The position numbers were made by a program, and so were the translations under genes. A DNA stretch of 64,000 nt from Opitutia bacterium (GTDB lineage Bacteria; Verrucomicrobiota; Kiritimatiellia; CAIQIC01; Lenti-01): contig SABN01000001.1 in NCBI GenBank assembly GCA_009928955.1, positions 11,994 to 75,993 of the forward strand. The letters are read 5' to 3'. The notes beneath the pieces are model-generated. The model did not search any database. It was not told the DNA's origin and saw only the letters and a program-made list of their open reading frames with translations. This document shows, piece after piece, positions 1-64,000 of this stretch; position 1 is the stretch's first letter, and the number at the start of each line of letters is the position of its first letter.

Positions 1-823
1 CCACGAAGTGGTGGGCCGGGTCGGCCACGCGGGCGCGGCGGTGAAGCATCTGGCGGTCGGCCAGACCGTCGGGCTGGGCTGGAACTCCCGGTTCTGCAAC
101 GACTGTGTTTCTTGCCGCGCGGGCGACCACAACTTCTGCCCCGCGGGGCAAGGCACCATCGTCGGGCACCATGGCGGATTCGCCGACCAGGTGCGCGCGG
201 CGGCCAACAGCGTGGTGCCCATTCCGGCGGGCGTGGATCTGGAGTCGGCCGGACCTCTGTTCTGCGGCGGCGTCACCGTCTTCAATCCGCTGGTCCAGTT
301 CGGCGTCAAGCCCACCGACCAGGTGGCGGTGATCGGCATCGGGGGGCTGGGCCACATGGCGCTGATGTTCCTCCATGCCTGGGGCTGCGAAACGACGGCG
401 TTCACCTCCAGCGAGGCCAAGCGGAAGGAAGCGCTGGGCCTGGGGGCGGACCATACCTTGAATTCCCGCGACGCGAAGGAGATCCAGGCGGCGGCCGGGC
501 GCTTCGATTTCATCCTCTCCACGGTGAACGTGAAGCTGGATTGGAACCTCTATCTGGCCACCTTGAAGCCCCGGGGACGCCTGCATTTCGTCGGCGCCAC
601 GCTGGCCCCTCTGGACATCGGCGTGTTTTCCCTGATGACGGGGCAGCATTCGGTGTCCGCCTCGCCGGTCGGCAGCCCGGCCACCATCGCGAAGATGCTG
701 GAATTCACCCAGCGCCACCACCTCCAGCCGGTGATCGAGAAATTCCGGTTCGCGGACGTCAACGCGGCGCTGGCGCGGTTGCGCAGCGGCCAAGCCCATT
801 ATCGCGTGGTGCTGTGCCGCTGA
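1..823 (+). CDS. Zn-dependent NAD(P) alcohol dehydrogenase (cinnamyl-ADH/YahK-like), 5' end outside window
   Basis: The frame is open to position 2, and the first codons read HEVVGRV (GHE zinc-ligand region). It has a structural-Zn Cys cluster (CNDCVSCRAGDHNFC) and a GIGGLGH Rossmann motif. The stop is at 821-823. Confidence 0.9.
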   Translation, partial: HEVVGRVGHAGAAVKHLAVGQTVGLGWNSRFCNDCVSCRAGDHNFCPAGQGTIVGHHGGFADQVRAAANSVVPIPAGVDLESAGPLFCGGVTVFNPLVQFGVKPTDQVAVIGIGGLGHMALMFLHAWGCETTAFTSSEAKRKEALGLGADHTLNSRDAKEIQAAAGRFDFILSTVNVKLDWNLYLATLKPRGRLHFVGATLAPLDIGVFSLMTGQHSVSASPVGSPATIAKMLEFTQRHHLQPVIEKFRFADVNAALARLRSGQAHYRVVLCR

Positions 824-947
824 CCCCCGCCCTTCCCCCGGGTCCGGCGATTCCGGATTGCCTCGCCGGCCGCTTTTCCCCATATTGCGCCCCGGGATGT
901 CGCACGGGCGGGAAGTCCGGCGCGGCGAAGCAAAACCAAAGGAGCGG

Positions 948-1598
948 ATGATGAAGAAGTTGGCGATCGGCTGTGGAATCGTGGCGATGCTGTTGACGCT
1001 GGCGATCGGGTTGGGCTCTTGTTTTCTATTTTCCAAGGCCAAGCAATTCGTGGGCGGGTATGCCCAGTTGGCGGAAATCCCCGCCTTGAATGAACAGATC
1101 CACAACCGGTCCGCGTTTGCACCGCCGGAAGATGGCCGCATGCAGGCCCGGCAGATCGAGCGCTACATGGCCGTGCAGCGCGGGATGCACGACCGGCTGG
1201 GCGAACGGTTCAAGCAGCTGAACGAAAAGTATGGCCAGCTCTCGCGCGATCTCGAACAGAAGGGCCGCGAAGCGAACCTGGGCGAATCGCTGGGGGCGAT
1301 GAACGATCTGCTGGCCGTGCTGATGGAGGCCAAGCGCGCGCAGGTGGACGCCTTGAACGCTTCGGGCCTCTCCTACGACGAGTACCAGTGGATCCGCCAG
1401 CAAACCCTCATCGCGCTGGGTCAGGGCCTGGCCGGCTTCAACTTGGAGACCTTGGCGGGCGATCCCTCGAAGCGGTCAACCGTCCTCGCGGTGCCGACCG
1501 AACTGGATCCCCAGATGCTGAAGCATAACCGCGCGCTCCTGACGCCCTATGAAGACACCATGGATCAATGGCTGGCGCTGAGCTTCTTCGGCCTGTAA
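948..1598 (+). CDS. hypothetical membrane-anchored protein
   Basis: An AAAGGAG RBS lies a few nt before ATG 948. The N-terminal hydrophobic segment is MMKKLAIGCGIVAMLLTLAIGLGSCF. I recognise no family. The longer track ORF from 858 is less likely. Confidence 0.55.
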   Translation: MMKKLAIGCGIVAMLLTLAIGLGSCFLFSKAKQFVGGYAQLAEIPALNEQIHNRSAFAPPEDGRMQARQIERYMAVQRGMHDRLGERFKQLNEKYGQLSRDLEQKGREANLGESLGAMNDLLAVLMEAKRAQVDALNASGLSYDEYQWIRQQTLIALGQGLAGFNLETLAGDPSKRSTVLAVPTELDPQMLKHNRALLTPYEDTMDQWLALSFFGL

Positions 1599-1662
1599 GG
1601 CGTTTCCTGCGTCCAACCTCTCTTGGCAGCTGATCCGCGGGAAGCGAAAGCGGTGGCGCTCC

Positions 1663-4158
1663 ATGAATCCCCGATTCAAATCCTATCCGGAATGGCTGGA
1701 GGCGCGGCGGACCGCCCTGTCCCGCGGAGGGCTTGGACTGGACGGCGGCGAACCCGGCCGCCCGGACCCCGCCGGATTTGAAAAGGCCCGGCTCCGGATC
1801 CTGATCTGCCGGCTGTCGCCCTACGACGACGTGCTGGCGTCCATCACCCATCGCGTCCTGCTGGCTGCGGCGCAGGCCGTGCCGGGGGTCTATGCGGATC
1901 TCGCCTTCTTCCCCGCCGAAGCGGATGCCGCGCTCATGCGAAAGGACGGCGTCCCGTTCTGGCTGGCCACCGGCTCGAAACGGGCGCCGGCCGAGTTCGA
2001 CGTGGTGGCGATCAGCCTGTCCGTCCAGCAGGAGGCCCTCAACCTTCCGGCGGCCTTGCAGGAATCCGGCTTGCGGCTGGATTTCGCCGGGCGCATGGCG
2101 GAGGCTCGGCATCCCTGGGTCATCCTCGGCGGCCATGGGGCCGCTTCGGTGCCGTTCGCGCATGGCGACGCCGGTGGTCCCGGCACGGGCGGACTCGTCG
2201 ACGCCGTTTGCCTGGGCGACGGCGTCACGTGGCTCCAGGAATTCCTCCGGCGCTTGATCGCGGAAAAGATGGCCGGACGCCCCAAGCAAGAGTTTCTGGC
2301 TTCCTTGGCGCGGGAGTTGCCTGGCACCTACGTGCCCGCGCTCTACCGGCATTCGGTCCGGGACAACCAGCTGGTTTCCATCGAGCCCCTCTTCCCCGGC
2401 CTCCCTCTGCCGGTCGTATTCCGCCAAGACCCGATGGAGGTCTGGCTGAAGGAGTACGACGGCGCGTTCATTCCGTTTTCGGAAGAAGAAACCGAGGAGA
2501 CGCTTCCGCTTTCGGCGGGATGCGCCTACCGGTGCCGGTTCTGCCAAACCGGATGGATGCGGGGCGAATTCTCCGCCGCCGCGCGGGATTCCTTGGTGGG
2601 CGCCGCCGTCCGGTTCAAGGCCGCCATGGTCAATTCCGACCTGAACCTTCTGGCGTCGGACGCCTGCAGCGTGGCCGGCCTCGAGAATATCTTGGATTCC
2701 CTCTGTCCGCTGTTCCGCCAGGTCTCCGTCAAGAGCCTGTCCGTTTCCAGCCTGGTCCGCCGGCCAGAATCCTTCCGCCTGCTGCGGAAACTCGCCAAGC
2801 ATGAATTCACCTTCGGCGTGGAGGGCGTCAGCGCGCGACTCCGGGCCTACCTCGGGAAACCGGCCACGGCCCGCGACCTGATCCAAATCGCGGGGAGCCT
2901 GGCCGACGGCGGCTTGCGCCAATTGAAACTGTTCTTCATCGTCACCGGCCTTGAAGAAGAGCGCGATCTGGAGGAACTGGAGCTTCTCCTGAAAAACCTC
3001 CACGCCAAGGTTCCCGCCTGCCGGATCATCGCCAGTTTCATGCCGCTGTTCCATGCGCCGTTCACGCCCCTGCAGTTCGCCCCCGTCCGCGCCTTGTCCG
3101 GGGAGATGGAACGCGCCTTGTCCTCCTTGTTCCGGCATGCCGGCGCGGAATTCCGCTGGAGCGCACACCCCGATGAAATCGCGCTGATGAACCGCCTGTG
3201 CCGGACGGGCCGGGCCGCCACCCCCGCGCTGGTCCATTTCTCCATCCAGCGGGGCCTGCGCTATCCTCAAAAACCGAATCCCGGCCTGATCCGGGAACTG
3301 ACGGGCGCCTTGCCGGCCGAAGCCGGGGAAAAGAATGGCGAATCCGTCTTTCCGTGGAGCGACATCCGCGCCTCGGCCGATCCCGCAACGCTTTGGCGGT
3401 CCTATCGAAAGGCGCTCCAGGAACTGTCGGCGGCTCCGGAGACGGATTCCGCCAGCCTTGCGGCTCCGCTTCGGCCGGGGCCCTCGCCAAACGTCCCGCC
3501 CGGCGAACCGGAACGGTTCTTTTTCTGGGCCCGGGTCCGGCCGGAACAAGCGCGTCATCCGGACCATGTCATCGCAAGAACCTATTTCCGGAATGGGTTC
3601 GCGGAATGGCCAGACGGAGTCGCCGCCTATCTCGGAAGTCCCCGGTTGCTGCGTCCGCCCGGCGCGGCCGGCCTGGTCCTGGCGTCCGCCGAGTTTCCGC
3701 GCGGAACGCGAATCCCTGCGAAAAGCAACCTCATGGAAAAAACGGCTTTCCCGGATGTCCGGGAGGGATCATTGCTGTTCGGCGTTCGATGGCCGGGCGC
3801 CGAACCGGCGCAGATCCTCCTGAAGCGGCTCAAAGAAGGCCGGGTCAAATTCCAGACCCTTCGGCACGGGGCGAGCCGCTGGCACGTCGTGGAGCGCACG
3901 TTCCGCGCCAAGACGGGCATCACCGCTTTGCGGGAAGACGATGGACAGACCGAGCTGTTCTGCCATCGGCGCCCGGCGCTTCCGGGATTCGATCTCGCGG
4001 CCCGCGCCGGTCCGGCGGGCGCCACCTTCGCCCTCCTGGCCAAAGCCGATTCTCCCTGTCCGGTCTGCAAGGGCGTCCGTTTCCAGACGCTGAAATCCAT
4101 CGACGCCGAAACCCCGCCGGCCTGCTTCGACTGCCTGGCGAAACCGGTCCGGAGCTGA
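1663..4158 (+). CDS. radical SAM protein (B12-binding-like N-domain + rSAM core) fused to a DUF2344-like C-terminal domain
   Basis: It is an 831-aa ORF with a CxxxCxxC motif (CAYRCRFC). The overall layout resembles the widespread TIGR03960/TIGR03936-type pair, here fused. That assignment is family recall from memory and was not searched. Confidence 0.72.
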   Translation: MNPRFKSYPEWLEARRTALSRGGLGLDGGEPGRPDPAGFEKARLRILICRLSPYDDVLASITHRVLLAAAQAVPGVYADLAFFPAEADAALMRKDGVPFWLATGSKRAPAEFDVVAISLSVQQEALNLPAALQESGLRLDFAGRMAEARHPWVILGGHGAASVPFAHGDAGGPGTGGLVDAVCLGDGVTWLQEFLRRLIAEKMAGRPKQEFLASLARELPGTYVPALYRHSVRDNQLVSIEPLFPGLPLPVVFRQDPMEVWLKEYDGAFIPFSEEETEETLPLSAGCAYRCRFCQTGWMRGEFSAAARDSLVGAAVRFKAAMVNSDLNLLASDACSVAGLENILDSLCPLFRQVSVKSLSVSSLVRRPESFRLLRKLAKHEFTFGVEGVSARLRAYLGKPATARDLIQIAGSLADGGLRQLKLFFIVTGLEEERDLEELELLLKNLHAKVPACRIIASFMPLFHAPFTPLQFAPVRALSGEMERALSSLFRHAGAEFRWSAHPDEIALMNRLCRTGRAATPALVHFSIQRGLRYPQKPNPGLIRELTGALPAEAGEKNGESVFPWSDIRASADPATLWRSYRKALQELSAAPETDSASLAAPLRPGPSPNVPPGEPERFFFWARVRPEQARHPDHVIARTYFRNGFAEWPDGVAAYLGSPRLLRPPGAAGLVLASAEFPRGTRIPAKSNLMEKTAFPDVREGSLLFGVRWPGAEPAQILLKRLKEGRVKFQTLRHGASRWHVVERTFRAKTGITALREDDGQTELFCHRRPALPGFDLAARAGPAGATFALLAKADSPCPVCKGVRFQTLKSIDAETPPACFDCLAKPVRS

Positions 4159-4164
4159 TTCCGG

Positions 4165-4701
4165 ATGAAAACAGTCGCGATCTTCACGGACGGAGCCTGC
4201 TCGGGAAATCCCGGGCCGGGAGGCTGCGCGGCGGTGATCCGGTGCGGCGACCAGCGCCAGGAACTCTCGCGGGGCTACCGGCGGACGACCAACAACCGGA
4301 TGGAATTGTCGGGCGCGATCCTCGCGCTGCGGGAGCTGAAAGACCGCTGCGCCGTGGAGATCACCACCGATTCGACCTACGTGATGAACGCCTTCCAGGA
4401 AGGCTGGATCCGGCGCTGGAAGGCGAACGGCTGGCGGACGGCTTCGAAACAGGCCGTGCAAAACATCGACCTCTGGATGCAACTCGACGCCGAGTTGGCC
4501 CGGCACGATTTCCGGTTCCGCTGGGTCAAGGGCCACGGCGACCATCCGGAAAACAACCGCTGCGACGCGCTGGCGGTGGCCGCCGCGAAAGGAGCGGACC
4601 TGCTCGTCGACGCCGAATATGAGCAGGACCACCCCCTCCCGACGGAAGGCCAAGGGCCGGTCCGGACCGTGAAACGCGGCGAGACCTTCGAATTGTTCTA
4701 G
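4165..4701 (+). CDS. rnhA: ribonuclease HI
   Basis: The N-terminus IFTDGACSGNPGPGG plus TTNNRMEL and ITTDSTYV are classic RNase H motifs. Confidence 0.9.
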   Translation: MKTVAIFTDGACSGNPGPGGCAAVIRCGDQRQELSRGYRRTTNNRMELSGAILALRELKDRCAVEITTDSTYVMNAFQEGWIRRWKANGWRTASKQAVQNIDLWMQLDAELARHDFRFRWVKGHGDHPENNRCDALAVAAAKGADLLVDAEYEQDHPLPTEGQGPVRTVKRGETFELF

Positions 4702-4725
4702 GCCCCCTCTCCGGAGCTGCCCCGG

Positions 4726-5082
4726 CTACAGTTCCGTGTACTTCTTGGCGGACCCCTTGGACTTGCGAACCGGGTACTTGCGGGCATTGACCCGGATCTT
4801 CTTGCGGATCTCCACCGGCAGGTCCAGATCCATGCGATCGGCCAGCAGGAGCGCATAATTGACGACGTCGGCCAGCTCTTCCGCGATGGCCTTGCGCCGG
4901 GCTTTGTCATGGATGCGGGCCTCGCATTCCGCATCCGTGCACCACAGGAATTGCTCCTGCAGTTCGGCGGCCTCGATGGCGAGGCCGGCCACCAGGTTCT
5001 TGGGCGTGTGGAATTGCTTCCAGTCCCGCGCATCGCGAAACGCCACGACCTCGTCGCGCAGACTTCTCCAATCGTTTTTCAT
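4726..5082 (-). CDS. MazG-like nucleotide pyrophosphohydrolase
   Basis: The 118-aa ORF reads FRDARDWKQFHTPKNLVAGLAIEAAELQEQFLW and EELADVVNYALLLA, typical of small MazG/dCTPase-like proteins. Confidence 0.8.
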   Translation of the reverse strand: MKNDWRSLRDEVVAFRDARDWKQFHTPKNLVAGLAIEAAELQEQFLWCTDAECEARIHDKARRKAIAEELADVVNYALLLADRMDLDLPVEIRKKIRVNARKYPVRKSKGSAKKYTEL

Positions 5083-5264
5083 CGATCACCTTCCCTCAGC
5101 ATGCCATTGCGGATTCGAATCGCCTGAATCTAGCAGGGGACCTCCGTCCGCGCCAGCCCGAAGCCGGTTCCCCGCGAACGGCTCGCGCATGGACGGCTTC
5201 CCTGCCTTCTCGCATGCAAAAGGGAATTGATAATCCCGCCCAGAACCGTCAAATTCCCGCCCCG

Positions 5265-6479
5265 ATGCACTCCGAATATGAATTCAGTTCCGTCGCCCCC
5301 GCCGACCGCCGTGGATTCGGCGCCCTGCTGGTCATCATGCTGGGGTTCACCTTCTTTTCCGCCAGCATGTGGGCGGGGGCCACGCTGGGCAATGGCCTGC
5401 CCGCGTCGACTTTTCTGCTCGCCGTCCTCGCGGGGAATCTCCTGCTGGGAACCTATACGGGCTTGCTGGCGCATATCGCGGCCCAAACAGGGCTTTCCAC
5501 GCATCTGCTGGCCCGCCGCGCCTTCGGGCAAACGGGGGCGATCCTGCCGTCGATGCTGCTGGGCGTGACGCAGGTGGGCTGGTTCGGCGTGGGCGTGGCC
5601 ATGTTCGCCCTGCCCGTCGCGCAACTGTTTCCGGCGGTTCCCCGCATCGCCCTCATCGCCGTTTCCGGCGCCTGCATGACCGGGACGGCCTACTACGGAA
5701 TCAAATCCCTCACGGTCCTGTCGGTCATCGCCGTGCCGGCCATCGCCATCCTCGGCACCACGTCCATGGCCAAGGCCTTCCAAGATTTCGGCGGCATCGC
5801 CGCCTGGTTCGCCATGGAACCGGCCAACGCCCTGCCCCTCACCGCGGCCATCGGCATGTGCGTGGGTTCGTTCATCTCCGGCGGGACGCTCACGCCCGAC
5901 TTCACGCGCTATGCGCGGACTCCGCGCATCGCGGTCTCCTCGACCGTCATCGCCTTCCTGCTCGGCAATTCGCTCATGTTCCTCTTCGGCGCGGTCGCCT
6001 CCGCGTTCTACCAGACCAACGACATCTCGGAAGCCCTGATGAAGCAAGGCATGATCGGCATCGCCGTGCTGGTGCTGGGCCTGAACATCTGGACCACGAA
6101 CGACAACGCGCTTTACGCCGCCAGCCTCGGCTTCGCCACGCTCGCCAACCGCCCCAAGCGGCAATTCGTGCTGATCAACGGCTTCCTCGGCACGGTCTTC
6201 GCCACCGCCGCCTACAACCACTTCGTCCCCTGGCTGAACCTCCTGAACCTGATGCTCCCCTCCATCGGCGCGATCCTGATCCTGGACCATTTCGTGATCC
6301 GCCGCCGCGCCCCGGACGCAATCGATGCGCGCCCCGTCCACTGGGCCGCCATTGCCGCCTGGGCCTGCGGGTTCTGCGCGGCGAAATTCCTCCCCGGCAT
6401 CGCGCCGCTCAACACCCTGCTGGCCGCCTCGGCGGCCTACCTGCTCCTCGCCCGCCGCCCCCGGTCCGCCGCGGGCTGA
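5265..6479 (+). CDS. codB: cytosine/purine permease (CodB family)
   Basis: It is a multi-TM ORF. The N-terminal LVIMLGFTFFSASMWAGATLGNGL closely parallels E. coli CodB. The start was chosen at internal ATG 5265 (MHSEYEF). Confidence 0.8.
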   Translation: MHSEYEFSSVAPADRRGFGALLVIMLGFTFFSASMWAGATLGNGLPASTFLLAVLAGNLLLGTYTGLLAHIAAQTGLSTHLLARRAFGQTGAILPSMLLGVTQVGWFGVGVAMFALPVAQLFPAVPRIALIAVSGACMTGTAYYGIKSLTVLSVIAVPAIAILGTTSMAKAFQDFGGIAAWFAMEPANALPLTAAIGMCVGSFISGGTLTPDFTRYARTPRIAVSSTVIAFLLGNSLMFLFGAVASAFYQTNDISEALMKQGMIGIAVLVLGLNIWTTNDNALYAASLGFATLANRPKRQFVLINGFLGTVFATAAYNHFVPWLNLLNLMLPSIGAILILDHFVIRRRAPDAIDARPVHWAAIAAWACGFCAAKFLPGIAPLNTLLAASAAYLLLARRPRSAAG

Positions 6480-6649
6480 TGCCCCGCCTCGGGACTCGGA
6501 GTCCGAAGCCTTTCCTCGTCCTGCAATCCACTTGACACCCGGAACGAGACAAGGACAATACCCCCATGAATCCACTCCGGTTGGTCATTCTGACCGCCTC
6601 GCTGCTGGGCCTGTTCGTCGTGGCCCAGTCCGGGTTTGCTTGAGGAGGC

Positions 6650-7783
6650 TTGATCAGCTGTCCGCCCACCGACACGAAACTTCGGCGGGATGCGGCTGAA
6701 AGAGCCGTGAGCTCTTACCTGACCGTCAAATGGTGCGATTCCAAACCCGGCGAGATGAAGAAGCCCCCCCCGGGCGCGAGCCCGGCGGAACGGCTTCAAA
6801 TGGCCGTGGATGGCTTTGAGTGCGTCCGGAGTGCGGTCGCCAAGAAGATGCCTTCCGTGCTCTTCGTTTTTTCGGAGGCAAAGGAGAAGCCCCAAGTGGG
6901 GGTGCGCGCCATCTTCAACCCCGATCCCGCCAAGCCGGCCAAGGAAGAACTGACGGCGGCGGCCAAATGCTCGCTGGCCGTCTATCAACGCGTGTTCGAC
7001 AACGTCCAGGAAGTCCCCCTGCGGATCCTGCTGCGGTTCTTCCAGTCCACGCGGGTCGACGTCACCAAGGTTCCCGGCGGCACGCATCCCGACATCTCGG
7101 AGCTGAACGCCCCCGTGGTGTTGATCGTGGACGCGAAGGGAAAGGTGGCGCACGTCCTGGCCAAAACGCGCATCGACTCCCGGTCCCTCTCCCTCGGCAT
7201 GAAGGACGTGCTGGTGAAGGGCGGACTGAGGGATGTCGACACGCTCTGCTCCTCCACGCTCAAACTCATGGACGAAATGGAGGCGGCCTTGGTCGCGAAA
7301 GGCAAGATCGAGGTCAAGATGGGGGAACTCAAGGCTTCGCTCGCCAAATACGAAGACCAAGACCGGAAGCGCCCCAGCAGAACCGGGAAGCCTTCGCCCC
7401 CTTCGGACAGCACCCTCCGGGCCCAGCAAGCGGTGAACCAGTTGCAGGCCACCCTGGATGCGGCTGAAAAATCGTTCGCCGCCCTGAAGGAAAAGGACGC
7501 CGCGATGCTGCGGAAGGCCGGAGTGGACCCGTCAGGGGGACAACCGGCCAGCGGACCCGCACCCGGAACACCGCCGGTTGCCACGACGGCAGGGGCTTCT
7601 CCGGCCATGAGGACCTGGACCAGCGTCAGCGGAAAAACGCTCGAAGGCCGGTTCGCCCAGCTTCAACAAGACCGGGTCATTCTAACCCAGTCCGACGGGA
7701 CGACCGTGCAAATCCCGATCAGCAAGCTTGCCCCCGGGGATCAGGTGGTCGCCCGGCAGTTGGCGACAGCTCAATCCCGGTGA
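6650..7783 (+). CDS. hypothetical secreted protein with C-terminal SHD1-like domain
   Basis: The C-terminus TWTSVSGKTLEGRFAQLQQDRVILTQSDGTTVQIPISKLAPGD is an SHD1-type motif. The start is uncertain. An in-frame signal-peptide ORF (6566-6640) is separated from it only by TGA 6641-6643, and ATG 6755 is an alternative start. Confidence 0.6.
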   Translation: MISCPPTDTKLRRDAAERAVSSYLTVKWCDSKPGEMKKPPPGASPAERLQMAVDGFECVRSAVAKKMPSVLFVFSEAKEKPQVGVRAIFNPDPAKPAKEELTAAAKCSLAVYQRVFDNVQEVPLRILLRFFQSTRVDVTKVPGGTHPDISELNAPVVLIVDAKGKVAHVLAKTRIDSRSLSLGMKDVLVKGGLRDVDTLCSSTLKLMDEMEAALVAKGKIEVKMGELKASLAKYEDQDRKRPSRTGKPSPPSDSTLRAQQAVNQLQATLDAAEKSFAALKEKDAAMLRKAGVDPSGGQPASGPAPGTPPVATTAGASPAMRTWTSVSGKTLEGRFAQLQQDRVILTQSDGTTVQIPISKLAPGDQVVARQLATAQSR

Positions 7784-7832
7784 AACGGGAGTCCCCATCG
7801 GCGCTTCCCGCTCCCATTCCCGTTCCCGTCGA

Positions 7833-7860
7833 TTATCCACACTTTATAAAGTGTTGATAA
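7833..7860. promoter_or_regulatory. AT-rich 28-bp near-perfect palindrome containing a consensus DnaA box
   Basis: The sequence is ttatccacactttataaagtgttgataa. TTATCCACA (7833-7841) faces an inverted 8/9 copy (TTATCAACA). It lies in the convergent intergenic gap between 7783 and 7932. Confidence 0.4.
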
Positions 7861-7931
7861 CGGGATTTTCCTCGGCGGGAAAGGCGCCCGCCCGGAATCG
7901 ACCCGCAAGCAACGCGGGGGGAATGACCCGC

Positions 7932-9440
7932 CTACAGGCCTTCGGCGAGGGCGGCGCGGATGACTTCGCGGTCGTCGAAGTGCGTCATGCGGCCGGCGAT
8001 TTCCTGGTAGGTCTCGTGGCCCTTGCCCGCGACGAGGACGGTGTCGCCCGCGCGGGAGGTCTGGAGCGCGGCGCGGATGGCCTTGGCGCGGTCGGGCTCG
8101 ACGTGATGCGGCTTGTTCCGATCCATCCCCGGCAGGATTTCCGCGAGGATGGCCAGGGGATCCTCGTTGCGGGGGTTGTCGCTGCTGACGATGGCGAAAT
8201 CTGCGAACTCCGAAACGGCGGCGCCCATGCGCGGCCGCTTGGACCGGTCGCGGTTTCCGCCGCAGCCGAAGACGCAGATCAAGCGGCCGGACGCGGTTTC
8301 GCGCAGGGTCTGCAGCACGTTGCGGAGGGCGTCCTCGCTGTGGGCGTAGTCCACGAAGACATGGCGGGTTCCGCGCGGATCCGCGATGCGTTCGAGGCGC
8401 CCGGGCACGGAGGACATCTTCGAAAGCGCGGAGGCCATGGCGTCGAGCGGAACGCCGAGGGCGCCGCAAACGGACATCGCGCCGAGCGCGTTCGAGACGT
8501 TGAAGCGCCCGGCGAGCCCCAGATCCACGCGGATCTCGCCCCACGGGGTGACGGCCCGGAAGCCGGAGTCTTTTTCCGAGAGGTGAATGTCTTCGGCGCG
8601 CACTTGGGCGTCCGGATGGCAGCCGAAGGTGAGCCGATGCCCGGCGAGGAACGGTTCGGCGGCGAGCCGGCGGCCATAGGGGTCGTCGATGTTCACGGCG
8701 GCGGGAGCGCCGGGCGAGTCCGCCGCCAGCGCCTCGAACAGGCGCTTCTTGGCGTCGAAATAGGCCTCCATCGTCTTGTGGAAATCCAGATGGTCGACGG
8801 TCAGGTTGGTGAAGACGGCGGCGGCGAAGCGGGTGCCGCGCAGGCGCTCGGCGGCGAGGCCTTGCGAAGAAACCTCCATCGCCACGGCCTGGTCGCCGGC
8901 CTGGAGCGCCTCGGAAAAGATGCGCTGGAGATCAAGCGACTCGGGCGTGGTGCGCGTGGCGGAGATGAGCCGCTCGCCGAATTCATATTGGATCGTGCCG
9001 ATGATCCCGCACGGGATGCCGGCCGCGCGCAGGATGTCGCGAACCATGAACACGGTGGTGGTCTTGCCGTTGGTGCCCGTGACCCCCACCACCTGGAGCT
9101 TCTTCGACGGGTGGCCATGGAATTCAGCGGCCACGTCGGCCATCGCCGTCCGCGCGCACTCCACGCAGACGCTCGGCCGATCGCGCGGCGGACGCATGCC
9201 TTTTTCGTGCAATACGGCGGCCGCGCCGCGCCGCGCCGCGTCTTCGATGAACAGCCCCCCGTCGGTTTTCTCGCCGGGCAGCGCGAAAAACAAGCTGCCC
9301 GGCCGGACCGCGCGCGAATCGCAGGCCAAGGACGTGATCTCCGTCGCCGCCGCTCCGTCCGGCACGGGGGCGGGCACCCCCTTGAGCAGGCGGCCGAGCT
9401 TCACCGAACGGACCGGCTTGTCGCGCGCCTCCTGGTTCAT
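7932..9440 (-). CDS. murE: UDP-N-acetylmuramoyl-L-alanyl-D-glutamate--2,6-diaminopimelate ligase
   Basis: The start is at the in-frame ATG (MNQEARDK...). It has the Mur ligase P-loop GVTGTNGKTT and the DNPR motif. The ATGA overlaps the ftsI stop at 9437-9440. The upstream part of the 761-aa track ORF is Arg/Pro-rich noise. Confidence 0.92.
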   Translation of the reverse strand: MNQEARDKPVRSVKLGRLLKGVPAPVPDGAAATEITSLACDSRAVRPGSLFFALPGEKTDGGLFIEDAARRGAAAVLHEKGMRPPRDRPSVCVECARTAMADVAAEFHGHPSKKLQVVGVTGTNGKTTTVFMVRDILRAAGIPCGIIGTIQYEFGERLISATRTTPESLDLQRIFSEALQAGDQAVAMEVSSQGLAAERLRGTRFAAAVFTNLTVDHLDFHKTMEAYFDAKKRLFEALAADSPGAPAAVNIDDPYGRRLAAEPFLAGHRLTFGCHPDAQVRAEDIHLSEKDSGFRAVTPWGEIRVDLGLAGRFNVSNALGAMSVCGALGVPLDAMASALSKMSSVPGRLERIADPRGTRHVFVDYAHSEDALRNVLQTLRETASGRLICVFGCGGNRDRSKRPRMGAAVSEFADFAIVSSDNPRNEDPLAILAEILPGMDRNKPHHVEPDRAKAIRAALQTSRAGDTVLVAGKGHETYQEIAGRMTHFDDREVIRAALAEGL

Positions 9441-11176
9441 GGCGCCCCCGCCAAAATCTGCCGATAGTAAACCAGCTCGTTCGCGTCCACGGGGCGGATG
9501 TCGAGGTAGCGCGCGACGGGCGCGGCGATCTGCGCGAACACCGGCGCGGCGGTGACGCCGCCTGTGCGGAGGGGCTGCGGATTGTCGAGCACCACGATGA
9601 TGCCGATTTCCGGCCGCTCGGCGGGCAGCAGGCCCATGAACGAGGAGACGTTCTCGTTCTTCACATAGCGGCCATCCACGATTTTCTCGGCGGTGCCGGT
9701 CTTGCCGGCCACGTTGTAGCCGGGCACGGCGCCGCGGGTGCCGGTGCCGCCTTCGCGCGTGACTTCCGTCAGCATGCGGCGCATCAGCGCGGCGGTGCGC
9801 TCGGTGATGGGCCGGGCCAGCGCCTCGGGCTTGTTCTCCTGCAACACCCCGCCGTTCTTGTCGACGACTTTCCGGACGAGGTGGGACTTCATCAAAAAGC
9901 CGTCGTTGCCGATGCAGCACATCACATTGAGCATCTGCAGGGCGGTGACGGCGACCGTGTGCCCCATCGCCACGCGGGTGATGTCCACCTTGGTCCATTT
10001 CGATCGCGGATGCAGCAGGCCGGATTCCTCTCCGGGCACCTCCAGGCCGGTGGGCTTGCCGAGGCCATAGGCGGTCAGGTAGCGGTGGAGGCGATCCTCG
10101 CCGAGCATCACCGCGATCTTGGCGGCGCCGATGTTGCTGGACTTGCGGAGGATGCCGGTCACGTCCAGCGTTCCATAGGGGTGGAAGTCCCGCAGGGGGC
10201 GGTTGGCGTAGAACCACATGCCGTTCTCGCAGTCGAAAAGATCGTTGGTCGAGATCAGGCCCTCGTTGAGCGCCGCGGCGACGACGCCGACCTTGAAGAC
10301 CGATCCAGGCTCGAAATTCACGCCCACGGCGCGGTTCAGGCGCGTGTCGGCCTCGGTCTTGTTGTAGTCGTTGAGGTCGTAGGCGGGACGCGAGGCCATG
10401 GCGAGGATGGCGCCGGTGCGCACCTCCTCCACGATGGCCCAGGCGGCCTCGGGGTGGAAATTGGTCATCGCGGCATCGAGGGCTTTTTCGACGAAATGCT
10501 GGATGTTCTGGTCGAGCGTCAGATAGATGTCGGCGCCCTCCTGGGGGGCGACCTCCAGCGAGCGGCGCGTATAGATCTCCCGCCGGTTGCCATCGCGTTC
10601 GCTCTGGCGAAAGCCCGGGCGGCCCTTGAGCAAGGGGTCCCAGCGCTGTTCGATGCCGGCGCTGCCGACGCCCTCCTTGTTGGAGAATCCCAGGACGTGG
10701 CAGCCCATGTCCGAATGCGGATAATAGCGGGTGGTCAGCGGCTCGAAGAAGACGCCGGGCATCTTGAGGCGCTCCACTTCGTTGGCGACCTCCTCGCGGA
10801 CCAGGCGCGCGACCGGCTCGTAGCGGCGGCCGGGACGGTTCACCCGGTCATAGACCTGCGCCTGCGGAAGCCCGAGCACCCGCGCGAGTTGGACGCTCAC
10901 CGCCCGGGCTTGGCCGTTGCTCAGCACGACCACGGGGTCCACGCACACGTTCTGGACCGGCAGGTCCAGCGCCAGAAGGCGATCGTTGCGGTCCAGGATG
11001 CGCCCGCGCCCCACCAGGATGTCCTCTTTCACGGTGCGCATGCGCCGCACGCGCTCCGCCAAGGCTTCATTCGATCCCAGATGCAGAACCCCCAAGCGGG
11101 CCGCCAGAGCGCCCCACACCGCCAGCAGGGCGATGGCGATGAGCGCCACCCGCCACATGTAGCCCCTTTCAATCAC
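9437..11176 (-). CDS. ftsI: peptidoglycan D,D-transpeptidase (PBP3/FtsI-type class B PBP)
   Basis: It has an N-terminal TM anchor and the transpeptidase motifs SVFK, SSN and KTGT. It sits at the expected dcw position. Confidence 0.9.
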   Translation of the reverse strand: MIERGYMWRVALIAIALLAVWGALAARLGVLHLGSNEALAERVRRMRTVKEDILVGRGRILDRNDRLLALDLPVQNVCVDPVVVLSNGQARAVSVQLARVLGLPQAQVYDRVNRPGRRYEPVARLVREEVANEVERLKMPGVFFEPLTTRYYPHSDMGCHVLGFSNKEGVGSAGIEQRWDPLLKGRPGFRQSERDGNRREIYTRRSLEVAPQEGADIYLTLDQNIQHFVEKALDAAMTNFHPEAAWAIVEEVRTGAILAMASRPAYDLNDYNKTEADTRLNRAVGVNFEPGSVFKVGVVAAALNEGLISTNDLFDCENGMWFYANRPLRDFHPYGTLDVTGILRKSSNIGAAKIAVMLGEDRLHRYLTAYGLGKPTGLEVPGEESGLLHPRSKWTKVDITRVAMGHTVAVTALQMLNVMCCIGNDGFLMKSHLVRKVVDKNGGVLQENKPEALARPITERTAALMRRMLTEVTREGGTGTRGAVPGYNVAGKTGTAEKIVDGRYVKNENVSSFMGLLPAERPEIGIIVVLDNPQPLRTGGVTAAPVFAQIAAPVARYLDIRPVDANELVYYRQILAGAP

Positions 11177-11531
11177 GCCGCGTCAAACCGCCTTGGTACG
11201 CATAGCGGGCCGGCTCGTCCGGTTCCTCCGCGCGCAGCCGGATGATGTTCTGCTCGGCCGGCCACGACATTGCGATGCCGTGGCTCTCCATCAGCCGCTC
11301 CATGTTGCGGATCGAGCGCGCGGTGGCCCAGTTGCGCTCCTCGTTCACCACGCGCTTGTGCAGTTCGGCCTGTTCGTGCTCCATCTTCTTGATCTGCCGG
11401 CCAATGCTCTCGCAGGTGTTGTAGAGGCTCAGATAGACCATCGCCAGGGCCGCGACCAGCGCGCTGAGCGAAACGCCCCAGCACATCATCCGGTTGCCTT
11501 CGTGCCCGTTCTTGCGGTTTCTTCTCGCCAT
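11169..11531 (-). CDS. ftsL: cell division protein FtsL-like
   Basis: It is a 120-aa bitopic protein with a TM segment (VSLSALVAALAMVYLSL) followed by a coiled coil. It lies between rsmH and ftsI. Confidence 0.6.
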   Translation of the reverse strand: MARRNRKNGHEGNRMMCWGVSLSALVAALAMVYLSLYNTCESIGRQIKKMEHEQAELHKRVVNEERNWATARSIRNMERLMESHGIAMSWPAEQNIIRLRAEEPDEPARYAYQGGLTRRD

Positions 11532-11532
11532 C

Positions 11533-12462
11533 TCACGCCATCCTTTCCAGCACCCGCAGCTTCGCGGTGCGCGCCCGCGGGTTTCTCACAATCTCTGCTT
11601 CCGTGGCGGACACCGCCTTGCGCGTCACCCGGCGCGCCCGCGGCAGTTGGCCGATCCAGCGCGATCCGCCTTTCGCCAGCGCTTCCATCCGGCCCTCGTG
11701 GGCCGCCATGAACTGTTTCACCATCCGGTCTTCCAAGCTGTGGAAGCTGATCACCGCCAGCCGGCCGCCGGGCGCCAGCAAACCCAGCGCCAGCGGCAGG
11801 ACCGCCGCGAGCGCGGCCAATTCGCCGTTCACCGCGATCCGCAGCGCCTGGAAGGTCTGCGTCGCCGGGTGGGTGCGGCCGCGCCGGCCGCCCTTCGCCC
11901 GCGACACCAGTTCCGCCAGCTGCGCCGTGGTCTCGATCAGCTCGCCTCGCGCCAAGGCCTCCGCCACCGTCTTGGCGATGCGCCGCGACATCGGCTCCTC
12001 GCCGTAGCGCCGCAACAGATCCGCCAATTCCGCCTGCGACAGGCGTTTCAGCAGCCCGGCCGCCGTCAGCGCCTGCCGGTCATCCATCCGCATGTCCAGC
12101 GGGCTGTCCCGCAGAAAACTGAATCCGCGCTCCGGGCGGTCGAGCTGCATGGATGACACGCCCAGGTCCAGCAAGACGCCGCGGATGTCGCGGAGGCCGT
12201 GGCGGCCGGCCACCTCCGCCATCTCCAGGAAATTCGCCCGCTCCAGGATCGCGCGGTCGCCAAAGGGCGCCAGCGCGTCCTTCGCCAGCGCCAACGCCTC
12301 CCCGTCGCGATCCAGCGCCAGCAGTCGCGCATCCAGGCCGGCGGCCGCCAGCAGCGCCGAGGCATGTCCCCCCGCCCCCGCGGTTCCGTCCACATACCAG
12401 CCACCGGGCTCCGTCACCAGCCGGGCGACGGTTTCCTCGAGCAGCACCGGCACATGGACCAT
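11533..12462 (-). CDS. rsmH: 16S rRNA (cytosine1402-N4)-methyltransferase
   Basis: It reads HVPVLLEE, DGTAGAGGH, DLGVSS and ISFHSLEDR, which are MraW/RsmH signatures. Confidence 0.92.
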   Translation of the reverse strand: MVHVPVLLEETVARLVTEPGGWYVDGTAGAGGHASALLAAAGLDARLLALDRDGEALALAKDALAPFGDRAILERANFLEMAEVAGRHGLRDIRGVLLDLGVSSMQLDRPERGFSFLRDSPLDMRMDDRQALTAAGLLKRLSQAELADLLRRYGEEPMSRRIAKTVAEALARGELIETTAQLAELVSRAKGGRRGRTHPATQTFQALRIAVNGELAALAAVLPLALGLLAPGGRLAVISFHSLEDRMVKQFMAAHEGRMEALAKGGSRWIGQLPRARRVTRKAVSATEAEIVRNPRARTAKLRVLERMA

Positions 12463-12479
12463 GGGTCACCTCATTCGGA

Positions 12480-13127
12480 TCATACGAACCAGACGCGTCC
12501 GCGTTGCGTGCGCATGGACGGCGAGCCGATCCGCAGGCCGCCCTCGTCTTCGGTCACGGCATCGGCCCCTTCGAACAACTGGAAGCGCGGCAGGAGGACG
12601 CGTTGGGGAACGGAGAACCAACGCGCTTCCTCCTTGCCGCTAGAAATGGATTGGCTCCGCACGAGCTGGCGCGCCACCGCGCCCCGGGCCGCGGGCGCCG
12701 TCCTGGAAACCGAGGCCACGCGGGTCGCCGCGATCACGCGGGTCGCCGCGATCACGCGGGTGGTCGCGATCACGCGCGCGGTGGTCCGGGATTTGGAATG
12801 GACCGACACGATCGTCTGCGGAACCGGCGCCGCCGCCTCCGGCAGCGAAAACACATCCGAGACCGGAAGCGCGGCGCGCGCGACCGGACCGCACGCCGCA
12901 TGCCCGGACTCATCGAACAACTCCGCCTGGCGCCCCAGGACCATCGGCGTCGACCGGGAGTCCGGCGGCGCGGGATCTTCGCGGTCCCACCAGTTTCCTT
13001 CCTCCCGTTCCGGCTGCGCCGCGGGCCCGATGCCCAGGAAAAACGCGCCGAGGAAGCTTAGAACCCGATGTATTGGGCCGCTTCCGCGAACTTCGATTGA
13101 TCCAGTTGCGAACTCTGCTCGTTCCAT
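12480..13127 (-). CDS. hypothetical protein inserted between mraZ and rsmH (contains ATRVIA tandem repeat)
   Basis: Third-position GC is high in this frame: about 33 of the last 39 codons end in G/C by my count. There is a hydrophobic segment, VLSFLGAFFLGIG. The only ATG starts overlap the mraZ 3' end, so the start and the reality of the gene are uncertain. Confidence 0.35.
   Translation of the reverse strand: MERAEFATGSIEVRGSGPIHRVLSFLGAFFLGIGPAAQPEREEGNWWDREDPAPPDSRSTPMVLGRQAELFDESGHAACGPVARAALPVSDVFSLPEAAAPVPQTIVSVHSKSRTTARVIATTRVIAATRVIAATRVASVSRTAPAARGAVARQLVRSQSISSGKEEARWFSVPQRVLLPRFQLFEGADAVTEDEGGLRIGSPSMRTQRGRVWFV
12717..12787. repeat. 18-nt tandem repeat, ~3.5 copies (cacgcgggtcgccgcgat)
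   Basis: Direct reading gives units at 12717, 12735 and 12753, plus a degenerate fourth. The period is 6 codons and in frame. Confidence 0.8.
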
Positions 13128-13513
13128 GACTCGGGGCTCCATAGTTCAAACCGGCTTCCGACGCCGACCAACACCATCTGATTGATGATTCCCGCTTGAT
13201 CCAACAACGCATCCTTCACGCGGATCCGCCCCTGCGCATCCAGCGCCACGCGGTCCGCGCGGGAAAAGAAATCGCGCAGGAATTTTTGCGCCTGCACATT
13301 CGCGACGGACGCCGCGCGCACCTTCTCCAGGCGCTGCGCCATCTCGCGGGCCGTCACCACATAGAGGCAGCGCACATTCACGCCCGGAAGCACGAACAGC
13401 GTCGGATTCCCCGCCGCCTCGCGCCAATCCGACGGAATCGTCACCCGCTTCTTGCCATCCAGCGAATGCGTGTAGCAACCGACGAACGCCCCGGCGTTCA
13501 GCAGCTCCTCCAT
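13058..13513 (-). CDS. mraZ: transcriptional regulator MraZ
   Basis: It has two SpoVT/AbrB-like halves (HSLDGKKRVTIP and ALDAQGRIRV). ATG 13513 or 13537 is preferred as the start. The TTG-initiated track ORF would otherwise cover the MraZ boxes. Confidence 0.88.
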   Translation of the reverse strand: MEELLNAGAFVGCYTHSLDGKKRVTIPSDWREAAGNPTLFVLPGVNVRCLYVVTAREMAQRLEKVRAASVANVQAQKFLRDFFSRADRVALDAQGRIRVKDALLDQAGIINQMVLVGVGSRFELWSPESWNEQSSQLDQSKFAEAAQYIGF

Positions 13514-13553
13514 CTCCGTTGTGACCCGTCGCTCCATTTGGCTTACCTTCTGA

Positions 13554-13578
13554 TGCACTTTATCCCACTTTGACCCAC
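13554..13578 (-). promoter_or_regulatory. putative MraZ operator: three boxes GTGGG-N5-GTGGG-N5-GTGCA at 10-nt phasing
   Basis: The plus strand shows tgcac (13554-58), cccac (13564-68) and cccac (13574-78). This matches the known E. coli MraZ-box architecture just upstream of mraZ. Confidence 0.5.
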
Positions 13579-13879
13579 CAACCGTCAACAGAAAAAAGGA
13601 TCGGTTTTAAATATTTTTTATTCTTTTTCAGCGCAACGGGTTGCGACACATTCACCCACCGTTTGCCGGCTCGCCGTGCACAACTTGTCCACAGGCGATT
13701 TTCGCGGCCGCCGCGCCGTTTGTTTTTCCGCGTGAAATCGGCCTGTTTTCCGTGAAATGTCCGCTGCGCGTCCCGCGCGGACCGAGCCCTCGCGTCCGCT
13801 TTCCCGCCGGGAGGGACCGCGAAATTTTTCGTTTGCCCCTCCCTTATCCGGGGCGGCTTGTGATAGGCTTCTCTCCGAT

Positions 13880-14221
13880 ATGCATGAACTCAGCCTCATG
13901 GCGAATCTGCTGGACGCCGCCGCCGCCACCGCCGGCGAGTCGCCGGTTTGCGCGCTGCGCGTGCGCGTGGGACCGCTTTCGGGCGTCGTGGTCGACGCGC
14001 TGCGCTTCGCATTCGAGGCGCTCTCGCCCGGCACGCCGGCCGAAGGCGCGCGGCTCGACATCGAGGAAACGTCGCCCCTCTTCCACTGCCCCCGCTGCGG
14101 CGCGGATTATGCCACCCCCGTCGGATCCTACGACTGCCCTTCCTGCGGTTCCGCCGGCGGCGAACTGCGCGGGGGCAACGAACTGGAACTTGTCTCCATC
14201 GAGGTGCCGGACCATGTGTGA
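13880..14221 (+). CDS. hypA: hydrogenase/urease nickel incorporation protein HypA
   Basis: It begins MHELSL and carries the CPRC...CPSC zinc motif. The in-frame ATG is at 13880. Confidence 0.9.
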
Positions 14222-14951
14222 TACCTGCGGCTGCGGCCATCCCCGCGATCCTTCCCACGACCACGACCATGGCCACACGCATGGGCATCCGCACGCCTCC
14301 GCGCACGGCCATCCCCCGCCCGTCCGCACCATCGAGGTGCAAATGCCCGCGCTGGCCCTCAACCAGCGCCACGCCGACCAGAACCGCGGCTGGTTCCGCG
14401 CCAAGGGGCTCCGCGTCTTCAACCTGCTCTCCTCCCCCGGTTCCGGGAAGACCGCGCTCCTCGAGCGCACGTTGCGCGACCTCCCGCAAGCCGCCGCCAT
14501 CGTGGGCGACCTGCAGACCGACAACGACGCGGTGCGGCTGCGCGCCTCAGGCGCGCAGGCCATCCAGATCACCACCGGCGCGACCTGCCACCTCGACGCG
14601 CACATGGTCGCCCACGCCCTCGAGAAGCTCGCCTCCGACGGCTTGCGGTTCCTGTTCATCGAAAACGTCGGCAATCTCGTCTGTCCCGCCTCCTACGACC
14701 TCGGCGAAGACCAGCGCGTCGTCCTGCTCTCCGTCACCGAAGGCGAAGACAAGCCCCTGAAGTATCCCGTGATCTTCCGCAACGCCGATCTCGTGCTCGT
14801 CACCAAGTGCGATCTGGCCGAGGCCGTCGGATTCGACCGGGAAAAAGCCCTCGCGAACATCCGGCAGACGGCCCCCCAGGCGAAGATCCTCGAAGTTTCG
14901 GCCAAGACCGGCGCCGGGCTCGACGCCTGGCATGCCTGGCTGGCGGGCTGA
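14214..14951 (+). CDS. hypB: nickel-binding GTPase HypB
   Basis: The N-terminus is CxxCGC followed by a His-rich tract ([13 protein letters not shown]). The P-loop is SSPGSGKT. It overlaps the hypA stop by 8 nt. Confidence 0.92.
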
Positions 14952-14952
14952 C

Positions 14953-15693
14953 TCAGGCTTTCGGCACCATCCGGACGATCACCGGCGATCCCCACAGGCG
15001 CGTGAGCCCCAGCGCGCGGCAGACCGCCTCCAGCGCGGCGGACAGCCGACGGCTGTTCAGCATCCGGTGCAGCACCATCGGCAGGAAAAATTGTTTCTGG
15101 GTTTCCGCCGGAACGAATCCGTGCTTCGCGAATTCATCGATCACCTGCCGGTGCCGGAACAGCGCCCAGGCGCGCGTGTTCTTCTCGAATTTCTTCTTCG
15201 CGCCGAACAGGGCCGGCGCGATGGCGTTCAGGCTCTGCCCCGTGGGATAATCCACGATGACCCCTTGGCGCGCCACGCGGCACAGTTCGCGCACCAGCTC
15301 CGGCCAGCGCTCGCAATGCGTCAGCAAACGGAAGCACAGCGCCACGTCGAAGACGTTGTCCGGCAGCGGCAGTTCGACCACGTTGCCGACCAGGAACCGG
15401 CACTGGCCCGAATCCACGGCCGGCTGGATCCGGTGGCGGCACGAGTCGTCGCTGCCCAGCACCGTCACGCGCCACCCCGCGCGACAAAGCGGCAACGTCA
15501 GCTGGCCGTGGCCGCCGCCGACATCCAGCACGGACGCATCCTCGAACCGGTGGATCATCCGCAGGGCGATCTTCTCCTGCACCGCCAGCATCCATTCGCC
15601 GGCGGGGCCGGAAAACCGCGCGGCGTATTCGTCCGACGACGTGTGGATGTCGGCGGTCTCGGGAAACGGACACTGGGGGTCGGTTGCGCTCAT
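14953..15693 (-). CDS. class I SAM-dependent methyltransferase
   Basis: VLDVGGGHG is the motif I sequence. It is a 246-aa ORF with an ATGA overlap with the upstream MFS gene. Confidence 0.85.
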   Translation of the reverse strand: MSATDPQCPFPETADIHTSSDEYAARFSGPAGEWMLAVQEKIALRMIHRFEDASVLDVGGGHGQLTLPLCRAGWRVTVLGSDDSCRHRIQPAVDSGQCRFLVGNVVELPLPDNVFDVALCFRLLTHCERWPELVRELCRVARQGVIVDYPTGQSLNAIAPALFGAKKKFEKNTRAWALFRHRQVIDEFAKHGFVPAETQKQFFLPMVLHRMLNSRRLSAALEAVCRALGLTRLWGSPVIVRMVPKA

Positions 15694-16907
15694 GCCGTCC
15701 TTCTCTCATTTTTCCGCCGGACGCGCAATCCCAAGGCGAACAACAGCGAAAGCCCCAGATAGCCCGCGGAGGCCACGCCGAAAACGGCCCGCAGATTCAC
15801 CGCCGCCACGGCCCCCGCCAGCAGCGGGCCGATCGCCCATCCGATGGAACGCGTCGTGCTCGCCAACCCGAAGGCGACGCCTTGGCGCGCCTCCGGCACG
15901 CGCTTGGCCAGCCAGACATTCAACGCCGGCTCCAGCGTCCCCGCGAAGAACACCATGAAAAACCGGACCGGGAACAACACCGCGAAAGAATGGATGACCA
16001 TGAGCCAGCCGCTCAAGATCGCCGCGAAGACGGCCGCCCCGACCACCAGCCGCAGCGGGTTGAAATGATCGGACAGCCATCCCGTCGCCAGCCCCGCCAG
16101 CAGCCCCGCCACGCCGCTGCACGCATACAATCCGCCGCTCCACAGCGACACCCCCTCCAAGGATCCGTAGATGTCCTGCACCAGCAGCGGCAGGAACGCC
16201 ATGTCGAACTGCCGGACCAGCGCGATGGCGCCGATCATCGCCAACACGCCGTAGAACGTGGTGGACAGATCGCGCCAATGCACCCGGGCGCTCGTCAAGG
16301 CCTCCCCGGAAACCGGAGGGCGCCCGGCGGGGGCCACCGTTTCACGCGTGCACAGCAGCACCAGCAACCCCGCCGCCAGCAGCAACACCCCCGAAAGATA
16401 GAACGCCGCGCGATAGCCCAGCCCGTAGGCGACGAACCCGCCCAGGAAAGCCCCGGACAGGCCTCCGGAATAGACCGCGGCGCTCAGCCCGCCCATCGCC
16501 AACCCGCGGCGCTCGCGCGGCATTTCCCCCGCGAGAAACGCCTGCGCCGCCGTCATGGTGCCGGTCAACGCCCCTTGCAGCATGCGCAGCACGATCAGCA
16601 TCAGGGGCGTCTGCACCGCCCCCATCAGCGACATCACCACCGCCCCCGCCAGATTCGCCCGGATCAGCATCACCCGCTTGCCGAACCGATCCGCCAACAA
16701 CCCCCAGAGCGGCGCCGCAATGCCCATCGTGACGGCCGTCGAGGACGAAAAGAGCGCCACCCACATCTGCAGCTCGCCGTGGCTCACCACCCCCAGCTCC
16801 TGCTGGAGGAAAAACGGAGCGAAGGGCAGCGCAAACGAGAACCCCATGATCGAGAGGAACTGCGAGGCCCACACCAGCGCCATCTGTTTTTTCCATGCTC
16901 CGGACAT
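15690..16907 (-). CDS. MFS transporter
   Basis: It shows a ~12-TM pattern and the LADRFGKR loop motif. The start is uncertain, with several ATGs between 16907 and 16970. Confidence 0.8.
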   Translation of the reverse strand: MSGAWKKQMALVWASQFLSIMGFSFALPFAPFFLQQELGVVSHGELQMWVALFSSSTAVTMGIAAPLWGLLADRFGKRVMLIRANLAGAVVMSLMGAVQTPLMLIVLRMLQGALTGTMTAAQAFLAGEMPRERRGLAMGGLSAAVYSGGLSGAFLGGFVAYGLGYRAAFYLSGVLLLAAGLLVLLCTRETVAPAGRPPVSGEALTSARVHWRDLSTTFYGVLAMIGAIALVRQFDMAFLPLLVQDIYGSLEGVSLWSGGLYACSGVAGLLAGLATGWLSDHFNPLRLVVGAAVFAAILSGWLMVIHSFAVLFPVRFFMVFFAGTLEPALNVWLAKRVPEARQGVAFGLASTTRSIGWAIGPLLAGAVAAVNLRAVFGVASAGYLGLSLLFALGLRVRRKNERRTA

Positions 16908-17010
16908 CTGGAGCGGCATTGTGCCGCATTCCCCGCCGCTTGACATCGAAAATGTGCGGGCGCACTCCACGCTTGCGCTTTCCGCCCCTTCTTTCTATGC
17001 TTTGCCCACT

Positions 17011-18081
17011 ATGGCTCGTCTGGAAAAAAACAACGCGGAGGGTCCGGCCCGGCGGGATTCCCCTTCCGACAATGACATTCCGGCGCGCAGCCGCTATCGG
17101 CCGCCGCGACGCGCCGTCACCGCCCCCCAGCCCACCATCAAGGGCCATACCATCCGCCTGGCCGTCGCTTCCGCCATCGGAATCGCGGTGATGTTCGCCT
17201 TGCTGATGCTGGCCGTTCAATATGCCCAGCGCGACTGGACCCGGAAAAACCAGCGCGCCCGGACTTCGCAGGCGCCCGAGACCGATGCCGCGAAGGAAAT
17301 GGTGCCCCCCCCCCAAGGGCCGCAAGGATGGACCTACGAGTTGCGGCCCTCGGCCACTCCGCGACAGCTGCGCCGATTGGCGTCCGACCGTTTCATTTCC
17401 AACTGGTGGCGGATCCTCGCCCGCGGACTGGCCGACCGACCCCATCCCGAGATCCGGATGTCCTGCCTGCGCATGGCCATGGCCGTCGACGGGGAGGACG
17501 CCGAGATCCTGAATGATCTGGGCGTGCTCCATCTCCAGCAGAAGCGGATGAAGGACGCCGCCGCCCAGTTCCAGTCCGTCGACCAGATCCGGCCCGGCTT
17601 CGCCCCCGCCCGCTTCAACCTCGCCCTGTGCGCCATTGCCGACCGCAACCCCGCCCTCGCCATCCAGCTGTTGGGACAATACCTCGGCCAGCGCCCCACC
17701 GACACCACCGCCCTGCGCCTGCAGGCGACGCTCTTTTCCCAGACCGGCCGTCCCCTCGACGCCCTCCGCATGCTGGAAAAATTCCTCAAGACCCAGCCTC
17801 CCGACCAGCCGCTGTTCCTGGAAGCCGCCGTCCTGGCCGTTCGACTTGGCCAGAACGGCAACGCCATCCGCTATCTCGAAACCGCCATGAACGGGAATCC
17901 CATCCAGACCGTGGTCCGAACCTACCAGTCCCCTGCGTTCCGCGAAATCCGCCTGTCCGGCGAAGGGGACGCCCTGGCCGCGCGCCTGGCCAGCAAGGCG
18001 CGGGCCGCCTTCAGCGCGCCGGTCCCGACGGAAGATGTCCAACCCCTGCGCGCCACCACGCCGGAAGCCAAGATCCGCTGA
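17011..18081 (+). CDS. TPR-repeat membrane-anchored protein
   Basis: ATG 17011 is in frame. A single TM segment (LAVASAIGIAVMFALLMLAV) is followed by TPR-like repeats. The upstream part of the track ORF is antisense to the MFS gene. Confidence 0.7.
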   Translation: MARLEKNNAEGPARRDSPSDNDIPARSRYRPPRRAVTAPQPTIKGHTIRLAVASAIGIAVMFALLMLAVQYAQRDWTRKNQRARTSQAPETDAAKEMVPPPQGPQGWTYELRPSATPRQLRRLASDRFISNWWRILARGLADRPHPEIRMSCLRMAMAVDGEDAEILNDLGVLHLQQKRMKDAAAQFQSVDQIRPGFAPARFNLALCAIADRNPALAIQLLGQYLGQRPTDTTALRLQATLFSQTGRPLDALRMLEKFLKTQPPDQPLFLEAAVLAVRLGQNGNAIRYLETAMNGNPIQTVVRTYQSPAFREIRLSGEGDALAARLASKARAAFSAPVPTEDVQPLRATTPEAKIR

Positions 18082-18087
18082 GGCCGC

Positions 18088-20538
18088 TCACGGATTCGCC
18101 CGGATGCGATATCCGGGATCCGGCCAGCGCGCCGGCGAACCCGCCAGGTCGATGCGGATCGTCCCCTGCTGATCCGTCCTCCAGACGCGAATGCCCTTCG
18201 CAGCCAGCCGCCCCAAGGTCTCCCCGTCCGGATGGCGCCCGTCCGCATGCGGACCGGCGCTGATGATCGCATCCCGCGGACGAACCGCCGCCAGCCAGCC
18301 GCCGGAAGTCGCGTCCGCATCCCCATGCCGCCCCGCCAGCAACACCGAGGCCGCCAGCGAGCGGCCAGAAGCCGCCAGCGCTTTCTCCTGCGCCCCGCCG
18401 GCATCGCCCGCAAGCAGGATCGACGCGCCGAAGCGCGCCACCCGCATCACCAACGAGGCATCATCCGCGCACGACATCTTCAACGCTTCCGGCGGCCAAA
18501 ACACCTCCCAAAACAGATTCCCCGGCCAATTTCCGGATTCGCCCGAATGCAGCCGGCGGACGGGAATGCCGGCGGTCTCCGCCCTCCGCAAGACTTCCCG
18601 CATCGGGGGCGAGGCCCACAGAACGGCGGGAAGCCACAGTTCGCCGACGGGCAGTTCGCGCATCAAGAACCGCGCGGCGCCCATGTGCTGCGCATCCGAA
18701 TGCGTCAAGATCAGCACGTCCAGCCGGTTCACCCCTTCGCCGCGCAAGAGCCGCAACGTGTCCTCGGCGCGGAATTCCGGCCCCGAGTCCACCAGCAGGC
18801 GGGCCTTCCGCGCCTGCACCAGCACGGCCTGGCCCTCGCCCACGTCCAGCACCGACACCCGGCAACGGCGCGCATCGTGCGCCCCCCACGCCAGCGCCAG
18901 CACCGCCAACAGCCCGAGGCCCGCCGCCAGCGCGCCGCGCACGCGCCGCGCCATCACCGCCGCCGCCGCCAGAATCCCATACCAGGCGATCACCCCGGCG
19001 GCCGGCGGCGCGCGGATGAACCAATGTCCGCCGGGAACATCGGCCGCCCGCTGGATGCAGAACGTCAGGCAGGACGCCACCGCGCGGGCGGCATGGTTGA
19101 ACACCTCCGAGCCGAAACCGCCCAGCGGCGCGCACAGCAGGCTCATCACTCCCGCCATCAAGATGGCGAAGGCCGCCGGAATCACCAGCAAGTTCATCCC
19201 CAGCGCCACCGGCGAAAAGAGGTTGAAGAAGTAAGCCGTCAGCGGCGCGGTGCTGACCCACGCCGACACCGTCACCGATCCATGCCGGACCGCGGACAGG
19301 GCGCATTCGCGCCACCGCTGTCCCCGGGAAAGCTCCTCGCCGGGCAGTTGCCAAGCGTCGCGGCTCGAGGCGCGGCGCAGCCCGGCTTCCAGCATGGGCT
19401 GGACCGCCAGCAAGCCGGCCACGGCCGTGAACGAAAGCAGGAATCCCAGATCCCCCAGCTGGGCGGGCGCGGCCACCAGAATGACGATGGCCGCCACGGC
19501 CAAGGCCGAGATCGCATCCGGCCGCCGCTTCAGGAACGGCGCCGCCAGCATCAGCGACGCCATCACGCACGCGCGGATCGCGCTGGTGGCCGCCCCCGTG
19601 GTGACCGTATACCCCACCAGCAGCGGCGTCAGGAACAGGAACCAGCGCGTCAGCGGAATGCCCAGCGCGCGCAGGACCCCGGCGAACAGCAGCGTCACCA
19701 TGGCCACATGCGCGCCCGAGATCGCGAAGATGTGCACCGTGCCGGTGGCCGCGAAATCCCGCCGCAGCGCGCCCGGCAGATCTTCGCGATAGCCCAGCAG
19801 CAGCGCCTGCAGCAATCCGCGCTCCTCCGGAAAAGCCTCCAGCCCCCGGCCCAGGATGGCGCGGCACGCCCGGCGCCGCTCCATGCACCACGCCGTGAAC
19901 GGATTGCCCCGCCCGCCATCGAGGAAAACCGCCCGGTCCGGATCGATCACGGCTTGGTTTTCCGGCAGCGTGAACAGGCCCGCGCGCCGCGGCACGGCGG
20001 GCCGCACGATCCCGCGCAGACGCCAGCGCTCGCCATAGCGCGGCCGGCGGGCGCCGGCCTCCCCGCCGCGGAGCACCACGCGGATCCGGTCGTCCGCCCG
20101 GCGCCAAACGCCATCCCGGTTCAGCCCCTCGACCCGCGCATGGAACACCGCCCCGGCGGCCTGTCCCGGCCGCGCGGGCCGCAGAACCGCATCTTCCGCC
20201 GCCACCGCGACGAACTGCACGTATTCCATCGGACGCTCCAGCAGCGCCGGCAGCGAAGTCGCCGCGCGGCCGCCCGTCGACTGCCGCGCATGCGCCGCCA
20301 TCAGGCAGAACGCCACCCCCATCAACGGCCAGACCGACCAGCCCTTGCGGACCCACAAGAACAGCGGCAACAGCAGCAGCCCCCCCGCCCCCCAGAACCA
20401 CATAGGCGAGATCGGCGCGCAAATTCCCGCCGCCGTCCCCGCGATCACCGGAAAGGCCAGCCCGACCATCGCCCGGCGGCGCGGCGGCCGCATCCGGCCC
20501 GCCGCCCCCTGCAATTCCTCCTCGATCCACCATTCCAC
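18088..20538 (-). CDS. comEC: DNA internalization competence protein ComEC/Rec2 (with C-terminal MBL-fold domain)
   Basis: It has a polytopic competence domain plus C-terminal VSVLDVGEGQAVLV...LTHSDAQH (metallo-beta-lactamase motif). Confidence 0.88.
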   Translation of the reverse strand: MEWWIEEELQGAAGRMRPPRRRAMVGLAFPVIAGTAAGICAPISPMWFWGAGGLLLLPLFLWVRKGWSVWPLMGVAFCLMAAHARQSTGGRAATSLPALLERPMEYVQFVAVAAEDAVLRPARPGQAAGAVFHARVEGLNRDGVWRRADDRIRVVLRGGEAGARRPRYGERWRLRGIVRPAVPRRAGLFTLPENQAVIDPDRAVFLDGGRGNPFTAWCMERRRACRAILGRGLEAFPEERGLLQALLLGYREDLPGALRRDFAATGTVHIFAISGAHVAMVTLLFAGVLRALGIPLTRWFLFLTPLLVGYTVTTGAATSAIRACVMASLMLAAPFLKRRPDAISALAVAAIVILVAAPAQLGDLGFLLSFTAVAGLLAVQPMLEAGLRRASSRDAWQLPGEELSRGQRWRECALSAVRHGSVTVSAWVSTAPLTAYFFNLFSPVALGMNLLVIPAAFAILMAGVMSLLCAPLGGFGSEVFNHAARAVASCLTFCIQRAADVPGGHWFIRAPPAAGVIAWYGILAAAAVMARRVRGALAAGLGLLAVLALAWGAHDARRCRVSVLDVGEGQAVLVQARKARLLVDSGPEFRAEDTLRLLRGEGVNRLDVLILTHSDAQHMGAARFLMRELPVGELWLPAVLWASPPMREVLRRAETAGIPVRRLHSGESGNWPGNLFWEVFWPPEALKMSCADDASLVMRVARFGASILLAGDAGGAQEKALAASGRSLAASVLLAGRHGDADATSGGWLAAVRPRDAIISAGPHADGRHPDGETLGRLAAKGIRVWRTDQQGTIRIDLAGSPARWPDPGYRIRANP

Positions 20539-20673
20539 GAACCGGCCTCCGGCGTGTCATCGCCAACCCTGCGTCCTTTGTACCGCTCGCCGACGCGGGC
20601 GGCAAGGGGCATCCGCCCCGCGCGAAAAATATCTCCCCATTCCGGCGCGCAAGACCCATACTGTCCCCCGAAC

Positions 20674-21579
20674 ATGCAGGCCCTCGCCGACATCCTGGCC
20701 CGGACCGGCCCCCGCACCGGGGCCGAGCTCGCCGCCGCCGGCGGCTTCACGGACATCTTGGCGCTCTGGCGCGCGTGCCATGCGGCCGGCCTCGTCCTCC
20801 GCCGCACCGGGCGCCGCTACATGCGCCTCGACACCGCGGTCGACGGCTATGCCCGCCTGTCTCCCTCCATCCGGCGCGAATTCCTCACCTACACCCTCGC
20901 GGGGCTCCCCGGCCAGGAAGCCGACCTTGACCGGCGCGCCGCCGAGCTCGAACGGAACGCCGCGGACATCTCGCGCGAAAAACTCGACCTCGCCCGCGAA
21001 AGCGTCTGCATGGCCCTCGCCTCCCTCCCCGACGAGCCACTCATCTTGCGGAACGTCGCTTTCATGATCGCCGGCGACATCACCTACCGGATGGCCCACC
21101 GCGTGCCCCGGCCCGAGAAAAGCTCCGGGCAGATGGTCCGCGGTTCCGACCTCGACATCATCATCGTCACGGCCGATTCGCTCCCCGAGTCCGCCGCGCA
21201 ATCGCTCGACGACGCCATCTACCGGCAGAAGCACTATCTCCTGACCCATCCCAACCATCAGGAGGAGATCGACTATGTCCTCAAGCCCGTGGAAAAAGTC
21301 CGGCAGCAGCTCGCCTTCGACCGCTTCGAACACATGGTCGCCTGCAAGATCCTCTGCGAATGCCAGCTCCTCTACGGCTCCCCCTTCCTCTTCGGCGAAA
21401 TCATGAAGCTCGTGGAGGCCTCCGGCGTCCGCGCCCGGCTCGATGCCCTGCAAGCCGCAGCCGAAACTTTCCGCGACAACGCGGAGCACATCCTGCAGGA
21501 CCCCGTTGCCACCGCCGCCTCCGGGGAAAACCCCCTCGACCTCTTCTATACCCGCGAAGAAGGCGACGAAATCTACTGA
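20674..21579 (+). CDS. hypothetical protein, possible nucleotidyltransferase-fold (GSDLDIIIV)
   Basis: The in-frame ATG at 20674 is the only non-noise part of a 1115-aa track ORF. GS-x-DLD resembles a Pol-beta-type NTase motif. I recognise no family. Confidence 0.5.
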   Translation: MQALADILARTGPRTGAELAAAGGFTDILALWRACHAAGLVLRRTGRRYMRLDTAVDGYARLSPSIRREFLTYTLAGLPGQEADLDRRAAELERNAADISREKLDLARESVCMALASLPDEPLILRNVAFMIAGDITYRMAHRVPRPEKSSGQMVRGSDLDIIIVTADSLPESAAQSLDDAIYRQKHYLLTHPNHQEEIDYVLKPVEKVRQQLAFDRFEHMVACKILCECQLLYGSPFLFGEIMKLVEASGVRARLDALQAAAETFRDNAEHILQDPVATAASGENPLDLFYTREEGDEIY

Positions 21580-21698
21580 CCGCATCCTTCGGATTTGTCG
21601 GTTGGCCGCCACCGCCAAACAATTTCGCATTGATTTTCCGGCCTTCCGGGCGCACCCTTCCTTTCGAACTTCCACCACTCAACCCACAAGGAATCTCC

Positions 21699-22727
21699 AT
21701 GTCCCACCAGGTCCTCATCACGCGCGACTTCGACCACATGAGCGAAGTGGCCGCCGGCTTCGTCCAGGAACGCATCGCCCGCGTGCTGGCGGAACGCAAA
21801 TCCTTCGTCCTCGGCCTGGCCACCGGCACGTCCCCCACCGGCGTCTACAAGCACCTCGCCAAGGCCGCCAACGGCGGGAAGCTCGACGCCGCCCGGATCC
21901 GAAGCTTCAATCTCGACGAATACGTCGGACTGCCGGGCGACAATCCCCAGGCCCGCGCCCTGCATCCTGAAAGCTACAGCTTCTTCATGGTCCAGGAATT
22001 CTTCGGCCTCCTGCGCAAGAAATTCTCCGAAACCAACGTGCCTTGGGGGTGCCTCGTCGACCAAGACCAGCTCGTGCGCGAACTGAAGGCGAATCCCGGC
22101 GATTGGCATGAACAAGGTGCCGACAACGGCAAGGCCGTCGTCATCGATCCCAAGGCCCCATCGGAGTACTTGCGCTGGGTGCGCGCGGAAATCCTGGACG
22201 CCTACGAGCGAAAGATCAAATCGCACGGCGGCATCGACCTCCATCTGGTCGGCGTCGGCGGGCGCGGCCATGTCGCCTTCCACGAAGCGGGAATCCCCTT
22301 CGAGGGCAACCATATGCTCCTCGTCCGGCTCGACGAGAACACCGTCGAGAACGCCGTGGCCGACGGCCATTTCGCCCGCAAGGAAGACAGCCCCCGCTAC
22401 GCGATCTCGATGGGCGCGGAACTCGTCTACCAGGCCCGGTGCGTCGTTCTCCTGGCCTCCGGCAAGCGGAAAGCCGAACCCGTCGCCACCTCCCTCGCCG
22501 AAGACCCCTCCGCCGCCGTGCCCATTTCCCACGGACAAATCCATGCGAAACGCGGCGGCGAGATGCTCTACGTGATCGACCGCGATGCCGCCTCCGGCGT
22601 CCTCGAACGGCGCGCCGAAATCGAAAAACGCGGCATCGTCATCGAGGATCTCTCCTCCGGCTCCGCGGCGCGCCGCGTGGAGGACCTGAAGTTCTTCCGC
22701 AATCCCGCTTCGGGAATGATGGAATAA
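21699..22727 (+). CDS. nagB: glucosamine-6-phosphate deaminase family protein
   Basis: It reads LGLATGTSPTGVYKHL and FNLDEYVGL, which are NagB signatures. At 342 aa it is longer than the classical enzyme. Confidence 0.78.
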   Translation: MSHQVLITRDFDHMSEVAAGFVQERIARVLAERKSFVLGLATGTSPTGVYKHLAKAANGGKLDAARIRSFNLDEYVGLPGDNPQARALHPESYSFFMVQEFFGLLRKKFSETNVPWGCLVDQDQLVRELKANPGDWHEQGADNGKAVVIDPKAPSEYLRWVRAEILDAYERKIKSHGGIDLHLVGVGGRGHVAFHEAGIPFEGNHMLLVRLDENTVENAVADGHFARKEDSPRYAISMGAELVYQARCVVLLASGKRKAEPVATSLAEDPSAAVPISHGQIHAKRGGEMLYVIDRDAASGVLERRAEIEKRGIVIEDLSSGSAARRVEDLKFFRNPASGMME

Positions 22728-22841
22728 CCGGCTTGGCGCGACGCCGCGATGTCCGCGCACAGGCGGGCGGCCCGCGCGTCCGTCGCCCCTCATCGCGCGG
22801 CACATGGTCTGGGCGCCGGAAGAGCGCACCGGCGCGCCGCG

Positions 22842-22862
22842 GTTTTCCACACCGTGGAAAAC
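22842..22862. terminator. 9-bp stem hairpin between convergent nagB and lolD (possible bidirectional terminator)
   Basis: The hairpin is gttttccac-acc-gtggaaaac. It has only a weak T tract. Confidence 0.35.
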
Positions 22863-22893
22863 GTTTCCGCCCCCCGGCGGGGGAACCGGCGGT

Positions 22894-23569
<676 letters not shown>

Positions 23570-23577
<8 letters not shown>

Positions 23578-24799
23578 AGCGCAGCGCCCCCACCGGATCG
23601 AGCCGCGCCGCCTGCCACGCCGGGATCACGGCCGCGAGCGTGCAGATCACCAGCACCGACGCGGCCACCAGCGCCACGTCGCCGGGCGTGGTGCGCGACG
23701 GAATCTCCGCCAGATGGTAGAGCTCCTTGGGGAGCAGCTCCATCCCGAAGCGGTCGTTCAGCACGCGCAAGAGCGCGTTGCGGTATTTCAGCACGAGCAG
23801 GCCGCTGGCGATGCCCAGCGTGGTGCCCAGCACCCCTTCGATCCAGCCCTGCCAGAAGAACACCCGCATGATCGAGCCCGACGAGAACCCCAGCGACCGC
23901 AGCAGGCCGATCTCGCGGGTCTTCTGCACGGTGACGGTGATCAGCGTGTTGGTGATGCCGAAGGCCGCGACGATGGTGATGAAGATCAACAGGAAGAACA
24001 TCATGTTCTTCTCCACGCGCAAGGCGGCGAAGAGCTGGTGGTTCTGCTCCATCCAGGTGCTCACCCGCGCGTCCGGCCCCAGCCGGGAACGCAGCTCGGC
24101 GGCCACCGTTTCCGCCGCGTAGGGATTGTCCGTCATGACCTGGATGGCTTCCAGGCCGGCGCCGGCGCAGAAATCGCGCGCCTCCCACAGCGAGGCCACC
24201 ACGTAGCCCATGTCGAACTCCCACATGCCGATCTCGAAGATGCCCGCGACCGTCATCTCCGACGGCAGGCGGATCTCGTCTTCCGAAAGGAAGGTCGCCG
24301 GCGAATAGACGGTCAAGGCGTCGCCCACCCCCACGCCGAGCCGTTCGGCCAGGTCGCTGCCGATCACCACCGCGCCGTCGGCCACCGAGAACTCGCCGGC
24401 CACCATGCTCTGCGGGATGCGGCTGACGCGCGCCTCGCGCGCGGGATCGACGCCGCGGATCATCGGCGTCTCGACCTGCCCGTTGGGCTTCTGGATGAAA
24501 ACGAGGCTCTGCAGGAACGGCGCGGCGCCCTTCACGCCCGGCACGGCCTCGATGGCCTCGCACAGGCTGTCCTCTTCGCCGGACAGTCCGTTCCGGACGG
24601 AGACCGTCAGGTGGGCGTTGAAGTCCAGGATCTTGTTGCGCCACATCTCGTCGAAGCCGGCCATGACCGACAGCACGATGATCAGCACGGCCACGCCCAG
24701 CAGCACGCCCAGCACCGACAGCACCGTCACCACGGAAAGGAAGGTGCGCTTCGGCTTGAGGTACTTCAGCGCGAGGAACAATGAGAACGGGAGCGTCAT
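23570..24799 (-). CDS. lipoprotein-releasing system permease (LolC/LolE family, FtsX-like)
   Basis: It starts at MTLPFSLFLALKYLKPKR, a typical LolC/E N-terminus. The in-frame ATG is at 24799, with an ATGA overlap with the lysS stop. Confidence 0.88.
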
Positions 24800-26274
24800 T
24801 CGGCGGGGGCCGGCGGCGCGTCCGGCTTGGGTTCGCGGAGCTTCATCTGCGGGAAGAGCATCACGTCGCGGACGCTTTCCTCGCCGGTCAGGACCATGAC
24901 GAGGCGGTCGATGCCGATGCCCATGCCGCCGGCCGGCGGCATGCCGTGCTCGAGGGCGCGCAGGAAATCCTCGTCGATCTTGGCGGCGTCGCCGGCGGCC
25001 TGCTCCGCGAGGCGGGCGCGTTGGTCGAGCGGGTCGTTCAGCTCGGTGTAGCCCGGGCACAGCTCGCGGCCGCGCACCACCAGCTCGAACACGTCCACCA
25101 GCGCCGGATCGTCCTCGCAGCGCTTGGCCAGCGGCACCAGCTCCGCCGGCAGCCGCGTCACGAACGTCGGCTGGATCAGGGTCTTTTCGACCAGCTTGTC
25201 GTAGACCTCGTGGGTGATCTGCGCATGGGTCATCTCGTTCGGGATGTCCAGCTCCTTCGCCCGGGCCCATTCGCGCGCGGACGCAACGGAACGTTCGAAC
25301 CAATCGGCGCCGGCCTTCTCGCGCACCAGGCCGTGATAGGTCGCGACGCGCCACGGGGGCGCCAGATCGATGGGCTCCTGGCCTTCCTTCCCGACCGTCA
25401 TCGCGCCGCAGATCTCCTGCGCGGCGCCGCTGACGAGATCCTCCACCAGGCGCATCATCGTGCGCACGTCGCCATAGGCCTCGTAGATCTCCAGCGCGGT
25501 GAACTCCGGATTGTGCGAGCGGTCCAAGCCTTCGTTGCGGTAGTTCTTGCCCAGCTCGAACACCTTGTCGTAGCCGCCCACGAGCAGCTGCTTCAGGTAG
25601 AGTTCCGGCGCGATGCGCATGTACATCGGCTGTCCCAGCGCGTTGTAGAACGTCTTGAAGGGATTCGCGATCGCGCCGCCGGCCATGGCCTGCAGCACGG
25701 GCGTTTCCACCTCGAAATAGCCGCGCGCCTCCAGGAAGCGGCGGATGTACGACAGGATGCGGCTGCGGGCGTTGAACACCTTGCGCACGTCCGGATTCGC
25801 GATCAAATCCAGGTAGCGCTGGCGGTAGCGCACTTCCGTGTCCTGCAGCCCGTGCCATTTCTCCGGCAACGGATGCAGGGCCTTGGACAGCAGCTCCCAG
25901 CGCAGCACCTTCACCGACGGCTCGCCCGTCCGCGTGGTGAACAGCTCGCCTTCCACCCCGAGGAAATCGCCGAGATCCAGCGCGCGGAACGCCGCGAAGG
26001 ACTCGTCGCCCAGCGCATTCTTCTGCACGTAGATCTGGAACTTGTCCGTCCCGTCCTGCGCGTGCGCGAAAATGCTCTTGCCCATCTCGCGGACGGCGAC
26101 CAGGCGCCCCGCGATCCGCACGGCCTTGCCCTCGGCGAAGCCCGCGCGGATCTCGGCCAAGGGGCCGGTCCGCTCAAACGCCCGCCCGTAGGGACGGTGT
26201 CCCGCCGCCTTCAGCGCCTCCAGATGGGCCAGCCGCTGGTTGCGGAACTCGATTTCATGCGCACTCAATTCCAT
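24796..26274 (-). CDS. lysS: lysine--tRNA ligase (class II)
   Basis: It has an OB-fold N-domain and class II motifs (FRNEG, GMGIGIDRL). The start is at MELSAHEIEF. Confidence 0.93.
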   Translation of the reverse strand: MELSAHEIEFRNQRLAHLEALKAAGHRPYGRAFERTGPLAEIRAGFAEGKAVRIAGRLVAVREMGKSIFAHAQDGTDKFQIYVQKNALGDESFAAFRALDLGDFLGVEGELFTTRTGEPSVKVLRWELLSKALHPLPEKWHGLQDTEVRYRQRYLDLIANPDVRKVFNARSRILSYIRRFLEARGYFEVETPVLQAMAGGAIANPFKTFYNALGQPMYMRIAPELYLKQLLVGGYDKVFELGKNYRNEGLDRSHNPEFTALEIYEAYGDVRTMMRLVEDLVSGAAQEICGAMTVGKEGQEPIDLAPPWRVATYHGLVREKAGADWFERSVASAREWARAKELDIPNEMTHAQITHEVYDKLVEKTLIQPTFVTRLPAELVPLAKRCEDDPALVDVFELVVRGRELCPGYTELNDPLDQRARLAEQAAGDAAKIDEDFLRALEHGMPPAGGMGIGIDRLVMVLTGEESVRDVMLFPQMKLREPKPDAPPAPAE

Positions 26275-26409
26275 GATGGTCCTCGCCTTGAAAAACGCGC
26301 CCACCCTACCCTCCCCCTGCCCCGAAATCCAGCGCATTCTCCCCGCGCGGACGTTCGCCGGACGGCATCCCGCCCCCTCCGCCCGGCACGGGCTCCCGCG
26401 CTGGACGCG

Positions 26410-26943
26410 CTAGCGCAACCGCTGTCCCTCGTAGGGCAACGCCACGGGCGGCGGCGGCGGCGGCGGCGGCACGTTCTTGCCGCCGCCCGGCGCGCCGGCG
26501 ATCGTCTGCATGGCCAGATTGAAGGCGTTGCCAAAGGCGCTCCCGACTTTCACATCTGAAAGCTCGATGATGGCCCGCTGGATGGCCGAGACGATGGCGG
26601 AGCTCATGCTGGCCGTTGGACTGGCGGCCACCGCCTTGGCCAGTTCGATGGCCAGCGCCGCCCAGTCGTCCTGCGGCATGGTCTGGAACGCATAGGTCAC
26701 GAGGGCGGCGATGCGCACGTCGCGATCCTTGGGCTTCAGGTCCAGCCCCAAGATCTGGATGATGACATCCTTGCCCACGATGGCGGCCTGCGGAATCGAG
26801 GCATCCCGCAACAAGACCACCACCTTCGCGGGGTTTTCCGCCGCCTCCCGGAGCTGGTCCCGGGTCGGCTCCACGAACACTCCGTATGCGCTTCCGGCCG
26901 CCAGACACGCCAGCAGGGTCACCCGCTTGATTTTCGCATTCAT
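26410..26943 (-). CDS. hypothetical lipoprotein with poly-Pro C-terminus
   Basis: It has a lipobox-like VTLLAC signal and the C-terminus GGGKNVPPPPPPPPVALPYEG. It lies 11 nt downstream of the OMP gene. Confidence 0.55.
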   Translation of the reverse strand: MNAKIKRVTLLACLAAGSAYGVFVEPTRDQLREAAENPAKVVVLLRDASIPQAAIVGKDVIIQILGLDLKPKDRDVRIAALVTYAFQTMPQDDWAALAIELAKAVAASPTASMSSAIVSAIQRAIIELSDVKVGSAFGNAFNLAMQTIAGAPGGGKNVPPPPPPPPVALPYEGQRLR

Positions 26944-26954
26944 CGTTCCGCCTC

Positions 26955-28283
26955 CTAATAGCGAATGTTCACGCCCAGGATCAGGCGCTTGTCCACATAC
27001 TCCACGAAATCGAAGTTGGAGGCCACTTCGTCGTAGGTGGCCTCCAGATAGATGCGGAGGAACTTGCCCGGCGCGATGTAATCGACGCGCGCATGCCCTT
27101 CCATGCGCTGGTCCCGCCGATCCTTGGTCACGCCTTCATGCGTCACGAGGTCCAGATAGTCGTCCTCCCGGTAGACGCCGCGCACATAGAAGGTGGTGCT
27201 GGGCTTCCATCGGTAGCCGAGCCCCGCCCAGCCGCTGATGTATTCCATCCCGTTGCCCTGGTAGAAGGACGACCATTGCGTCCCGTTGAAGCCGCCGCAG
27301 CGGAAGGTGAGCTTCTCCGTCATGAACCAATCCGCCGACGCATTGAAGTTGAACGAGATCTGGTCGTGGTCGATGCGGACGCCGGTTTCATCGATCTGGA
27401 CGTCCTCCTCGCCGATGTCCGCGTCTTCGAAGCGGGCCTGGAACGGGCGCGCATAGTATTCCAGCCCCCCCCCGACGCTGTAGACCACCTTGTCCGTGCC
27501 TTGGGCCTTGAGCCCCAGCCGCAGCGTGGTCAGTTCGGCCGCCCCATCGGTGCCTTCCTGGTATTGGAGACCTTGGCGAAGCGTCAGGAATGCGTCGGTC
27601 TTGTCCGTAAGCCCCAGCGAGCCGTCGAATTGCCAGATGTGTCCATCCAAATCCAGTCCGGGCGGGACCCCCAGATCCTTCGGATCGAGCCGGTCGTGCG
27701 TCTCGTTGTCGTAATGGACGCCGGAATAGCGGTAGGACAGCGCCAGTTCCAGCTTGTCCGATACGCGTCGCGAAAGGGAAGCGCCCAATTGGTTGACCTC
27801 GCGCTGGAGATCCAGCGTGTTGCTGTCTTCCACCATTTCCCCCGCCAAGTTGGAGGATTCGATGTCGGAGGAATGCCGGTCGAGGTCGTCGAGGGATCGA
27901 TAGCTTTGGATGAGTTCGAGCAGGGAGCGCCGCCCGTTGCCGTACCGCAAGATGAGGCTGTCCCCAAAAGTGTTGAGATTCCGGTTCTTCTCGGTGGTGT
28001 ATTCCCGCTCCGAATAGAACAAGTTCCCTTGGATGGAAAAACAATTGGTTTCCGACGAGGAGCTGAATTTCAATCCCAGCTCCGGCTCGAAAAAGGTGTC
28101 TTCGACCTCATCGAAGCGATCCTTGTAGACATTTGAATCGTAGGTGATGTTCAAATCCAGATAAGGACTGAAGACCCACGAAAAGAGGCCCACGCCATTG
28201 CCGGGACCGGCAAAGGCGTCGATCGACAGGCTCAGGAGCAGAAATACACCCAGCTTGCGCGCGCGATGTACACACGTGTGCAT
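26955..28283 (-). CDS. putative outer-membrane beta-barrel protein
   Basis: It has a signal peptide (KLGVFLLLSLSIDAFA) and alternating hydrophobic, Tyr/Gly-rich strands. The C-terminus is ...GVNIRY, with an aromatic last residue typical of OMPs. Confidence 0.6.
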   Translation of the reverse strand: MHTCVHRARKLGVFLLLSLSIDAFAGPGNGVGLFSWVFSPYLDLNITYDSNVYKDRFDEVEDTFFEPELGLKFSSSSETNCFSIQGNLFYSEREYTTEKNRNLNTFGDSLILRYGNGRRSLLELIQSYRSLDDLDRHSSDIESSNLAGEMVEDSNTLDLQREVNQLGASLSRRVSDKLELALSYRYSGVHYDNETHDRLDPKDLGVPPGLDLDGHIWQFDGSLGLTDKTDAFLTLRQGLQYQEGTDGAAELTTLRLGLKAQGTDKVVYSVGGGLEYYARPFQARFEDADIGEEDVQIDETGVRIDHDQISFNFNASADWFMTEKLTFRCGGFNGTQWSSFYQGNGMEYISGWAGLGYRWKPSTTFYVRGVYREDDYLDLVTHEGVTKDRRDQRMEGHARVDYIAPGKFLRIYLEATYDEVASNFDFVEYVDKRLILGVNIRY

Positions 28284-28375
28284 CCCATCATTTGGCACTT
28301 TCGCGGATTCGTTGTCAACAAACACTAGATTAAAAAGGAATAAAAAGCGCTCTATCCGCCCAAGACGGGCTGTTT

Positions 28376-30169
28376 TCAGGCCCGGGCGCGCAGGGCGAAC
28401 AGTCCGGCATAGACGCCGTTTGCTTGCACAAGCTGTTCATGCGCACCGGATTCCACGATCCGACCCTCCGAGAGGACGAGAATTCGGTCTGCGACTTGAA
28501 CGGTTGAAAAGCGGTGGCTGACCACGATGGAGGTCTTGCCGGCGAATATTTTCACAACCGATTCCAGCAATTGGCGTTCCGCCTTTGCATCCAGCGAGCT
28601 CGTCGGCTCGTCGAGCATCACGAAAGGCGCATCTCTCACAAAGGCCCGCGCCAGCGCCACCCGTTGCCACTGCCCCTCGCTGAGTTCCGATCCTCCCCCA
28701 AACAGCCGCCCCAATGGAGTGTCATATCCCGCCGGAAGCTGCTCGATCAGGCCGGCCGCCCCCCCCCGGCGCGCCGCCTCCGCAATCCGAGGATCCCCGG
28801 GCGGAATCGCGACATCGCCCATCCGCACATTTTCGCCGGCCGTCATCTGATACCGGACGAAATCCTGGAACAAGGCGCTGAACGAGGCCCGCAACGCCTC
28901 CAGGTCGAACTCCCGGATGTCCGTTCCATCGATCAGGATCCGGCCCCCGGTCGGATCGTACAGCCGGCACAGGAGCTTCACCAGCGTCGTCTTGCCCGAA
29001 CCGTTTTCGCCGACCAGCGCCACGTGCTCCCCCGCCCGGATGGTCAGGTCGAGGTCGCGCAACACATCCCGGTCCATTCCGGGATAGCGGAAGCGGACAT
29101 GCTCCAGCCGGATTCCCTGCGCGATCCGGGACGGCATCGGTTTCGGATGCTCCGGCGAACGGACGCGGAGCGGCAGCCCGAGGAAGCGGTAGAAATGGGA
29201 AATGAACAGCGAATCCTCATAGAGCGAGGCCAGACTGCCCAGCACCCCGGAAAAAGCGGATTTTCCCCGTTGGAATCCGCCATAGAGCAGCGCCAGATCG
29301 CCCAAGGTCATGGCGTTGCCCCGCATCCGCAGATAGACGATTCCCAAGCCCGCGACCATGGCCAGCATCGACAAGGCCTCCGCAACGAATTCGGCGCCGG
29401 CGCGATGCCGCGTCAGCGCCAGCCGGCTCCGGCGCAACCGCCCGCGCAACTCCCGGTGCTGCCGGCGCAGCTCGTTCCCATTCCCGCTCAAGCGGATTTC
29501 CTTGGCAAACGGCAGCGCGGTCAGCAACAGATGGAGATAGCCTGCATAGCGCTCGGCCGCGCTCTGGGAAATCCGCCAGCGATGCCAGCGCCGGGAATTC
29601 CAGATCCGCGCCAGCGCGCCCGGCAAGGCAGCGACGATCAAGACCGGCAGCAGCAGCCCCTGCGACACCCACAACACGCCCGCCACCGAACCCAGCGCGA
29701 TCGCGCCGCCCCCCAACTGCACCAGGTTCCGCACGATGCTCGTGGGGCGCGACATCGCCTCGGACTGCGCCATGCGCATCTGGTCGTGATAGGCAGAAGT
29801 CTCGTAGTACGCCAAATCCAGCTCGATGGATTTTTCCTGCATCGCGTCCTGCACGTGGTCCGACACCGCCGCCGACTGGGCGTCGGCGACGATGGACGAA
29901 AGGGCGCGGCAAATCCATCCGGCCAAGACCACGGCCCCCACCCCCGGCGCCAAGACCAGAAGGCCATGGACGTCGCGGGTCCCTTCCGTTTGCGCCAAGA
30001 ATCGGCCCGCCGCATCCACCACGTGGCGCGTCAAAACCAGCGCGGCCACCGGCAGCAATCCTTGCACCCCGATCACCAGCGCCTGAAGCAGCGTCCACCC
30101 CCGCGCGCTATCCCACACCAGGCGGACCGCTTGGCGCAAATGCCGCAATCTGTCGCGATGCTTCTTCAT
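28376..30169 (-). CDS. ABC exporter, fused permease/ATPase (MsbA/peptide-exporter type, no C39 peptidase domain)
   Basis: The in-frame ATG is at 30169 (MKKHRDRLRHL). It has a 6-TM domain followed by Walker A GENGSGKTT, LSEGQWQR and Walker B MLDEPTS. There is an ATGA overlap with the upstream gene. Confidence 0.9.
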   Translation of the reverse strand: MKKHRDRLRHLRQAVRLVWDSARGWTLLQALVIGVQGLLPVAALVLTRHVVDAAGRFLAQTEGTRDVHGLLVLAPGVGAVVLAGWICRALSSIVADAQSAAVSDHVQDAMQEKSIELDLAYYETSAYHDQMRMAQSEAMSRPTSIVRNLVQLGGGAIALGSVAGVLWVSQGLLLPVLIVAALPGALARIWNSRRWHRWRISQSAAERYAGYLHLLLTALPFAKEIRLSGNGNELRRQHRELRGRLRRSRLALTRHRAGAEFVAEALSMLAMVAGLGIVYLRMRGNAMTLGDLALLYGGFQRGKSAFSGVLGSLASLYEDSLFISHFYRFLGLPLRVRSPEHPKPMPSRIAQGIRLEHVRFRYPGMDRDVLRDLDLTIRAGEHVALVGENGSGKTTLVKLLCRLYDPTGGRILIDGTDIREFDLEALRASFSALFQDFVRYQMTAGENVRMGDVAIPPGDPRIAEAARRGGAAGLIEQLPAGYDTPLGRLFGGGSELSEGQWQRVALARAFVRDAPFVMLDEPTSSLDAKAERQLLESVVKIFAGKTSIVVSHRFSTVQVADRILVLSEGRIVESGAHEQLVQANGVYAGLFALRARA

Positions 30170-31392
30170 GGTCCGGGGGGGGCTTCCGCCAGGGAAATGC
30201 GCCGGGAACGGCCGCGCAACGCATCCCCCGCCAAACGGAAGGGACGGAGGCAGGCGTACAGCGGATAGAGGGCGCCCGGCAAGGCCATTTGGTTCAGTTC
30301 CACCGCGCCCGGCACGAACAGCAGGCGGGACAGGAAGCGCCAGCGATCCCGCATCCGCTCCCGGGTCTGGAGCGCGAAGCGGCTCTGCCGGACAATGCCT
30401 GTTTGAAGAGAAGTTTCCGCCAGCAACCGGGCCGCCGCCATCTCGGCCAAGCGGCGCGCCGCCGCATCCAGGCGCGATTCCGGCCGGAAGGCTTCGGGCA
30501 ACGGACACGCCAGCAGAATCTCCGCCAGTTGCGCGCCCACCCACAGGCTCCGCTTCTGCCCGAAGCGAGAAGCCTCCCGCAACAGGCCGGCCCAGTCCGC
30601 GCCGGGAAACGCCGACAACAACATGGCCGCATCGGCCACCGAGGAAAGCTTGGCCCACATTTCGTTGGCGCCATCCAGACAGACGGCCAGCAGCATCGCC
30701 TCCGGGCCGGGCGCCAAAAGACTCCGGCCCCCGTCCATCGCCAGCGGCCGGCAAGCCTGCGCCAGGAATTCGGCGGTGCGCGGCCCGGAAAGCGCGTGCG
30801 AAATCAAAACGGGCTTGAGATCCAAATGGAGCGCCTCCCCCGGCTTGCGCAGCGACCAATCCTGCAGCGACGCCAGATAGCGCGCCCGGCTGGCCGTGGA
30901 CGGAATCTCGCGGGGCACATATCCTTCCTGTTCCAGCAGGCCGACCGCGCGCAGCAAATCCTCCCGCCGCACGACGAGGTCCAGATCCTCGAACTGCCGC
31001 ATCGAGGGGCTGCCATAGGCCAGCAGGGCCAGCGCGGGACCCTTGATCGGCACCAGCCGGATCCCGTTCGCCTCCATGAGGCGTTGCAGCCGGTGCAGGG
31101 TGGCCGTCGCCCGGAGGTTGTGCGCGGCGATGGCCATGTAATCCCGATGGAAACAGGCCAGGAATTCGGCCGGGACGACCTCGGCCTTCCTCTTCGCCGC
31201 CGTCTTCAACGCCTGATAGGCCAAGGGAACCACATGGTGGTTCATGGCCAAGGTCCGGAGCCGAGATCCATCGACCGGTCGGCCGTGGAGCCATCCATCG
31301 GCCAAGGAGCCGGAACGAGCCGGGCGGGCGCAAGCGCAGAGCCACTCCATCTCGGCGCTTGGAACGCGCGGCATGGTCAGCGCCGTTCTCAT
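30166..31392 (-). CDS. uncharacterised nucleotidyltransferase family protein (NTP_transf_5-like)
   Basis: It reads LVPIKGPALALLAYGSPSMRQFEDLDLVVRREDL, typical of the family seen in lasso/RRE-associated clusters. There are ATGA overlaps at both ends. Confidence 0.7.
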   Translation of the reverse strand: MRTALTMPRVPSAEMEWLCACARPARSGSLADGWLHGRPVDGSRLRTLAMNHHVVPLAYQALKTAAKRKAEVVPAEFLACFHRDYMAIAAHNLRATATLHRLQRLMEANGIRLVPIKGPALALLAYGSPSMRQFEDLDLVVRREDLLRAVGLLEQEGYVPREIPSTASRARYLASLQDWSLRKPGEALHLDLKPVLISHALSGPRTAEFLAQACRPLAMDGGRSLLAPGPEAMLLAVCLDGANEMWAKLSSVADAAMLLSAFPGADWAGLLREASRFGQKRSLWVGAQLAEILLACPLPEAFRPESRLDAAARRLAEMAAARLLAETSLQTGIVRQSRFALQTRERMRDRWRFLSRLLFVPGAVELNQMALPGALYPLYACLRPFRLAGDALRGRSRRISLAEAPPGP

Positions 31393-32009
31393 CGGGTTGG
31401 CGGATCCAAGATCAGGTCGTACGGCTTGCGGCAAGTCCAGCGCTGCTCCCGCGGAATCCAGCAGGCGACCGTTTCTCCCCGATGGATGAACTTGGTGAAA
31501 TCCCCGGCGGCGCCGGCAAAGCGCGCCGCCAAGATCCGCGGCCGCCAGAGCAAGCGCATCAGCCGGCTGGCGCGGAACAGCCGATAGACCGGAGCCCAAG
31601 GAAACAGCAACAGGATCCGCAGGCGGCGCGCCCCATGGCCCAACCCGGCCCGGCGGCGGCCCGCAGGACCGCCCGCCACCGCGGCGCGAACGCCCCCGCG
31701 CTCGCGTTCCACCACCTTGCCGATCAGGAAGGCACGGGTGAGCGGCGCAGCATCGCGATGGAGATTCCCGTCGCCCCAGGTCAGGAATCCGTCGCCCGCC
31801 CTCTTCGCGATCCGGTGCGCGACGGCCTTGCCGGAGGAATGGAAGGCCACGACATCCCCCGGGCGCAGCGCGGCGAAGGAAACTGGAGAAACCCATAGGC
31901 AATCCCCGTCCACGAAAGTCCCCCGCATGCTTTCTCCGCGATAGGAAAGCCGGAGCAACTGCGAATGCGATGGGCGGGAAGCATCCATATGGGGTTCAAG
32001 CATACGCAT
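31389..32009 (-). CDS. S24/S26 (signal-peptidase/LexA-like) serine peptidase family protein
   Basis: It has the GESMRGTF (Ser nucleophile motif GxSMxPT-like), then GDVVAF...AHRI...TWGDGN...D...IGKVV. An extra C-terminal region of ~90 aa follows. Confidence 0.6.
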   Translation of the reverse strand: MRMLEPHMDASRPSHSQLLRLSYRGESMRGTFVDGDCLWVSPVSFAALRPGDVVAFHSSGKAVAHRIAKRAGDGFLTWGDGNLHRDAAPLTRAFLIGKVVERERGGVRAAVAGGPAGRRRAGLGHGARRLRILLLFPWAPVYRLFRASRLMRLLWRPRILAARFAGAAGDFTKFIHRGETVACWIPREQRWTCRKPYDLILDPPTR

Positions 32010-32101
32010 GGCGCCGCCCCTTCTGCAAGCGACAGATGCCGACGGCGAAATGGCGAGACGGATTCAACGCGACCTCGGGAGCAAACGCCCTCCGCTCCGA
32101 T

Positions 32102-32118
32102 GGCCGGCAAACCCGGCC
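32102..32118 (-). other. GC stem-loop downstream of the Cys-rich ORF (possible attenuator/processing site)
   Basis: The sequence is ggccgg-caaac-ccggcc, a perfect 6-bp stem with no T tract. Confidence 0.3.
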
Positions 32119-32197
32119 TTGGGCGTTTTGGCGCTCCGCAGCGGCATCCCCGGCCTCATGGCCTGCGGGAAAGGCCGGCCTCGGAAACAAGCGCCAT

Positions 32198-32617
32198 CTA
32201 TTCGATCGGCTCCGGCGGCTCGTCGTATCCCGCCGGTTCCGGCGGCTCGCCGTATCCCGCCGGTTCCGGCGGGGCCGGATATTCATATCCGGACGGCTCC
32301 GGATACGAAGAGGTTTCATACCCGCCATCCTCCGTCCCGGAGGCGGCCGCAACGCCGAAGCCCGAACCCGACAGACAGTACACCTTGGCGCTGCTTCCGG
32401 CGGGCCAGCAAAACGTGCCCGCGCTCGATCCCGTCCGGCAGTCGTTGGCCGCGCTCGCCCCATTGGGCTCGCAGATGGGAATCGATGCATTGTTCATCCC
32501 GGCCGGGCAATCCGCCGCGCCATCCCCGACGCTGCAGGTGTCGCCCAAGATCGGCGCCACCCGCCCCATGTCGATGCTGACGGGTTTTTCGTATTTGAGG
32601 CGCGGTTTTTCGGACAT
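32198..32617 (-). CDS. Cys-rich acidic 139-aa protein; candidate RiPP precursor (PqqA/lasso-like leader, six-Cys core, PEPxGY tail repeats)
   Basis: A strong RBS precedes the ATG. The leader is MSEKPRLKYEKPVSIDMGRVAPILGDT. Cys residues sit at 28, 37, 49, 60, 70 and 81. The tail is YPEPSGYEYPAPPEPAGYGEPPEPAGYDEPPEPIE. Confidence 0.6.
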   Translation of the reverse strand: MSEKPRLKYEKPVSIDMGRVAPILGDTCSVGDGAADCPAGMNNASIPICEPNGASAANDCRTGSSAGTFCWPAGSSAKVYCLSGSGFGVAAASGTEDGGYETSSYPEPSGYEYPAPPEPAGYGEPPEPAGYDEPPEPIE

Positions 32618-32625
32618 CTGGAACT

Positions 32626-32631
32626 CTCCTT
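32626..32631 (-). promoter_or_regulatory. Shine-Dalgarno AAGGAG for the Cys-rich ORF
   Basis: The plus strand reads ctcctt, 8 nt upstream of ATG 32617-32615. Confidence 0.6.
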
Positions 32632-32715
32632 CAACTTGCGTTTTCTACCACATTCCATCGGCGGACGGCAACTGATCCTTTGGCCCCTCTGCCATATCCA
32701 GACATTCCGGATCCC

Positions 32716-35700
32716 TCAGGGTTGCGGCCGGATTTCAATCACTCGCGGCTCGGATGCGGCGAAGGCGTCCTCCGGGAAAAGCAGCCAGAGGTAGGTGATC
32801 TCCACGGGGTTGCGAGCCAAATCCTCCGGCAGGGTCCGCCATTCCCGGGCATCTGGGCTGTAGAGGATTTGGCCGGGGATCGACGACCCTTCCGCCAAAT
32901 CCACGACCAGATTGGTCACCCACATCGGAACGTCATAGCCGATGGCGATATACCCCCCCGCTCCCGACTTGCCGGTCCACTGGGTGTTCGGGTCGCCATC
33001 CACCGCCGCCCAGCCGTTGGTGTGTTCCGGCCCGTCGTCGCTGGTCACCACCGTCATCGGAAAACTCCCGGCATCCGTGAATTCGGCGGGCGACGCGGCC
33101 TTCGCAACCGCGCGGGGCTTCGGCTCCGGCGTCCGCTCGCCATACACCTCCCACTCGGCGATGCACACGAAACGGTTGGCCGAGTTGGAAAGGCCCGTCA
33201 GCCGCAGATACCGCGCCGACCGCCCGTCCAGCGCCCAATCCTCCCAGCCGCGGTGCTCGCCCGCGCTCGCCTCCACCAGCGGCGACCAACTCGCGCCGTC
33301 CAGCGACGATTCGATGCGGTACTGGTGGACCCGGTAGCTCCAGTCCCAATTCAACAGCCGGATGCGCGACACCGAAGTCGCCGCCTTCAGGTCCAGCGTG
33401 ATCGTCCCGGGCGGTTCGTTCGTCCAGAACGTGTAGCCGTAGTTGGCGCTGGACATATGCACGGCGTCAGTCAAGTACTCCGGCTTGGTCGCCTGCATCC
33501 CCGAGATCGTGCTCCCGTTCGACGCCCGCGCCCAATTCACGCCGATGTCGTCGTCCAGCGCCGTCGCCTCCACCAACCGGTCGGCCCCGCCCGGAACCGC
33601 GATCCGGAAGGTCGCCGTTTCGTTTTCGCCGTTGGCGTCCTCGCTCGCCGCCAGCGTCACCGTTTGCCACGCGTTCCAGTTCGCCGGCGTGAACGTCAGG
33701 TTCGCCCCGCTCTTCACGAAGAGGTTCGCGTCCCCCGCGCTGCGGCTCACGCCGACCGAGACGCTCCCTGCGGGAGCGCTGTCCAGACGCACATGGAAAC
33801 GTCCTTCTCCGCCCTCGCGGACATTGACGGCGGTCGCCAAACACTCGATCTGCCGGGGTTCGACGGGCGCGGCATACACCTCCCACTCGGCGATGCAGAC
33901 GTAGCGGTTGGCCGAGTTGGAGAGGGCGGTAAACCGCAAATACCGGGCCGTCCGGGCCGCCACCGCCCAATCCTCCCACCCGCGATGTTCACCCGTGCTC
34001 GCGTCGATCAGGGCCGACCAGTTCGCGCCGTCCAGCGAAGACTCGATGCGGTAGCGATGGGAGCGATAGCCCCAGTCCCAGTTCAGCAGCCGGATGCGCG
34101 ACACGGTCGTCGCGACCTTCAGGTCCAGCGTCAGCGTCCCGGGCGACGCCGGATTCGTCCAGACCGGATAGCCATAGTTGACGCTGGAGGCGTGCACGCC
34201 GTCGATCGCCCGCTCCGGCGCATACGCCTGCGTCCCCGTGATCGTGCTGCCGAGCGAGGCCCGCGCGCGGTTCTCGCCGATGTCGATGTCCAGCGCGGTC
34301 GCCTTCATGACCCGGTCCGCCACGCCGGGCGCCGAGATCCGGAACGTCGCCGTCTCGTTGGCGCCGTTCTCGTCTTCGCCCGCCGCCAGCGTCACCACCT
34401 GCCACGCGGCCCAGTTCGCGGGCGTGAACACCAGCGCCGCCCCGCTCTGCACGGAAAGGCGTTCGTCCCCGGAGGCCCGGCTCACGGCCACCGCGACGTT
34501 CGCCTCCGGGGCGCGGTCCAAGCGCACATGGAAGCGTCCTTCGCCGGCTTCGCGGACATTGACGGCCGCGGAGGAGAGCTCCGGCCGGGGCAATTGGAAC
34601 TGGCTGGAAGGGCCATAGACCTCCCACTCGGCGAGGCACACGTATTGGTTCGCCGAGTTGGAAAGGCCCGTGAAGCGCAAATAGCGGATCGACAGATCCT
34701 CCACCGCCCAATCTTCCCAGCCGCGGTGTTCCCCCTCGCTCGCATCCACCAGCGGCGACCAGGTCGTTCCATCCAGCGAGGATTCGATCCGGTATTGATG
34801 GGCCCGAAGGCCCCAATCCCAATTCAGCAGGCGGATCCTCGACACCCGCATCGCCTCCTGCAGATCCAGCGTCATCGTCCCCGGCGAGGCTCGGTTCGTC
34901 CAGATGGTGTATCCGTAGTTGGCGCTGGCGCCGTGCACCCCGTCGATCAACCATTCCGGCTTGGTCGCCTGCGTTCCCGTGATCCGGCTTCCGTTCGAAG
35001 CCAGCGCCAGGTTCGGGCCGATGTCGATGTCCAGCGCCGTCGCCTCCACGAACTGGTCCGCCACGCCGGAAGCTGAAACCCGGAACATCGCCGTTTCATT
35101 GTCGCCGTTCCCGTCCGCCGCGGCCGCCAGCGTCACCGCCTGCCAGACATTCCAGTTCGCCGGACTGAACAGCAGGCCCGCGCCGCTCTTCACCGAAAGG
35201 ACGGATGCTCCTCCGCTCCGCGCGACCGTCACGGCCGTGGCGGCGGCCGGAGCATAGGCCAACCGCACGTAGAAACGGCCCTCGCCGCCCTCCCGCACAT
35301 TGACATCGGTCGCGCTGAGCAGGATCGGCGAGACATGGAACGTGCGGACCACGTCCGGCGCCGGCTCCCAATTGCCGTCGCCGGCTTGGAAGGCCATGAC
35401 CGAAACCGCGCCGGCGCCCGTAAACGAAAGATGCGGACCGTCCAAAATCCTGCCCGGTCCGTCAACCACCGCGAAGCCCACCGGCAGGCTGCTCGATGAA
35501 ATCGCGGACAAACCGACCCCGTCGGGCGCAAGGGGATCGTCGATGCCCGGGAATTCAATCGTCTGGGCGGCCTTGGCCACGACCAAGGCGCCGGCCGAAC
35601 CTCCCGCGAAATTCGGATCCTCGATCTCGGCGGAAACCGCGTAGCGGCCCGCAAGAACCGGCGGCGCGTCCCCGCTCCCGTAGGTGATCGCGACCGCCAA

Positions 35701-38700
35701 GCCGGCGGGAACCGTCGCCGCCGTCACGCGCCGGGGCGTTCCATCGTAGGTCTGCTCCAAGCCTGCCAGCGCGACCGTCGCGACCGCCTTGGCCACCACC
35801 CACGTGCCGGTGGTTGAAGCCTGGTGATTTCCATCGACCACGGTGGCGACCACGGCATAGCTCCCGGCTTCCGTCGGGACCGCCGTCCCGCCGTCGTAGC
35901 GGAATTCGACCGCCAAGCCGGCGGGAACCGTCGTCGCCGTCGCGTTCTTCGGCGTGCCATCGTACACCGGCTCCAGCGCGCCCAGCAAGATCACCGCCTC
36001 GGCCTTGGCCACCACCAGCGTGCCGGTGGCCGATCCCACGAAGATGTCATCGGCCACGACGCCGACCACGGCATAGCTCCCGGCCTCCGTCGGCGCGGCG
36101 GCGCTTCCATCGTAGGTGAAGCGGACGGCCAATCCGGCCGGTTCCGTTCGGGCCGTCGCGACGCGCGGCTGGCCGTCGTAGCCCTGCTCGAGATCCTGCA
36201 GGAAAATCTCCGCGGAAGCCGGCGCGCCGTTCGTCATCTCGTTGCCGGCGATGCGCAAGGCCGGGTCGCCGAGCAGATTGTAGACCGCGAAGGTATCGCG
36301 GCTGGACAGATCGCTCCGCAGCGACCGGCGCGCCCGCAAGAACGCCAAGCCCAGCGTACCCACGCCGTCCTGGAGGACGGCGCGATAGAACGCCTCGCCC
36401 AGTTCCATCGCGGGAGCGTTGAACGAGAGCCCCGAGGGAGCCAAGAGCGCGACCGCCCCGCCTTGCGGACGCCTCATCAACAGCTCGCCGAGGCTGTCCG
36501 TCGCGGGCAATTCATAACGCCCCAACAGGCAGCTCAGCGCCACCGTGATCGGCGGCCGGGTGGCGTTGTCCATCTTCGCGACGTCGGCCGCCGTCAACAG
36601 CCCCTTCCCGCTGAGGTTGAAGAGCCCGCCATGGCCCGTGTAATGGATGAACCCCGCGCCGGCATGGAAGGCGTCCATCAGACTCGCGCGCGCCGGGCCG
36701 ATGGCCATCTGGTCCAGATCGATGCGGCTGGCCACCGAATACGGCGCCGTCGCCCACTCCGCCAGCTTGGTGTTTGAATCCGAGAAATTCCCCGCCGAAT
36801 TGCCTTGATCGGCCACCAGCACCAGCTGGTTCTGCCACGCCGAACCGAATCCGGCCTCGTAGACCTTGATCTTCGCGATCATCGCCGCCAGATCTGCCGC
36901 CGTCAGCGCCGGCAGGCGGCCGATGGCGACATCCGGCCGGTCATCGCCGCCGGTGTCCGCCAGCAATCCGTCCGATGCGCAGACCCCGTCGGGGGTTTGG
37001 ACCAGCAACGGCGGCAGCGGATTCACTTCGTCAAACGTGGCGCCCAGATAGTCATAGTGTCCCCCGCCCGCCAGCACCACCATCTTCGGCGCTTGCGCCC
37101 AGGTCGCCGCGGCATGGCGCAACAGCGCCGGAATCGCCTGGGGCGTGCGCAGGCCCCCGGTCATCAGGTCGCAGAGGTCTTCAAACACCGCCACGCCGAC
37201 GCGCAGCCCTTGGCCCGCGCGGTAGTCGGCCAACTCCTGCGCGGCCGGGGCCAGCGCGCGCGAAGCGATCACCAGATAGTCGATCCGGTTCGTCTCCGAC
37301 AAGAACCAGGCGTCCGCCGCCGCCGGCTCCGGCACCAACATCGGAACCGCGGACGATTCGATCACGGCGAAGCGCTCGTTTTCGGCGGCCACCGCCCAAG
37401 CCTTGGCGGAAAGTTCGCCCTTCGCGTCGGCGATCCATGTGGGATTCCCCGCTTCGTCCAACGCCAGCGCCAGCGGATCGGAATAGGCGCCCGCCGAAAA
37501 CGCCGGCGCCTGGCCCGCGCGGAAGGGCGCGACGGGGGCGGAAGGCGTCAGGTCGCGATCGAACGACGCCTCGATCCAGTCCACCACGAAGAAGCTGTGG
37601 CTCTGGCCCGGCTTCATCACGCCGTTCACCATGACCGTGTTGACGCCGTTCACGACCGCCGCGCCGGGGATCGTCAGCTCGGCTTCGGCCGTCTCCTGGC
37701 CGTCGAAGGCGATCGAACCCGCCACGGCGCCGTTGAAACTGATTTCCGCCAAGTGGTCCGGATGGTTGGTCGTGGCGGACCAGCCCATGAGGCGGACCTT
37801 CAGGTTCAGGTCGCCGCCCGCGAAGCCGGTCAGATCCAGCGGGAAGCGGGGCGCCAACAGATCGTTGGTCTGGCTGACGACGCCCGCCCAGAAGTAGAAG
37901 TCCTCCGGCATTTGCGTCATGCTGAACAGGAACCGGTCTTCTTCGAAGTGGAGCCGCACGGGGAAGACCGTCCCGCCGGAGGAAGCCCCCGGCTCGCGGC
38001 GGGGCATGGCGAGGCCCTTGCCCGCCGAAATCAGATAGGCCGCCTCATGCGAATACCAATCGCGCACCGGCGGCCGGGCGTGGAACACCAAGCGGCCGCG
38101 CTCCGCGTCGAAGAGCACCGGCACCGGAAGCCCCTGCTCGGCGATCTTCAACTCCCCCGCTGCGGCCTGCGCCCGCACGTCTTCGAGGGCGAGGCCCATG
38201 CCGGCGGCGATCGAAGTCAACGCCACGCCATGGATGCCTTCTTTTTTCACCAGGACTTTCAGCCGGGAGGACGGTTCCGCGGGAACCGGCGCGGTGCGCG
38301 GCGCAGGCGCGAGCGCCTTGGCCGCCGCGGCTTTCTTCGTCCGGACGGCCTTGGCCGCCGGCGGCGGAACCGCGAACCGAACGGCATGGGTGCCGAGACC
38401 CCGGGCCTCGCCGGAAAGCTCGATTTCTTCCAGGCGGTATGTCCCTTCATCGCCTTCGCGGGCTTCGGGATCGACCAGCCCATAGACGGAACCCGCCTCG
38501 TTGAACGCCGACGGCACCAGGATGTCGCTCATCCGGGTTTCCTTCCCGGTCTCCGGATCGACGCGATGGACGAAGAAACCCGCCGTCCCGAATTCGGAAC
38601 CCGTCCGCCACGCCACGCGCCCGCCGTCTTTCGTCCATTCGCCCCAAACCTCGGCCACCTCGGCGCGGGTGGAGTCCCTTGTGCTGATCCCCAAGTCGAC

Positions 38701-41700
38701 GGCCAGATGGATCTCTTCCTCGCCCGAGGCGGGCGGCCGGCCGCCGACGGTAAACGCCCCGGTCCAGGCGTAATCGCCGGTCGTGCCGGAGATCGCGTCG
38801 CTGTCGACCGCGTCGTCGCCGCCCGCCTTGGAGGCGGTGACGACGTCGTTCGTGCTGATGCCGGAGAGATCGAAGCGAATCACATAGGTTCCGGCCCGCT
38901 TGTCTGAGAACAGATAGTACCCGTCCGCGTCCGTGGTGGTCTCGGCCACGATGATCCCGTTGGTGTTCAGCAGCGCGACCGGCACATCGGCGAACCCGTT
39001 GGTCTCGCCGGGATTCTGGATGCCATCCCGGTTGGCGTCGAACCAGACGCGGTCGCCGATTGAAACCACCTGGAAAAAGCCCGCATCCACCGTGAAGTTG
39101 GTTTGACCGCTGCGCAGCGTCACGGTCGCGGTCAAGCCCGTGTCCGGCGCCGGATCGCTGTCCGTGGCGTCGTCGCCGACGTCCGCCACCGTGGTCAAAT
39201 AGCCCGGCGGAGGCGTGAAACCGATGAGATAGGCGCCCGGAACCAGATCCGTGAACGCATAGGCGCCATCCAGGGTGGTTGTTTCCACGCCCACCACGTT
39301 GGACGCGGCATTGTACAAGCGCACCACGACGTTGGGCAATCCCCGGTCGCCGGATTCCTGCTGCCCGTTCCAGTTCACATCTTCCCAGGTCCAGTCGCCG
39401 ATGGCGCCCAGCCGGTAGAAGCCCGCGTCCCAGCTGGTGTCGTCCGCGCCGCCGCTCAGCGAGAAGACCGCCGTGCGCCCCGTGCCGGCGGCGATGTCGC
39501 TGTCCAGCGCGTCGTCGCCGCCCTGATCCTGCGCCGCGGCAAAATAGTCCGGCGGCGGCGCGAACTCGAGGAAATAGGATCCGGCCGGCAGGTTCGTGAA
39601 GTGGTACGAGCCGTCCGCGCCGGTCGTTGTTTCCGCCAGCAGGTTCGACCCGGCGCCGTAGAGCCGCACCGTCACGTCTGCCAAGCCGGCCTCGCCGACA
39701 CCCTGGATGCCATCGCCATCGGCGTCGAGCCAGGCCCGGTCGCCCACGGTCGCCCACCCCTTCGGCACGATGACGACCGAACTGCTGTCGTTGTCGGCAA
39801 CGGGATCGAACAAGTCGCGGCCGGTCACGGTGGCGGTGTTGGTGATGTTCAAATCCGCGGTGTTTTCACGCACGGTCACGTGGACATGGAGCGTCGTGGA
39901 GGCGTTCACCGCCAGCGTCCCGATGGTCCAGGCCCCGGAACCCGCGCTGTAGGCGCCGTTGGAATGGCCGACGTACTGCACCTGCGGCGGCAACACGTCC
40001 GTGATGACCACTCCCGTGGCCGTGTCGGGCCCGTTGTTCGATGCGACCAGGATGTACGGGATGGTCTCCAGCATGTCTGGCGTGGCCTCGGCGACAAACT
40101 TCCGAACGCCCACGTCCGCGAAGACGACGCAGTTGGTCGTCGACGCTTGCAGCGGCGGCTGCAGGGGGCTGGAGACCGACGCGGTGTTGACCAGTTGCGT
40201 CACCAGCGAAGGCGCATCCACCGTCGCTTGGAACGTGACCACCAGCCTCCCTCCCGGCGTCAGATCTTGGCCGGAGACCAGCCCCGGCGGCGCGAAAGCG
40301 GGATTCGTCGCCACGCCGGACCGGAGGCTCGAAATCTCGATGTTGTCCAGATAGGCGTACTCGCCGCTCTCCCAGTTCTCGGTCCCCGGCGCGGCCTCGA
40401 ACCGGACCGTGGTTCCCGTGGAGATGTAGGCGGTGAGGTCGTAGCTGGCGGTGCCGCTGGCGGTGCCGCCAAATTGCTCGAGTTGCGTGAACGGACCGCC
40501 GGGACTCGTCGCCACCCGCACGGCCAGATATTCATTGGCGTCCAGCCCGACCGTCTGCCAATCGAACGACAGCGTGGCATTCGTTTCCGCGCTCAGGTCG
40601 GCCCACCGCCAAGCGGCCTCGTCGCCGACATAAAGATAATGCAGCGTCATCCGGCCATTCGTCACACCCACGTAATTTCCAACTGGGCCAGCCGTCCCCG
40701 CCGGGTCGTCCTCCTGCCAATCCACCGCCCAGTTCCGCGTGCCGTCCTGGCCGGAATAAGACACGGCATTGAATTCATCGCGGACGGTGCTGACCGTCGC
40801 GTTGGAGACCACGGCAAAGGCCGAATTCGGAACGTAGGTCAGGCCCGCCGGCAAGAGGTCCTCCACCGCGACGCCGGTTTGCGTCACGTTGCCGGTGTTC
40901 ACGACGGTCAGGGTGTAGGTGATCGCATCGCCCGGCGACAGGCAGGACCCGGCGGCGGAGGTCTTGGTCAAGTGCAGCCCATGCACGATCTCCACCAGCC
41001 CGGCATCCCACCGGGTGTCGTGGGTGCCCACCGGCAGGAAAAACGGCGCCGTTCTTCCGGTGGTCCGCGAAACATCGCTGTCGGCCGCGTCGTCGCCCCC
41101 TTGGTTCTGCAAGGTGAACATGAACCCCGGCGGCGCCGTGAATTCCAGGAAATACGTCGCCGGCGGCAGGTTGGGGAAGCTGTAGAATCCCGCAGCCGTG
41201 GTGTTCGTGGTGGCCACGAGGTTCGTGGCGGCATCGTACAGCTGGACCGCCACGCCGGGCATCCCGGTTTCGCTGCCGCCGCCTTGGAGCCCGTCGACGT
41301 CCACCTCCCGCCAGACGAAGTCGCCGATCGAGGCGGGCGGCTGGTGGAAGCCCGCGTCCCGGGTCATGTCGCTCATCCCCCCGGACAGCGCGAATGCCGC
41401 CGTGCGGCCCGTGGCGGGAGCGATGTCGCTGTCCAGCGCGTCGTTGCCGCCTTGGTCCTGCAACGCGGGCAAATGATCCTCAGGCGCGTCGAATTCCAAG
41501 AAATAGGTTCCGGAAGGCAGGTGGGCGAAGCCATAGGCCCCGGCGACGCCGCTGGTCGTCGTCGCCACCCAGTTCGACCCGGCGGCGTAGATCCGCACCG
41601 TCACGCCCGTCAGCCCGGGCTCGCCCCCGTCTTGGATGCCGTCGCCGTCCACGTCGAACCACGCCCGATCGCCCACGGAGTTCGCCACCGAAACGTTCGT

Positions 41701-42144
41701 GACCGACGCCGTCAGCGGCGGCGTCGCCGGATTCGTCGCCGCCGCGGTGTTCACGAACTGGGTCGCGACCAACGGCACGTCCAGCGTCGTGCGGATTCGC
41801 ACCGTCACGCTCGAGCCCGCCGGCACCGCGTAGTTCGACAGCAGGCTCGCCGGCGTCGCCCCCGCCAAGTTCGACACCACGTTCACCGTCACGCCGGGTT
41901 GATAGACCGCCACCGGGACCAATGACACCACATGCCCCGAATTGGTGAAGGTGACGTAGTCGATGCTGATCCGGTCGCCGTTTCCGAACGACCCGCCCGC
42001 CCGCAGCCGCAAAGCCAGGTTGGCGCCCATGCGGGAAGTCAGGTTGGTGGTGACCTGGACATAGCTCGCGTCCGTTCCGGCCGTGGTCGGCACGGCGAAC
42101 ACCAGGTTCGACTGCCCGGCGAATCCGTTCGTGGAAACGTAAAA
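32716..42144 (-). CDS. giant adhesin-like surface protein, downstream segment of a frameshifted ~4218-codon gene
   Basis: There is no genuine start: the track 'M' is an internal GTG in ...NLVFAVPTT. Recognisable units are 5 SdrD-B-like repeats (GDRAW.D.DGDGIQ), DUF11-like units, and a C25 domain (HYTGHGG with the His codon at 36631-33, ALSCLLG with the Cys codon at 36529-31). It also has 3 MBG-like units (YDGTP...AGSYAV) and 4 discoidin-like domains. Confidence 0.85.
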   Translation of the reverse strand, partial: FYVSTNGFAGQSNLVFAVPTTAGTDASYVQVTTNLTSRMGANLALRLRAGGSFGNGDRISIDYVTFTNSGHVVSLVPVAVYQPGVTVNVVSNLAGATPASLLSNYAVPAGSSVTVRIRTTLDVPLVATQFVNTAAATNPATPPLTASVTNVSVANSVGDRAWFDVDGDGIQDGGEPGLTGVTVRIYAAGSNWVATTTSGVAGAYGFAHLPSGTYFLEFDAPEDHLPALQDQGGNDALDSDIAPATGRTAAFALSGGMSDMTRDAGFHQPPASIGDFVWREVDVDGLQGGGSETGMPGVAVQLYDAATNLVATTNTTAAGFYSFPNLPPATYFLEFTAPPGFMFTLQNQGGDDAADSDVSRTTGRTAPFFLPVGTHDTRWDAGLVEIVHGLHLTKTSAAGSCLSPGDAITYTLTVVNTGNVTQTGVAVEDLLPAGLTYVPNSAFAVVSNATVSTVRDEFNAVSYSGQDGTRNWAVDWQEDDPAGTAGPVGNYVGVTNGRMTLHYLYVGDEAAWRWADLSAETNATLSFDWQTVGLDANEYLAVRVATSPGGPFTQLEQFGGTASGTASYDLTAYISTGTTVRFEAAPGTENWESGEYAYLDNIEISSLRSGVATNPAFAPPGLVSGQDLTPGGRLVVTFQATVDAPSLVTQLVNTASVSSPLQPPLQASTTNCVVFADVGVRKFVAEATPDMLETIPYILVASNNGPDTATGVVITDVLPPQVQYVGHSNGAYSAGSGAWTIGTLAVNASTTLHVHVTVRENTADLNITNTATVTGRDLFDPVADNDSSSVVIVPKGWATVGDRAWLDADGDGIQGVGEAGLADVTVRLYGAGSNLLAETTTGADGSYHFTNLPAGSYFLEFAPPPDYFAAAQDQGGDDALDSDIAAGTGRTAVFSLSGGADDTSWDAGFYRLGAIGDWTWEDVNWNGQQESGDRGLPNVVVRLYNAASNVVGVETTTLDGAYAFTDLVPGAYLIGFTPPPGYLTTVADVGDDATDSDPAPDTGLTATVTLRSGQTNFTVDAGFFQVVSIGDRVWFDANRDGIQNPGETNGFADVPVALLNTNGIIVAETTTDADGYYLFSDKRAGTYVIRFDLSGISTNDVVTASKAGGDDAVDSDAISGTTGDYAWTGAFTVGGRPPASGEEEIHLAVDLGISTRDSTRAEVAEVWGEWTKDGGRVAWRTGSEFGTAGFFVHRVDPETGKETRMSDILVPSAFNEAGSVYGLVDPEAREGDEGTYRLEEIELSGEARGLGTHAVRFAVPPPAAKAVRTKKAAAAKALAPAPRTAPVPAEPSSRLKVLVKKEGIHGVALTSIAAGMGLALEDVRAQAAAGELKIAEQGLPVPVLFDAERGRLVFHARPPVRDWYSHEAAYLISAGKGLAMPRREPGASSGGTVFPVRLHFEEDRFLFSMTQMPEDFYFWAGVVSQTNDLLAPRFPLDLTGFAGGDLNLKVRLMGWSATTNHPDHLAEISFNGAVAGSIAFDGQETAEAELTIPGAAVVNGVNTVMVNGVMKPGQSHSFFVVDWIEASFDRDLTPSAPVAPFRAGQAPAFSAGAYSDPLALALDEAGNPTWIADAKGELSAKAWAVAAENERFAVIESSAVPMLVPEPAAADAWFLSETNRIDYLVIASRALAPAAQELADYRAGQGLRVGVAVFEDLCDLMTGGLRTPQAIPALLRHAAATWAQAPKMVVLAGGGHYDYLGATFDEVNPLPPLLVQTPDGVCASDGLLADTGGDDRPDVAIGRLPALTAADLAAMIAKIKVYEAGFGSAWQNQLVLVADQGNSAGNFSDSNTKLAEWATAPYSVASRIDLDQMAIGPARASLMDAFHAGAGFIHYTGHGGLFNLSGKGLLTAADVAKMDNATRPPITVALSCLLGRYELPATDSLGELLMRRPQGGAVALLAPSGLSFNAPAMELGEAFYRAVLQDGVGTLGLAFLRARRSLRSDLSSRDTFAVYNLLGDPALRIAGNEMTNGAPASAEIFLQDLEQGYDGQPRVATARTEPAGLAVRFTYDGSAAAPTEAGSYAVVGVVADDIFVGSATGTLVVAKAEAVILLGALEPVYDGTPKNATATTVPAGLAVEFRYDGGTAVPTEAGSYAVVATVVDGNHQASTTGTWVVAKAVATVALAGLEQTYDGTPRRVTAATVPAGLAVAITYGSGDAPPVLAGRYAVSAEIEDPNFAGGSAGALVVAKAAQTIEFPGIDDPLAPDGVGLSAISSSSLPVGFAVVDGPGRILDGPHLSFTGAGAVSVMAFQAGDGNWEPAPDVVRTFHVSPILLSATDVNVREGGEGRFYVRLAYAPAAATAVTVARSGGASVLSVKSGAGLLFSPANWNVWQAVTLAAAADGNGDNETAMFRVSASGVADQFVEATALDIDIGPNLALASNGSRITGTQATKPEWLIDGVHGASANYGYTIWTNRASPGTMTLDLQEAMRVSRIRLLNWDWGLRAHQYRIESSLDGTTWSPLVDASEGEHRGWEDWAVEDLSIRYLRFTGLSNSANQYVCLAEWEVYGPSSQFQLPRPELSSAAVNVREAGEGRFHVRLDRAPEANVAVAVSRASGDERLSVQSGAALVFTPANWAAWQVVTLAAGEDENGANETATFRISAPGVADRVMKATALDIDIGENRARASLGSTITGTQAYAPERAIDGVHASSVNYGYPVWTNPASPGTLTLDLKVATTVSRIRLLNWDWGYRSHRYRIESSLDGANWSALIDASTGEHRGWEDWAVAARTARYLRFTALSNSANRYVCIAEWEVYAAPVEPRQIECLATAVNVREGGEGRFHVRLDSAPAGSVSVGVSRSAGDANLFVKSGANLTFTPANWNAWQTVTLAASEDANGENETATFRIAVPGGADRLVEATALDDDIGVNWARASNGSTISGMQATKPEYLTDAVHMSSANYGYTFWTNEPPGTITLDLKAATSVSRIRLLNWDWSYRVHQYRIESSLDGASWSPLVEASAGEHRGWEDWALDGRSARYLRLTGLSNSANRFVCIAEWEVYGERTPEPKPRAVAKAASPAEFTDAGSFPMTVVTSDDGPEHTNGWAAVDGDPNTQWTGKSGAGGYIAIGYDVPMWVTNLVVDLAEGSSIPGQILYSPDAREWRTLPEDLARNPVEITYLWLLFPEDAFAASEPRVIEIRPQP
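33140..35330. repeat. three tandem ~735-741-nt coding modules (Ig/Calx-like + discoidin-like) inside the giant gene
   Basis: The protein segments VNVREGGEGRF...LLNWDW...YRIESSLDG..W...AEWEVY recur three times. The EWEVY-coding sites lie near 33141, 33872 and 34612. Confidence 0.8.
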
Positions 42145-45100
42145 AGGTGAAGGAATCCCCCGAATCCCAGTTCTGGCGGCGATAGGCGAAGCTCAGGGTG
42201 ACGCTGGTGTAGACCCGGCCCGCCGCCGCCGCCAAGGCATTGGTGCGCGTGACATGGTCGTTGTCCGCGCTGGTTTCCTCGAATACCAGCGCGTTGGTGC
42301 CGCCGGCCACGCGCACCAGCACGCTGCCGCTGGCGGCGGAGCCGTTGTCGCCCTGCTCGTTCCAGCCCCCGACCCAGTTGGCCGTGCCATCGTTGTTCGC
42401 ATAGGACACCGTCCCGAATCCATCCGAAACCGTTTCCACGAAGGAATTGGTTGTCGTCGCCAGCAACTGGACGATCTGTGCGCTGCCGGATACGAAGGAG
42501 ACCCCCGGCGGCAACGCGTCGGTCAGCGCCACCCCGGCCAAGGCCACCGTGCCGGTGTTCTGGAGCGTGAGGTAGTAATCGTTGGTCTCTCCCAGATTCC
42601 AATTGCCGGTCAGGCGGCTCGATTTGAACAGTTTCAGGCTCACGGTCGCCGGATTGTAGAAGCCCGCGTCCACCGTGTCGTCCACCTGGCCGCCCGACAG
42701 GATGATCGGAGCCGTGATGCCCGTGGCCGGATCGGCATCGCTGTCCGTCGCGTCCGCGCCCGCGTTCGCCGTCGTGAAGGAATAGCCCGCCGGCGGCGTG
42801 AACCCCACGAAATAGGTGCCGGCGGACAGGTTGGTGAAGGCATAGGCGCCCGCCACGGTGGAGGTCGTCGTCCCGACCCCGTTCAACGCCGCATCGTACA
42901 ACCGCACCACCACGCCCGCCAACCCCGGCTCCCCGCCGTCCTGCCGCCCGTTGAAATTCGCATCCACCCACGTGAAGTTGCCAATCGCCGCGGGCTGGAC
43001 AAACCCCGCGTCCACCGTCGTCTCCGCTTGGCCGCTGGTCAGCGCGATCGGCGCCGTGAAGCCCGTGCCGGCATCCGCATCGCTGTCCGTCGCGTCGTCG
43101 CCCGTGTTGGCCAAGGTGAACACATAACCCGCCGGGCGCGTGAACCCCACGAAGTAGGAACCCGGAAACAAGTTCGTGAACGCATACGCCCCCGCCACGG
43201 ACGACGTCGTCGTGGCGAGGAGATTGGAAGCCGCGTTGTACAGCCGCACCACCACGTTCGAGCGCCCCGGCTCTCCGCCGTCCTGCTGCCCGTTGCCGTT
43301 CGCGTCCCCCCACGTGCAATCGCCGAGCGAGGCCGGACGGACGAAGCCCGCGTCCACCGTGGCCTCCGCCTGACCGCTGACGAGGGTGACCAGCGCCGTG
43401 CGGTTCGTGCCCGGCAGCGGATCACTGTCCGTCGCGTCCGCGCCGGCGTTGGACGTCGTGAACAGGTAGCCCGCCGGCGGTGCAAACCCGACGAAATAGG
43501 AACCCGGCGCTAGATTCGCGAACGCATAGGCCCCGGCCACCGACGAAGTCGTCGCCGCGAGCAGGTTGGAGTTCGCTTTGTACAGTCGCACGCCCACGTT
43601 CGGCAGCGCCGGTTCCCCGCCGTCCTGCTGCCCGTTGCCGTTCGCGTCCTCCCACGTGAAATCGCCGAGGGCGGCTGGCCGGTAGAAACCCGCATCCACC
43701 GTCCCGTTGGTTTGCCCGCTGACCAGCGGGATCAGCGCCGTGCGGTTCGTGCCCGGCAGCGGATCGCTGTCCGTCGCGTCGGCCCCGACGTTTGCGGTCG
43801 TGAACAAGTAGCCCGCCGGCGGCGTGAAATCCACGAAGTAGCTGGCGCCCGGCAGCAGATTCGTGAACGCATAGGCGCCGGCCGCCGACGACGTCGTCGT
43901 CCCGATCACGTTCGACGCCGCATTGTACAGCCGCACCTCAACGTTGGAGAGCGCCGGTTCGCCGGGGTCCTGCTGTCCGTTGCCGTTGGTGTCTTCCCAC
44001 GTCCAATCGCCGAGCGTCGCCCGCCGGTACAGGCCCGCATCCAGCGTGAGATTGGTCTGGCCGGTGCCCATCGCAAACAACGCCGTCAGGCCCGTGGCGA
44101 GGTCGGCGTCGCTGTCGATCGCCGGGTCGGTTCCAGCGTAGCGCGCCGTGAATTCATAGCCATCCGGCAAGAAATACTTCGCGAAATACGTCCCCGGCCC
44201 GTGGCCCGGGGATTTCCAAGATCCGTTGGTGTCCGTGCGGACCACCGCCGCCAGATTGGCGCTGCCGTCGCACACATGCACCAGCACGTTGGAAAGACCC
44301 GGTTCGCCGGCCTCCTGCACCCCGTTCGCATTCAGATCCTCCCACGCCCGGTCGCCCAAGGTCACGTTCAAAGCCTCGTCGTAGAACATCAAGCCGCCGC
44401 TGATCAGGTCGAGGCCGCCAAAGGTCGATTCCGGCGACGTGTTCGTCGGAAAATAGACGGCGTTGTTGACCAACGTCCAATAGGCCCCGTTCGTCGTCGT
44501 GTCGTTCGCCGCCAACGCATAGCCGTAGAAGAGATCGTTGGTCCGCAGTCCCAGCGTCTGCCAGTTCAGGAACACGCCGGACAGCGGCTGCGGGCTCACG
44601 TCGGCCGACGGATGCTGGGAATCGCCGCTTCCCGTGTAGCCGCGCATCACGATCGTGTCGAGCGAGATGCCGGAGGCGCCCCAGTGCGTTTCCAGCACGC
44701 TGATCGGCGTTCCGAACGCCGAGGGCTTCTGGTTGCCGTCCAGCGCCGTGATCGCGGCGATCTTGAACCGGTCGTTGCCGCCGCGGTCCATCACCAGGAA
44801 TCCGCGCTGTTCGATGTGGCTGTGCACCGGCAGCCCATCCGGAAACAGGTAGTCGATGCGCTGGATGTTGTTGTTGTTCCCGTTGCCGTCGCCTTGGTCG
44901 GAGAACACGTTGTCCGCGCCATGGTTGATCAGCGGACTGCGCAGGGATTCTTCCATCGTGGCCGCGTAGCGCGACTTCAGGAAGATGTTCGTCCCTGAAT
45001 ACGACGACTGCTCGTAGAGCACGATGTGATGCTCCCCTTTGATCGTCGCGTTGGTCGTCCGGGCGATGTTGATCCGCCCCGCCAAGGCGATGCCGTCAAA

Positions 45101-45373
45101 CACGCGTCCGCCGACCGTGACATCCCCCAGGAACATCTGGTTCGAAACGCCCTCGTTGAACCGGATGTTGTAGACCGTTCCCGTGGGGAACCCCGCGCTG
45201 CCGCCGCCCGTGGCGGAATAGTTGTCGTTCGTGTCCGTGTAGGTCTGGTACGTCACCGTCGCGCTCGAAATCCCCTGCACCTGCGCCTGCGCGAAGGCCC
45301 CGCCCCATGCCAGCCAGACAAGCAGAAGCGCCCCGCATCCATGCACCCGACTTTTCTGGATTGTCGCTCTCAT
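42143..45373 (-). CDS. giant adhesin-like surface protein, upstream segment (signal peptide, ~330-aa unknown domain, 5 SdrD-B-like repeats, DUF11-like, start of lectin-like domain)
   Basis: It starts with a signal peptide (MRATIQKSRVHGCGALLLVWLAWGGAFAQA). The reading frame makes sense down to ...NWDSGDSFTF at the A5 run (42141-42145). The remaining track ORF (41480-42140) is Arg-rich out-of-frame overlap. Confidence 0.85.
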
Positions 45374-45416
45374 TGACCGGCGGAAGAACCCCGAGAAGAA
45401 CTTTCCGCCTGTTCAA

Positions 45417-45445
45417 ATAATATGGATAAAGCGCTATAATGGCAA
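45417..45445 (-). promoter_or_regulatory. candidate sigma70-type promoter of the giant adhesin gene (TTGCCA-17 nt-TATTAT)
   Basis: On the minus strand the -35 is at 45445-45440 and the -10 at 45422-45417, about 45 nt upstream of ATG 45373. It lies inside the AT-rich island. A 7-bp hairpin (ggcggaa...ttccgcc) sits in the predicted 5' UTR. Confidence 0.35.
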
Positions 45446-45708
45446 AGTTTATACGATTAAATTATGGTTAAAGAATAGTTTCGAAATTGTTAGATCTTTA
45501 TCCACATCTTTCACTCGCGCAGCGAGGTGCGCGCCCACCGGCTTTAATGATGTCCTAATGTTTCTTCAGACCTTAACGCTGGAAACCATCGATATCTGTT
45601 TTTAGGCTTTTTATCCCATTTTCACTTCTTTTTGCGGTTTTTTTCCATTTTTCACTGTTTTTTACAAATTTATCGATTTTTTGATTGATGATGCAAACGG
45701 AAAATTTG

Positions 45709-45749
45709 ATGAAAAAATGCGGAACCAATTGAAAATCAAGTGGTTCCGC
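45709..45749 (-). terminator. rho-independent terminator ending the long minus-strand operon
   Basis: A 9-bp perfect stem (gcggaacca / tggttccgc) with a 13-nt loop is followed on the minus strand by ATTTTTTC. It lies 56 nt after the HprK-like stop. Confidence 0.65.
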
Positions 45750-45804
45750 AATTCATTCTCCAAGCCGCTTTCATTGGGGCGGCGGAAGCTCTCAACCATG
45801 GAAA

Positions 45805-46413
45805 TCAGGCCGGTCCTGCGTTCCCCTCCAAAAACGAGGAGAGACGGTTCTCCAACTCCAACTCAACCCCGCCGGATTCCTTCGAAAACCATAGACTCCC
45901 GCCCGGGCAGACGCGCGCGATTTCCGCGACCCATCGGAACCACTGCCGCCGCATCTGCCGAACGGAGGACATGTTGCCCGCCGCCGTCCCCCGCCCCTCT
46001 TGCGGCCGGCCGAACTTGCGCTGCAAGTCGATTTCCATCGCCGCATCCATCAGGCACCGGGCGAGTTCCAAGGGGGCGAGCGGCTCCACCCTCGCGGCGG
46101 CCGCCTTGTGGATCCGAAAACACCCCCGCAACGGCACCGCCCCCCCCCCCTCGGCGCGACGACGGACTTCCTCCAGCCAGCCAAGCCATTCGTCCCTTTC
46201 AAACCGGAAACTCCCATCCACCCCCCGCCAATTTCCATCCGGGCCCCGTGCGACATACACCGAATCATCGGCCAAGACCGGATGGGTCTTTCCCAGCATC
46301 CGCGCGATCGTGCTCTTCCCCGCCGTCGAATGGCCCAGAAACAGAAGCGCGCCTCCGTCGACGACCACCGCGGAGGCGTGCAGAAACAATCCTCCTGCCG
46401 CAGCGGCGATCAT
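45805..46413 (-). CDS. HPr-kinase-C-terminal-like P-loop protein (HprK-related kinase)
   Basis: The in-frame ATG is at 46413, with an ATGA overlap with the rSAM stop. It reads LHASAVVVDGGALLFLGHSTAGKST, which resembles the HprK catalytic core. It is ~202 aa. Confidence 0.7.
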   Translation of the reverse strand: MIAAAAGGLFLHASAVVVDGGALLFLGHSTAGKSTIARMLGKTHPVLADDSVYVARGPDGNWRGVDGSFRFERDEWLGWLEEVRRRAEGGGAVPLRGCFRIHKAAAARVEPLAPLELARCLMDAAMEIDLQRKFGRPQEGRGTAAGNMSSVRQMRRQWFRWVAEIARVCPGGSLWFSKESGGVELELENRLSSFLEGNAGPA

Positions 46414-47585
46414 GGGGCGATTTCTCCTCGCCCCCACGAAATTCGCCTCGTCGGCGGAAAAACGCCCCGTCGCTCCGCTTCCGCGCAGAGCGGCGACACG
46501 TTCACCAGCTTGCCCGTGGCCTCGTAGTTCTGGGCCAGGCAATGCGTCATGCACCGGCCCGCATGGAGGCAGTCCCCGCAAACTCCCGGAAAGGGGCCCG
46601 CCAGATCCGCCCGCATCTGGCGCAAGACCGGATGCGTCATCCAGACTTCCCGCAGGCTGTCCTTTCCCAGCTTCCCGAAACACAGCTCCGGGAGGTTGCG
46701 CCCGATGCCGCACAGCGCCATCTCGCCGGTTCCCAGAATGCCCAGGATGTGCCGCACATGGCATCCGGCTCCCTCGCCGCCATAGCGCAGCAGTTCCTTG
46801 ACCGTCGCCAGCGCCGGCGGCACCATCCCGCCGAGATGGATCGGATAGCGGTCCTGCAAGGGCCCGCGGATGCGGTGCGTCAACGCCAGCAACTCGTCGA
46901 AGGAAAGCCCCTGCCCTTGCTGGTGGATCTCCGCGCCGCGGCCCGAGGGCGTGACCGGATTGAACTTCACCGAGCTGGCGTCCAGGCGCAGGGCCAGCTC
47001 GATCAGGGCTTCGATCCCGCCCACGTTCTCCCGGCAGACGGACATGATGATCTGCGGCCGGATTCCGGCGGCAACCAGATGGCCGATGCCGCGCACGGCG
47101 CCGGCGTAGGCGCCGCGCACGCCCCGGAACCGGTCGTGCCAGCCCTCGTCCGCGCTGTCGAGGCTCACCGCGATGCGCGCGAGGCTCGTCTTCTCCTTCA
47201 GATGGATGGCCAAGTCCCGGTCGATCAGCGTGGCATTGGTCTCCATGGACAGATCGAGGCCTTCCGCCGTGAGAAAATCGGCGATCCGCCGAAACTCCGG
47301 ATGCAGCACCGGCTCCCCGCCCGTGAGCTTGGCGGCCGTCAACCCCATCGGCTTGGCCTCCGCCACCGCGCCCCGCAGCAGCTTGAAATCGAGGCATTCC
47401 CCCGGCACGGGCTTGCCATGGACGAAGGTGGGCGTGATCCAGCAATGCCGGCAGTGCAAATTGCACCCCGCGGACAGGTACAAGTAGAACATGCGCAAGG
47501 CCGGCACGTCCGGCGGCATCTCCACCCCGGGGGAAGACGGGGAACTTTCGGCCAGCCCGTCGCAGGTGTCGAGGACATCCGTCAC
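46410..47585 (-). CDS. radical SAM/SPASM domain protein (no RRE of its own)
   Basis: It has the CNLHCRHC cluster motif and a C-terminal Cys-rich SPASM-like region (CHVRH...CGIG...CGDCLHAGRCMTHC). The start is GTG, overlapping the upstream stop (GTGA). Confidence 0.88.
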   Translation of the reverse strand: MTDVLDTCDGLAESSPSSPGVEMPPDVPALRMFYLYLSAGCNLHCRHCWITPTFVHGKPVPGECLDFKLLRGAVAEAKPMGLTAAKLTGGEPVLHPEFRRIADFLTAEGLDLSMETNATLIDRDLAIHLKEKTSLARIAVSLDSADEGWHDRFRGVRGAYAGAVRGIGHLVAAGIRPQIIMSVCRENVGGIEALIELALRLDASSVKFNPVTPSGRGAEIHQQGQGLSFDELLALTHRIRGPLQDRYPIHLGGMVPPALATVKELLRYGGEGAGCHVRHILGILGTGEMALCGIGRNLPELCFGKLGKDSLREVWMTHPVLRQMRADLAGPFPGVCGDCLHAGRCMTHCLAQNYEATGKLVNVSPLCAEAERRGVFPPTRRISWGRGEIAP

Positions 47586-48205
47586 GCGGAGGTCTCCACC
47601 ACGCCGATGAACCCCTTTTTCAAGAGGGATCCGATGAATTCATCCACGTCCTTCTCCACTTGGGCGCGAGCCGTTCCCTCGCAGACTTCGCACAGGTGCG
47701 CCACCACCTCGGCCTGCGTGCGGGGCGCCGCCAAAAACGTCCAGATGGCCACCGCGACGGGATTGATGACCTCGATCGAATCCGTGTCCGGATTGAACAA
47801 GATCCCCCCGTCGTCGTCCTCCTGGCGGAAGGAGACATCGGGATTCACCAGGAATTTCGCTGCATTCATCGGCTCCGGCCTTTCCATTTTCAAATCCACC
47901 ACCCGCCGGACGATGCCGTGGCGCTCCATTTCCCGCAGCGCCTCGGCGATCGGCGCCAGCATCTCGCGCGCCGGAACCCCGCATCCGGCGGCGACCGCCC
48001 AGGCAATATCCTGCACCGTCCGCTCCCCGTCAAGGAGCTCCAGCAATTGTTTCGACCGTCCGTTGACTTCGCGCAAGTGAAGGGAGTCGCAGAGCAACAC
48101 CAGCGACCGGTCCCCGAAGTCTTCGATCGCGGTGTCGTCCCGAAGCCTGAAGCGCAGGTGACAGGGGTCAGGAGACCGGGGACAGGAAGAATCAGTCATG
48201 GCCAC
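47582..48205 (-). CDS. tandem PqqD-family (two RRE-like domains) protein
   Basis: Two PqqD-like halves are present. The first runs DFGDRSLVLLCDSLHLREVNGRSKQLLELLDGERTVQDI. The second runs FRQEDDDGGILFNPDTDSIEVINPVAVAIWTFL...EVVAHL. The first ~14 codons lie in the cassette inverted repeat, so the start is uncertain (GTG 48205 or ATG 48199). Confidence 0.75.
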   Translation of the reverse strand: MAMTDSSCPRSPDPCHLRFRLRDDTAIEDFGDRSLVLLCDSLHLREVNGRSKQLLELLDGERTVQDIAWAVAAGCGVPAREMLAPIAEALREMERHGIVRRVVDLKMERPEPMNAAKFLVNPDVSFRQEDDDGGILFNPDTDSIEVINPVAVAIWTFLAAPRTQAEVVAHLCEVCEGTARAQVEKDVDEFIGSLLKKGFIGVVETSA

Positions 48206-48665
48206 ACAGGAAAGGAGTTGGCGCCTTAATCATGGAGCCTATCATTTTTCCAACTTCACGGTTGAGCGCTATCAAAACGCGATGCTCATCGGGAGTCAAG
48301 CAGCCACAGTCCCGCGTGAAATCGAGCGCGGTATCCGTTTCGTTGTTTTCGCCGTCGCAATCGGTCAGCTTGGACACAAAATGCGCCTCATATCTACCCT
48401 TAGCCCAAGCCTCGCGGAGGTTCAGACAAACTGAGCGGGAAGATCGGCGAATCTGGCTGGTCAGCGCGAATCTCGCTTCTGCAGGAAACCGTTTGGAGCA
48501 TTCGAATACCCGCATCGCCAAATCATATGCCTTCTGGTAAACGGTAAGATCTTTAATGGTCTGCACAGCCATGGCGGTCGCCTGTCTCCGATTTCCTGTC
48601 CCGCCCCCCCTGTTCCCCGTCCCCGGTCGCCTGTTTCCTGACTGCCTCCTGTCCCCGGTCTCCTG
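48169..48665 (-). mobile_element. 497-bp cassette: four-helix-bundle gene bracketed by a 19-bp inverted repeat (IVS-like insertion)
   Basis: Segment 48169-48187 (caggagaccggggacagga) is the exact reverse complement of 48647-48665. There are extra direct copies of ccccggtc[g/t]cctgtttcctg at 48618-48640 and 48650-48672. Confidence 0.45.
48192..48572 (-). CDS. four-helix-bundle protein (23S rRNA intervening-sequence protein / Avd-like family)
   Basis: It reads DLTVYQKAYDLAMRVF...QIRRSSRSVCLNLREAWAKGRY.AHF.SKL, the family signature. GC is visibly lower than in the neighbours. Confidence 0.88.
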   Translation of the reverse strand: MAVQTIKDLTVYQKAYDLAMRVFECSKRFPAEARFALTSQIRRSSRSVCLNLREAWAKGRYEAHFVSKLTDCDGENNETDTALDFTRDCGCLTPDEHRVLIALNREVGKMIGSMIKAPTPFLCGHD

Positions 48666-50070
48666 TTTCCTGGAGGAACCGCCGATAACAGCAATCCGGA
48701 TTGGCCACGTACAAATCGCCGGTGCGGGTGTATTCGACGGCCGGGCACCCCCCGCTGCAGTACGGAATCCATTCGCAGCCCGCGCAACCCGGCACCCGGT
48801 CCATCGGGATGCGCCCGCGCCCGCGCATTTCCTTCAGCAGCGGATGATCCTGCCAGATGGCGCGGACGGGCGTCTCGCCGATCCTTCCCAGCGAGGCGGC
48901 CGCCAGCATGTTGCAGGGAACGATCATGCCGTCGTGGTGGACCGCCAGCTTGGCGAACATGCATCCGCAGGAGGAAAGGCATCCCATCTTCCAGCGGCGG
49001 CAGGGTTGCCCGGTGGCCTTGGCCTCCTCCATCTCCCGGAACATGTGCCACAGGGCCAACGATCCGGCCGTGGCCTGGATGCGCCCCGGATAGGTCTTCT
49101 CCAGCCGCGCCAGCGTCTTCATCGCGACCGGCCGCTGTTCCGGAGTCAGCCCGATGCGGTCCTGATTCGAGCATCCCGTCCCCATGGCCATCGCATCGTT
49201 GGTGCCGATCCGCGCCAGCCCGATTTCGTCGAGCAGCAGCCGGACCGTGTTGTCCAGATCGTCCACGTTGTGCCGGTTGACCGTCACGCGGGCCGTCGCC
49301 GGAAAACCCGCCGCCTTCAGCAGCCGCAACCCGCGGATCGCCTTCTCGAAACTGCCTTTTCCCCGGGAAGCGTCGTGGACCGCCGCGCAGGAACCATCGA
49401 TCGAGATCTGGATCGAGTCCATCCGCCGGTGGCGCCCCCGCTCCCTGAACCGGTCCAGCGTCTCCTCCGTGATCCGCGTGCCGTTCGACAGGATGCCGTA
49501 GCGCATGCGGGCCGCCACGAGGCCGTCGATCAGTCGCCACACGTCGTCCCGCATGAAGAGTTCGCCGCCGCTGAGCGTCAGGCTCCGCACGGCCAGGGTT
49601 TTCAACTCGGCGAAAAAGGCCAGCCATGTCTCGGCGGGGAGATCCCGCCGCCCCGCCATCTCATCGGCGTAGTAGCAATAGGCGCACCCCAGATTGCACC
49701 GGCCGGTCAGGGAAAGGTCCAAGCTCCGCGGCGCCTCGTGGAGCCATGAATGTTCTTCCGGCGGAAGCGGCTTCGGACTTGGGGCGCCGGCGGCGGCGGC
49801 ATAGCCGCCGCGCTTCAGCTCGTCCGCGAACGAGGCGGCATCCGCCCGGATTTCATCCGTCACGGGAATTTCAAACCGGCGGGCCAGCGCGGCGGCCAGG
49901 TCCTCCGTCCGCGCCCTTCCGTCCATGGCGTCCCAGAGCATCCGCCCCGAGGCGTTGATCACCTTCTCCCGGCCCGTGTCCGGATCGAAGAGAATGGCGT
50001 TGTCCCCCTCCCGGCAGACGGAAATCTGCGGCTTCCGGAACCAAAAAGCCGTGGGTTCCGGAGGACTCAT
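48553..50070 (-). CDS. radical SAM/SPASM peptide maturase with N-terminal PqqD/RRE-like domain
   Basis: The N-terminus is ISVCREGDNAILFDPDTGREKVINASGRMLWD (PqqD-like). It has the CNLGCAYC motif and a SPASM region ending ...CCYRRF. The last ~37 codons (ETGDRG...) are encoded by cassette repeats. ATGA overlaps the upstream sugar dehydratase stop. Confidence 0.88.
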   Translation of the reverse strand: MSPPEPTAFWFRKPQISVCREGDNAILFDPDTGREKVINASGRMLWDAMDGRARTEDLAAALARRFEIPVTDEIRADAASFADELKRGGYAAAAGAPSPKPLPPEEHSWLHEAPRSLDLSLTGRCNLGCAYCYYADEMAGRRDLPAETWLAFFAELKTLAVRSLTLSGGELFMRDDVWRLIDGLVAARMRYGILSNGTRITEETLDRFRERGRHRRMDSIQISIDGSCAAVHDASRGKGSFEKAIRGLRLLKAAGFPATARVTVNRHNVDDLDNTVRLLLDEIGLARIGTNDAMAMGTGCSNQDRIGLTPEQRPVAMKTLARLEKTYPGRIQATAGSLALWHMFREMEEAKATGQPCRRWKMGCLSSCGCMFAKLAVHHDGMIVPCNMLAAASLGRIGETPVRAIWQDHPLLKEMRGRGRIPMDRVPGCAGCEWIPYCSGGCPAVEYTRTGDLYVANPDCCYRRFLQETGDRGQEAVRKQATGDGEQGGRDRKSETGDRHGCADH

Positions 50071-51965
50071 GCCGGCGGGGCGGACGGGGCCGGCGTGTAT
50101 TCCGGCGCGATTTCCTTCAGGGAAGCCTTGATCCGCGCCGCGTCGAACGTGCTGGCCTCCGCCACCAGCCGGTCCACTTGGCCGCGGATGCGCCGGTCGA
50201 ATTCGGCGGCTTCCGCATCGCGGGTGCGCTTGAGCACCATGATCTTCTCGTGCGCCGTTTCCACGATGCCTTCGCCATGGGTGATGAGCTCCTCGTAGAG
50301 CTTCTCGCCCGGCCGCAGGCCGGAATACACGACCTGGATGTCCTGGTCGGGAACCTTGCCGGACAGCCGGATCATGTCCCGGGCCATGTCCGCGATCCGC
50401 ACCGGCGTGCCCATTTCCAAGATGAAGATTTCACCGCCCTCGCCCATTGCGCCCGCCTGCAGGATCAGCTGGCAGGCTTCGGGGATCATCATGAAATAGC
50501 GCGTCATCTCCGGATGCGTCACCGTCACCGGTCCGCCATCCTGGATCTGCTGCTGGAACAGGGGGATCACCGACCCGGAGGATCCCAGCACGTTCCCGAA
50601 ACGCACGGCCATGAACCGGGTTTTGCCGGGCGCGCGCGCCTGCAGGAGGATTTCCGCCACCCGCTTGCTGGCGCCCATCACGCTGGTCGGCCGGACGGCC
50701 TTGTCCGTCGACACCTGCACGAAGCGCTCGACCCCGAAGGCCTCCGCCACCTCCATCATCACCCGGCTGCCGGTCACGTTGTTGAGCACGGCCTCCCACG
50801 GATTCAATTCGACCATCGGCACATGCTTGCAGGCCGCGGCATGGAACAGCACGTGCGGACGAAACCGGTCGAAGATGTTCTCCATCAATGCCCGGTCCTG
50901 GACCCGGCCCAGGACGGGATGCAAGGCTTCGAACCGGTTCTCGGTCCGCAGCTCCATTTCAATCTGATACAGGTTGAATTCGTTGGCCTCGATCAAGACG
51001 AGGGCCCCCGGATTGAATCGCAAAATCTGCCGGCACAGCTCCGAACCGATGGAGCCGCCCGCGCCCGTCACCGCCACCGTCTTGCCGGTCAGGCAGCGCC
51101 CAATCCCCGCATAGTCCAGTTGCACCGGAGACCGGCCCAGGATGTCTTCGTACTTCACTTCCCGGACATCGCTGACCGTGACCTTGCCATCGACCAGGGA
51201 GCCCAGCGACGGCAGCGTCTTGAACGGCAGCCCCGACGCCTTGCAGGCGCTGACGACCTGCCGCATGTCGTTGCCCACCACCGAGGGCATGGCGATCAGG
51301 ATTTCATCGGCCTGGAAGCGGCTCACGAAAAACAGCAACCGGCTGATCGGCGCGCGCACCGGCACTTCCAGCAGCGTCTGCCCATGCTTGCGGACATCGT
51401 CGTCCACGCACGCCACCACGTCGTAGCGCGAACGCGGATTCCCCTGGATTTCCCGGATGATGCTGGCCGCCGCATCCCCCGCCCCGAGGATCAGCAGGCG
51501 GACTTGCCGGACCGGCAGGCTGTCGTCGTCGTCGCGGTTCCAGAACTTCAGCAAGGACCCCTGCTTCGTGCACAGCATCCGGATGCCGATCCGGAATCCC
51601 CCGCAGAAAAACAGCGTGAAGATGCAGTCCGCCAGAAAGACGGACCGCGGATATCCCTTGAACTGCTGGAGGATGGTCAAGCCGGTCATCAGGGTCAACG
51701 TGGCCAGCGCCGAGGCCTTGGCCAACCGCAGGGCGTCGGGAATGCTTGTATACCGCCACATGCCGCGGTAAACCCCTGCCGCGAGGAAAACCAGCGCCTT
51801 CACCGGCAAGAGCCACGGAAGGAGGAAGAGGATTCGCCGCCACTCCACCGCCGGAATGTCCAAGGAAAAGCGGATGGAGTAGGCCAAGATCAGCGAGGCG
51901 GCGAAAAACGCCAGATCCGCGCCCAGAATCACGTAGAAATTTCGGTTTTTGAATTGCTGAAGCAT
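50067..51965 (-). CDS. membrane-bound UDP-sugar 4,6-dehydratase (CapD/PglF/WbpM family polysaccharide biosynthesis protein)
   Basis: The start is at MLQQFKNRNFYVIL (ATG 51965). It has 4 N-terminal TM segments, two Rossmann motifs (LILGAGDAA, VTGAGGSIG) and the STDKAV motif. Confidence 0.88.
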   Translation of the reverse strand: MLQQFKNRNFYVILGADLAFFAASLILAYSIRFSLDIPAVEWRRILFLLPWLLPVKALVFLAAGVYRGMWRYTSIPDALRLAKASALATLTLMTGLTILQQFKGYPRSVFLADCIFTLFFCGGFRIGIRMLCTKQGSLLKFWNRDDDDSLPVRQVRLLILGAGDAAASIIREIQGNPRSRYDVVACVDDDVRKHGQTLLEVPVRAPISRLLFFVSRFQADEILIAMPSVVGNDMRQVVSACKASGLPFKTLPSLGSLVDGKVTVSDVREVKYEDILGRSPVQLDYAGIGRCLTGKTVAVTGAGGSIGSELCRQILRFNPGALVLIEANEFNLYQIEMELRTENRFEALHPVLGRVQDRALMENIFDRFRPHVLFHAAACKHVPMVELNPWEAVLNNVTGSRVMMEVAEAFGVERFVQVSTDKAVRPTSVMGASKRVAEILLQARAPGKTRFMAVRFGNVLGSSGSVIPLFQQQIQDGGPVTVTHPEMTRYFMMIPEACQLILQAGAMGEGGEIFILEMGTPVRIADMARDMIRLSGKVPDQDIQVVYSGLRPGEKLYEELITHGEGIVETAHEKIMVLKRTRDAEAAEFDRRIRGQVDRLVAEASTFDAARIKASLKEIAPEYTPAPSAPPA

Positions 51966-52059
51966 AGGGAAAACCACTTTTACCCGAACTCCGGAGTCGC
52001 CGCTTCCGAACAACCGAGGATTATACGTCCCCCTCTCCCCCGAAAACAACAGGGAAATA

Positions 52060-52497
52060 TCAGCGGGGGGGGATTTCCCGGTTTTGGAGAAACCGCCCCA
52101 TCCCCCACCAGAACCCGACGGCCCCGACCCCGTTGGCGACCGCATCGGCCCAGCTGAACGTCCGGACCCCGCCGCGGAGGGTCAACTGGAGGATTTCCAT
52201 CAGCAGCCCATAGCCGATGGCCGCCGCCGGCAGAAGCCAGCGGGGCGATCTGGCCTCTTCCAGCTCGGCCGCCCAGCGGAACAAGGCCCCCAGAACCCCG
52301 TACATCGCCACATGCGCCCACTTGTCCGCCCCGGGAATCTGGGCCAGGGACGGGGGGAACCGCCATGCCGGAAGGAGGGAAAGCACGGCGATCAGCGCCA
52401 TATGGATGGCGCACGCCCAGCGGCGAAATCCGGTCGGCACCGCCAGCAATCGGATTCGCCACCGTTGCAGAAAGGATCTGGGCTGCTGCTGCGCCAC
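52060..52497 (-). CDS. VanZ-like family membrane protein
   Basis: It is a small 4-TM protein with DKWAH and SWADAVAN motifs, typical of VanZ-like proteins. Confidence 0.65.
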   Translation of the reverse strand: MAQQQPRSFLQRWRIRLLAVPTGFRRWACAIHMALIAVLSLLPAWRFPPSLAQIPGADKWAHVAMYGVLGALFRWAAELEEARSPRWLLPAAAIGYGLLMEILQLTLRGGVRTFSWADAVANGVGAVGFWWGMGRFLQNREIPPR

Positions 52498-52516
52498 GGT
52501 TCCCCTCCCCTGCCGA

Positions 52517-53653
52517 TCAGGGCCGCCGACTCCGGACGATATCGCACACGCGGTCCAGATCGGCGTCCGTCATCGCGGTTCCCGAGGGCAGGCAAAGGCC
52601 TTGCGCGAACAATTTCTCGCTGACCGCCTCCTGTCCTTTCCGGAACGAGCAGCCCTTGAACACCGGCTGCAGATGCATGGGTTTCCACACCGGCCGGGCC
52701 TCGATGTTTTCGGCTTCCAGCGCCTCCCGCACCGCATGCGTATCCGCCCCGAACGCCGCCGGATCGATCAACGCCACCGTCAGCCACCGGTTGCTCCGGC
52801 ATCCTGCGGGTTCCGGCATGAAGGAAAGTCCCGGCAACCCGCCCAAGCGCGCCTGGTATCCGGCAGAGATTTCGCGCTTCCGCTGGACGCGCTCGTCCAG
52901 AACCTCGAGCTGTCCGCGGCCGATGGCCGCCAAGATGTTGCTCATCCGGTAGTTGAACCCGATCTCCGTGTGCTCGTACCACGGCGCAGGATCGCGGGCT
53001 TGCTGGGATAGCTTCCTCGCGTGGTCGATCAATTCCGTGTCGTGCGAGGCCAGCATCCCCCCGCCGGACGTCGTCATGATCTTGTTCCCGTTGAAGGAAT
53101 ACACCGCCGCCCACGCATCGGCACCGGCGTGCCGCTCCTGGATCCTCGCCCCCATCGCCTCGGCCGAATCGCAGAGCACCGGAATGCCATGGCGGTCGCA
53201 AATCGCCCGGATCCGGGGCAGGTCGCAGGGTTGCCCATACAGGTCGGTCGGAATCACCGCCTTGGGCAATTTTCCGCGCCGGGCCGCGGCATCAATGGCT
53301 TGCTCCAGCAGCGCCGGATCCATGTTCCAGCTCGATTCGTCGCAGTCGATGAACACCGGCTCGGCGCCTTGGAACGTCACCGGCGTGACGCTGCCGATGA
53401 ACGTCAGCGTCGACGCCATCACCTCGTCGCCGGGACCCACGCCCAGATGGCGCAACGCCAGATGGGTCGCCGCGGTGCCGCTGGACAGCGCCACGCAATG
53501 CGGAAGGCCCGTATAGGCGGAAAATTCCTTCTCGAACGCATCCACCATCGGCCCCAGCGGCGCGATGTAGTTCGACGCGAACGCCTGCCGGACGAAGTCC
53601 GGCTCGCGGCCCCCCATGTGCGGAGGCGAAAGAAACAGCCGTGGATTTTTCAT
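52517..53653 (-). CDS. DegT/DnrJ/EryC1/StrS (PglE-like) sugar aminotransferase
   Basis: The start is at MKNPRLFLSPPHMGG. It reads SSGTAATHLAL and SFNGNKIMTTSGGGM, which contains the PLP Lys. Confidence 0.9.
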   Translation of the reverse strand: MKNPRLFLSPPHMGGREPDFVRQAFASNYIAPLGPMVDAFEKEFSAYTGLPHCVALSSGTAATHLALRHLGVGPGDEVMASTLTFIGSVTPVTFQGAEPVFIDCDESSWNMDPALLEQAIDAAARRGKLPKAVIPTDLYGQPCDLPRIRAICDRHGIPVLCDSAEAMGARIQERHAGADAWAAVYSFNGNKIMTTSGGGMLASHDTELIDHARKLSQQARDPAPWYEHTEIGFNYRMSNILAAIGRGQLEVLDERVQRKREISAGYQARLGGLPGLSFMPEPAGCRSNRWLTVALIDPAAFGADTHAVREALEAENIEARPVWKPMHLQPVFKGCSFRKGQEAVSEKLFAQGLCLPSGTAMTDADLDRVCDIVRSRRP

Positions 53654-53679
53654 GGCGTCAGCATCCTTTGTCCATCCCA

Positions 53680-54366
53680 TCAGTAGCGCATGGCTTCCTG
53701 CTCCATGCGAGCGGAAAATCCGGCGTAATCCAAGCCCAGGCGAGCCTCCCACCCCATGCGCCTCACCGCGCCGGGGAACACCGTCGCCAGCACGTATCCG
53801 ATGTCGCGCCAGAAGGAGCCGGCCACCATATATTCCCGGTTGATCCGCAGCTTCTCGGGATAGACCACCGCGTCGTTGAACGCCTTCGGATCCCGCGCCA
53901 GCGCCAACAGGCGCTCCTCGTCCCGGAACAGCAGCGTCGCGGGGCCGGTGATGCCGGGAAGCAATTCGAGGACGACGCGGTCTGCGCCTTCCAGTCGGTC
54001 CGCATAGCCGGGCACGTCGGGCCGCGGCCCGACGAACGACATCCGCCCCGTCAGCACGTTCCACAATTGCGGCAATTCGTCCAGCTTCCACCGGCGCAGG
54101 AACCGCCCGACCGGCGTGACCCGGAAATCCGCCGCCGTCGTGACCGATCCGTGCGCATCCGCCCCCACCCGCATCGTCCGGAACTTCACGCATCGGAAAG
54201 CTTTTCCATGTCGTCCCACGCGCATCTGGATGAACAGCGCCGGCCCGGGCGAGGTCGCGCGAACCGCCATGGCCACCAGGAGCATGATCGGCGACAACAG
54301 GACAAGCCCCGCGAAGGCGGCCGCAAAATCAAAAACCCGCTTGGGAATCCACCATCGCTTGTTCAT
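53680..54366 (-). CDS. small undecaprenyl-phosphate sugar phosphotransferase (PglC/WbaP C-terminal type)
   Basis: It reads KRVFDFAAAFAGLVLLSP, KFRTM, DELPQLWNVLTGRMSFVGPRP. The start is at MNKRWW (ATG 54366). Confidence 0.88.
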   Translation of the reverse strand: MNKRWWIPKRVFDFAAAFAGLVLLSPIMLLVAMAVRATSPGPALFIQMRVGRHGKAFRCVKFRTMRVGADAHGSVTTAADFRVTPVGRFLRRWKLDELPQLWNVLTGRMSFVGPRPDVPGYADRLEGADRVVLELLPGITGPATLLFRDEERLLALARDPKAFNDAVVYPEKLRINREYMVAGSFWRDIGYVLATVFPGAVRRMGWEARLGLDYAGFSARMEQEAMRY

Positions 54367-55223
54367 GACGCGTGCCCGCCGGAACCCAAGGGGTGCGATG
54401 GCCAATGGGCCTGTTCTGCGATCTGGACGGCCAAGGTCGTTTCGAATTCCCGCAGCATCTGGCGGAATTTCGCCTCGAATCCCCGCCGCCCCAGCCCCTG
54501 GTGCAACCGCGTCTTCAGCGGCAAGGCGTAGCCCAGATGCGCGAACTCGTCCGGATCGAATTCATAGGGATGGCAATAGGCCATGAAAACCTCTCCGGCC
54601 AGCACCGCCCTCTCGACCACCCAGCGGATGCACGGGAACGGAAGGAGCCGGTGATAGCCCCCCCCCGCCACCGGTAGCTGCCGCCCTAGCACCCGCAACG
54701 TCGCCACCGGCAATTCCACCAAGCTCCGGCCAGCGCTCAATTCCAGCCGGACCGGCTGCGCCGGGAAATCGGGCACCCCGAACCGCGCCAGCACCGCCGG
54801 ATTGATGCTGGCGTCATAAACGAACCCCTCCTCCGCCAGGATGTCCAGCGCCCACAGCGATTCCTTCACGATGGAGAAGTCCGGGGCGCGATACCCCTTC
54901 ACCGGCATCCCCGTCATGGCCTCCAGTTGGCCCTTGGAGCGGCGAAGGTCTTCCCGGAATTGCGTGGGCGAAAGCCGGAACACGTCGACATGCCCGAATC
55001 CGTGCGAGGCGACCTCGTGTCCTTCCGCGGCGATCCGCTTCACGCACGCCGGAAATTTCTCGGCGAACTTCCCCAGGATGAAGCAGGTGGCCTTGGCGTT
55101 TTCCTCCGCCAGCACATCCAGCACATGCTCCATGTTGGGCCCGGCGCGATCCGGGATGGGCATCTCGGTGTCCAGCGTGGACTGCGCCCAGTCTTCCACA
55201 TCGATGGTGCAAACCAACGGCAT
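54363..55223 (-). CDS. polysaccharide deacetylase family protein (PEP-CTERM-locus subtype-like)
   Basis: It reads TIDVEDW, ASHGFGH and YRAPDFS. The overall layout matches the deacetylase subfamily found in exosortase EPS loci. That assignment is family recall and was not searched. Confidence 0.82.
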   Translation of the reverse strand: MPLVCTIDVEDWAQSTLDTEMPIPDRAGPNMEHVLDVLAEENAKATCFILGKFAEKFPACVKRIAAEGHEVASHGFGHVDVFRLSPTQFREDLRRSKGQLEAMTGMPVKGYRAPDFSIVKESLWALDILAEEGFVYDASINPAVLARFGVPDFPAQPVRLELSAGRSLVELPVATLRVLGRQLPVAGGGYHRLLPFPCIRWVVERAVLAGEVFMAYCHPYEFDPDEFAHLGYALPLKTRLHQGLGRRGFEAKFRQMLREFETTLAVQIAEQAHWPSHPLGSGGHAS

Positions 55224-57014
55224 CTAGCTCTCCGGCAAATCCAACACGATCTTTTCCCCGCTTCGGACGGAAACCAGCCGCGTAGAATGGCCTCCGTCCG
55301 CCAATTCCAGATCCACGGGCACGCGCTCGAAATCCATGTCGCTCCGGTTTTCCACCACGATCCGCGCGCCTTCCAATGAAACCGCCACGCGGAGCGTCTT
55401 GGCGCTGAGCACCTCGCGCCAATATTTCCCCACGCCGAAAAGCGTGTCGACGTAAAACTCGCCATGGAAATCCATCAGCGCCCGGCGCAGGAAATGTTCG
55501 GTGAAGCGCGCGCAGGCCTGGCCCTCGAACTGCCGCATGTGCTGGTGGCACATGAAGACCATCGGCATCCCCAGCCGCTTCGTGCGGTGCAGCCAGAACA
55601 GCAGCATGCCGAAATGATGGATGTGCTGCGGATCGCACGGATGGCGCGTCGTCAACTCCACGGCGCTCGTGCCGCCCGGATGATGCGGCGGCGGCTGGAA
55701 CAAGACATTGTCGCGGGCCCGGATGTCGGACCCGCTCAACACCTCGCACCCGGCCGCCTCGGCGGCCCGCGCGGTGTCGGCGTCGTTGCAACGCCCCGGC
55801 TTCGCCCAGCAGCGCGGGACAAAGCCCAGCATCCGTTCGCACCAGCGCGCCGCCTCCAAGATGTTGTCGCGCTGCTCGCCGAAGGAGGAGGCGTCCGCGC
55901 CCATCCACGGATATCGCCCCGCGCCCATGCGCGCATGCGATTTCCATCCGTTCTCCGGCGCCGACGAGGTTGCCGTGTCGTAGTGCAGATGCCCGTGGTT
56001 TCCTAGTTCCATCACATAGGGCTTTCCGGCGCCTTGCGCCGGATAGGCGCCGGCGTGCCGCAACTCCACCTTCGCCCGCATCCACTCGATGAACCGCGGG
56101 ATTTGGGCCGCGCCGTGGTCCTGGCCATCGTACGCCGCCCAGTCGCGCGCCGCGGCCTCGTCGAGCGACAGCCGCGTGGAAAGGCACATCGTCTGCGGGA
56201 AGGCATAGCGCGCGGCCAGGCCCAGCGTCACCTCCAGCCCTTCGATCGATTGCAGGGTGAGGGTGTCATACAAATCCATGTCGCCGCGCCAAGCAAGGGC
56301 GCAACGCCGCCCGCCGGGATACCGCGAAATCGAAGCGCGCGCGATTTGCGTTTCCTTGGCCGAACGACACTCGTCGTGTTCGATGCGGATGCGACGGATC
56401 GCGCCTCCACATTCCACATTGATTTCCAAAATCCCCGCACCTTGGCATGCGTCTGGGCGCAGGGCCCATTGGGCCCTGCCGATGCCGCCAGGAGGAAGAT
56501 GTCCGAAAGTTTTCTCCGCGGGGCTTCCCTGAAGCCATGGAACCGGGCCGCCCAGGTTCACATTCACGGCCGAAGGCGTTGCCATCTCCGACGGATTGGA
56601 CACGATCAATTCGATCTCAAACGGCCGCCCGACCCACAACACACCCAACCGATAACGAGGCAAGCGCTCTGTGAACGGCGCCTCCAGCGTCAAAACCAAG
56701 TCCGCTGGGATATCGCCATCGATCAACCGACGTTCCCAGCGGCGGTTCAGGATTTCCAGTCCCAGCAAGGTCGCGCCAACCGAAACCACCCCCGCCCAAG
56801 GCAGTCCGCCCATGCCCAGCAACGCGAGTCCCAACCCGGCGGCCATGGCTTCCAACGGAAATCGCCGGATGCCAACCTTCTTGGGAAAAGTCTCCCAAAC
56901 CACGTTCGCCAAATACATCGCCCATCCCGCCCGCCAGCGGGCCAGGATAAACAGGCGGGCCAACGTCACCAGCGCAAGCAACGCGAATCCGAATATGGCA
57001 AACAGAAACCTCAT
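55224..57014 (-). CDS. membrane protein with CE4/deacetylase-like domain (paralog of 59294-61150)
   Basis: It has N-terminal TM helices, then WRGDMDLYD...GNHGHLH...FGEQRDNI...MCHQH. It is colinear with its paralog. Confidence 0.6.
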   Translation of the reverse strand: MRFLFAIFGFALLALVTLARLFILARWRAGWAMYLANVVWETFPKKVGIRRFPLEAMAAGLGLALLGMGGLPWAGVVSVGATLLGLEILNRRWERRLIDGDIPADLVLTLEAPFTERLPRYRLGVLWVGRPFEIELIVSNPSEMATPSAVNVNLGGPVPWLQGSPAEKTFGHLPPGGIGRAQWALRPDACQGAGILEINVECGGAIRRIRIEHDECRSAKETQIARASISRYPGGRRCALAWRGDMDLYDTLTLQSIEGLEVTLGLAARYAFPQTMCLSTRLSLDEAAARDWAAYDGQDHGAAQIPRFIEWMRAKVELRHAGAYPAQGAGKPYVMELGNHGHLHYDTATSSAPENGWKSHARMGAGRYPWMGADASSFGEQRDNILEAARWCERMLGFVPRCWAKPGRCNDADTARAAEAAGCEVLSGSDIRARDNVLFQPPPHHPGGTSAVELTTRHPCDPQHIHHFGMLLFWLHRTKRLGMPMVFMCHQHMRQFEGQACARFTEHFLRRALMDFHGEFYVDTLFGVGKYWREVLSAKTLRVAVSLEGARIVVENRSDMDFERVPVDLELADGGHSTRLVSVRSGEKIVLDLPES

Positions 57015-58261
57015 TGGAAGGGATCCCAGGTCGGCACGCGGTCTGCGTCCCTCCGCGCCACGGCTTCCAGCACATCCGCATAGCGCTCCAAGATCTGCCG
57101 CTGCGCGAGGCGGGAGCGGATGAACCGATGGCCCGCCTCGCCCATTTCCCGGCAGCGGTCCGGATGATCCGCCGCATCGGCGATGGCCTTGGCCAAGGCT
57201 TCATGATCGAACGTCGGCACGACCTGCCCCGCCCCGGTTTGCCGGATCAGATCCGCTTGGACGCCGTCCATGGAGGCGAGGATCGGCTTGCGCGAGCCCA
57301 TGTAGTCGATGAACTTGTTCTCGAAATAGATGTGGATCAGCGGGCTCCGGAACAACGTCATGAGACCCGCATCGGCCGCCGCCAAGATCGCGGGGACCTG
57401 CGTCTTGGGCACCGCGTCATGGAAATGGACGTTGTCCAGCCCGAGCTCTTGCGCCAACGCCATGGCGCCGGTCTTGCTCTGGCCATAGCCGAACAGGTCG
57501 ATGCGGATGTCCGGGCGCGCCCGCAAGGCGGCGCCCGCGCGCACGATGGTTTCGACGGCGGTCACTTCGGTCAGCGACCCCGCATACACCGCCGTGAACT
57601 GGTCGCCCCAGCCATGCTGCGCTCGCACCTTCTCGCGGGTGCCGGGCTCCAAGCGGAAGAAGTCCTCGTTGAAGCCATTGGGAAACAGATCCAAGCGATT
57701 CGCGGGAAGACCTTTTTTCAGCAGCTCGATCTTGAGGCCGGGCGTCAGCGTCACCACCCGGTCCGCGCCGAAATAGAGGGCACGCGCCATGGCATGCAGG
57801 GGCACCGCCTGCCACGGGGCAATCGCCTTCTTGACCACGAGCGCGTCGGGCCACAGGTCGCGGATCTCCAGCAGGAAGGGCTTCCGCCAGCGCCGGGCCA
57901 GCCGTAGCGCCGCCACCCCGCCGAACAGCGGCTGGATGGTGGCCATCACGACGTCGGGGGCTTTTTGCCCGCGGCCGAACCGGTAGGCCGACCACGCGAA
58001 CCGGCCGTAGGTCTTGAGGCGGTTGGCCAAGCTCGCGCGCAATCCGCGCGGCACCGGCAGGCGATGCACGCGCACCGATCCGCCGGCCGGCGTCTCGAAG
58101 AATTCTTCAGGTTCGGTCTGTTCGTTGTAGGCGTTGAGGTCGCACGCCACCACGTCCACGACATGCCCCCGCTCGGCCAGCAACTGGACGAGATCCCGCG
58201 GCTGCCGCGGCCCCGGCGCTTCCGGGCCGGCGAAGAATTGATGGAGGTACAGGAGGTTCAT
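57011..58261 (-). CDS. glycosyltransferase family 4 (WbuB-like)
   Basis: It begins MNLLYLHQFFAGPEAPG, a WbuB-type N-terminus. It has a C-terminal GT-B EX7E-like region and an ATGA overlap with the downstream gene. Confidence 0.88.
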   Translation of the reverse strand: MNLLYLHQFFAGPEAPGPRQPRDLVQLLAERGHVVDVVACDLNAYNEQTEPEEFFETPAGGSVRVHRLPVPRGLRASLANRLKTYGRFAWSAYRFGRGQKAPDVVMATIQPLFGGVAALRLARRWRKPFLLEIRDLWPDALVVKKAIAPWQAVPLHAMARALYFGADRVVTLTPGLKIELLKKGLPANRLDLFPNGFNEDFFRLEPGTREKVRAQHGWGDQFTAVYAGSLTEVTAVETIVRAGAALRARPDIRIDLFGYGQSKTGAMALAQELGLDNVHFHDAVPKTQVPAILAAADAGLMTLFRSPLIHIYFENKFIDYMGSRKPILASMDGVQADLIRQTGAGQVVPTFDHEALAKAIADAADHPDRCREMGEAGHRFIRSRLAQRQILERYADVLEAVARRDADRVPTWDPFQ

Positions 58262-58271
58262 GGAGGGAAGG

Positions 58272-59297
58272 TCAGGGCAGGCACCGCGCGATGGGCGGGC
58301 CCAGGATCCGGCTCAGTCCGAGCGGCAGCCGCTTCCACAACGCGATCGCCAGCGAAAACGAACGGTTTTCCTTGTTCAGGCCGGGAATGTCGGAGCGGCC
58401 CAGCAGTTGGTAGGCCCACGGCAGGGTCCGCGATTCCCCGCCCCAGTATTTCTTGAAATCATGGTGGCTGGATTCCGTGGTGCTGCGCCCGAGGTCGATG
58501 CGCTTGCAGCCGGCTTGGCAGGCGTCTTCGATCGCTTTCCAGTTCATCGCGTGCACCGGCGCGTGGCACAACTCCTCCCGGAGCGATGCCGACCACACGA
58601 AATGGCACGTGTCCGCGTCGGCCACCACCACTTTTGCGGCGATGGTTCTGCCCTCCCGGAGCGCGCGATAGACCCGGACCTGCCCGGGAAAGGTTTCGAG
58701 CGCGGCCTCGAAAAACCGGCGCGTGATCACCGGCGTGCCCAGATCGCGGAGATTCCTCGAATAGATGGCGTAGAACTCCGGAAGGTGTTCCGCCCCCTCC
58801 TGGACGACCACGCCATTTTTCACCGCTTTCCGGATCTTGTTCCGCACATTCTGATGCAACCGGCTGAACATCTGCTCGGCGCCGCCATCGGTCGGAATCG
58901 TGGTGACGACCTTGCGGTCGGTTGTCGGCCACTCCAATCTCAACGGATGCAGCTGGCGCAGTTCAATGGAGCGGCAGCCGGCGGCGCGGGCCCGAGCCCC
59001 GGCCTCGTCCGTCAACGCCCGCTCGACCTCGGGGCCCTCGGTGACGAGCCCACCATATCCGACGAACGGAAGACTGACGCCCATCGTGCCGAACAGCCGC
59101 GTGGCGAGGATGAAAAGCGGGTAGATTCCCACCACCCGGCCCTGATCCAAGGCCATCAGATACAGCCCCGGGTGCCCCATCGAACGCTCGATGACCCGTT
59201 TCCAGCCCGCGCGGTGGAAAACGGTCGCGTCCGCATGCCGGATCGCATAGTCGTCCCAGGCGGCTTCGTTTTCGGATGACAGGAGCTGAATGTTCAC
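58272..59297 (-). CDS. FemAB-like/GNAT acyltransferase (PEP-CTERM-system-associated FemAB type)
   Basis: It reads NIQLLSSENEAAWDDYA...FHRAGW...HDFKKYWG. The GTG start overlaps the upstream stop (GTGA). The family assignment is from memory. Confidence 0.78.
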   Translation of the reverse strand: MNIQLLSSENEAAWDDYAIRHADATVFHRAGWKRVIERSMGHPGLYLMALDQGRVVGIYPLFILATRLFGTMGVSLPFVGYGGLVTEGPEVERALTDEAGARARAAGCRSIELRQLHPLRLEWPTTDRKVVTTIPTDGGAEQMFSRLHQNVRNKIRKAVKNGVVVQEGAEHLPEFYAIYSRNLRDLGTPVITRRFFEAALETFPGQVRVYRALREGRTIAAKVVVADADTCHFVWSASLREELCHAPVHAMNWKAIEDACQAGCKRIDLGRSTTESSHHDFKKYWGGESRTLPWAYQLLGRSDIPGLNKENRSFSLAIALWKRLPLGLSRILGPPIARCLP

Positions 59298-61150
59298 CCG
59301 GGGGAACCCAACTCGACGGACACGGAGGAATGCGGCGGCACGTCGACCAGGCGCATGCAGCGGCGCCCGCCCTGGAATTCGATTTCCAGCGGCAGGCCCG
59401 TCAGCGCGCGGTCGCCCGTGTTGCGGACTTCGACCGCGCCATCGGCGGCCCGCAACTCGATGGTGCGCGTCCGCTCGCTGAGAACATCGCGCCAATAGCG
59501 CCCCATCGCGGTAAGCGTCGCCGGATAGACATCGCCTTCCGCGTCGACCAAGACATGGCGCAGCAATTCCGCGGTCAGGCCATGGCAGGCATGCGTCTGG
59601 TACAGCATCAGGTGATGATGGGCCAAGAACACCAGCGCCCGTCCCTTCCGCCGCGCGAACCCGAGCCAGAACTTCAGCATGGCGATCTGCGCCGCATGGA
59701 CCGGATCGCGGGGCAGCATCCGCGTCAGCTCGACCAGCCGGGCGCATCCCGCCGGATGGTGCTCGGCGGGGAACGTGAGCAATTTCTGCCACTTCGTGGC
59801 ATCGGTTTCGTTCCCCACTTCGATTCCCGCCGCCTCGACCGCCCGGGCGGTGTCGGCGTCGAACATGTCGCTGGGCGGCGTGTAGCAGGCGGTGTGGATC
59901 CCCAGTTTCTCTTCGATCGCCGCCGTGCAGGCGGCGATGTTGTCGCGCTGCTCGGCGAAGGAATCGCACGGATAGGCCTTCAGCCACGGATAATTCCCCT
60001 GCCCGGTGCGGGCGTGCATGGTCCAGCCGTTGGCGGGATCGGCCGCCGCATGCGTACCCCAATGCAAATGGCCATGGTTGCCGATTTCCGCCGAGAGCGG
60101 ACGGTCCGTGCGGACCGGAAACTCCTGCTCGACCGCCGTGTCCACCTCTTCGCGCAGGAAGCGGATGAAGCCGGGAATCTCTTCGCTGTGCCGGTTCCAG
60201 CCGAATTTTTCGCAGAAGGCCGCGTGTGCCTCGGGGAAAAGGCTCAAGCGCGACGACAGCATCACCGTGGTCGGCATCCGGAACCGCGCCGCCAGCCCCA
60301 GCGCGATGCGCAAGCCCTCGGCCGACTGGAAGGTGGCCGGATCGTACAGATCGTTGTCGCCGCGCCAGACAAACCCGGCGCGCGCCCCGTATTTCCAGCG
60401 GCGGATGGCGACCTTTCCAATACGGAGCGATGCTTGGGCGGGCACCGACGCGATGCGCAAGGTGCGTTCCCACGTCCAATCGCCATGCGTAATGCGCAGG
60501 CGCACGTCGCCGCCCCCTCCGGCGCGTTCCGCGCGGACGGTGAACGCCTGCACGGCGATCTGGCCGGGATCCGGACAGCGGGTTTCGGCCGGGCCATCCA
60601 TTTTCGCGGATACGTGGGTGCTGGCCGTCGAAATTTCGATGCGGAGCGGCAACTGCGGCCGCACCGTGCCCGGATTCAGGACCGTCAGTTCAAACGGCTG
60701 CGTCCATCCTTCGGGAACATCCCCGGCCTGGTAGACGCGACGCCCCCGCCGCAGCACCGGCCCGCGCAAGTGGACGATCAGCCGCGGGACCGGCAACGGA
60801 ACCCGCCCCTTGAGCGCCGCGCATTGCCGGGCGGGCGAATCCGAACGCCATTTCAGATCCACCAGCAGAGCGCCAGCCCAGACGGCGCCCAGCGCGAGCG
60901 CCACCGCCGCCGCCGCATACCCTCCCCACAGGAAACCGCCCCCCAGCGTCGCCAACCCCAGCAAGAGGTAATCCATCCAAACCCGGCGCAGGCGCAGCTT
61001 GATCTCCAGCGTTTCGTAGACCACGTTCGCCAGCAGCATCAACCAACCGGCGCGGCAAGGCGCCAGAAAGAAACACTTGCTCAGGACGAAAATGCCCGCC
61101 AGACCCATGAATACGGCGGTCGCCACGATTGCTGTGAGTTGAGTCATCAT
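59294..61150 (-). CDS. membrane protein with CE4/deacetylase-like domain (paralog of 55224-57014)
   Basis: It starts MMTQLTAIV (ATG 61150). It reads WRGDNDLYD...GNHGHLH...FAEQRDNI...LAHHH. Confidence 0.6.
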   Translation of the reverse strand: MMTQLTAIVATAVFMGLAGIFVLSKCFFLAPCRAGWLMLLANVVYETLEIKLRLRRVWMDYLLLGLATLGGGFLWGGYAAAAVALALGAVWAGALLVDLKWRSDSPARQCAALKGRVPLPVPRLIVHLRGPVLRRGRRVYQAGDVPEGWTQPFELTVLNPGTVRPQLPLRIEISTASTHVSAKMDGPAETRCPDPGQIAVQAFTVRAERAGGGGDVRLRITHGDWTWERTLRIASVPAQASLRIGKVAIRRWKYGARAGFVWRGDNDLYDPATFQSAEGLRIALGLAARFRMPTTVMLSSRLSLFPEAHAAFCEKFGWNRHSEEIPGFIRFLREEVDTAVEQEFPVRTDRPLSAEIGNHGHLHWGTHAAADPANGWTMHARTGQGNYPWLKAYPCDSFAEQRDNIAACTAAIEEKLGIHTACYTPPSDMFDADTARAVEAAGIEVGNETDATKWQKLLTFPAEHHPAGCARLVELTRMLPRDPVHAAQIAMLKFWLGFARRKGRALVFLAHHHLMLYQTHACHGLTAELLRHVLVDAEGDVYPATLTAMGRYWRDVLSERTRTIELRAADGAVEVRNTGDRALTGLPLEIEFQGGRRCMRLVDVPPHSSVSVELGSPG

Positions 61151-61172
61151 AATCCGTGAATGGTCGACCGTG

Positions 61173-61634
61173 GGCGGTCGGCAGTCGGCAGTGAAGCCAA
61201 CACTCCGTTTATCCTTCCTGTGGTTTCCATATCTCCGGGTTCTTGACCATGACGCCAATCTTGGCGCCGATTTCCTCTGAATGCCGGTGCAATGAAATAA
61301 ATACGCTTTTCTCGAGATAACCACAATCACAAGCCGTAGCCAACCAATGCTGGGTTTCGGCGTTTTCACCATCCGAATCGGTGAGTTTGGATGCAAAATG
61401 AGCGGGATACCGCCGTTTTCTCCATGCCTCCGCAATATTTGCGCCGACAGAACGAGAGGATCTTCGAATCTGGTCGGTCAAGGAATAGGCCTCCTCCTTT
61501 GGGAAGGACTTTGAAATCCTGAAAATATCTTGCTGCAATTGAAAAGCCAATTTGTAGACATCTAAATCCTGAAATCGAAGCGCCATCATGAAGCGTTTTC
61601 CTCCGTTGCCGCCAACGGCCTACTGCCCACCGCC
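61173..61634 (-). mobile_element. 462-bp cassette: four-helix-bundle gene bracketed by imperfect 18-bp inverted repeat
   Basis: Segment 61173-61190 (ggcggtcggcagtcggca) matches the reverse complement of 61617-61634 (ggcggtgggcagtaggcc) at 15/18 positions. GGCAGT/ACTGCC motifs are repeated on both sides. Confidence 0.4.
61209..61589 (-). CDS. four-helix-bundle protein (23S rRNA IVS protein / Avd-like family), second copy
   Basis: It reads DLDVYKLAFQLQQDIF...QIRRSSRSVGANIAEAWRKRRYPAHFASKL. At 126 aa it matches copy 1 in length. GC is lower than in the flanks. Confidence 0.88.
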   Translation of the reverse strand: MMALRFQDLDVYKLAFQLQQDIFRISKSFPKEEAYSLTDQIRRSSRSVGANIAEAWRKRRYPAHFASKLTDSDGENAETQHWLATACDCGYLEKSVFISLHRHSEEIGAKIGVMVKNPEIWKPQEG

Positions 61635-62566
61635 TACTGCTTTGACCTCCACCACGCCGCGATCTCCGCGCCGGTGGCGCACCACGGATTCCGCGCCGCC
61701 AGCCGGGCCAGCAACTGCTCGTAGGTCCATTGCCAATCGGCGTATTCCGGCTCGTTGAAACAATCGTTGTGCCAAAGCAACGTCACCAGCCCCCCCGCTT
61801 GGATGACCGGTTCGATGGCCTTCCACGCGGCCTCCAGCGCGCCTTCCCCGTTCAGGCCGAGATTCCGGAACAGCGGCATATCCATGACTGTCAACGGCAG
61901 CTCGACCAGATCCATCTTCCGGCCGGTGGCGGGATCTTCCGGAATGAACGGCAGCCGCCGCCCCTCGCGCGGCCCGAGGCGATCGGAATATCCGAACGTG
62001 GCGTCATACTGGAACCCGGCGGCCTCCTGCGCCAGCCAGGTTTCCGGGCCCGAAAACCGCAGGAAATGGTTCCGGATGCCGATGGCTTCGACGCCCAGGG
62101 TTTCGCGCAAGACTTCGCGGCTCTCCCGATAACCCGCCGCCTGGTTGAAGCGGTAATAGCCGCCATGCAAGCCGATCTCGCCGCCCGCCGCCTGGATCCT
62201 CTTCACGATCCGGCGCAGGGCCGGGGCCGTCAGGGAATAGCGCGAGCCTTTCCGGCACCCGCCGCGGTCATGCAGCACGAAAAACGTGGAGCGGAAGCCG
62301 TGGCGGGCCTCCAGCTCGAGAATGGTCTGGAAATCGAGTTCCGGCGGTTTGGGTGCAAACAGCGCCCGGCCCAGCCGCCGCAGCGCCAACCTGACGCTCC
62401 CCTTCTCGCCCCCCATGAGCATCCGCCGGATGTGGTTCGCCGACCCCAGCATGTAAAACGGCTCCCGGTCATGGATCTTGTCGATGTCATGCGAGAGGAA
62501 CAGCCCGAACTGCGCGCCAGCGGGCCAGCGACCGGCGGGGCCTGCGTTGGAGCTATCTGCCTGCAT
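61634..62566 (-). CDS. polysaccharide deacetylase-like protein
   Basis: The in-frame ATG is at 62566 (MQADSS). It reads FLSHDIDK, FFVL, IGLHGGY and RNHFLRF. The stop codon lies inside the cassette-2 right repeat. Confidence 0.72.
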   Translation of the reverse strand: MQADSSNAGPAGRWPAGAQFGLFLSHDIDKIHDREPFYMLGSANHIRRMLMGGEKGSVRLALRRLGRALFAPKPPELDFQTILELEARHGFRSTFFVLHDRGGCRKGSRYSLTAPALRRIVKRIQAAGGEIGLHGGYYRFNQAAGYRESREVLRETLGVEAIGIRNHFLRFSGPETWLAQEAAGFQYDATFGYSDRLGPREGRRLPFIPEDPATGRKMDLVELPLTVMDMPLFRNLGLNGEGALEAAWKAIEPVIQAGGLVTLLWHNDCFNEPEYADWQWTYEQLLARLAARNPWCATGAEIAAWWRSKQ

Positions 62567-63329
62567 ATTTCCTGTAATTCCCGTGCGCGCGCCGGATGGC
62601 GCGGAATCCGATCGGCGGGTAGTGCGTCCCGCCTTTTTCCTGCGCCGTGAATTCCAGCTCCTGTTTGGACAGGATGCGGCCCACGACTTCCAGGAATCCG
62701 TCCATGCCTCGTCGCGCGACATCCGCAATGGCTTCGCTGAAATCCAGATCTTTTCGGACAGGAACCGCGCGCTGAAGAATGATTTTCCCGCCATCGACGA
62801 CTTCGGACACCGAATGGATGGTGAACCCGATCTGGTCGAACTCGTTCCGCGCCATCGCCCACAGAACGCAGTCCGACCCCCGGTACCCGGGAGAAAGCCC
62901 ATGATGCCAATTGAGGGTGCCCTGCCGCGCGAGCGTGAACAGCGCGGGTTTCACGACCGGCGCGCCCAGCAAGAGAATATAGTCCGGCCCGATTTGGGAC
63001 ACCTGATGGATCGTCTCTTCGCCGTGGGGATCGTCGATGTCGACCGTTCGGCAGCGGCGTTGGATGTCCGCGACTACGTCTTCGGTCATGTTCGGAAAGA
63101 TCTTCACGGCGGGATCCAGGTAGAGCTTCCGGAACCGGCGGCCCAGCAGCAAATCCGCCAGATAGACCAGCCCCCGTTTCTTGGCCAGCCGTTTCAAGAC
63201 CGCCAGGCTTTGCGACCGCGGCCGCCTTTTGATGTTGAACAGGGCGACGTCCTGCGACTGCCGCAGCAGGAAGTCCGCCATGACATGCGCCTCCGGCAGA
63301 TGGCCGGTGGTGAGGATCAGCCATTTCAT
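62553..63329 (-). CDS. formyltransferase-fold protein (Fmt/ArnA N-terminal-like)
   Basis: It has the N-terminal fold MKWLILTTG and the motif LNWHHGLSPGYRGSD (catalytic His/Asp region). There is an ATGA overlap with the upstream gene. Confidence 0.78.
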   Translation of the reverse strand: MKWLILTTGHLPEAHVMADFLLRQSQDVALFNIKRRPRSQSLAVLKRLAKKRGLVYLADLLLGRRFRKLYLDPAVKIFPNMTEDVVADIQRRCRTVDIDDPHGEETIHQVSQIGPDYILLLGAPVVKPALFTLARQGTLNWHHGLSPGYRGSDCVLWAMARNEFDQIGFTIHSVSEVVDGGKIILQRAVPVRKDLDFSEAIADVARRGMDGFLEVVGRILSKQELEFTAQEKGGTHYPPIGFRAIRRAHGNYRKYAGR

Positions 63330-64000
63330 GGGCGCGTCCTCAGCCGATCCAGCTCGAACAACCCATCGGCCTTCGGATGCGCCTTGGCCAGCACGCTCCG
63401 GAACGGCCGCGCCGCCCGCAGCAAGGGACCCAAGGGCCAGCGATAATGGACGTGCAATCCCGTCCGCGCCTTTTCGAAACCGAATTCCTTCATGAGAAAG
63501 TCCTGGACGCCGGTTTCGTGGGAAATGGACCGGAATCCATCGGTCACATATTCGAATCCTTCCTGCGCCAGGTAGTGTTCGTTCATCCGGTAGATCAGGG
63601 CGTACGACGAGTAGCGGTTCAGGAACTCGGGATGCAGCTTGATGAGCGTGTAATCCACTTCCGTCTTGTCATAGATCAGGTTCTGCGCAAACGCCACCAT
63701 CTTGCCGCCATGGTAGGCCGCCCACTGATGGCGGATGTCGCCAAACGGCTCGTCGGTCATGACGCGGCGGGCGAATTCCTCGGCCGTGGGCAAGATCTCC
63801 GCGTGATGGCCGTATCCGCTCACCGCCGCGCAATAGGTCTCGTACCCGTTTCGGGCGATCTCCCGGACCTCCACCGGCCGGACCTCGCATTGCTTCAGGC
63901 CCCGGCGCAGCTTGCTGCGCGTGTTGCCGGAGGCCACTTCCTCCACGGGCACATGCCGCCGGCAAATCACCGCATGCCATTCCGAGCCCTCGGCATGGGG
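63326..64000 (-). CDS. FemAB/GNAT-like acyltransferase, 5' end outside window
   Basis: The frame stays open from 63970 to the window edge, with no stop. The C-terminal region resembles peptidoglycan-bridge/FemAB-type GNAT proteins, a weak by-eye call. Confidence 0.55.
   Translation of the reverse strand, partial: PHAEGSEWHAVICRRHVPVEEVASGNTRSKLRRGLKQCEVRPVEVREIARNGYETYCAAVSGYGHHAEILPTAEEFARRVMTDEPFGDIRHQWAAYHGGKMVAFAQNLIYDKTEVDYTLIKLHPEFLNRYSSYALIYRMNEHYLAQEGFEYVTDGFRSISHETGVQDFLMKEFGFEKARTGLHVHYRWPLGPLLRAARPFRSVLAKAHPKADGLFELDRLRTRP

What the first reader, a model, noticed from the sequence alone, without database searches (positions are those of the whole stretch)
45805..50070. Maturase module: two rSAM/SPASM enzymes, three RRE domains and an HprK-like kinase in one coupled gene string
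Seen in the sequence:
- 48553-50070 encodes a PqqD-like N-domain, CNLGCAYC and a SPASM region.
- 47582-48205 encodes two tandem PqqD-like domains with no catalytic domain.
- 46410-47585 encodes a second rSAM (CNLHCRHC) with SPASM but no RRE.
- 45805-46413 encodes a ~200-aa HPr-kinase-like P-loop protein (GHSTAGKST).
- The genes are linked by GTGA (47582-85) and ATGA (46410-13) overlaps. A clean terminator follows at 45709-45749.

Established knowledge: an RRE with rSAM/SPASM is the hallmark of sacti/ranthipeptide-type maturases. HprK-like kinases phosphorylate precursor peptides in some lasso clusters. TIGRFAMs, as I recall, lists 'HprK-related kinase' and PqqD neighbourhoods of unknown product.

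Inference: pairing a free-standing double RRE with an RRE-less rSAM, plus a kinase, suggests a multi-step pathway on one peptide. I cannot map it to a described system.
Basis: partly seen in the sequence, partly recalled or inferred. Interest (0 to 1): 0.8.

Follow-up and report, generated by a model that had tools for sequence, protein, structure and literature searches.

The report
Split radical-SAM peptide-maturation gene cluster
The flagged genes are real. They form the enzyme half of a peptide-modifying pathway related to the named but never tested 'SynChlorMet' cassette, and its cysteine-rich 139-residue substrate and export genes lie 13 kb away behind a giant surface-protein gene.

Summary
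Minus-strand genes at 50070-45805 encode:
- a PqqD-fused radical SAM/SPASM enzyme;
- a free double-PqqD protein;
- a second radical SAM/SPASM enzyme without a PqqD domain;
- a 202-aa HprK-like P-loop protein.

The start/stop overlaps and the terminator are as described.

The module does map to a described system. Each protein's best NCBIfam hit is its counterpart in the SynChlorMet (SCM) cassette (ScmE, ScmD, ScmF, ScmC), but every score is below the family cutoff. No experimental paper on that cassette turned up.

The module is only half of the unit. In relatives from several phyla, ScmC is followed directly by a Cys-repeat precursor peptide, a Sec11/SipW-type serine peptidase and an ABC exporter. 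An NTP_transf_5 protein also lies in the neighbourhood, at varying positions. In the window these sit at 32617-28376, separated from the enzymes by a ~4,200-residue (two-ORF) adhesin gene.

Most likely function: leader-guided radical cross-linking of six cysteines, phosphorylation with possible glycosylation, leader removal and export.

Verdict: a new variant of a known, predicted-only kind. It is a good genome-mining lead, not a new category.

The parts
50067..52145 (-). CapD/PglF-type nucleotide-sugar dehydratase gene. It is the last gene of an upstream glycan operon and its stop overlaps the ScmE-like start (ATGA).
   Evidence: Polysacc_synt_2 E 1e-116. Overlap read. The gene is adjacent to the cassette in Kiritimatiellia, CSSED10-310 and L019/L020.
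48553..50070 (-). ScmE-like enzyme: N-terminal PqqD/RRE domain, radical SAM core (CNLGCAYC) and full SPASM domain.
   Evidence: TIGR04250 E 2.7e-114, 381.8 bits (cutoff 400); the next family scores 132.6. Pfam PqqD, Radical_SAM and SPASM all pass their gathering scores.
48192..48572 (-). Inserted four-helix-bundle gene (23S rRNA IVP / bAvd-like). It is not part of the pathway.
   Evidence: PF05635 E 6e-28. GC 0.52 and GC3 0.57 against 0.63-0.68 and 0.77-0.86 for its neighbours. Present in 8 of about 18 Kiritimatiellia-type loci at the same site.
47582..48205 (-). ScmD-like protein consisting of two tandem PqqD/RRE domains, with no catalytic domain.
   Evidence: Each half passes the Pfam PqqD gathering score (24.3 and 46.5 bits). 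The C-terminal half gives TIGR04248 at 53.5 bits. In Chloroflexota the two halves are separate hits 30-90 nt apart.
46410..47585 (-). ScmF-like radical SAM/SPASM enzyme (CNLHCRHC) without an RRE.
   Evidence: TIGR04251 E 6e-102, 341.6 bits (cutoff 400); the next family scores 128.3. The seven-Cys SPASM motif is read in the translation.
45805..46413 (-). ScmC-like short HprK/P-fold P-loop kinase (catalytic domain only).
   Evidence: TIGR04249 39.2 bits, matching profile positions 122-243 of 292. AlphaFold2 pLDDT 87.8; the Foldseek top 10 are all HprK/P. G27-H-S-x-x-G-K-S-T35 and D49-D50 are invariant in 41 homologues.
45709..45749 (-). Intrinsic-terminator-like hairpin plus U-run that closes the enzyme operon.
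   Evidence: -23.3 kcal/mol, z = -6.6, 0 of 200 shuffles fold as well. Sequence read.
32716..45373 (-). Intervening giant surface-protein gene (two overlapping ORFs of 1297 and 3128 aa). It separates the enzymes from the precursor.
   Evidence: SdrD_B x10, DUF11, Peptidase_C25, MBG and F5/8-type-C domains. The same position is occupied in about 20 Kiritimatiellia-type MAGs. The gene is absent in L008, L013, L016, L018 and L041.
32198..32617 (-). Precursor peptide (139 aa): leader MSEKPRLKYEKPVSIDMGRVAPILGD, a six-Cys repeat core and an acidic Ser/Pro-rich tail.
   Evidence: AAGGAG ribosome-binding site 8 nt upstream. Homologues lie directly next to the cassette in 15 or more loci. The leader-motif DNA scan gave 25 real hits, 22 of them in genomes that also hold the ScmF-like gene. 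51 short relatives were found among 1.84 billion representative proteins.
31389..32009 (-). Soluble S24/S26-type serine peptidase of the Sec11/SipW kind; candidate leader peptidase.
   Evidence: Peptidase_S24 24.0 bits against 23.3. TIGR02228 43.8 bits. Ser27, His65-Arg66, Asp80 and Asp86 are invariant in 31 homologues, while Lys69 is not. The protein aligns to the SEC11C catalytic motifs.
30166..31392 (-). NTP_transf_5 'uncharacterised nucleotidyltransferase'. It was hidden inside a mis-called 989-aa ORF.
   Evidence: PF14907 E 1.6e-45. The reading frame was set by the GC3 profile. ATGA overlaps at both ends. The gene recurs near the cassette in six or more lineages.
28376..30169 (-). ABC exporter (597 aa, fused permease and ATPase).
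   Evidence: ABC_tran E 8e-33. MsbA- and bacteriocin-exporter-type NCBIfam hits. It is syntenic with the precursor in relatives.
26955..28325 (-). Putative outer-membrane beta-barrel protein, conserved downstream of the exporter in Kiritimatiellia-type loci.
   Evidence: BBP2_2 25.6 bits against 23.7. 67-72% identical and syntenic in L056, L068 and L079-L083.
26410..26943 (-). Conserved 177-aa protein of unknown family; last gene of the export half.
   Evidence: No Pfam or NCBIfam hit. Syntenic at 53-64% identity in L056, L068, L080, L081 and L083.

Best explanation
This is a ribosomal-peptide (RiPP-type) maturation and export system. It is a divergent sister clade of the SynChlorMet cassette, and in this Kiritimatiellia-like genome a giant adhesin gene splits it into two transcription blocks.

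Shown here:
- Two intact radical SAM/SPASM enzymes, of the ScmE and ScmF types.
- Three PqqD/RRE domains.
- An HprK/P-fold kinase with conserved Walker A and DD motifs.
- A 139-aa peptide with a PqqA-like leader (KYEKPxSIDMGRVAPxLG) and a six-Cys core. The core repeats C-x2-G-[NS]-x-A-x3 every 9-12 residues.
- A Ser-His-Asp peptidase of the Sec11/SipW kind, an NTP_transf_5 protein and an ABC exporter.
- These parts lie together, although their order varies, in relatives from Desulfobacterales, Victivallales-like genomes, CSSED10-310, Chloroflexota and others.

Inferred:
1. RRE domains bind the leader. The free double RRE brings the RRE-less ScmF-type enzyme to the substrate, or bridges the two enzymes as RRE-RRE contacts do in thuricin CD TrnC/TrnD.
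2. The two radical SAM enzymes install cross-links at the six cysteines, most likely thioethers of the sacti- or ranthipeptide kind.
3. The kinase phosphorylates Ser or Thr.
4. The NTP_transf_5 protein may add sugar onto the phosphate, as PsmK and PsmN do on the lasso peptide pseudomycoidin. The co-transcribed PglF/PglE/PglC-like sugar genes could supply the donor.
5. The peptidase removes the leader.
6. The ABC exporter and the beta-barrel protein export the product.
For: - Family assignment and margins. A genuine SCM cassette used as comparison (L034) scores ScmE 557 and ScmF 511 bits.
- Domain calls.
- Kinase fold and motifs.
- Synteny of enzymes, precursor, peptidase and exporter in 30 or more genomes.
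- Co-occurrence tested from the peptide side.
- Precursor family: all hits are 66-140 aa. Cys spacing is 9-12 in 159 of 170 intervals, and Gly sits at +3 in 157 of 208 cysteines.
- Peptidase catalytic residues.
- NTP_transf_5.
- PsmK/PsmN precedent: PMC6993621.
- TrnC/TrnD RRE-mediated complex: PMC12093266.
- Sugar genes next to the cassette in three lineages.
Against: - There is no chemical evidence for any step.
- Every NCBIfam score is below the curated cutoff, and the window peptide does not hit the ScmA model TIGR04252.
- In the window the precursor is 13 kb from the enzymes, behind a terminator.
- The nearest characterised radical SAM families score only 60-130 bits, so the cross-link type is a guess.
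- The precursors have no conserved C-terminal Ser, unlike known HprK-like RiPP kinase substrates.
- An S26-type peptidase without a membrane anchor is not an established RiPP leader peptidase.
- The sugar-gene linkage is absent in Chloroflexota and unclear in Desulfobacterales.
- I assumed from memory that PsmN belongs to PF14907; this was not checked.
Confidence: 0.75

Rival explanations
1. The enzyme module acts on a substrate other than the 139-aa peptide, for example the adjacent giant surface protein or a glycan-pathway protein. On this view its position in the glycan operon reflects its real function.
For: - In the window the enzymes overlap the CapD-like gene and end at a terminator.
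- The next gene is the giant adhesin.
- The precursor lies 13 kb away.
Against: - In L008, L013, L016, L018, L041, L017, L019/L020 and the Chloroflexota loci the peptide lies directly beside the cassette with no giant gene.
- The leader-motif scan returns almost only genomes that hold the cassette.
- The PqqA-like leader fits binding by PqqD domains.
Confidence: 0.08
2. It is a peptide-derived redox-cofactor pathway, like PQQ or mycofactocin, rather than a secreted modified peptide.
For: - The leader resembles PqqA.
- PqqE (101 and 65.9 bits) and the mycofactocin maturase (101 and 88.5 bits) are among the lower NCBIfam hits.
- PqqE is among the few PDB sequence hits.
Against: - The core is a variable number (3-9) of Cys repeats, and the tail is hypervariable. 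Cofactor precursors have a fixed reactive motif.
- A dedicated ABC exporter and a beta-barrel protein are conserved with the system.
- No dehydrogenase partner was seen.
Confidence: 0.05
3. The two radical SAM enzymes belong to non-peptide clades (heme/NirJ/AhbD-type tetrapyrrole enzymes, anSME or sugar-modifying enzymes such as BlsE), and the PqqD domains are incidental.
For: - AhbD, NirJ and BlsE families appear among the secondary hits at 120-130 bits and below.
- BlsE is a PDB sequence hit.
- The genomic context is a sugar operon.
Against: - The ScmE and ScmF models score 340-380 bits, against at most 133 for any other family.
- Three PqqD domains pass threshold.
- A conserved precursor peptide is present.
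Confidence: 0.04
4. The cluster is a decaying remnant: split by the adhesin gene, invaded by a foreign gene, and no longer functional.
For: - The low-GC IVP insert extends the ScmE C-terminus.
- The giant gene lies between the enzymes and the precursor, and that gene itself carries a frameshift.
Against: - All catalytic motifs are intact.
- The same split layout is kept at 55-83% amino-acid identity in about 20 species-level genomes.
- Coding-type GC3 is seen throughout.
Confidence: 0.05

Closest known systems
SynChlorMet (SCM) cassette, NCBIfam/TIGRFAMs TIGR04248-TIGR04252 (ScmD, ScmC, ScmE, ScmF, ScmA)
   Same: - Two paralogous radical SAM/SPASM enzymes, each matching its own Scm type.
- A PqqD protein and an HprK-like ScmC.
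- A Cys-repeat precursor with a KP-containing leader and a C-x-T-G-G-x-A-type core; compare the L034 peptide.
- SCM-like relatives also carry the S26-type peptidase (L031, L032, L035). The second, SCM-like cassette in L019 carries both the peptidase and an ABC exporter.
   Different: - All scores are below the equivalog cutoffs, and the window precursor is not recognised by TIGR04252.
- ScmE carries a fused RRE, ScmD is doubled, and ScmC lacks the N-terminal ~120 residues of the 292-position model.
- The precursor is 139 aa with a long acidic tail.
- The cluster is embedded in a glycan operon and split by a giant gene.
- The SCM cassette is a prediction only: no paper on it was found in the held library.
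Sactipeptide and ranthipeptide maturases (AlbA, SkfB, CteB, PapB, TrnC/TrnD)
   Same: - RRE plus radical SAM plus SPASM architecture acting on a Cys-rich core.
- Two cooperating radical SAM enzymes with RRE-mediated contacts have a precedent in thuricin CD (PMC12093266).
- SkfB is the best PDB sequence hit for the ScmE-like enzyme.
   Different: - Only distant sequence similarity: PapB 76.5 bits against a cutoff of 340, SkfB 61, AlbA 59.
- No thioether has been demonstrated.
- The precursor is much longer.
- A kinase, an NTP_transf_5 protein and an S26-type peptidase are not typical of those clusters.
Lasso-peptide tailoring pair PsmK (HprK-like kinase) and PsmN (NTP-transferase-like) of pseudomycoidin; PadeK of paeninodin
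   Same: An HprK-like kinase and an 'uncharacterised nucleotidyltransferase' are encoded together in a RiPP cluster that also has PqqD-type recognition domains. In pseudomycoidin they phosphorylate the precursor and then add hexose onto the phosphate. The DD motif needed by PsmK is conserved here as D49-D50.
   Different: - There is no lasso cyclase or B2 protease.
- The kinase is shorter, about 200 aa.
- The precursors do not end in Ser.
- The family identity of PsmN with PF14907 was not verified here.
PQQ pathway (PqqA, PqqD, PqqE)
   Same: A PqqD-type chaperone works with a radical SAM/SPASM enzyme. The leader KYEKPVSIDMG resembles the PqqA N-terminus (from my own knowledge of PqqA).
   Different: - The core is a Cys repeat, not the Glu/Tyr pair.
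- There are no PqqB, PqqC or PqqF genes.
- Export genes are present.
ER/archaeal-type signal peptidase I (Sec11, Bacillus SipW)
   Same: The Ser-His-Asp motifs GxSM, HR and GD are invariant. TIGR02228 is the best NCBIfam hit.
   Different: - The score is below cutoff (43.8 against 51.85).
- No N-terminal hydrophobic anchor is seen in the sequence.
- The substrate leader is hydrophilic, not a signal peptide.

Membership tests
SynChlorMet cassette (NCBIfam equivalogs) | ScmE model TIGR04250 at or above 400 bits | tested here: not met
   381.8 bits, with a full-length match over residues 113-470. The genuine member in L034 scores 557.
SynChlorMet cassette (NCBIfam equivalogs) | ScmF model TIGR04251 at or above 400 bits | tested here: not met
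   341.6 bits, with a full-length match. The L034 member scores 511.
SynChlorMet cassette (NCBIfam equivalogs) | ScmD model TIGR04248 at or above 100 bits | tested here: not met
   53.5 bits, from the C-terminal PqqD domain only.
SynChlorMet cassette (NCBIfam equivalogs) | ScmC model TIGR04249 at or above 125 bits | tested here: not met
   39.2 bits, covering profile positions 122-243 of 292.
SynChlorMet cassette (NCBIfam equivalogs) | ScmA precursor model TIGR04252 at or above 35 bits | tested here: not met
   The window peptide gives no hit. A Syntrophobacterales relative reaches only 17.5 bits.
SynChlorMet cassette (NCBIfam equivalogs) | Gene content: two distinct radical SAM/SPASM paralogues, PqqD, ScmC and a Cys-repeat precursor; each protein's best family is its Scm counterpart | tested here: met
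   Best-hit margins are 381.8 against 132.6 and 341.6 against 128.3. The precursor core repeat is shared with the L034 peptide.
RRE-dependent radical SAM/SPASM RiPP maturase | CxxxCxxC radical SAM motif and the seven-Cys SPASM motif in both enzymes | tested here: met
   CNLGCAYC and CNLHCRHC are present. CX10-11GX4C, CX2CX5CX3C and a trailing C are read in both translations. Pfam Radical_SAM passes for both enzymes.
RRE-dependent radical SAM/SPASM RiPP maturase | PqqD-type RRE domain above the Pfam gathering score | tested here: met
   Three domains score 45.6, 24.3 and 46.5 bits against 23.4.
RRE-dependent radical SAM/SPASM RiPP maturase | Cognate precursor with leader and core encoded with the enzymes | tested here: met
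   The precursor is adjacent in 15 or more related loci and 13 kb away in the window.
RRE-dependent radical SAM/SPASM RiPP maturase | Leader binding and modification of the peptide | not testable with these tools
   This needs binding assays and mass spectrometry.
HprK/P-like kinase | Pfam Hpr_kinase_C at or above 33.3 bits | tested here: not met
   20.0 bits, E 5e-4, over residues 11-56 only.
HprK/P-like kinase | HprK/P (PEPCK-type) fold with Walker A GxSGxGKS/T and a following DD metal site | tested here: met
   The Foldseek top 10 are all HprK/P (E 5e-5, probability 1.0, TM-score 0.4-0.5), followed by PEPCK. G27-T35 and D49-D50 are invariant.
Sactipeptide / ranthipeptide | Cys sulfur-to-carbon thioether cross-links | not testable with these tools
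   Only the Cys-repeat core is seen.
Sactipeptide / ranthipeptide | Maturase belongs to a characterised sacti- or ranthi-synthase family | tested here: not met
   PapB 76.5 against 340, StsB 103 against 625, SkfB 61 against 300, AlbA 59 against 850.
S26B (Sec11/SipW) signal peptidase | TIGR02228 at or above 51.85 bits | tested here: not met
   43.8 bits.
S26B (Sec11/SipW) signal peptidase | Conserved catalytic Ser, His and Asp | tested here: met
   S27, H65 and D80/D86 are invariant in 31 homologues. K69 is variable.

The most novel reading that the evidence does not exclude
The product is not a small antibiotic. It is a roughly 110-residue peptide with multiple thioether bridges that is also phospho-glycosylated on its hypervariable Ser/Thr/Pro-rich acidic tail, and it serves as an envelope or matrix component.

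- The HprK-like kinase and the NTP_transf_5 protein would carry out the tail modification.
- The sugar would come from the co-transcribed PglF/PglE/PglC-like genes.
- A soluble Sec11/SipW-type peptidase would remove the leader.
- The peptide would be made together with a giant adhesin.

This would link radical-SAM RiPP chemistry to cell-surface glycan biology.
Probability: 0.2. Interest if true: 0.8.

Novelty: new variant of a known kind. Interest (0 to 1): 0.55.

Why it matters
The SynChlorMet cassette is defined by curated family models, but I found no experimental study of it in the library searched. This window and its relatives add four things:
- a much larger and more diverse sister clade, seen so far only in metagenome-assembled genomes from about five lineages;
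- a clear precursor family with a simple repeat rule;
- the full accessory set of peptidase, NTP_transf_5 protein and exporter;
- a recurring link to nucleotide-sugar genes.

Together these make the chemistry directly testable by co-expression and mass spectrometry. Possible outcomes are a new cross-link pattern, a radical-SAM RiPP that is also phosphorylated or glycosylated, and a new type of leader peptidase.

Tried and rejected
- The alignment-based locus search with the peptides failed because no block was conserved enough.
I replaced it with a degenerate leader-motif DNA scan.
- BLASTP between the two halves of the double-PqqD protein found nothing. Scanning each half separately against Pfam settled the question.
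- A PDB sequence search with the kinase gave only chance P-loop hits. Fold comparison was needed.
- The 989-aa 'ABC' ORF was rejected. The GC3 profile shows its first ~390 codons are in the wrong frame and hide the NTP_transf_5 gene.
- The spacer after the precursor gene has no significant RNA structure (z = 0.16).
- Literature searches for SynChlorMet, TIGR0425x, HPr kinase with SPASM, PF14907, and Kiritimatiellia with ranthipeptide found nothing relevant.
- The PMC id I recalled for Haft & Basu 2011 (J Bacteriol), which I remember as the paper describing the cassette, is not held. What I say about that paper rests on memory and on the NCBIfam names.
- PF27840, which is precomputed on the kinase homologues, is not in the local Pfam copy, so its name is unknown.

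Full report
**1. Observation.**
The minus strand between 50070 and 45805 carries a tight gene string with coding-type composition (GC3 0.77-0.86).
- The 505-aa product has PqqD (residues 26-89), Radical_SAM and SPASM domains, all above Pfam thresholds, and the CNLGCAYC motif.
- The 207-aa product is two PqqD domains. Scanned separately, the halves score 24.3 and 46.5 bits against a gathering score of 23.4. BLASTP between the halves found nothing.
- The 391-aa product has Radical_SAM, CNLHCRHC and a complete seven-Cys SPASM motif, but no PqqD domain.
- The 202-aa product has GHSTAGKST followed by LADD. Pfam Hpr_kinase_C is below threshold (20.0 against 33.3), and a PDB sequence search gave nothing. 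An AlphaFold2 model built on 41 homologues (pLDDT 87.8, pTM 0.86) has HprK/P chains as its ten best PDB matches, then PEPCK. The Walker A residues and D49-D50 are invariant.
- The GTGA and ATGA overlaps are real, and a further ATGA joins the upstream CapD-like gene to the first enzyme.
- The hairpin at 45749-45709 with its U-run folds at -23.3 kcal/mol (z = -6.6).
Its GC is 0.52 against 0.63-0.68 for its neighbours. It is present at the same site in only 8 of about 18 closely related loci, where it also lengthens the ScmE C-terminus. It is a foreign insert, not a pathway gene.

**2. Family.**
Against NCBIfam each protein's best hit is its SynChlorMet-cassette counterpart:

| Protein | Model | Score (bits) | Cutoff | Next family |
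|---|---|---|---|---|
| ScmE-like | TIGR04250 | 381.8 | 400 | 132.6 |
| ScmF-like | TIGR04251 | 341.6 | 400 | 128.3 |
| ScmD-like | TIGR04248 | 53.5 | 100 | 34.7 |
| ScmC-like | TIGR04249 | 39.2 | 125 | 18.7 |

A Syntrophobacteraceae locus found here (L034) is a genuine SCM cassette, with ScmE at 557 and ScmF at 511 bits. The window therefore holds a sister clade of that family, not a member by the curators' thresholds. The anSME, heme/NirJ, PqqE and mycofactocin families are only distant hits. SkfB, PqqE and BlsE are the nearest solved structures by sequence.

**3. The module is half of a larger unit.**
- A genome scan with the ScmF-like protein gave 55 loci. About 30 of them are 55-83% identical. 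They come from MAGs labelled Kiritimatiellia or Verrucomicrobiota, Victivallales, Desulfobacterales or 'delta', CSSED10-310, unclassified bacteria and Chloroflexota.
- Mapping the window proteins onto them shows the order ScmE - double PqqD - ScmF - ScmC throughout the Kiritimatiellia-type loci. Desulfobacterales and Chloroflexota have rearranged versions. There the two PqqD domains can give separate hits, and in Chloroflexota ScmE lacks the fused RRE.
- The 139-aa ORF at 32617-32198 has homologues directly beside the cassette. They lie after ScmC in L008, L013, L016, L017, L019, L020 and the Chloroflexota loci, and between ScmF and ScmD in L018 and L041.
- A degenerate DNA scan for the leader motif across 185,579 species genomes gave 28 hits. 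Of these, 25 are real, and 22 come from genomes that also hold the ScmF-like gene. The three others (Lactobacillus, Polyangiales, Acidimicrobiales) have no cassette genes and look like chance matches.
- In about 20 Kiritimatiellia-type MAGs the layout is the same as in the window: enzymes, giant surface-protein gene, then precursor, peptidase, NTP_transf_5, ABC exporter, beta-barrel protein and a 177-aa protein.

**4. The downstream half.**
- The precursor gene has an AAGGAG ribosome-binding site.
- The 206-aa protein after it hits Peptidase_S24 (24.0 against 23.3) and archaeal-type signal peptidase I (43.8 bits). It aligns to the catalytic motifs of SEC11C. In 31 homologues Ser27, His65-Arg66, Asp80 and Asp86 are invariant while Lys69 varies. 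This points to a Ser-His(-Asp) enzyme of the Sec11/SipW kind. No N-terminal hydrophobic anchor is visible.
- The listed 989-aa 'ABC' ORF is a mis-call. A GC3 frame profile reveals a 408-aa gene at 31392-30166 in another frame, an NTP_transf_5 protein (PF14907, E 1.6e-45). ATGA overlaps join it to the peptidase gene and to the true 597-aa ABC exporter at 30169-28376.
- NTP_transf_5 homologues recur next to the cassette in at least six lineages. In L017 and L019 they sit between the CapD-like gene and ScmE.

**5. The precursor family.**
- The first ~26 residues (MSEKPRLKYEKPVSIDMGRVAPILGD) are the most conserved part. Y9, K11, P12 and G25 are invariant in the alignment. From my own knowledge, this stretch resembles the PqqA N-terminus.
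- The core holds six cysteines in the window and 3-9 in relatives. Cys-to-Cys spacing is 9-12 residues in 159 of 170 intervals. Gly sits at +3 in 157 of 208 cysteines, and Ala is common at +6. The L034 SCM peptide shows the same C-x-T-G-G-x-A rhythm.
- In Kiritimatiellia-type peptides the first ~88 residues are conserved. A 14-76-residue tail is hypervariable, rich in Ser, Pro, Gly, Glu, Thr and Asp, and almost free of Lys and Arg.
- Searching 1.84 billion representative proteins with residues 1-89 gave 51 hits. All are 66-140 aa long, nearly all align from their N-terminus, and the 13 read in full share the leader and repeat pattern.
- The NCBIfam ScmA model does not detect the window peptide.

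**6. Mechanism.**
Shown:
- the domain architectures;
- intact catalytic motifs in both radical SAM enzymes, the kinase and the peptidase;
- conserved co-location with a leader-plus-core peptide and an exporter.

Inferred:
1. The PqqD/RRE domains bind the leader.
2. The RRE-less ScmF-type enzyme reaches the substrate through the free double RRE, or through RRE-RRE contacts. TrnC and TrnD of thuricin CD form such a complex and act jointly (PMC12093266).
3. The two enzymes cross-link the cysteines, most plausibly as thioethers.
4. The kinase phosphorylates Ser or Thr.
5. The NTP_transf_5 protein may extend the phosphate with sugar. In pseudomycoidin the HprK-like PsmK phosphorylates the precursor, and the 'uncharacterised NTP transferase' PsmN adds hexose to the phosphate. 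PsmK needs its DD motif (PMC6993621).
6. The S26-type peptidase removes the leader.
7. The ABC exporter and the beta-barrel protein export the product.

The upstream genes are a formyltransferase-like protein, a GT4 glycosyltransferase, a polysaccharide deacetylase, a Bac_transf phosphoglycosyl transferase, a DegT aminotransferase, a VanZ-like protein and a CapD dehydratase. Sugar genes from this set precede the cassette in Kiritimatiellia, CSSED10-310 and L019/L020: transferase, aminotransferase and dehydratase in the first two, aminotransferase and dehydratase in L019, and only the dehydratase within the shorter L020 locus. This fits a sugar-donor role, but the link is absent in Chloroflexota.

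**7. Rivals.**
- A different substrate is unlikely, given the adjacency in other phyla.
- A cofactor pathway is unlikely, given the variable repeat number and the exporter.
- Non-peptide radical SAM clades are excluded by the score margins.
- Decay is unlikely, given intact motifs and conserved synteny.

**8. Novelty.**
The kind of system is known, but only as a prediction. It is an RRE-dependent radical SAM/SPASM peptide pathway of the SCM type. No paper on SynChlorMet, or on an HPr-kinase-plus-SPASM cluster, was found in the held library. NCBI annotates the close kinase homologues as 'hypothetical protein'.

The variant differs from the SCM cassette in several ways:
- a fused RRE on ScmE;
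- a doubled ScmD;
- a truncated ScmC;
- a long-tailed precursor;
- embedding in a glycan operon;
- the split by a giant adhesin gene.

I rate it a new variant of a known kind with moderate interest. It is a well-defined and testable genome-mining lead rather than a new category.

Noticed in passing
window 48192-48572 (-): A four-helix-bundle (23S rRNA IVP / bAvd-like) gene with GC 0.52 is inserted between ScmE and the double-PqqD gene. It is present in only 8 of about 18 closely related loci, always at this site, and it adds about 35 residues to the ScmE C-terminus.
   Followed up: partly
L022 8201-9989; L024 6066-7611; L026 8904-9816: In Chloroflexota relatives the gap between ScmE and ScmF is filled with small low-GC3 genes. 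By eye they look like toxin-antitoxin pairs (HicB/HicA-, RelE/YoeB- and PIN-like). This is a second case of selfish-looking inserts inside this cassette.
   Followed up: no
window 32716-45373 (-): The giant surface-protein gene is read as two ORFs (1297 and 3128 aa) that overlap at 41480-42102. This could be a frameshift or an assembly error. The protein has 10 SdrD_B repeats, DUF11, a gingipain-type Peptidase_C25 domain (E 4e-65), 3 MBG domains and 3 F5/8-type-C domains.
   Followed up: partly
window 28376-31345 (-): The mechanical 989-aa ORF is misleading. Its first ~390 codons are out of frame relative to the real coding sequence and mask a 408-aa NTP_transf_5 gene at 31392-30166.
   Followed up: yes
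L017, L019, L020 (e.g. L019 6654-18725): These genomes hold two paralogous cassettes side by side. One is of the window type and one is closer to canonical SCM. In L019, which was read in full, each cassette has its own precursor, ScmC-like gene and PqqD genes, and a single NTP_transf_5 gene lies between them.
   Followed up: partly
window 32198-32350 (-) and relatives L056-L087: The C-terminal tail of the precursor is hypervariable in length (14-76 aa) and sequence. It is rich in Ser, Pro, Gly, Glu, Thr and Asp with almost no Lys or Arg. In the window it contains PEPxGY-like repeats.
   Followed up: partly
window 45374-45804: A 430-bp AT-rich spacer lies between the ScmC terminator and the giant gene. 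It has sigma-70-like promoter matches on both strands (for example 45445-45417 on the minus strand), so the giant gene probably has its own promoter.
   Followed up: no
homologues of window 45805-46413: Nearly all kinase homologues carry a precomputed Pfam hit, PF27840.1. This family is absent from the local Pfam copy, so a recent Pfam family may already cover this protein. Its name could not be looked up.
   Followed up: no
window 24796-26337 (-): A class II aminoacyl-tRNA synthetase gene (Asp/Lys/Asn type) follows the 177-aa gene and marks the end of the conserved block.
   Followed up: no

Follow-up and report, generated by a model that had tools for sequence, protein, structure and literature searches.

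A four-helix-bundle gene between inverted heptamer arrays forms an IVS-like cassette at a protein-coding operon junction

Why should a small gene enclosed by a perfect inverted repeat lie between two genes of a bacterial operon? The question is raised by a 64,000-nucleotide stretch of an Opitutia bacterium contig (hereafter the window), in which a preliminary description had noticed an interval resembling the intervening sequences (IVSs) of 23S rRNA. Direct comparison bore out the exact reverse complementarity on which that description was built: 48169-48187 (CAGGAGACCGGGGACAGGA) and 48647-48665 form a perfect 19-bp inverted repeat, which reaches 26 nt at 88% identity. When the whole window was searched allowing up to three mismatches, the two 19-nt arm copies and two degenerate neighbours were recovered and none elsewhere, with 0.04 predicted from shuffles. 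As had also been claimed, and as profile matches and GC values confirm, the bracketed interval holds only one real gene and is of lower GC (0.53-0.58, versus 0.65-0.69 on either side). This gene (IVP; 48192-48572, minus strand; GC 0.52 versus 0.67 in the flanks) encodes a 126-aa four-helix-bundle protein that matches PF05635 (E 6e-28, 97.6 bits, cut-off 33.8) and TIGR02436 (E 1.5e-25, 89.5 bits, cut-off 24) over its full length and above the curated cut-offs. Its relatives in the PDB, 2RLD and 2GSC, have five chains in each deposition. Profile searches revealed no nuclease or recombinase domain in the protein, and since PADLOC returned no defence-system match, assignment to a defence system was dropped.

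What had been seen as one 19-bp repeat is just the best-conserved stretch of a pair of heptamer arrays, which had previously been missed. The arms consist of tandem heptamers with the consensus CAGRRGW, present on the sense strand upstream of the gene and as the reverse complement downstream. In the transcript the 5' arm (the right arm on the plus strand) occupies 48647-48672 on the minus strand and reads CAGGAAA-CAGGAGA-CCGGGGA-CAGGA, with the perfect 19-nt core at 48647-48665; the 3' arm, at 48155-48187 on the same strand, is the reverse complement of a heptamer array, with its perfect core at 48169-48187. TRF detected a period of 7 at 48155-48186 (CAGGGGA on the plus strand, 4.6 copies, 72% matches), and period-7 arrays adjoin both cassette genes of the window. 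Both window arms contain the non-consensus unit CCGGGGA, which in relatives is CAGGGGA. The purine-rich interval 48574-48646 (minus strand), which separates the 5' arm from the gene, contains two more degenerate copies of a 25-nt heptamer-derived unit; it makes up the four-helix-bundle gene's 5' leader and codes for the remaining ScmE tail. The period of the direct repeat described earlier (23 nt, 32-nt period) was correct but its extent was not: 48616-48640 and 48648-48672 are identical at 23 of 25 positions, a third copy with 72% identity lies at 48574-48598, and all three are composed of degenerate heptamers.

Both arms are read as protein by the neighbouring genes. Upstream lies a ScmE-like gene (48553-50070, minus strand) that encodes a radical SAM/SPASM protein carrying a PqqD domain at its N terminus. 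The cassette supplies the last ~32 codons of this gene (about 48553-48665), including the 5' arm (..QETGDRGQ..), and the stop falls 17 nt inside the four-helix-bundle ORF. The ScmE-like ORF does run on through the repeats, as proposed, but not for the ~37 extra codons originally counted: 40 residues follow CCYRRF compared with 8 in the common 473-aa orthologues, so the net extension is ~32 aa. Downstream, the tandem-PqqD (ScmD-like) gene (47582-48199, minus strand) had been thought to begin inside the left arm. Instead it starts at the ATG at 48197-48199, which overlaps the stop of the four-helix-bundle gene (ATGACTGA) inside the loop enclosed by the arms, or alternatively at GTG 48205, and reads on from there through the 3' arm, translated as ScmD residues about 5-15 (SCPRSPDPC). 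For annotation purposes, the arrays account for the unusual tails and heads that repeats encode on neighbouring proteins (ETGDRGQ..., SCPLSPD...). The best profile matches of the host operon stayed below their cut-offs (ScmE 381.8 and ScmF 341.6, cut-off 400; ScmD 53.5, cut-off 100; ScmC 35.8, cut-off 125), and close homologues are named ScmE by JGI. The host site lies in a Kiritimatiellia-like operon of the SynChlorMet type, at the junction where ScmE and ScmD are translationally coupled. A promoter and terminator scan around the cassette gave nothing above chance; the cassette has no detectable promoter of its own and is co-transcribed with, and translationally chained to, its neighbours.

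Comparison of filled and empty orthologous loci showed that the cassette is an insertion into this junction. At the empty Kiritimatiellia sites L003/L004 and L043 the synteny is the same as at the filled ones (DegT-VanZ-CapD-ScmE-ScmD-ScmF-ScmC-giant surface protein), but ScmE overlaps ScmD directly (GTGA / ATGA), with neither the gene nor the repeats. Filled Scm loci numbered 12 (L001/L002, L005-L007, L036 and those of six GTDB species, L045-L050). Measured against the empty sites, the limits of the window cassette fall at ~48158 and ~48665, and the first heptamer unit of its 5' arm coincides with the native ScmE codons QET of L043. Three filled/empty comparisons contained no target-site duplication or conserved terminal motif, the first heptamer resembling the native sequence only loosely (CAGGAAAC; GCAGGCGG). 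Neither the window nor the junction comparisons offered a recombinase, a target-site duplication or a conserved terminal sequence that would explain mobility. The same junction carries a second cassette lineage (57-60% identical, with CGAGGTC-type heptamers) in L042 and L044, and in L044 remnants of CAGGRGN arrays lie outside the newer ones. The ScmE C-terminal tail (ETGDRGQ versus EECGxLP) fails as a proxy for filled and empty loci because in L042 and L044 the native tail is intact although a cassette of the other lineage follows the stop.

These results sustain the earlier suggestion of an IVS-like element, mobile or formerly mobile, living in an mRNA. Empty sites in relatives were sought and found, so that orthologous loci are both filled and empty; in other relatives the junction is occupied by another lineage of this gene family; and proteins 64-82% identical to that of the window are spread over many phyla, encoded in unrelated operons but flanked in the same way. 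Relatives carrying the gene also have the repeats, the repeats are tied to four-helix-bundle genes, and the Coxiella rRNA IVS has a like heptamer array upstream of its ORF. The element is a genuine IVS-type cassette living in mRNA. Judged by codon comparisons, the four-helix-bundle protein is under strong purifying selection, with dN/dS of about 0.05-0.13 among the filled Scm loci at dS >1.2. All 12 of these loci place the ScmE stop and the ScmD start inside the looped-out part, an arrangement kept beyond synonymous saturation, and all 12 keep ScmD in frame (in consensus assemblies).

The window contains a second cassette of the same design at 61148-61633 (minus strand). Its four-helix-bundle gene (61209-61589, minus strand; GC about 0.47) is 51% identical to the first, its 5' array (GCAGTAG-GCGGTGG-GCAGTAG, at about 61611-61638) supplies the stop codon of an upstream deacetylase gene, and its 3' complementary array lies at 61173-61192 (15/17 match). 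The arm sequences of the two cassettes differ. For the second, empty sites were present in L125 and L127, the neighbour gene being 93% identical in L125.

Sequence comparison further showed that the design is general, with inverted heptamer arrays flanking relatives of the gene across many phyla. At least two in-phase C[AG]G heptamers were present sense-upstream in 95 of 101 related loci (6 in the wrong-strand control), and such in-phase heptamers were present antisense-downstream in 71 of the 101 (control, 9); the median inverted-repeat score was 15, compared with 7 in shifted controls. The units keep their C[AG]G core on both arms and the polarity of the arrays is fixed, with 67% purines upstream versus 38% downstream. 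Among the common units, CAGAGGT, CAGGAGA and CAGGAGT hold Shine-Dalgarno (SD) cores, and CAGAAGT and CAGAGAT do not. Neighbouring genes are mostly co-oriented (60/71 upstream, 55/69 downstream), and the median gap between the upstream stop and the cassette ATG is 54 nt. Such arrays were found in 6/6 cyanobacterial plasmid genes of 28-50% identity, in one of which (L129) they are direct, not inverted. Since the same design surrounds relatives in so many phyla, the rRNA IVSs seem to be a single branch of a far broader and unstudied gene-cassette family. A full-text search of a limited literature identified no paper joining non-rRNA genes of the PF05635 family to inverted heptamer arrays.

The two arms of a cassette co-evolve. 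Among filled Scm loci they stay near-perfect over 18-32 nt despite dS >1.2; a cassette's own arms are more complementary than foreign ones (p 2e-17), and the two arms agree at position 7 (OR 16.7). Composition as the sole cause of this co-variation was rejected because own arms still beat foreign arms after composition and position-7 matching (p 0.0015); unit G content was not significantly correlated between arms (rho 0.19). There was no excess of G:U over A:C among the arm mismatches (136 vs 165, p 0.11), which lends no support to RNA pairing; the arms could therefore owe their continued complementarity to processes acting on the DNA or to homogenisation of their sequences. In structure prediction, the MFE fold for the 571-nt region includes the stem but is as a whole only marginally better than shuffles (z -1.8), and the arms alone are predicted to fold at -52.3 kcal/mol (z -8.5). 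Rfam detected no rRNA or other RNA family in the window.

The reading we prefer, and consider fairly probable, is that the ~508-bp interval (roughly 48158-48665) is a selfish cassette like the ORF-bearing 23S rRNA IVSs but housed in a protein-coding operon; its processing by RNase III we infer from the analogy with rRNA IVSs and from the predicted stem. The arrays in the transcript could pair into a duplex of about 20-26 bp with the cassette gene looped out and, if rRNA IVSs are a guide, RNase III would probably cut this duplex whenever ribosomes fail to hold it open. Cutting would free the cassette mRNA, while the host would lose part of its ScmE and ScmD expression. Against processing, efficient cleavage would sever both neighbouring ORFs, depriving the ScmE mRNA of its stop codon and ScmD of its start.

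Alternatively, the element could be mobile at the DNA level, its inverted arrays acting as recombination sites, as binding sites for the pentameric four-helix-bundle protein or a host factor, or as hairpin/cruciform substrates; RNA pairing would then be incidental, and RNase III would have no role in the operon copies. We regard this as unlikely, even though the arrays always move together with the gene, the family spans phyla at the protein identities given above, and one junction was hit twice by different lineages, leaving nested arrays in L044. The missing G:U excess, the C[AG]G core kept on both arms (as expected of a binding motif) and the heptamer copy number that differs among Coxiella strains also speak for it. 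Against it stand a 126-aa protein devoid of nuclease or recombinase domains, junctions with no visible target-site duplication, two cassettes with unlike arms in one 64-kb window, and the homologous rRNA IVS, which is experimentally a substrate of RNase III. It is more doubtful still that the arrays are translational or regulatory devices, whether SD-like units (GGAG, GAGG, AGGA) that recruit ribosomes and are sequestered by the anti-SD-like copy, or period-7 tracts whose slippage in the N-terminal coding region of ScmD makes the downstream maturase genes phase-variable. The SD cores of several common units, the position of the arrays in the leader of the cassette gene and their fixed purine polarity suit the former; a period that is not a multiple of 3, arrays placed within two ORFs and the variable Coxiella copy number suit the latter. 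However, other common units have no SD core, and the joint arrival of arrays and gene is left unexplained. The window arrays, although they lie in two ORFs, are so short and imperfect (4.6 copies, 72% matches) that slippage should be rare, and phase variation of ScmD by this route is not supported, the gene being in frame in every filled locus among the consensus assemblies.

We give a similarly low probability to the idea that an old insertion left the inverted repeat behind as an inert scar, with no present function, the Scm operon having simply domesticated the four-helix-bundle gene. The type A insertion is indeed old, having been vertically inherited in at least 12 lineages, and the reading frames of both neighbours have taken in the arms. 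A scar fits poorly, though, with arms that are near-perfect where synonymous sites are saturated, with a non-consensus unit compensated in both window arms, with a design found again at unrelated sites and in remote members of the family, and with the many Scm operons that function without the gene.

The selfish, IVS-like reading would, if the stems are RNase III sites, imply that thousands of operons hold a built-in processing site of selfish origin. Three old puzzles may also prove to be one: the origin of rRNA IVSs and the role of their conserved ORF; the over-representation of heptamer tandem repeats in cyanobacteria, Xanthomonas and Geobacter; and the role of the very widespread "four helix bundle protein" genes that lie within operons (polysaccharide, RiPP-like, CRISPR-Cas, accB-accC). 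Taken furthest, four-helix-bundle genes with inverted heptamer arrays would be a large, unrecognised class of mobile cassettes at operon junctions in many bacterial phyla, the rRNA IVSs being no more than those copies that inserted into rRNA, and the cyanobacterial STRR, Xanthomonas and Geobacter heptamers would be arms or ORF-less relics. The pentameric, Avd-like product would bind the heptamers, as RNA or as DNA, and act in mobility (possibly through an RNase III-released RNA and a reverse transcriptase supplied in trans) or in processing control. This extension is speculative and, in our judgement, rather improbable. The cassette design provides a concrete, testable unit (arrays plus gene), with natural filled and empty alleles and genetically tractable carriers, such as Xanthomonas campestris ATCC 33913 (accB-XCC0516) and Anabaena sp. 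90 (cas6-IVP-cas4).

How does the cassette compare with known systems? Short, flanked by inverted repeats, free of a transposase and polymorphic for presence and absence, it resembles MITEs and other non-autonomous elements of the inverted-repeat type, but it carries a conserved protein gene, a single 126-aa ORF. Its termini are variable tandem arrays with no conserved terminal sequence, the arms of the two window copies are unlike, and no target-site or other direct duplication was found. With the Avd proteins of diversity-generating retroelements (DGRs) it shares a four-helix-bundle fold family (PF22296 bAvd, E 7.5e-13). The DGR reading was nonetheless rejected because the NF033474 score (38.4 bits) is under the Avd equivalog cut-off of 80 and the window gene adjoins no reverse transcriptase; nor is there an adjoining template/variable repeat, the adjacent genes being Scm or polysaccharide genes.

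Heptamer simple-sequence repeats have been described as STRR or GGGGA(C/T)T in cyanobacteria and as GGGAATC in Xanthomonas (Rehm 2015, PMC4692102), and as paired MTYCTGA sites in Geobacter metallireducens (PMC2700814), and were interpreted as G-quadruplex or regulator sites (PMC4692102, PMC2700814). They share with our arrays the period of 7, a G-rich unit, an intergenic position within operons and, often, a convergent inverted arrangement, and cyanobacterial plasmid genes of the PF05635 family are flanked by such arrays. Unlike ours, they were mostly described without an enclosed gene, and some pairs are only about 100 bp apart. A GGGAATC array of Xanthomonas abuts XCC0516 (PDB 2GSC), a PF05635-family member (PMC4692102); neither PMC4692102 nor PMC2700814 draws a link to four-helix-bundle proteins.

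The closest parallel is the ORF-bearing 23S rRNA IVS of Leptospira and Coxiella burnetii (Ralph & McClelland 1993; Afseth 1995; Warrier 2016, PMC4990558). In Coxiella, a 28-bp terminal stem closes the IVS, two to three GACAGAT heptamers precede the S23p ATG, RNase III cuts at the first heptamer, heptamer copy number varies among strains, and the ORF is reported to be decaying and untranslated (PMC4990558). The window element differs in lying between the ScmE and ScmD coding sequences, not in rRNA helix 25 or 45, in having arms that are translated as extensions of neighbour proteins, and in an ORF under strong purifying selection where that of Coxiella is reported to decay; its excision by RNase III we only infer. 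It resembles the rRNA IVSs in its size of about 0.45-0.5 kb, in a GC content below that of the host and in a sporadic distribution, with carriers and non-carriers. Outside rRNA, it has complementary termini around a single S23p/PF05635-family ORF, as in the large class of IVSs, and, between the 5' terminus and the ATG, tandem purine-rich heptamers (CAGGRGA here) of the kind described for Coxiella (GACAGAT).

Alignment of filled loci, in which the cassette is present, with empty ones places the edges of cassette 1 at ~48158 and ~48665, where it replaced ~40 nt of the native ScmE/ScmD junction. Near these edges CAGGAGACCGGGGACAGGA, at 48169-48187, is the perfect reverse complement of 48647-48665, a repeat that reaches 26 nt at 88% if mismatches are allowed and that is the best-preserved portion of paired inverted heptamer arrays. 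With up to three mismatches allowed, the whole window yielded only the two repeat copies and a pair of degenerate neighbours, against 0.04 matches in shuffled sequence. The sole credible gene in the interval (48192-48572, minus strand) encodes a 126-aa four-helix-bundle protein matching PF05635 (23S_rRNA_IVP, 97.6 bits) and TIGR02436 (four helix bundle protein, 89.5 bits), both well over the cut-offs, with 2RLD and 2GSC (five chains in each deposit) as the closest solved structures. The exact inverted repeat, the four-helix-bundle gene and the lower GC noted in the preliminary description were all borne out (GC 0.53-0.58 inside versus 0.65-0.69 outside), as was the direct repeat of period 32, although this proved to be 23/25 identical and to have a third, weaker copy.

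The host operon runs, on the minus strand, from a CapD-like dehydratase gene through ScmE-like, four-helix-bundle, ScmD-like and ScmF-like to ScmC-like genes. The ScmE-like protein is a rSAM/SPASM protein with an N-terminal fused PqqD domain and ScmE as its best NCBIfam match, the ScmD-like protein is a tandem PqqD, and the ScmF-like protein is a second rSAM/SPASM protein. These families are the best matches yet fall slightly under the curated cut-offs (ScmE 382 and ScmF 342 versus an NCBIfam equivalog cut-off of 400; 46410-50070), and the homologues bearing names come from Kiritimatiellia. Directly downstream of the Scm genes lie very large surface-protein ORFs (32716-45373) containing a 342-bp unit repeated 3.9 times (42722-44047, 77% matches); at orthologous loci the proteins encoded at this place are 3200-3600 aa long and match SdrD_B, GEVED and Peptidase_C25.

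Cassette 1 points the same way as both its neighbours and is chained to them. The 5' array is read through by ScmE, whose stop codon falls 17 nt into the cassette ORF; at the other filled loci of the same cassette lineage (type A) this codon lies from 6 nt before to 17 nt after the cassette ATG. The net extension of ScmE is ~32 residues, not the ~37 codons first proposed, and the tandem-PqqD ORF, thought to begin inside the arm, begins just upstream of it, its ATG overlapping the cassette stop (ATGACTGA), and then reads through the arm. The same overlap and the same reading of the 3' array by ScmD were found in 12/12 filled loci. The sense-strand heptamers are nearly T-free and so are open in all frames, which explains the repeat-encoded protein tails.

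Among the 120 closest ScmE homologues the majority are 473-474 aa long and end in ...CCYRRFLEECGxLP, while a minority end, like the window's protein, in ...FLQETGDRGQ(ETGDRGQ)n. Empty sites, which the preliminary description had proposed seeking in relatives, were found in L003/L004 and L043, where ScmE directly overlaps ScmD (GTGA or ATGA) and the repeats are absent. Filled sites (L001/L002, L005-L007, L036 and L045-L050, the last being six GTDB species representatives) carry inverted arms at matching positions and four-helix-bundle genes 77-82% identical to the window's, and synteny is identical in contigs with and without the cassette. This comparison gives good support to cassette 1 being an insertion. 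The ScmE tail is an unsafe proxy for occupancy, as L042 and L044 keep the native end yet carry a cassette, with a gene of another lineage (57-60% identical) after the ScmE stop codon and CGAGGTC-type repeats flanking it; the ScmE/ScmD junction has therefore been colonised at least twice. L044 has nested arrays (3040-3200 and 3585-3665): beyond the newer, CGAGGTC-type arrays of its present cassette, remnants of CAGGRGN arrays persist on both sides, encoding QETGVRIQG of the ScmE tail on one and reading CCTCCTGTCCCCTG on the other. One cassette seems to have replaced or entered another.

The second family member in the window (61209-61589; 51% identical to the first, GC ~0.47) is flanked by GCAGTAG/GCGGTGG heptamers, with a complementary copy at 61173-61192 (15/17 match), and the upstream deacetylase gene gets its stop codon from the 5' array. 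In L125, whose deacetylase is 93% identical, a 27-nt spacer stands where the window has the 486-bp cassette 2 (61148-61633), and L127 is also empty; the gain or loss was a recent one. The first heptamer of each cassette resembles native sequence of an empty site (48662-48672 versus L043 3390-3400, CAGGAAAC.GG; 61625-61640 versus L125 2920-2935, GCAGGCGG), which may reflect microhomology at the insertion point or chance.

Scanning metagenomes with the 126-aa protein gave 37 loci, the majority not in Scm operons, and a scan of one genome per species gave at least 583 relatives. The best 80 of these (64-82% identical) come from Kiritimatiellia, Verrucomicrobiota, Planctomycetota, Lentisphaerae, Chloroflexota, Acidobacteriota, Ignavibacteria, Bacteroidota and deltaproteobacterial groups. 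In 101 pooled loci, selected by protein similarity, two or more C[AG]G heptamers in phase (unit consensus CAGRRGW) occur in the 150 nt upstream on the sense strand in 95 (wrong-strand control, 6) and antisense downstream in 71 (control, 9). Purine content is 67% in the 100 nt upstream and 38% in the 100 nt downstream. The best inverted repeat joining the two flanks scores a median of 15, versus 7 for flanks shifted by 400-1000 nt, and exceeds the control 95th percentile in 71% of loci. Neighbours are co-oriented in 60/71 cases upstream and 55/69 downstream, and the upstream stop lies a median of 54 nt from the cassette ATG; the cassette genes therefore live within operons. Recurrent sites include the starts of wecB-like and carbamoyltransferase-like genes. 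Sampling extended down to ~28% identity: among six "four helix bundle protein" genes inspected on cyanobacterial plasmids (28-50% identical), purine-rich short tandem arrays lie upstream in 6/6 and an inverted copy downstream in 5/6. The general design, arrays plus a four-helix-bundle gene forming a discrete cassette across phyla, is thus well supported by the loci compared.

Some loci deserve individual mention. One of the six cyanobacterial cassettes, on the Anabaena sp. 90 plasmid pANA02 (L132, NC_019429.1 43092-45833), is flanked by inverted CAGGTGA arrays and has cas6 and cas4 of a type I-D CRISPR-Cas operon as its neighbours. The exception, also among the six, is an Oscillatoria nigro-viridis plasmid (L129, NC_019730.1), with direct rather than inverted purine-rich arrays and both neighbour genes on the opposite strand. 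Four GTDB contigs (L066, L072, L105 and L119) have N runs exactly where arrays are expected; arrays can be collapsed or masked in metagenome assemblies, and may often be masked or mis-assembled and thus under-counted. Genes 68-69% identical to the window's protein in MAGs of distant taxa (L098, labelled uncultured Bifidobacterium sp.; L100, Hyphomicrobiales) may reflect real transfer or binning error.

Where synonymous divergence is measurable, the cassette gene has a dN/dS of 0.05-0.13, and its protein is therefore functional; most gene pairs are synonymously saturated while dN is at most 0.3. That the inverted repeat is an inert scar is contradicted by arms conserved past this saturation: filled Scm loci have dS >1.2, but in every one the arms are still near-perfectly complementary over 18-32 nt. 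The non-consensus unit CCGGGGA stands at matching spots of both window arms (CAGGGGA in relatives), across loci a cassette's own arms are more complementary than foreign ones (medians 15 versus 9, p 2e-17), a difference that persists when composition and position 7 are matched (p 0.0015), and the arms agree in their position-7 base (A or T; odds ratio 16.7, p 2e-5), indicating that the arms co-evolve.

Such pairing could act in RNA. The predicted MFE structure of the region contains it, and arms joined by an artificial loop are predicted to fold at -52.3 kcal/mol (z -8.5) for cassette 1 and -41.6 kcal/mol (z -5.0) for cassette 2. We infer that RNase III would cut the duplex as in rRNA IVSs; against this step, a cut would strip the ScmE mRNA of its stop and ScmD of its start. 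Translating ribosomes might hold the 5' arm unwound and limit processing to poorly translated transcripts, a reasonable but speculative reconciliation. Also against RNase III cleavage, arm mismatches show no G:U excess (136 G:U versus 165 A:C). This fits a DNA-level element whose arrays would be binding or recombination sites, as does the repeated use of one junction; such an element is, however, without a catalytic candidate. The cassette encodes no recombinase, and neither target-site duplications, in filled versus empty junctions, nor terminal sequences conserved between copies were seen. Shine-Dalgarno-like units, and a period of 7 inside ORFs, would suit a translational or phase-variation role, but common units lack SD cores and every allele is in frame.

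Known systems offer close parallels to the arms. The Coxiella 23S IVS has a 28-bp terminal stem and is cut by RNase III in vitro; a Shine-Dalgarno-like sequence is followed by two or three GACAGAT heptamers and then by the S23p ATG, and the 5' cut falls at the first heptamer (PMC4990558). Xanthomonas GGGAATC arrays, 70 as convergent pairs, and Nostoc GGGGA(C/T)T arrays were catalogued with no function assigned (Rehm et al., PMC4692102); one GGGAATC array lies between bccP and XCC0516, on the same strand and overlapping the XCC0516 start (PMC4692102 supplementary table), and it is this family member, XCC0516, whose structure is 2GSC. In Geobacter metallireducens, MTYCTGA heptamers come in groups of five; eight pairs of such groups, the partners ~100 bp apart and on opposite strands, lie between genes of operons (PMC2700814). 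In L027 (~580-700) a hairpin of heptamer arrays with no ORF, made up of a sense array, a short loop and the complementary array, stands just upstream of the cassette gene and recalls the gene-less inverted pairs of Geobacter and Xanthomonas. Our literature search, of limited coverage, found no paper linking non-rRNA family genes with inverted heptamer arrays, an absence that is no proof of novelty. The protein of cassette 1 is functional, whereas the Coxiella S23p ORF is reported to be decaying. Of the IVS-like element in an mRNA put forward in the preliminary description, the insertion and the design shared with rRNA IVSs (arms plus a four-helix-bundle gene) stand; an rRNA IVS is defined by its place in rRNA, however, and cassette 1 is therefore classed as an IVS-type cassette in an mRNA.
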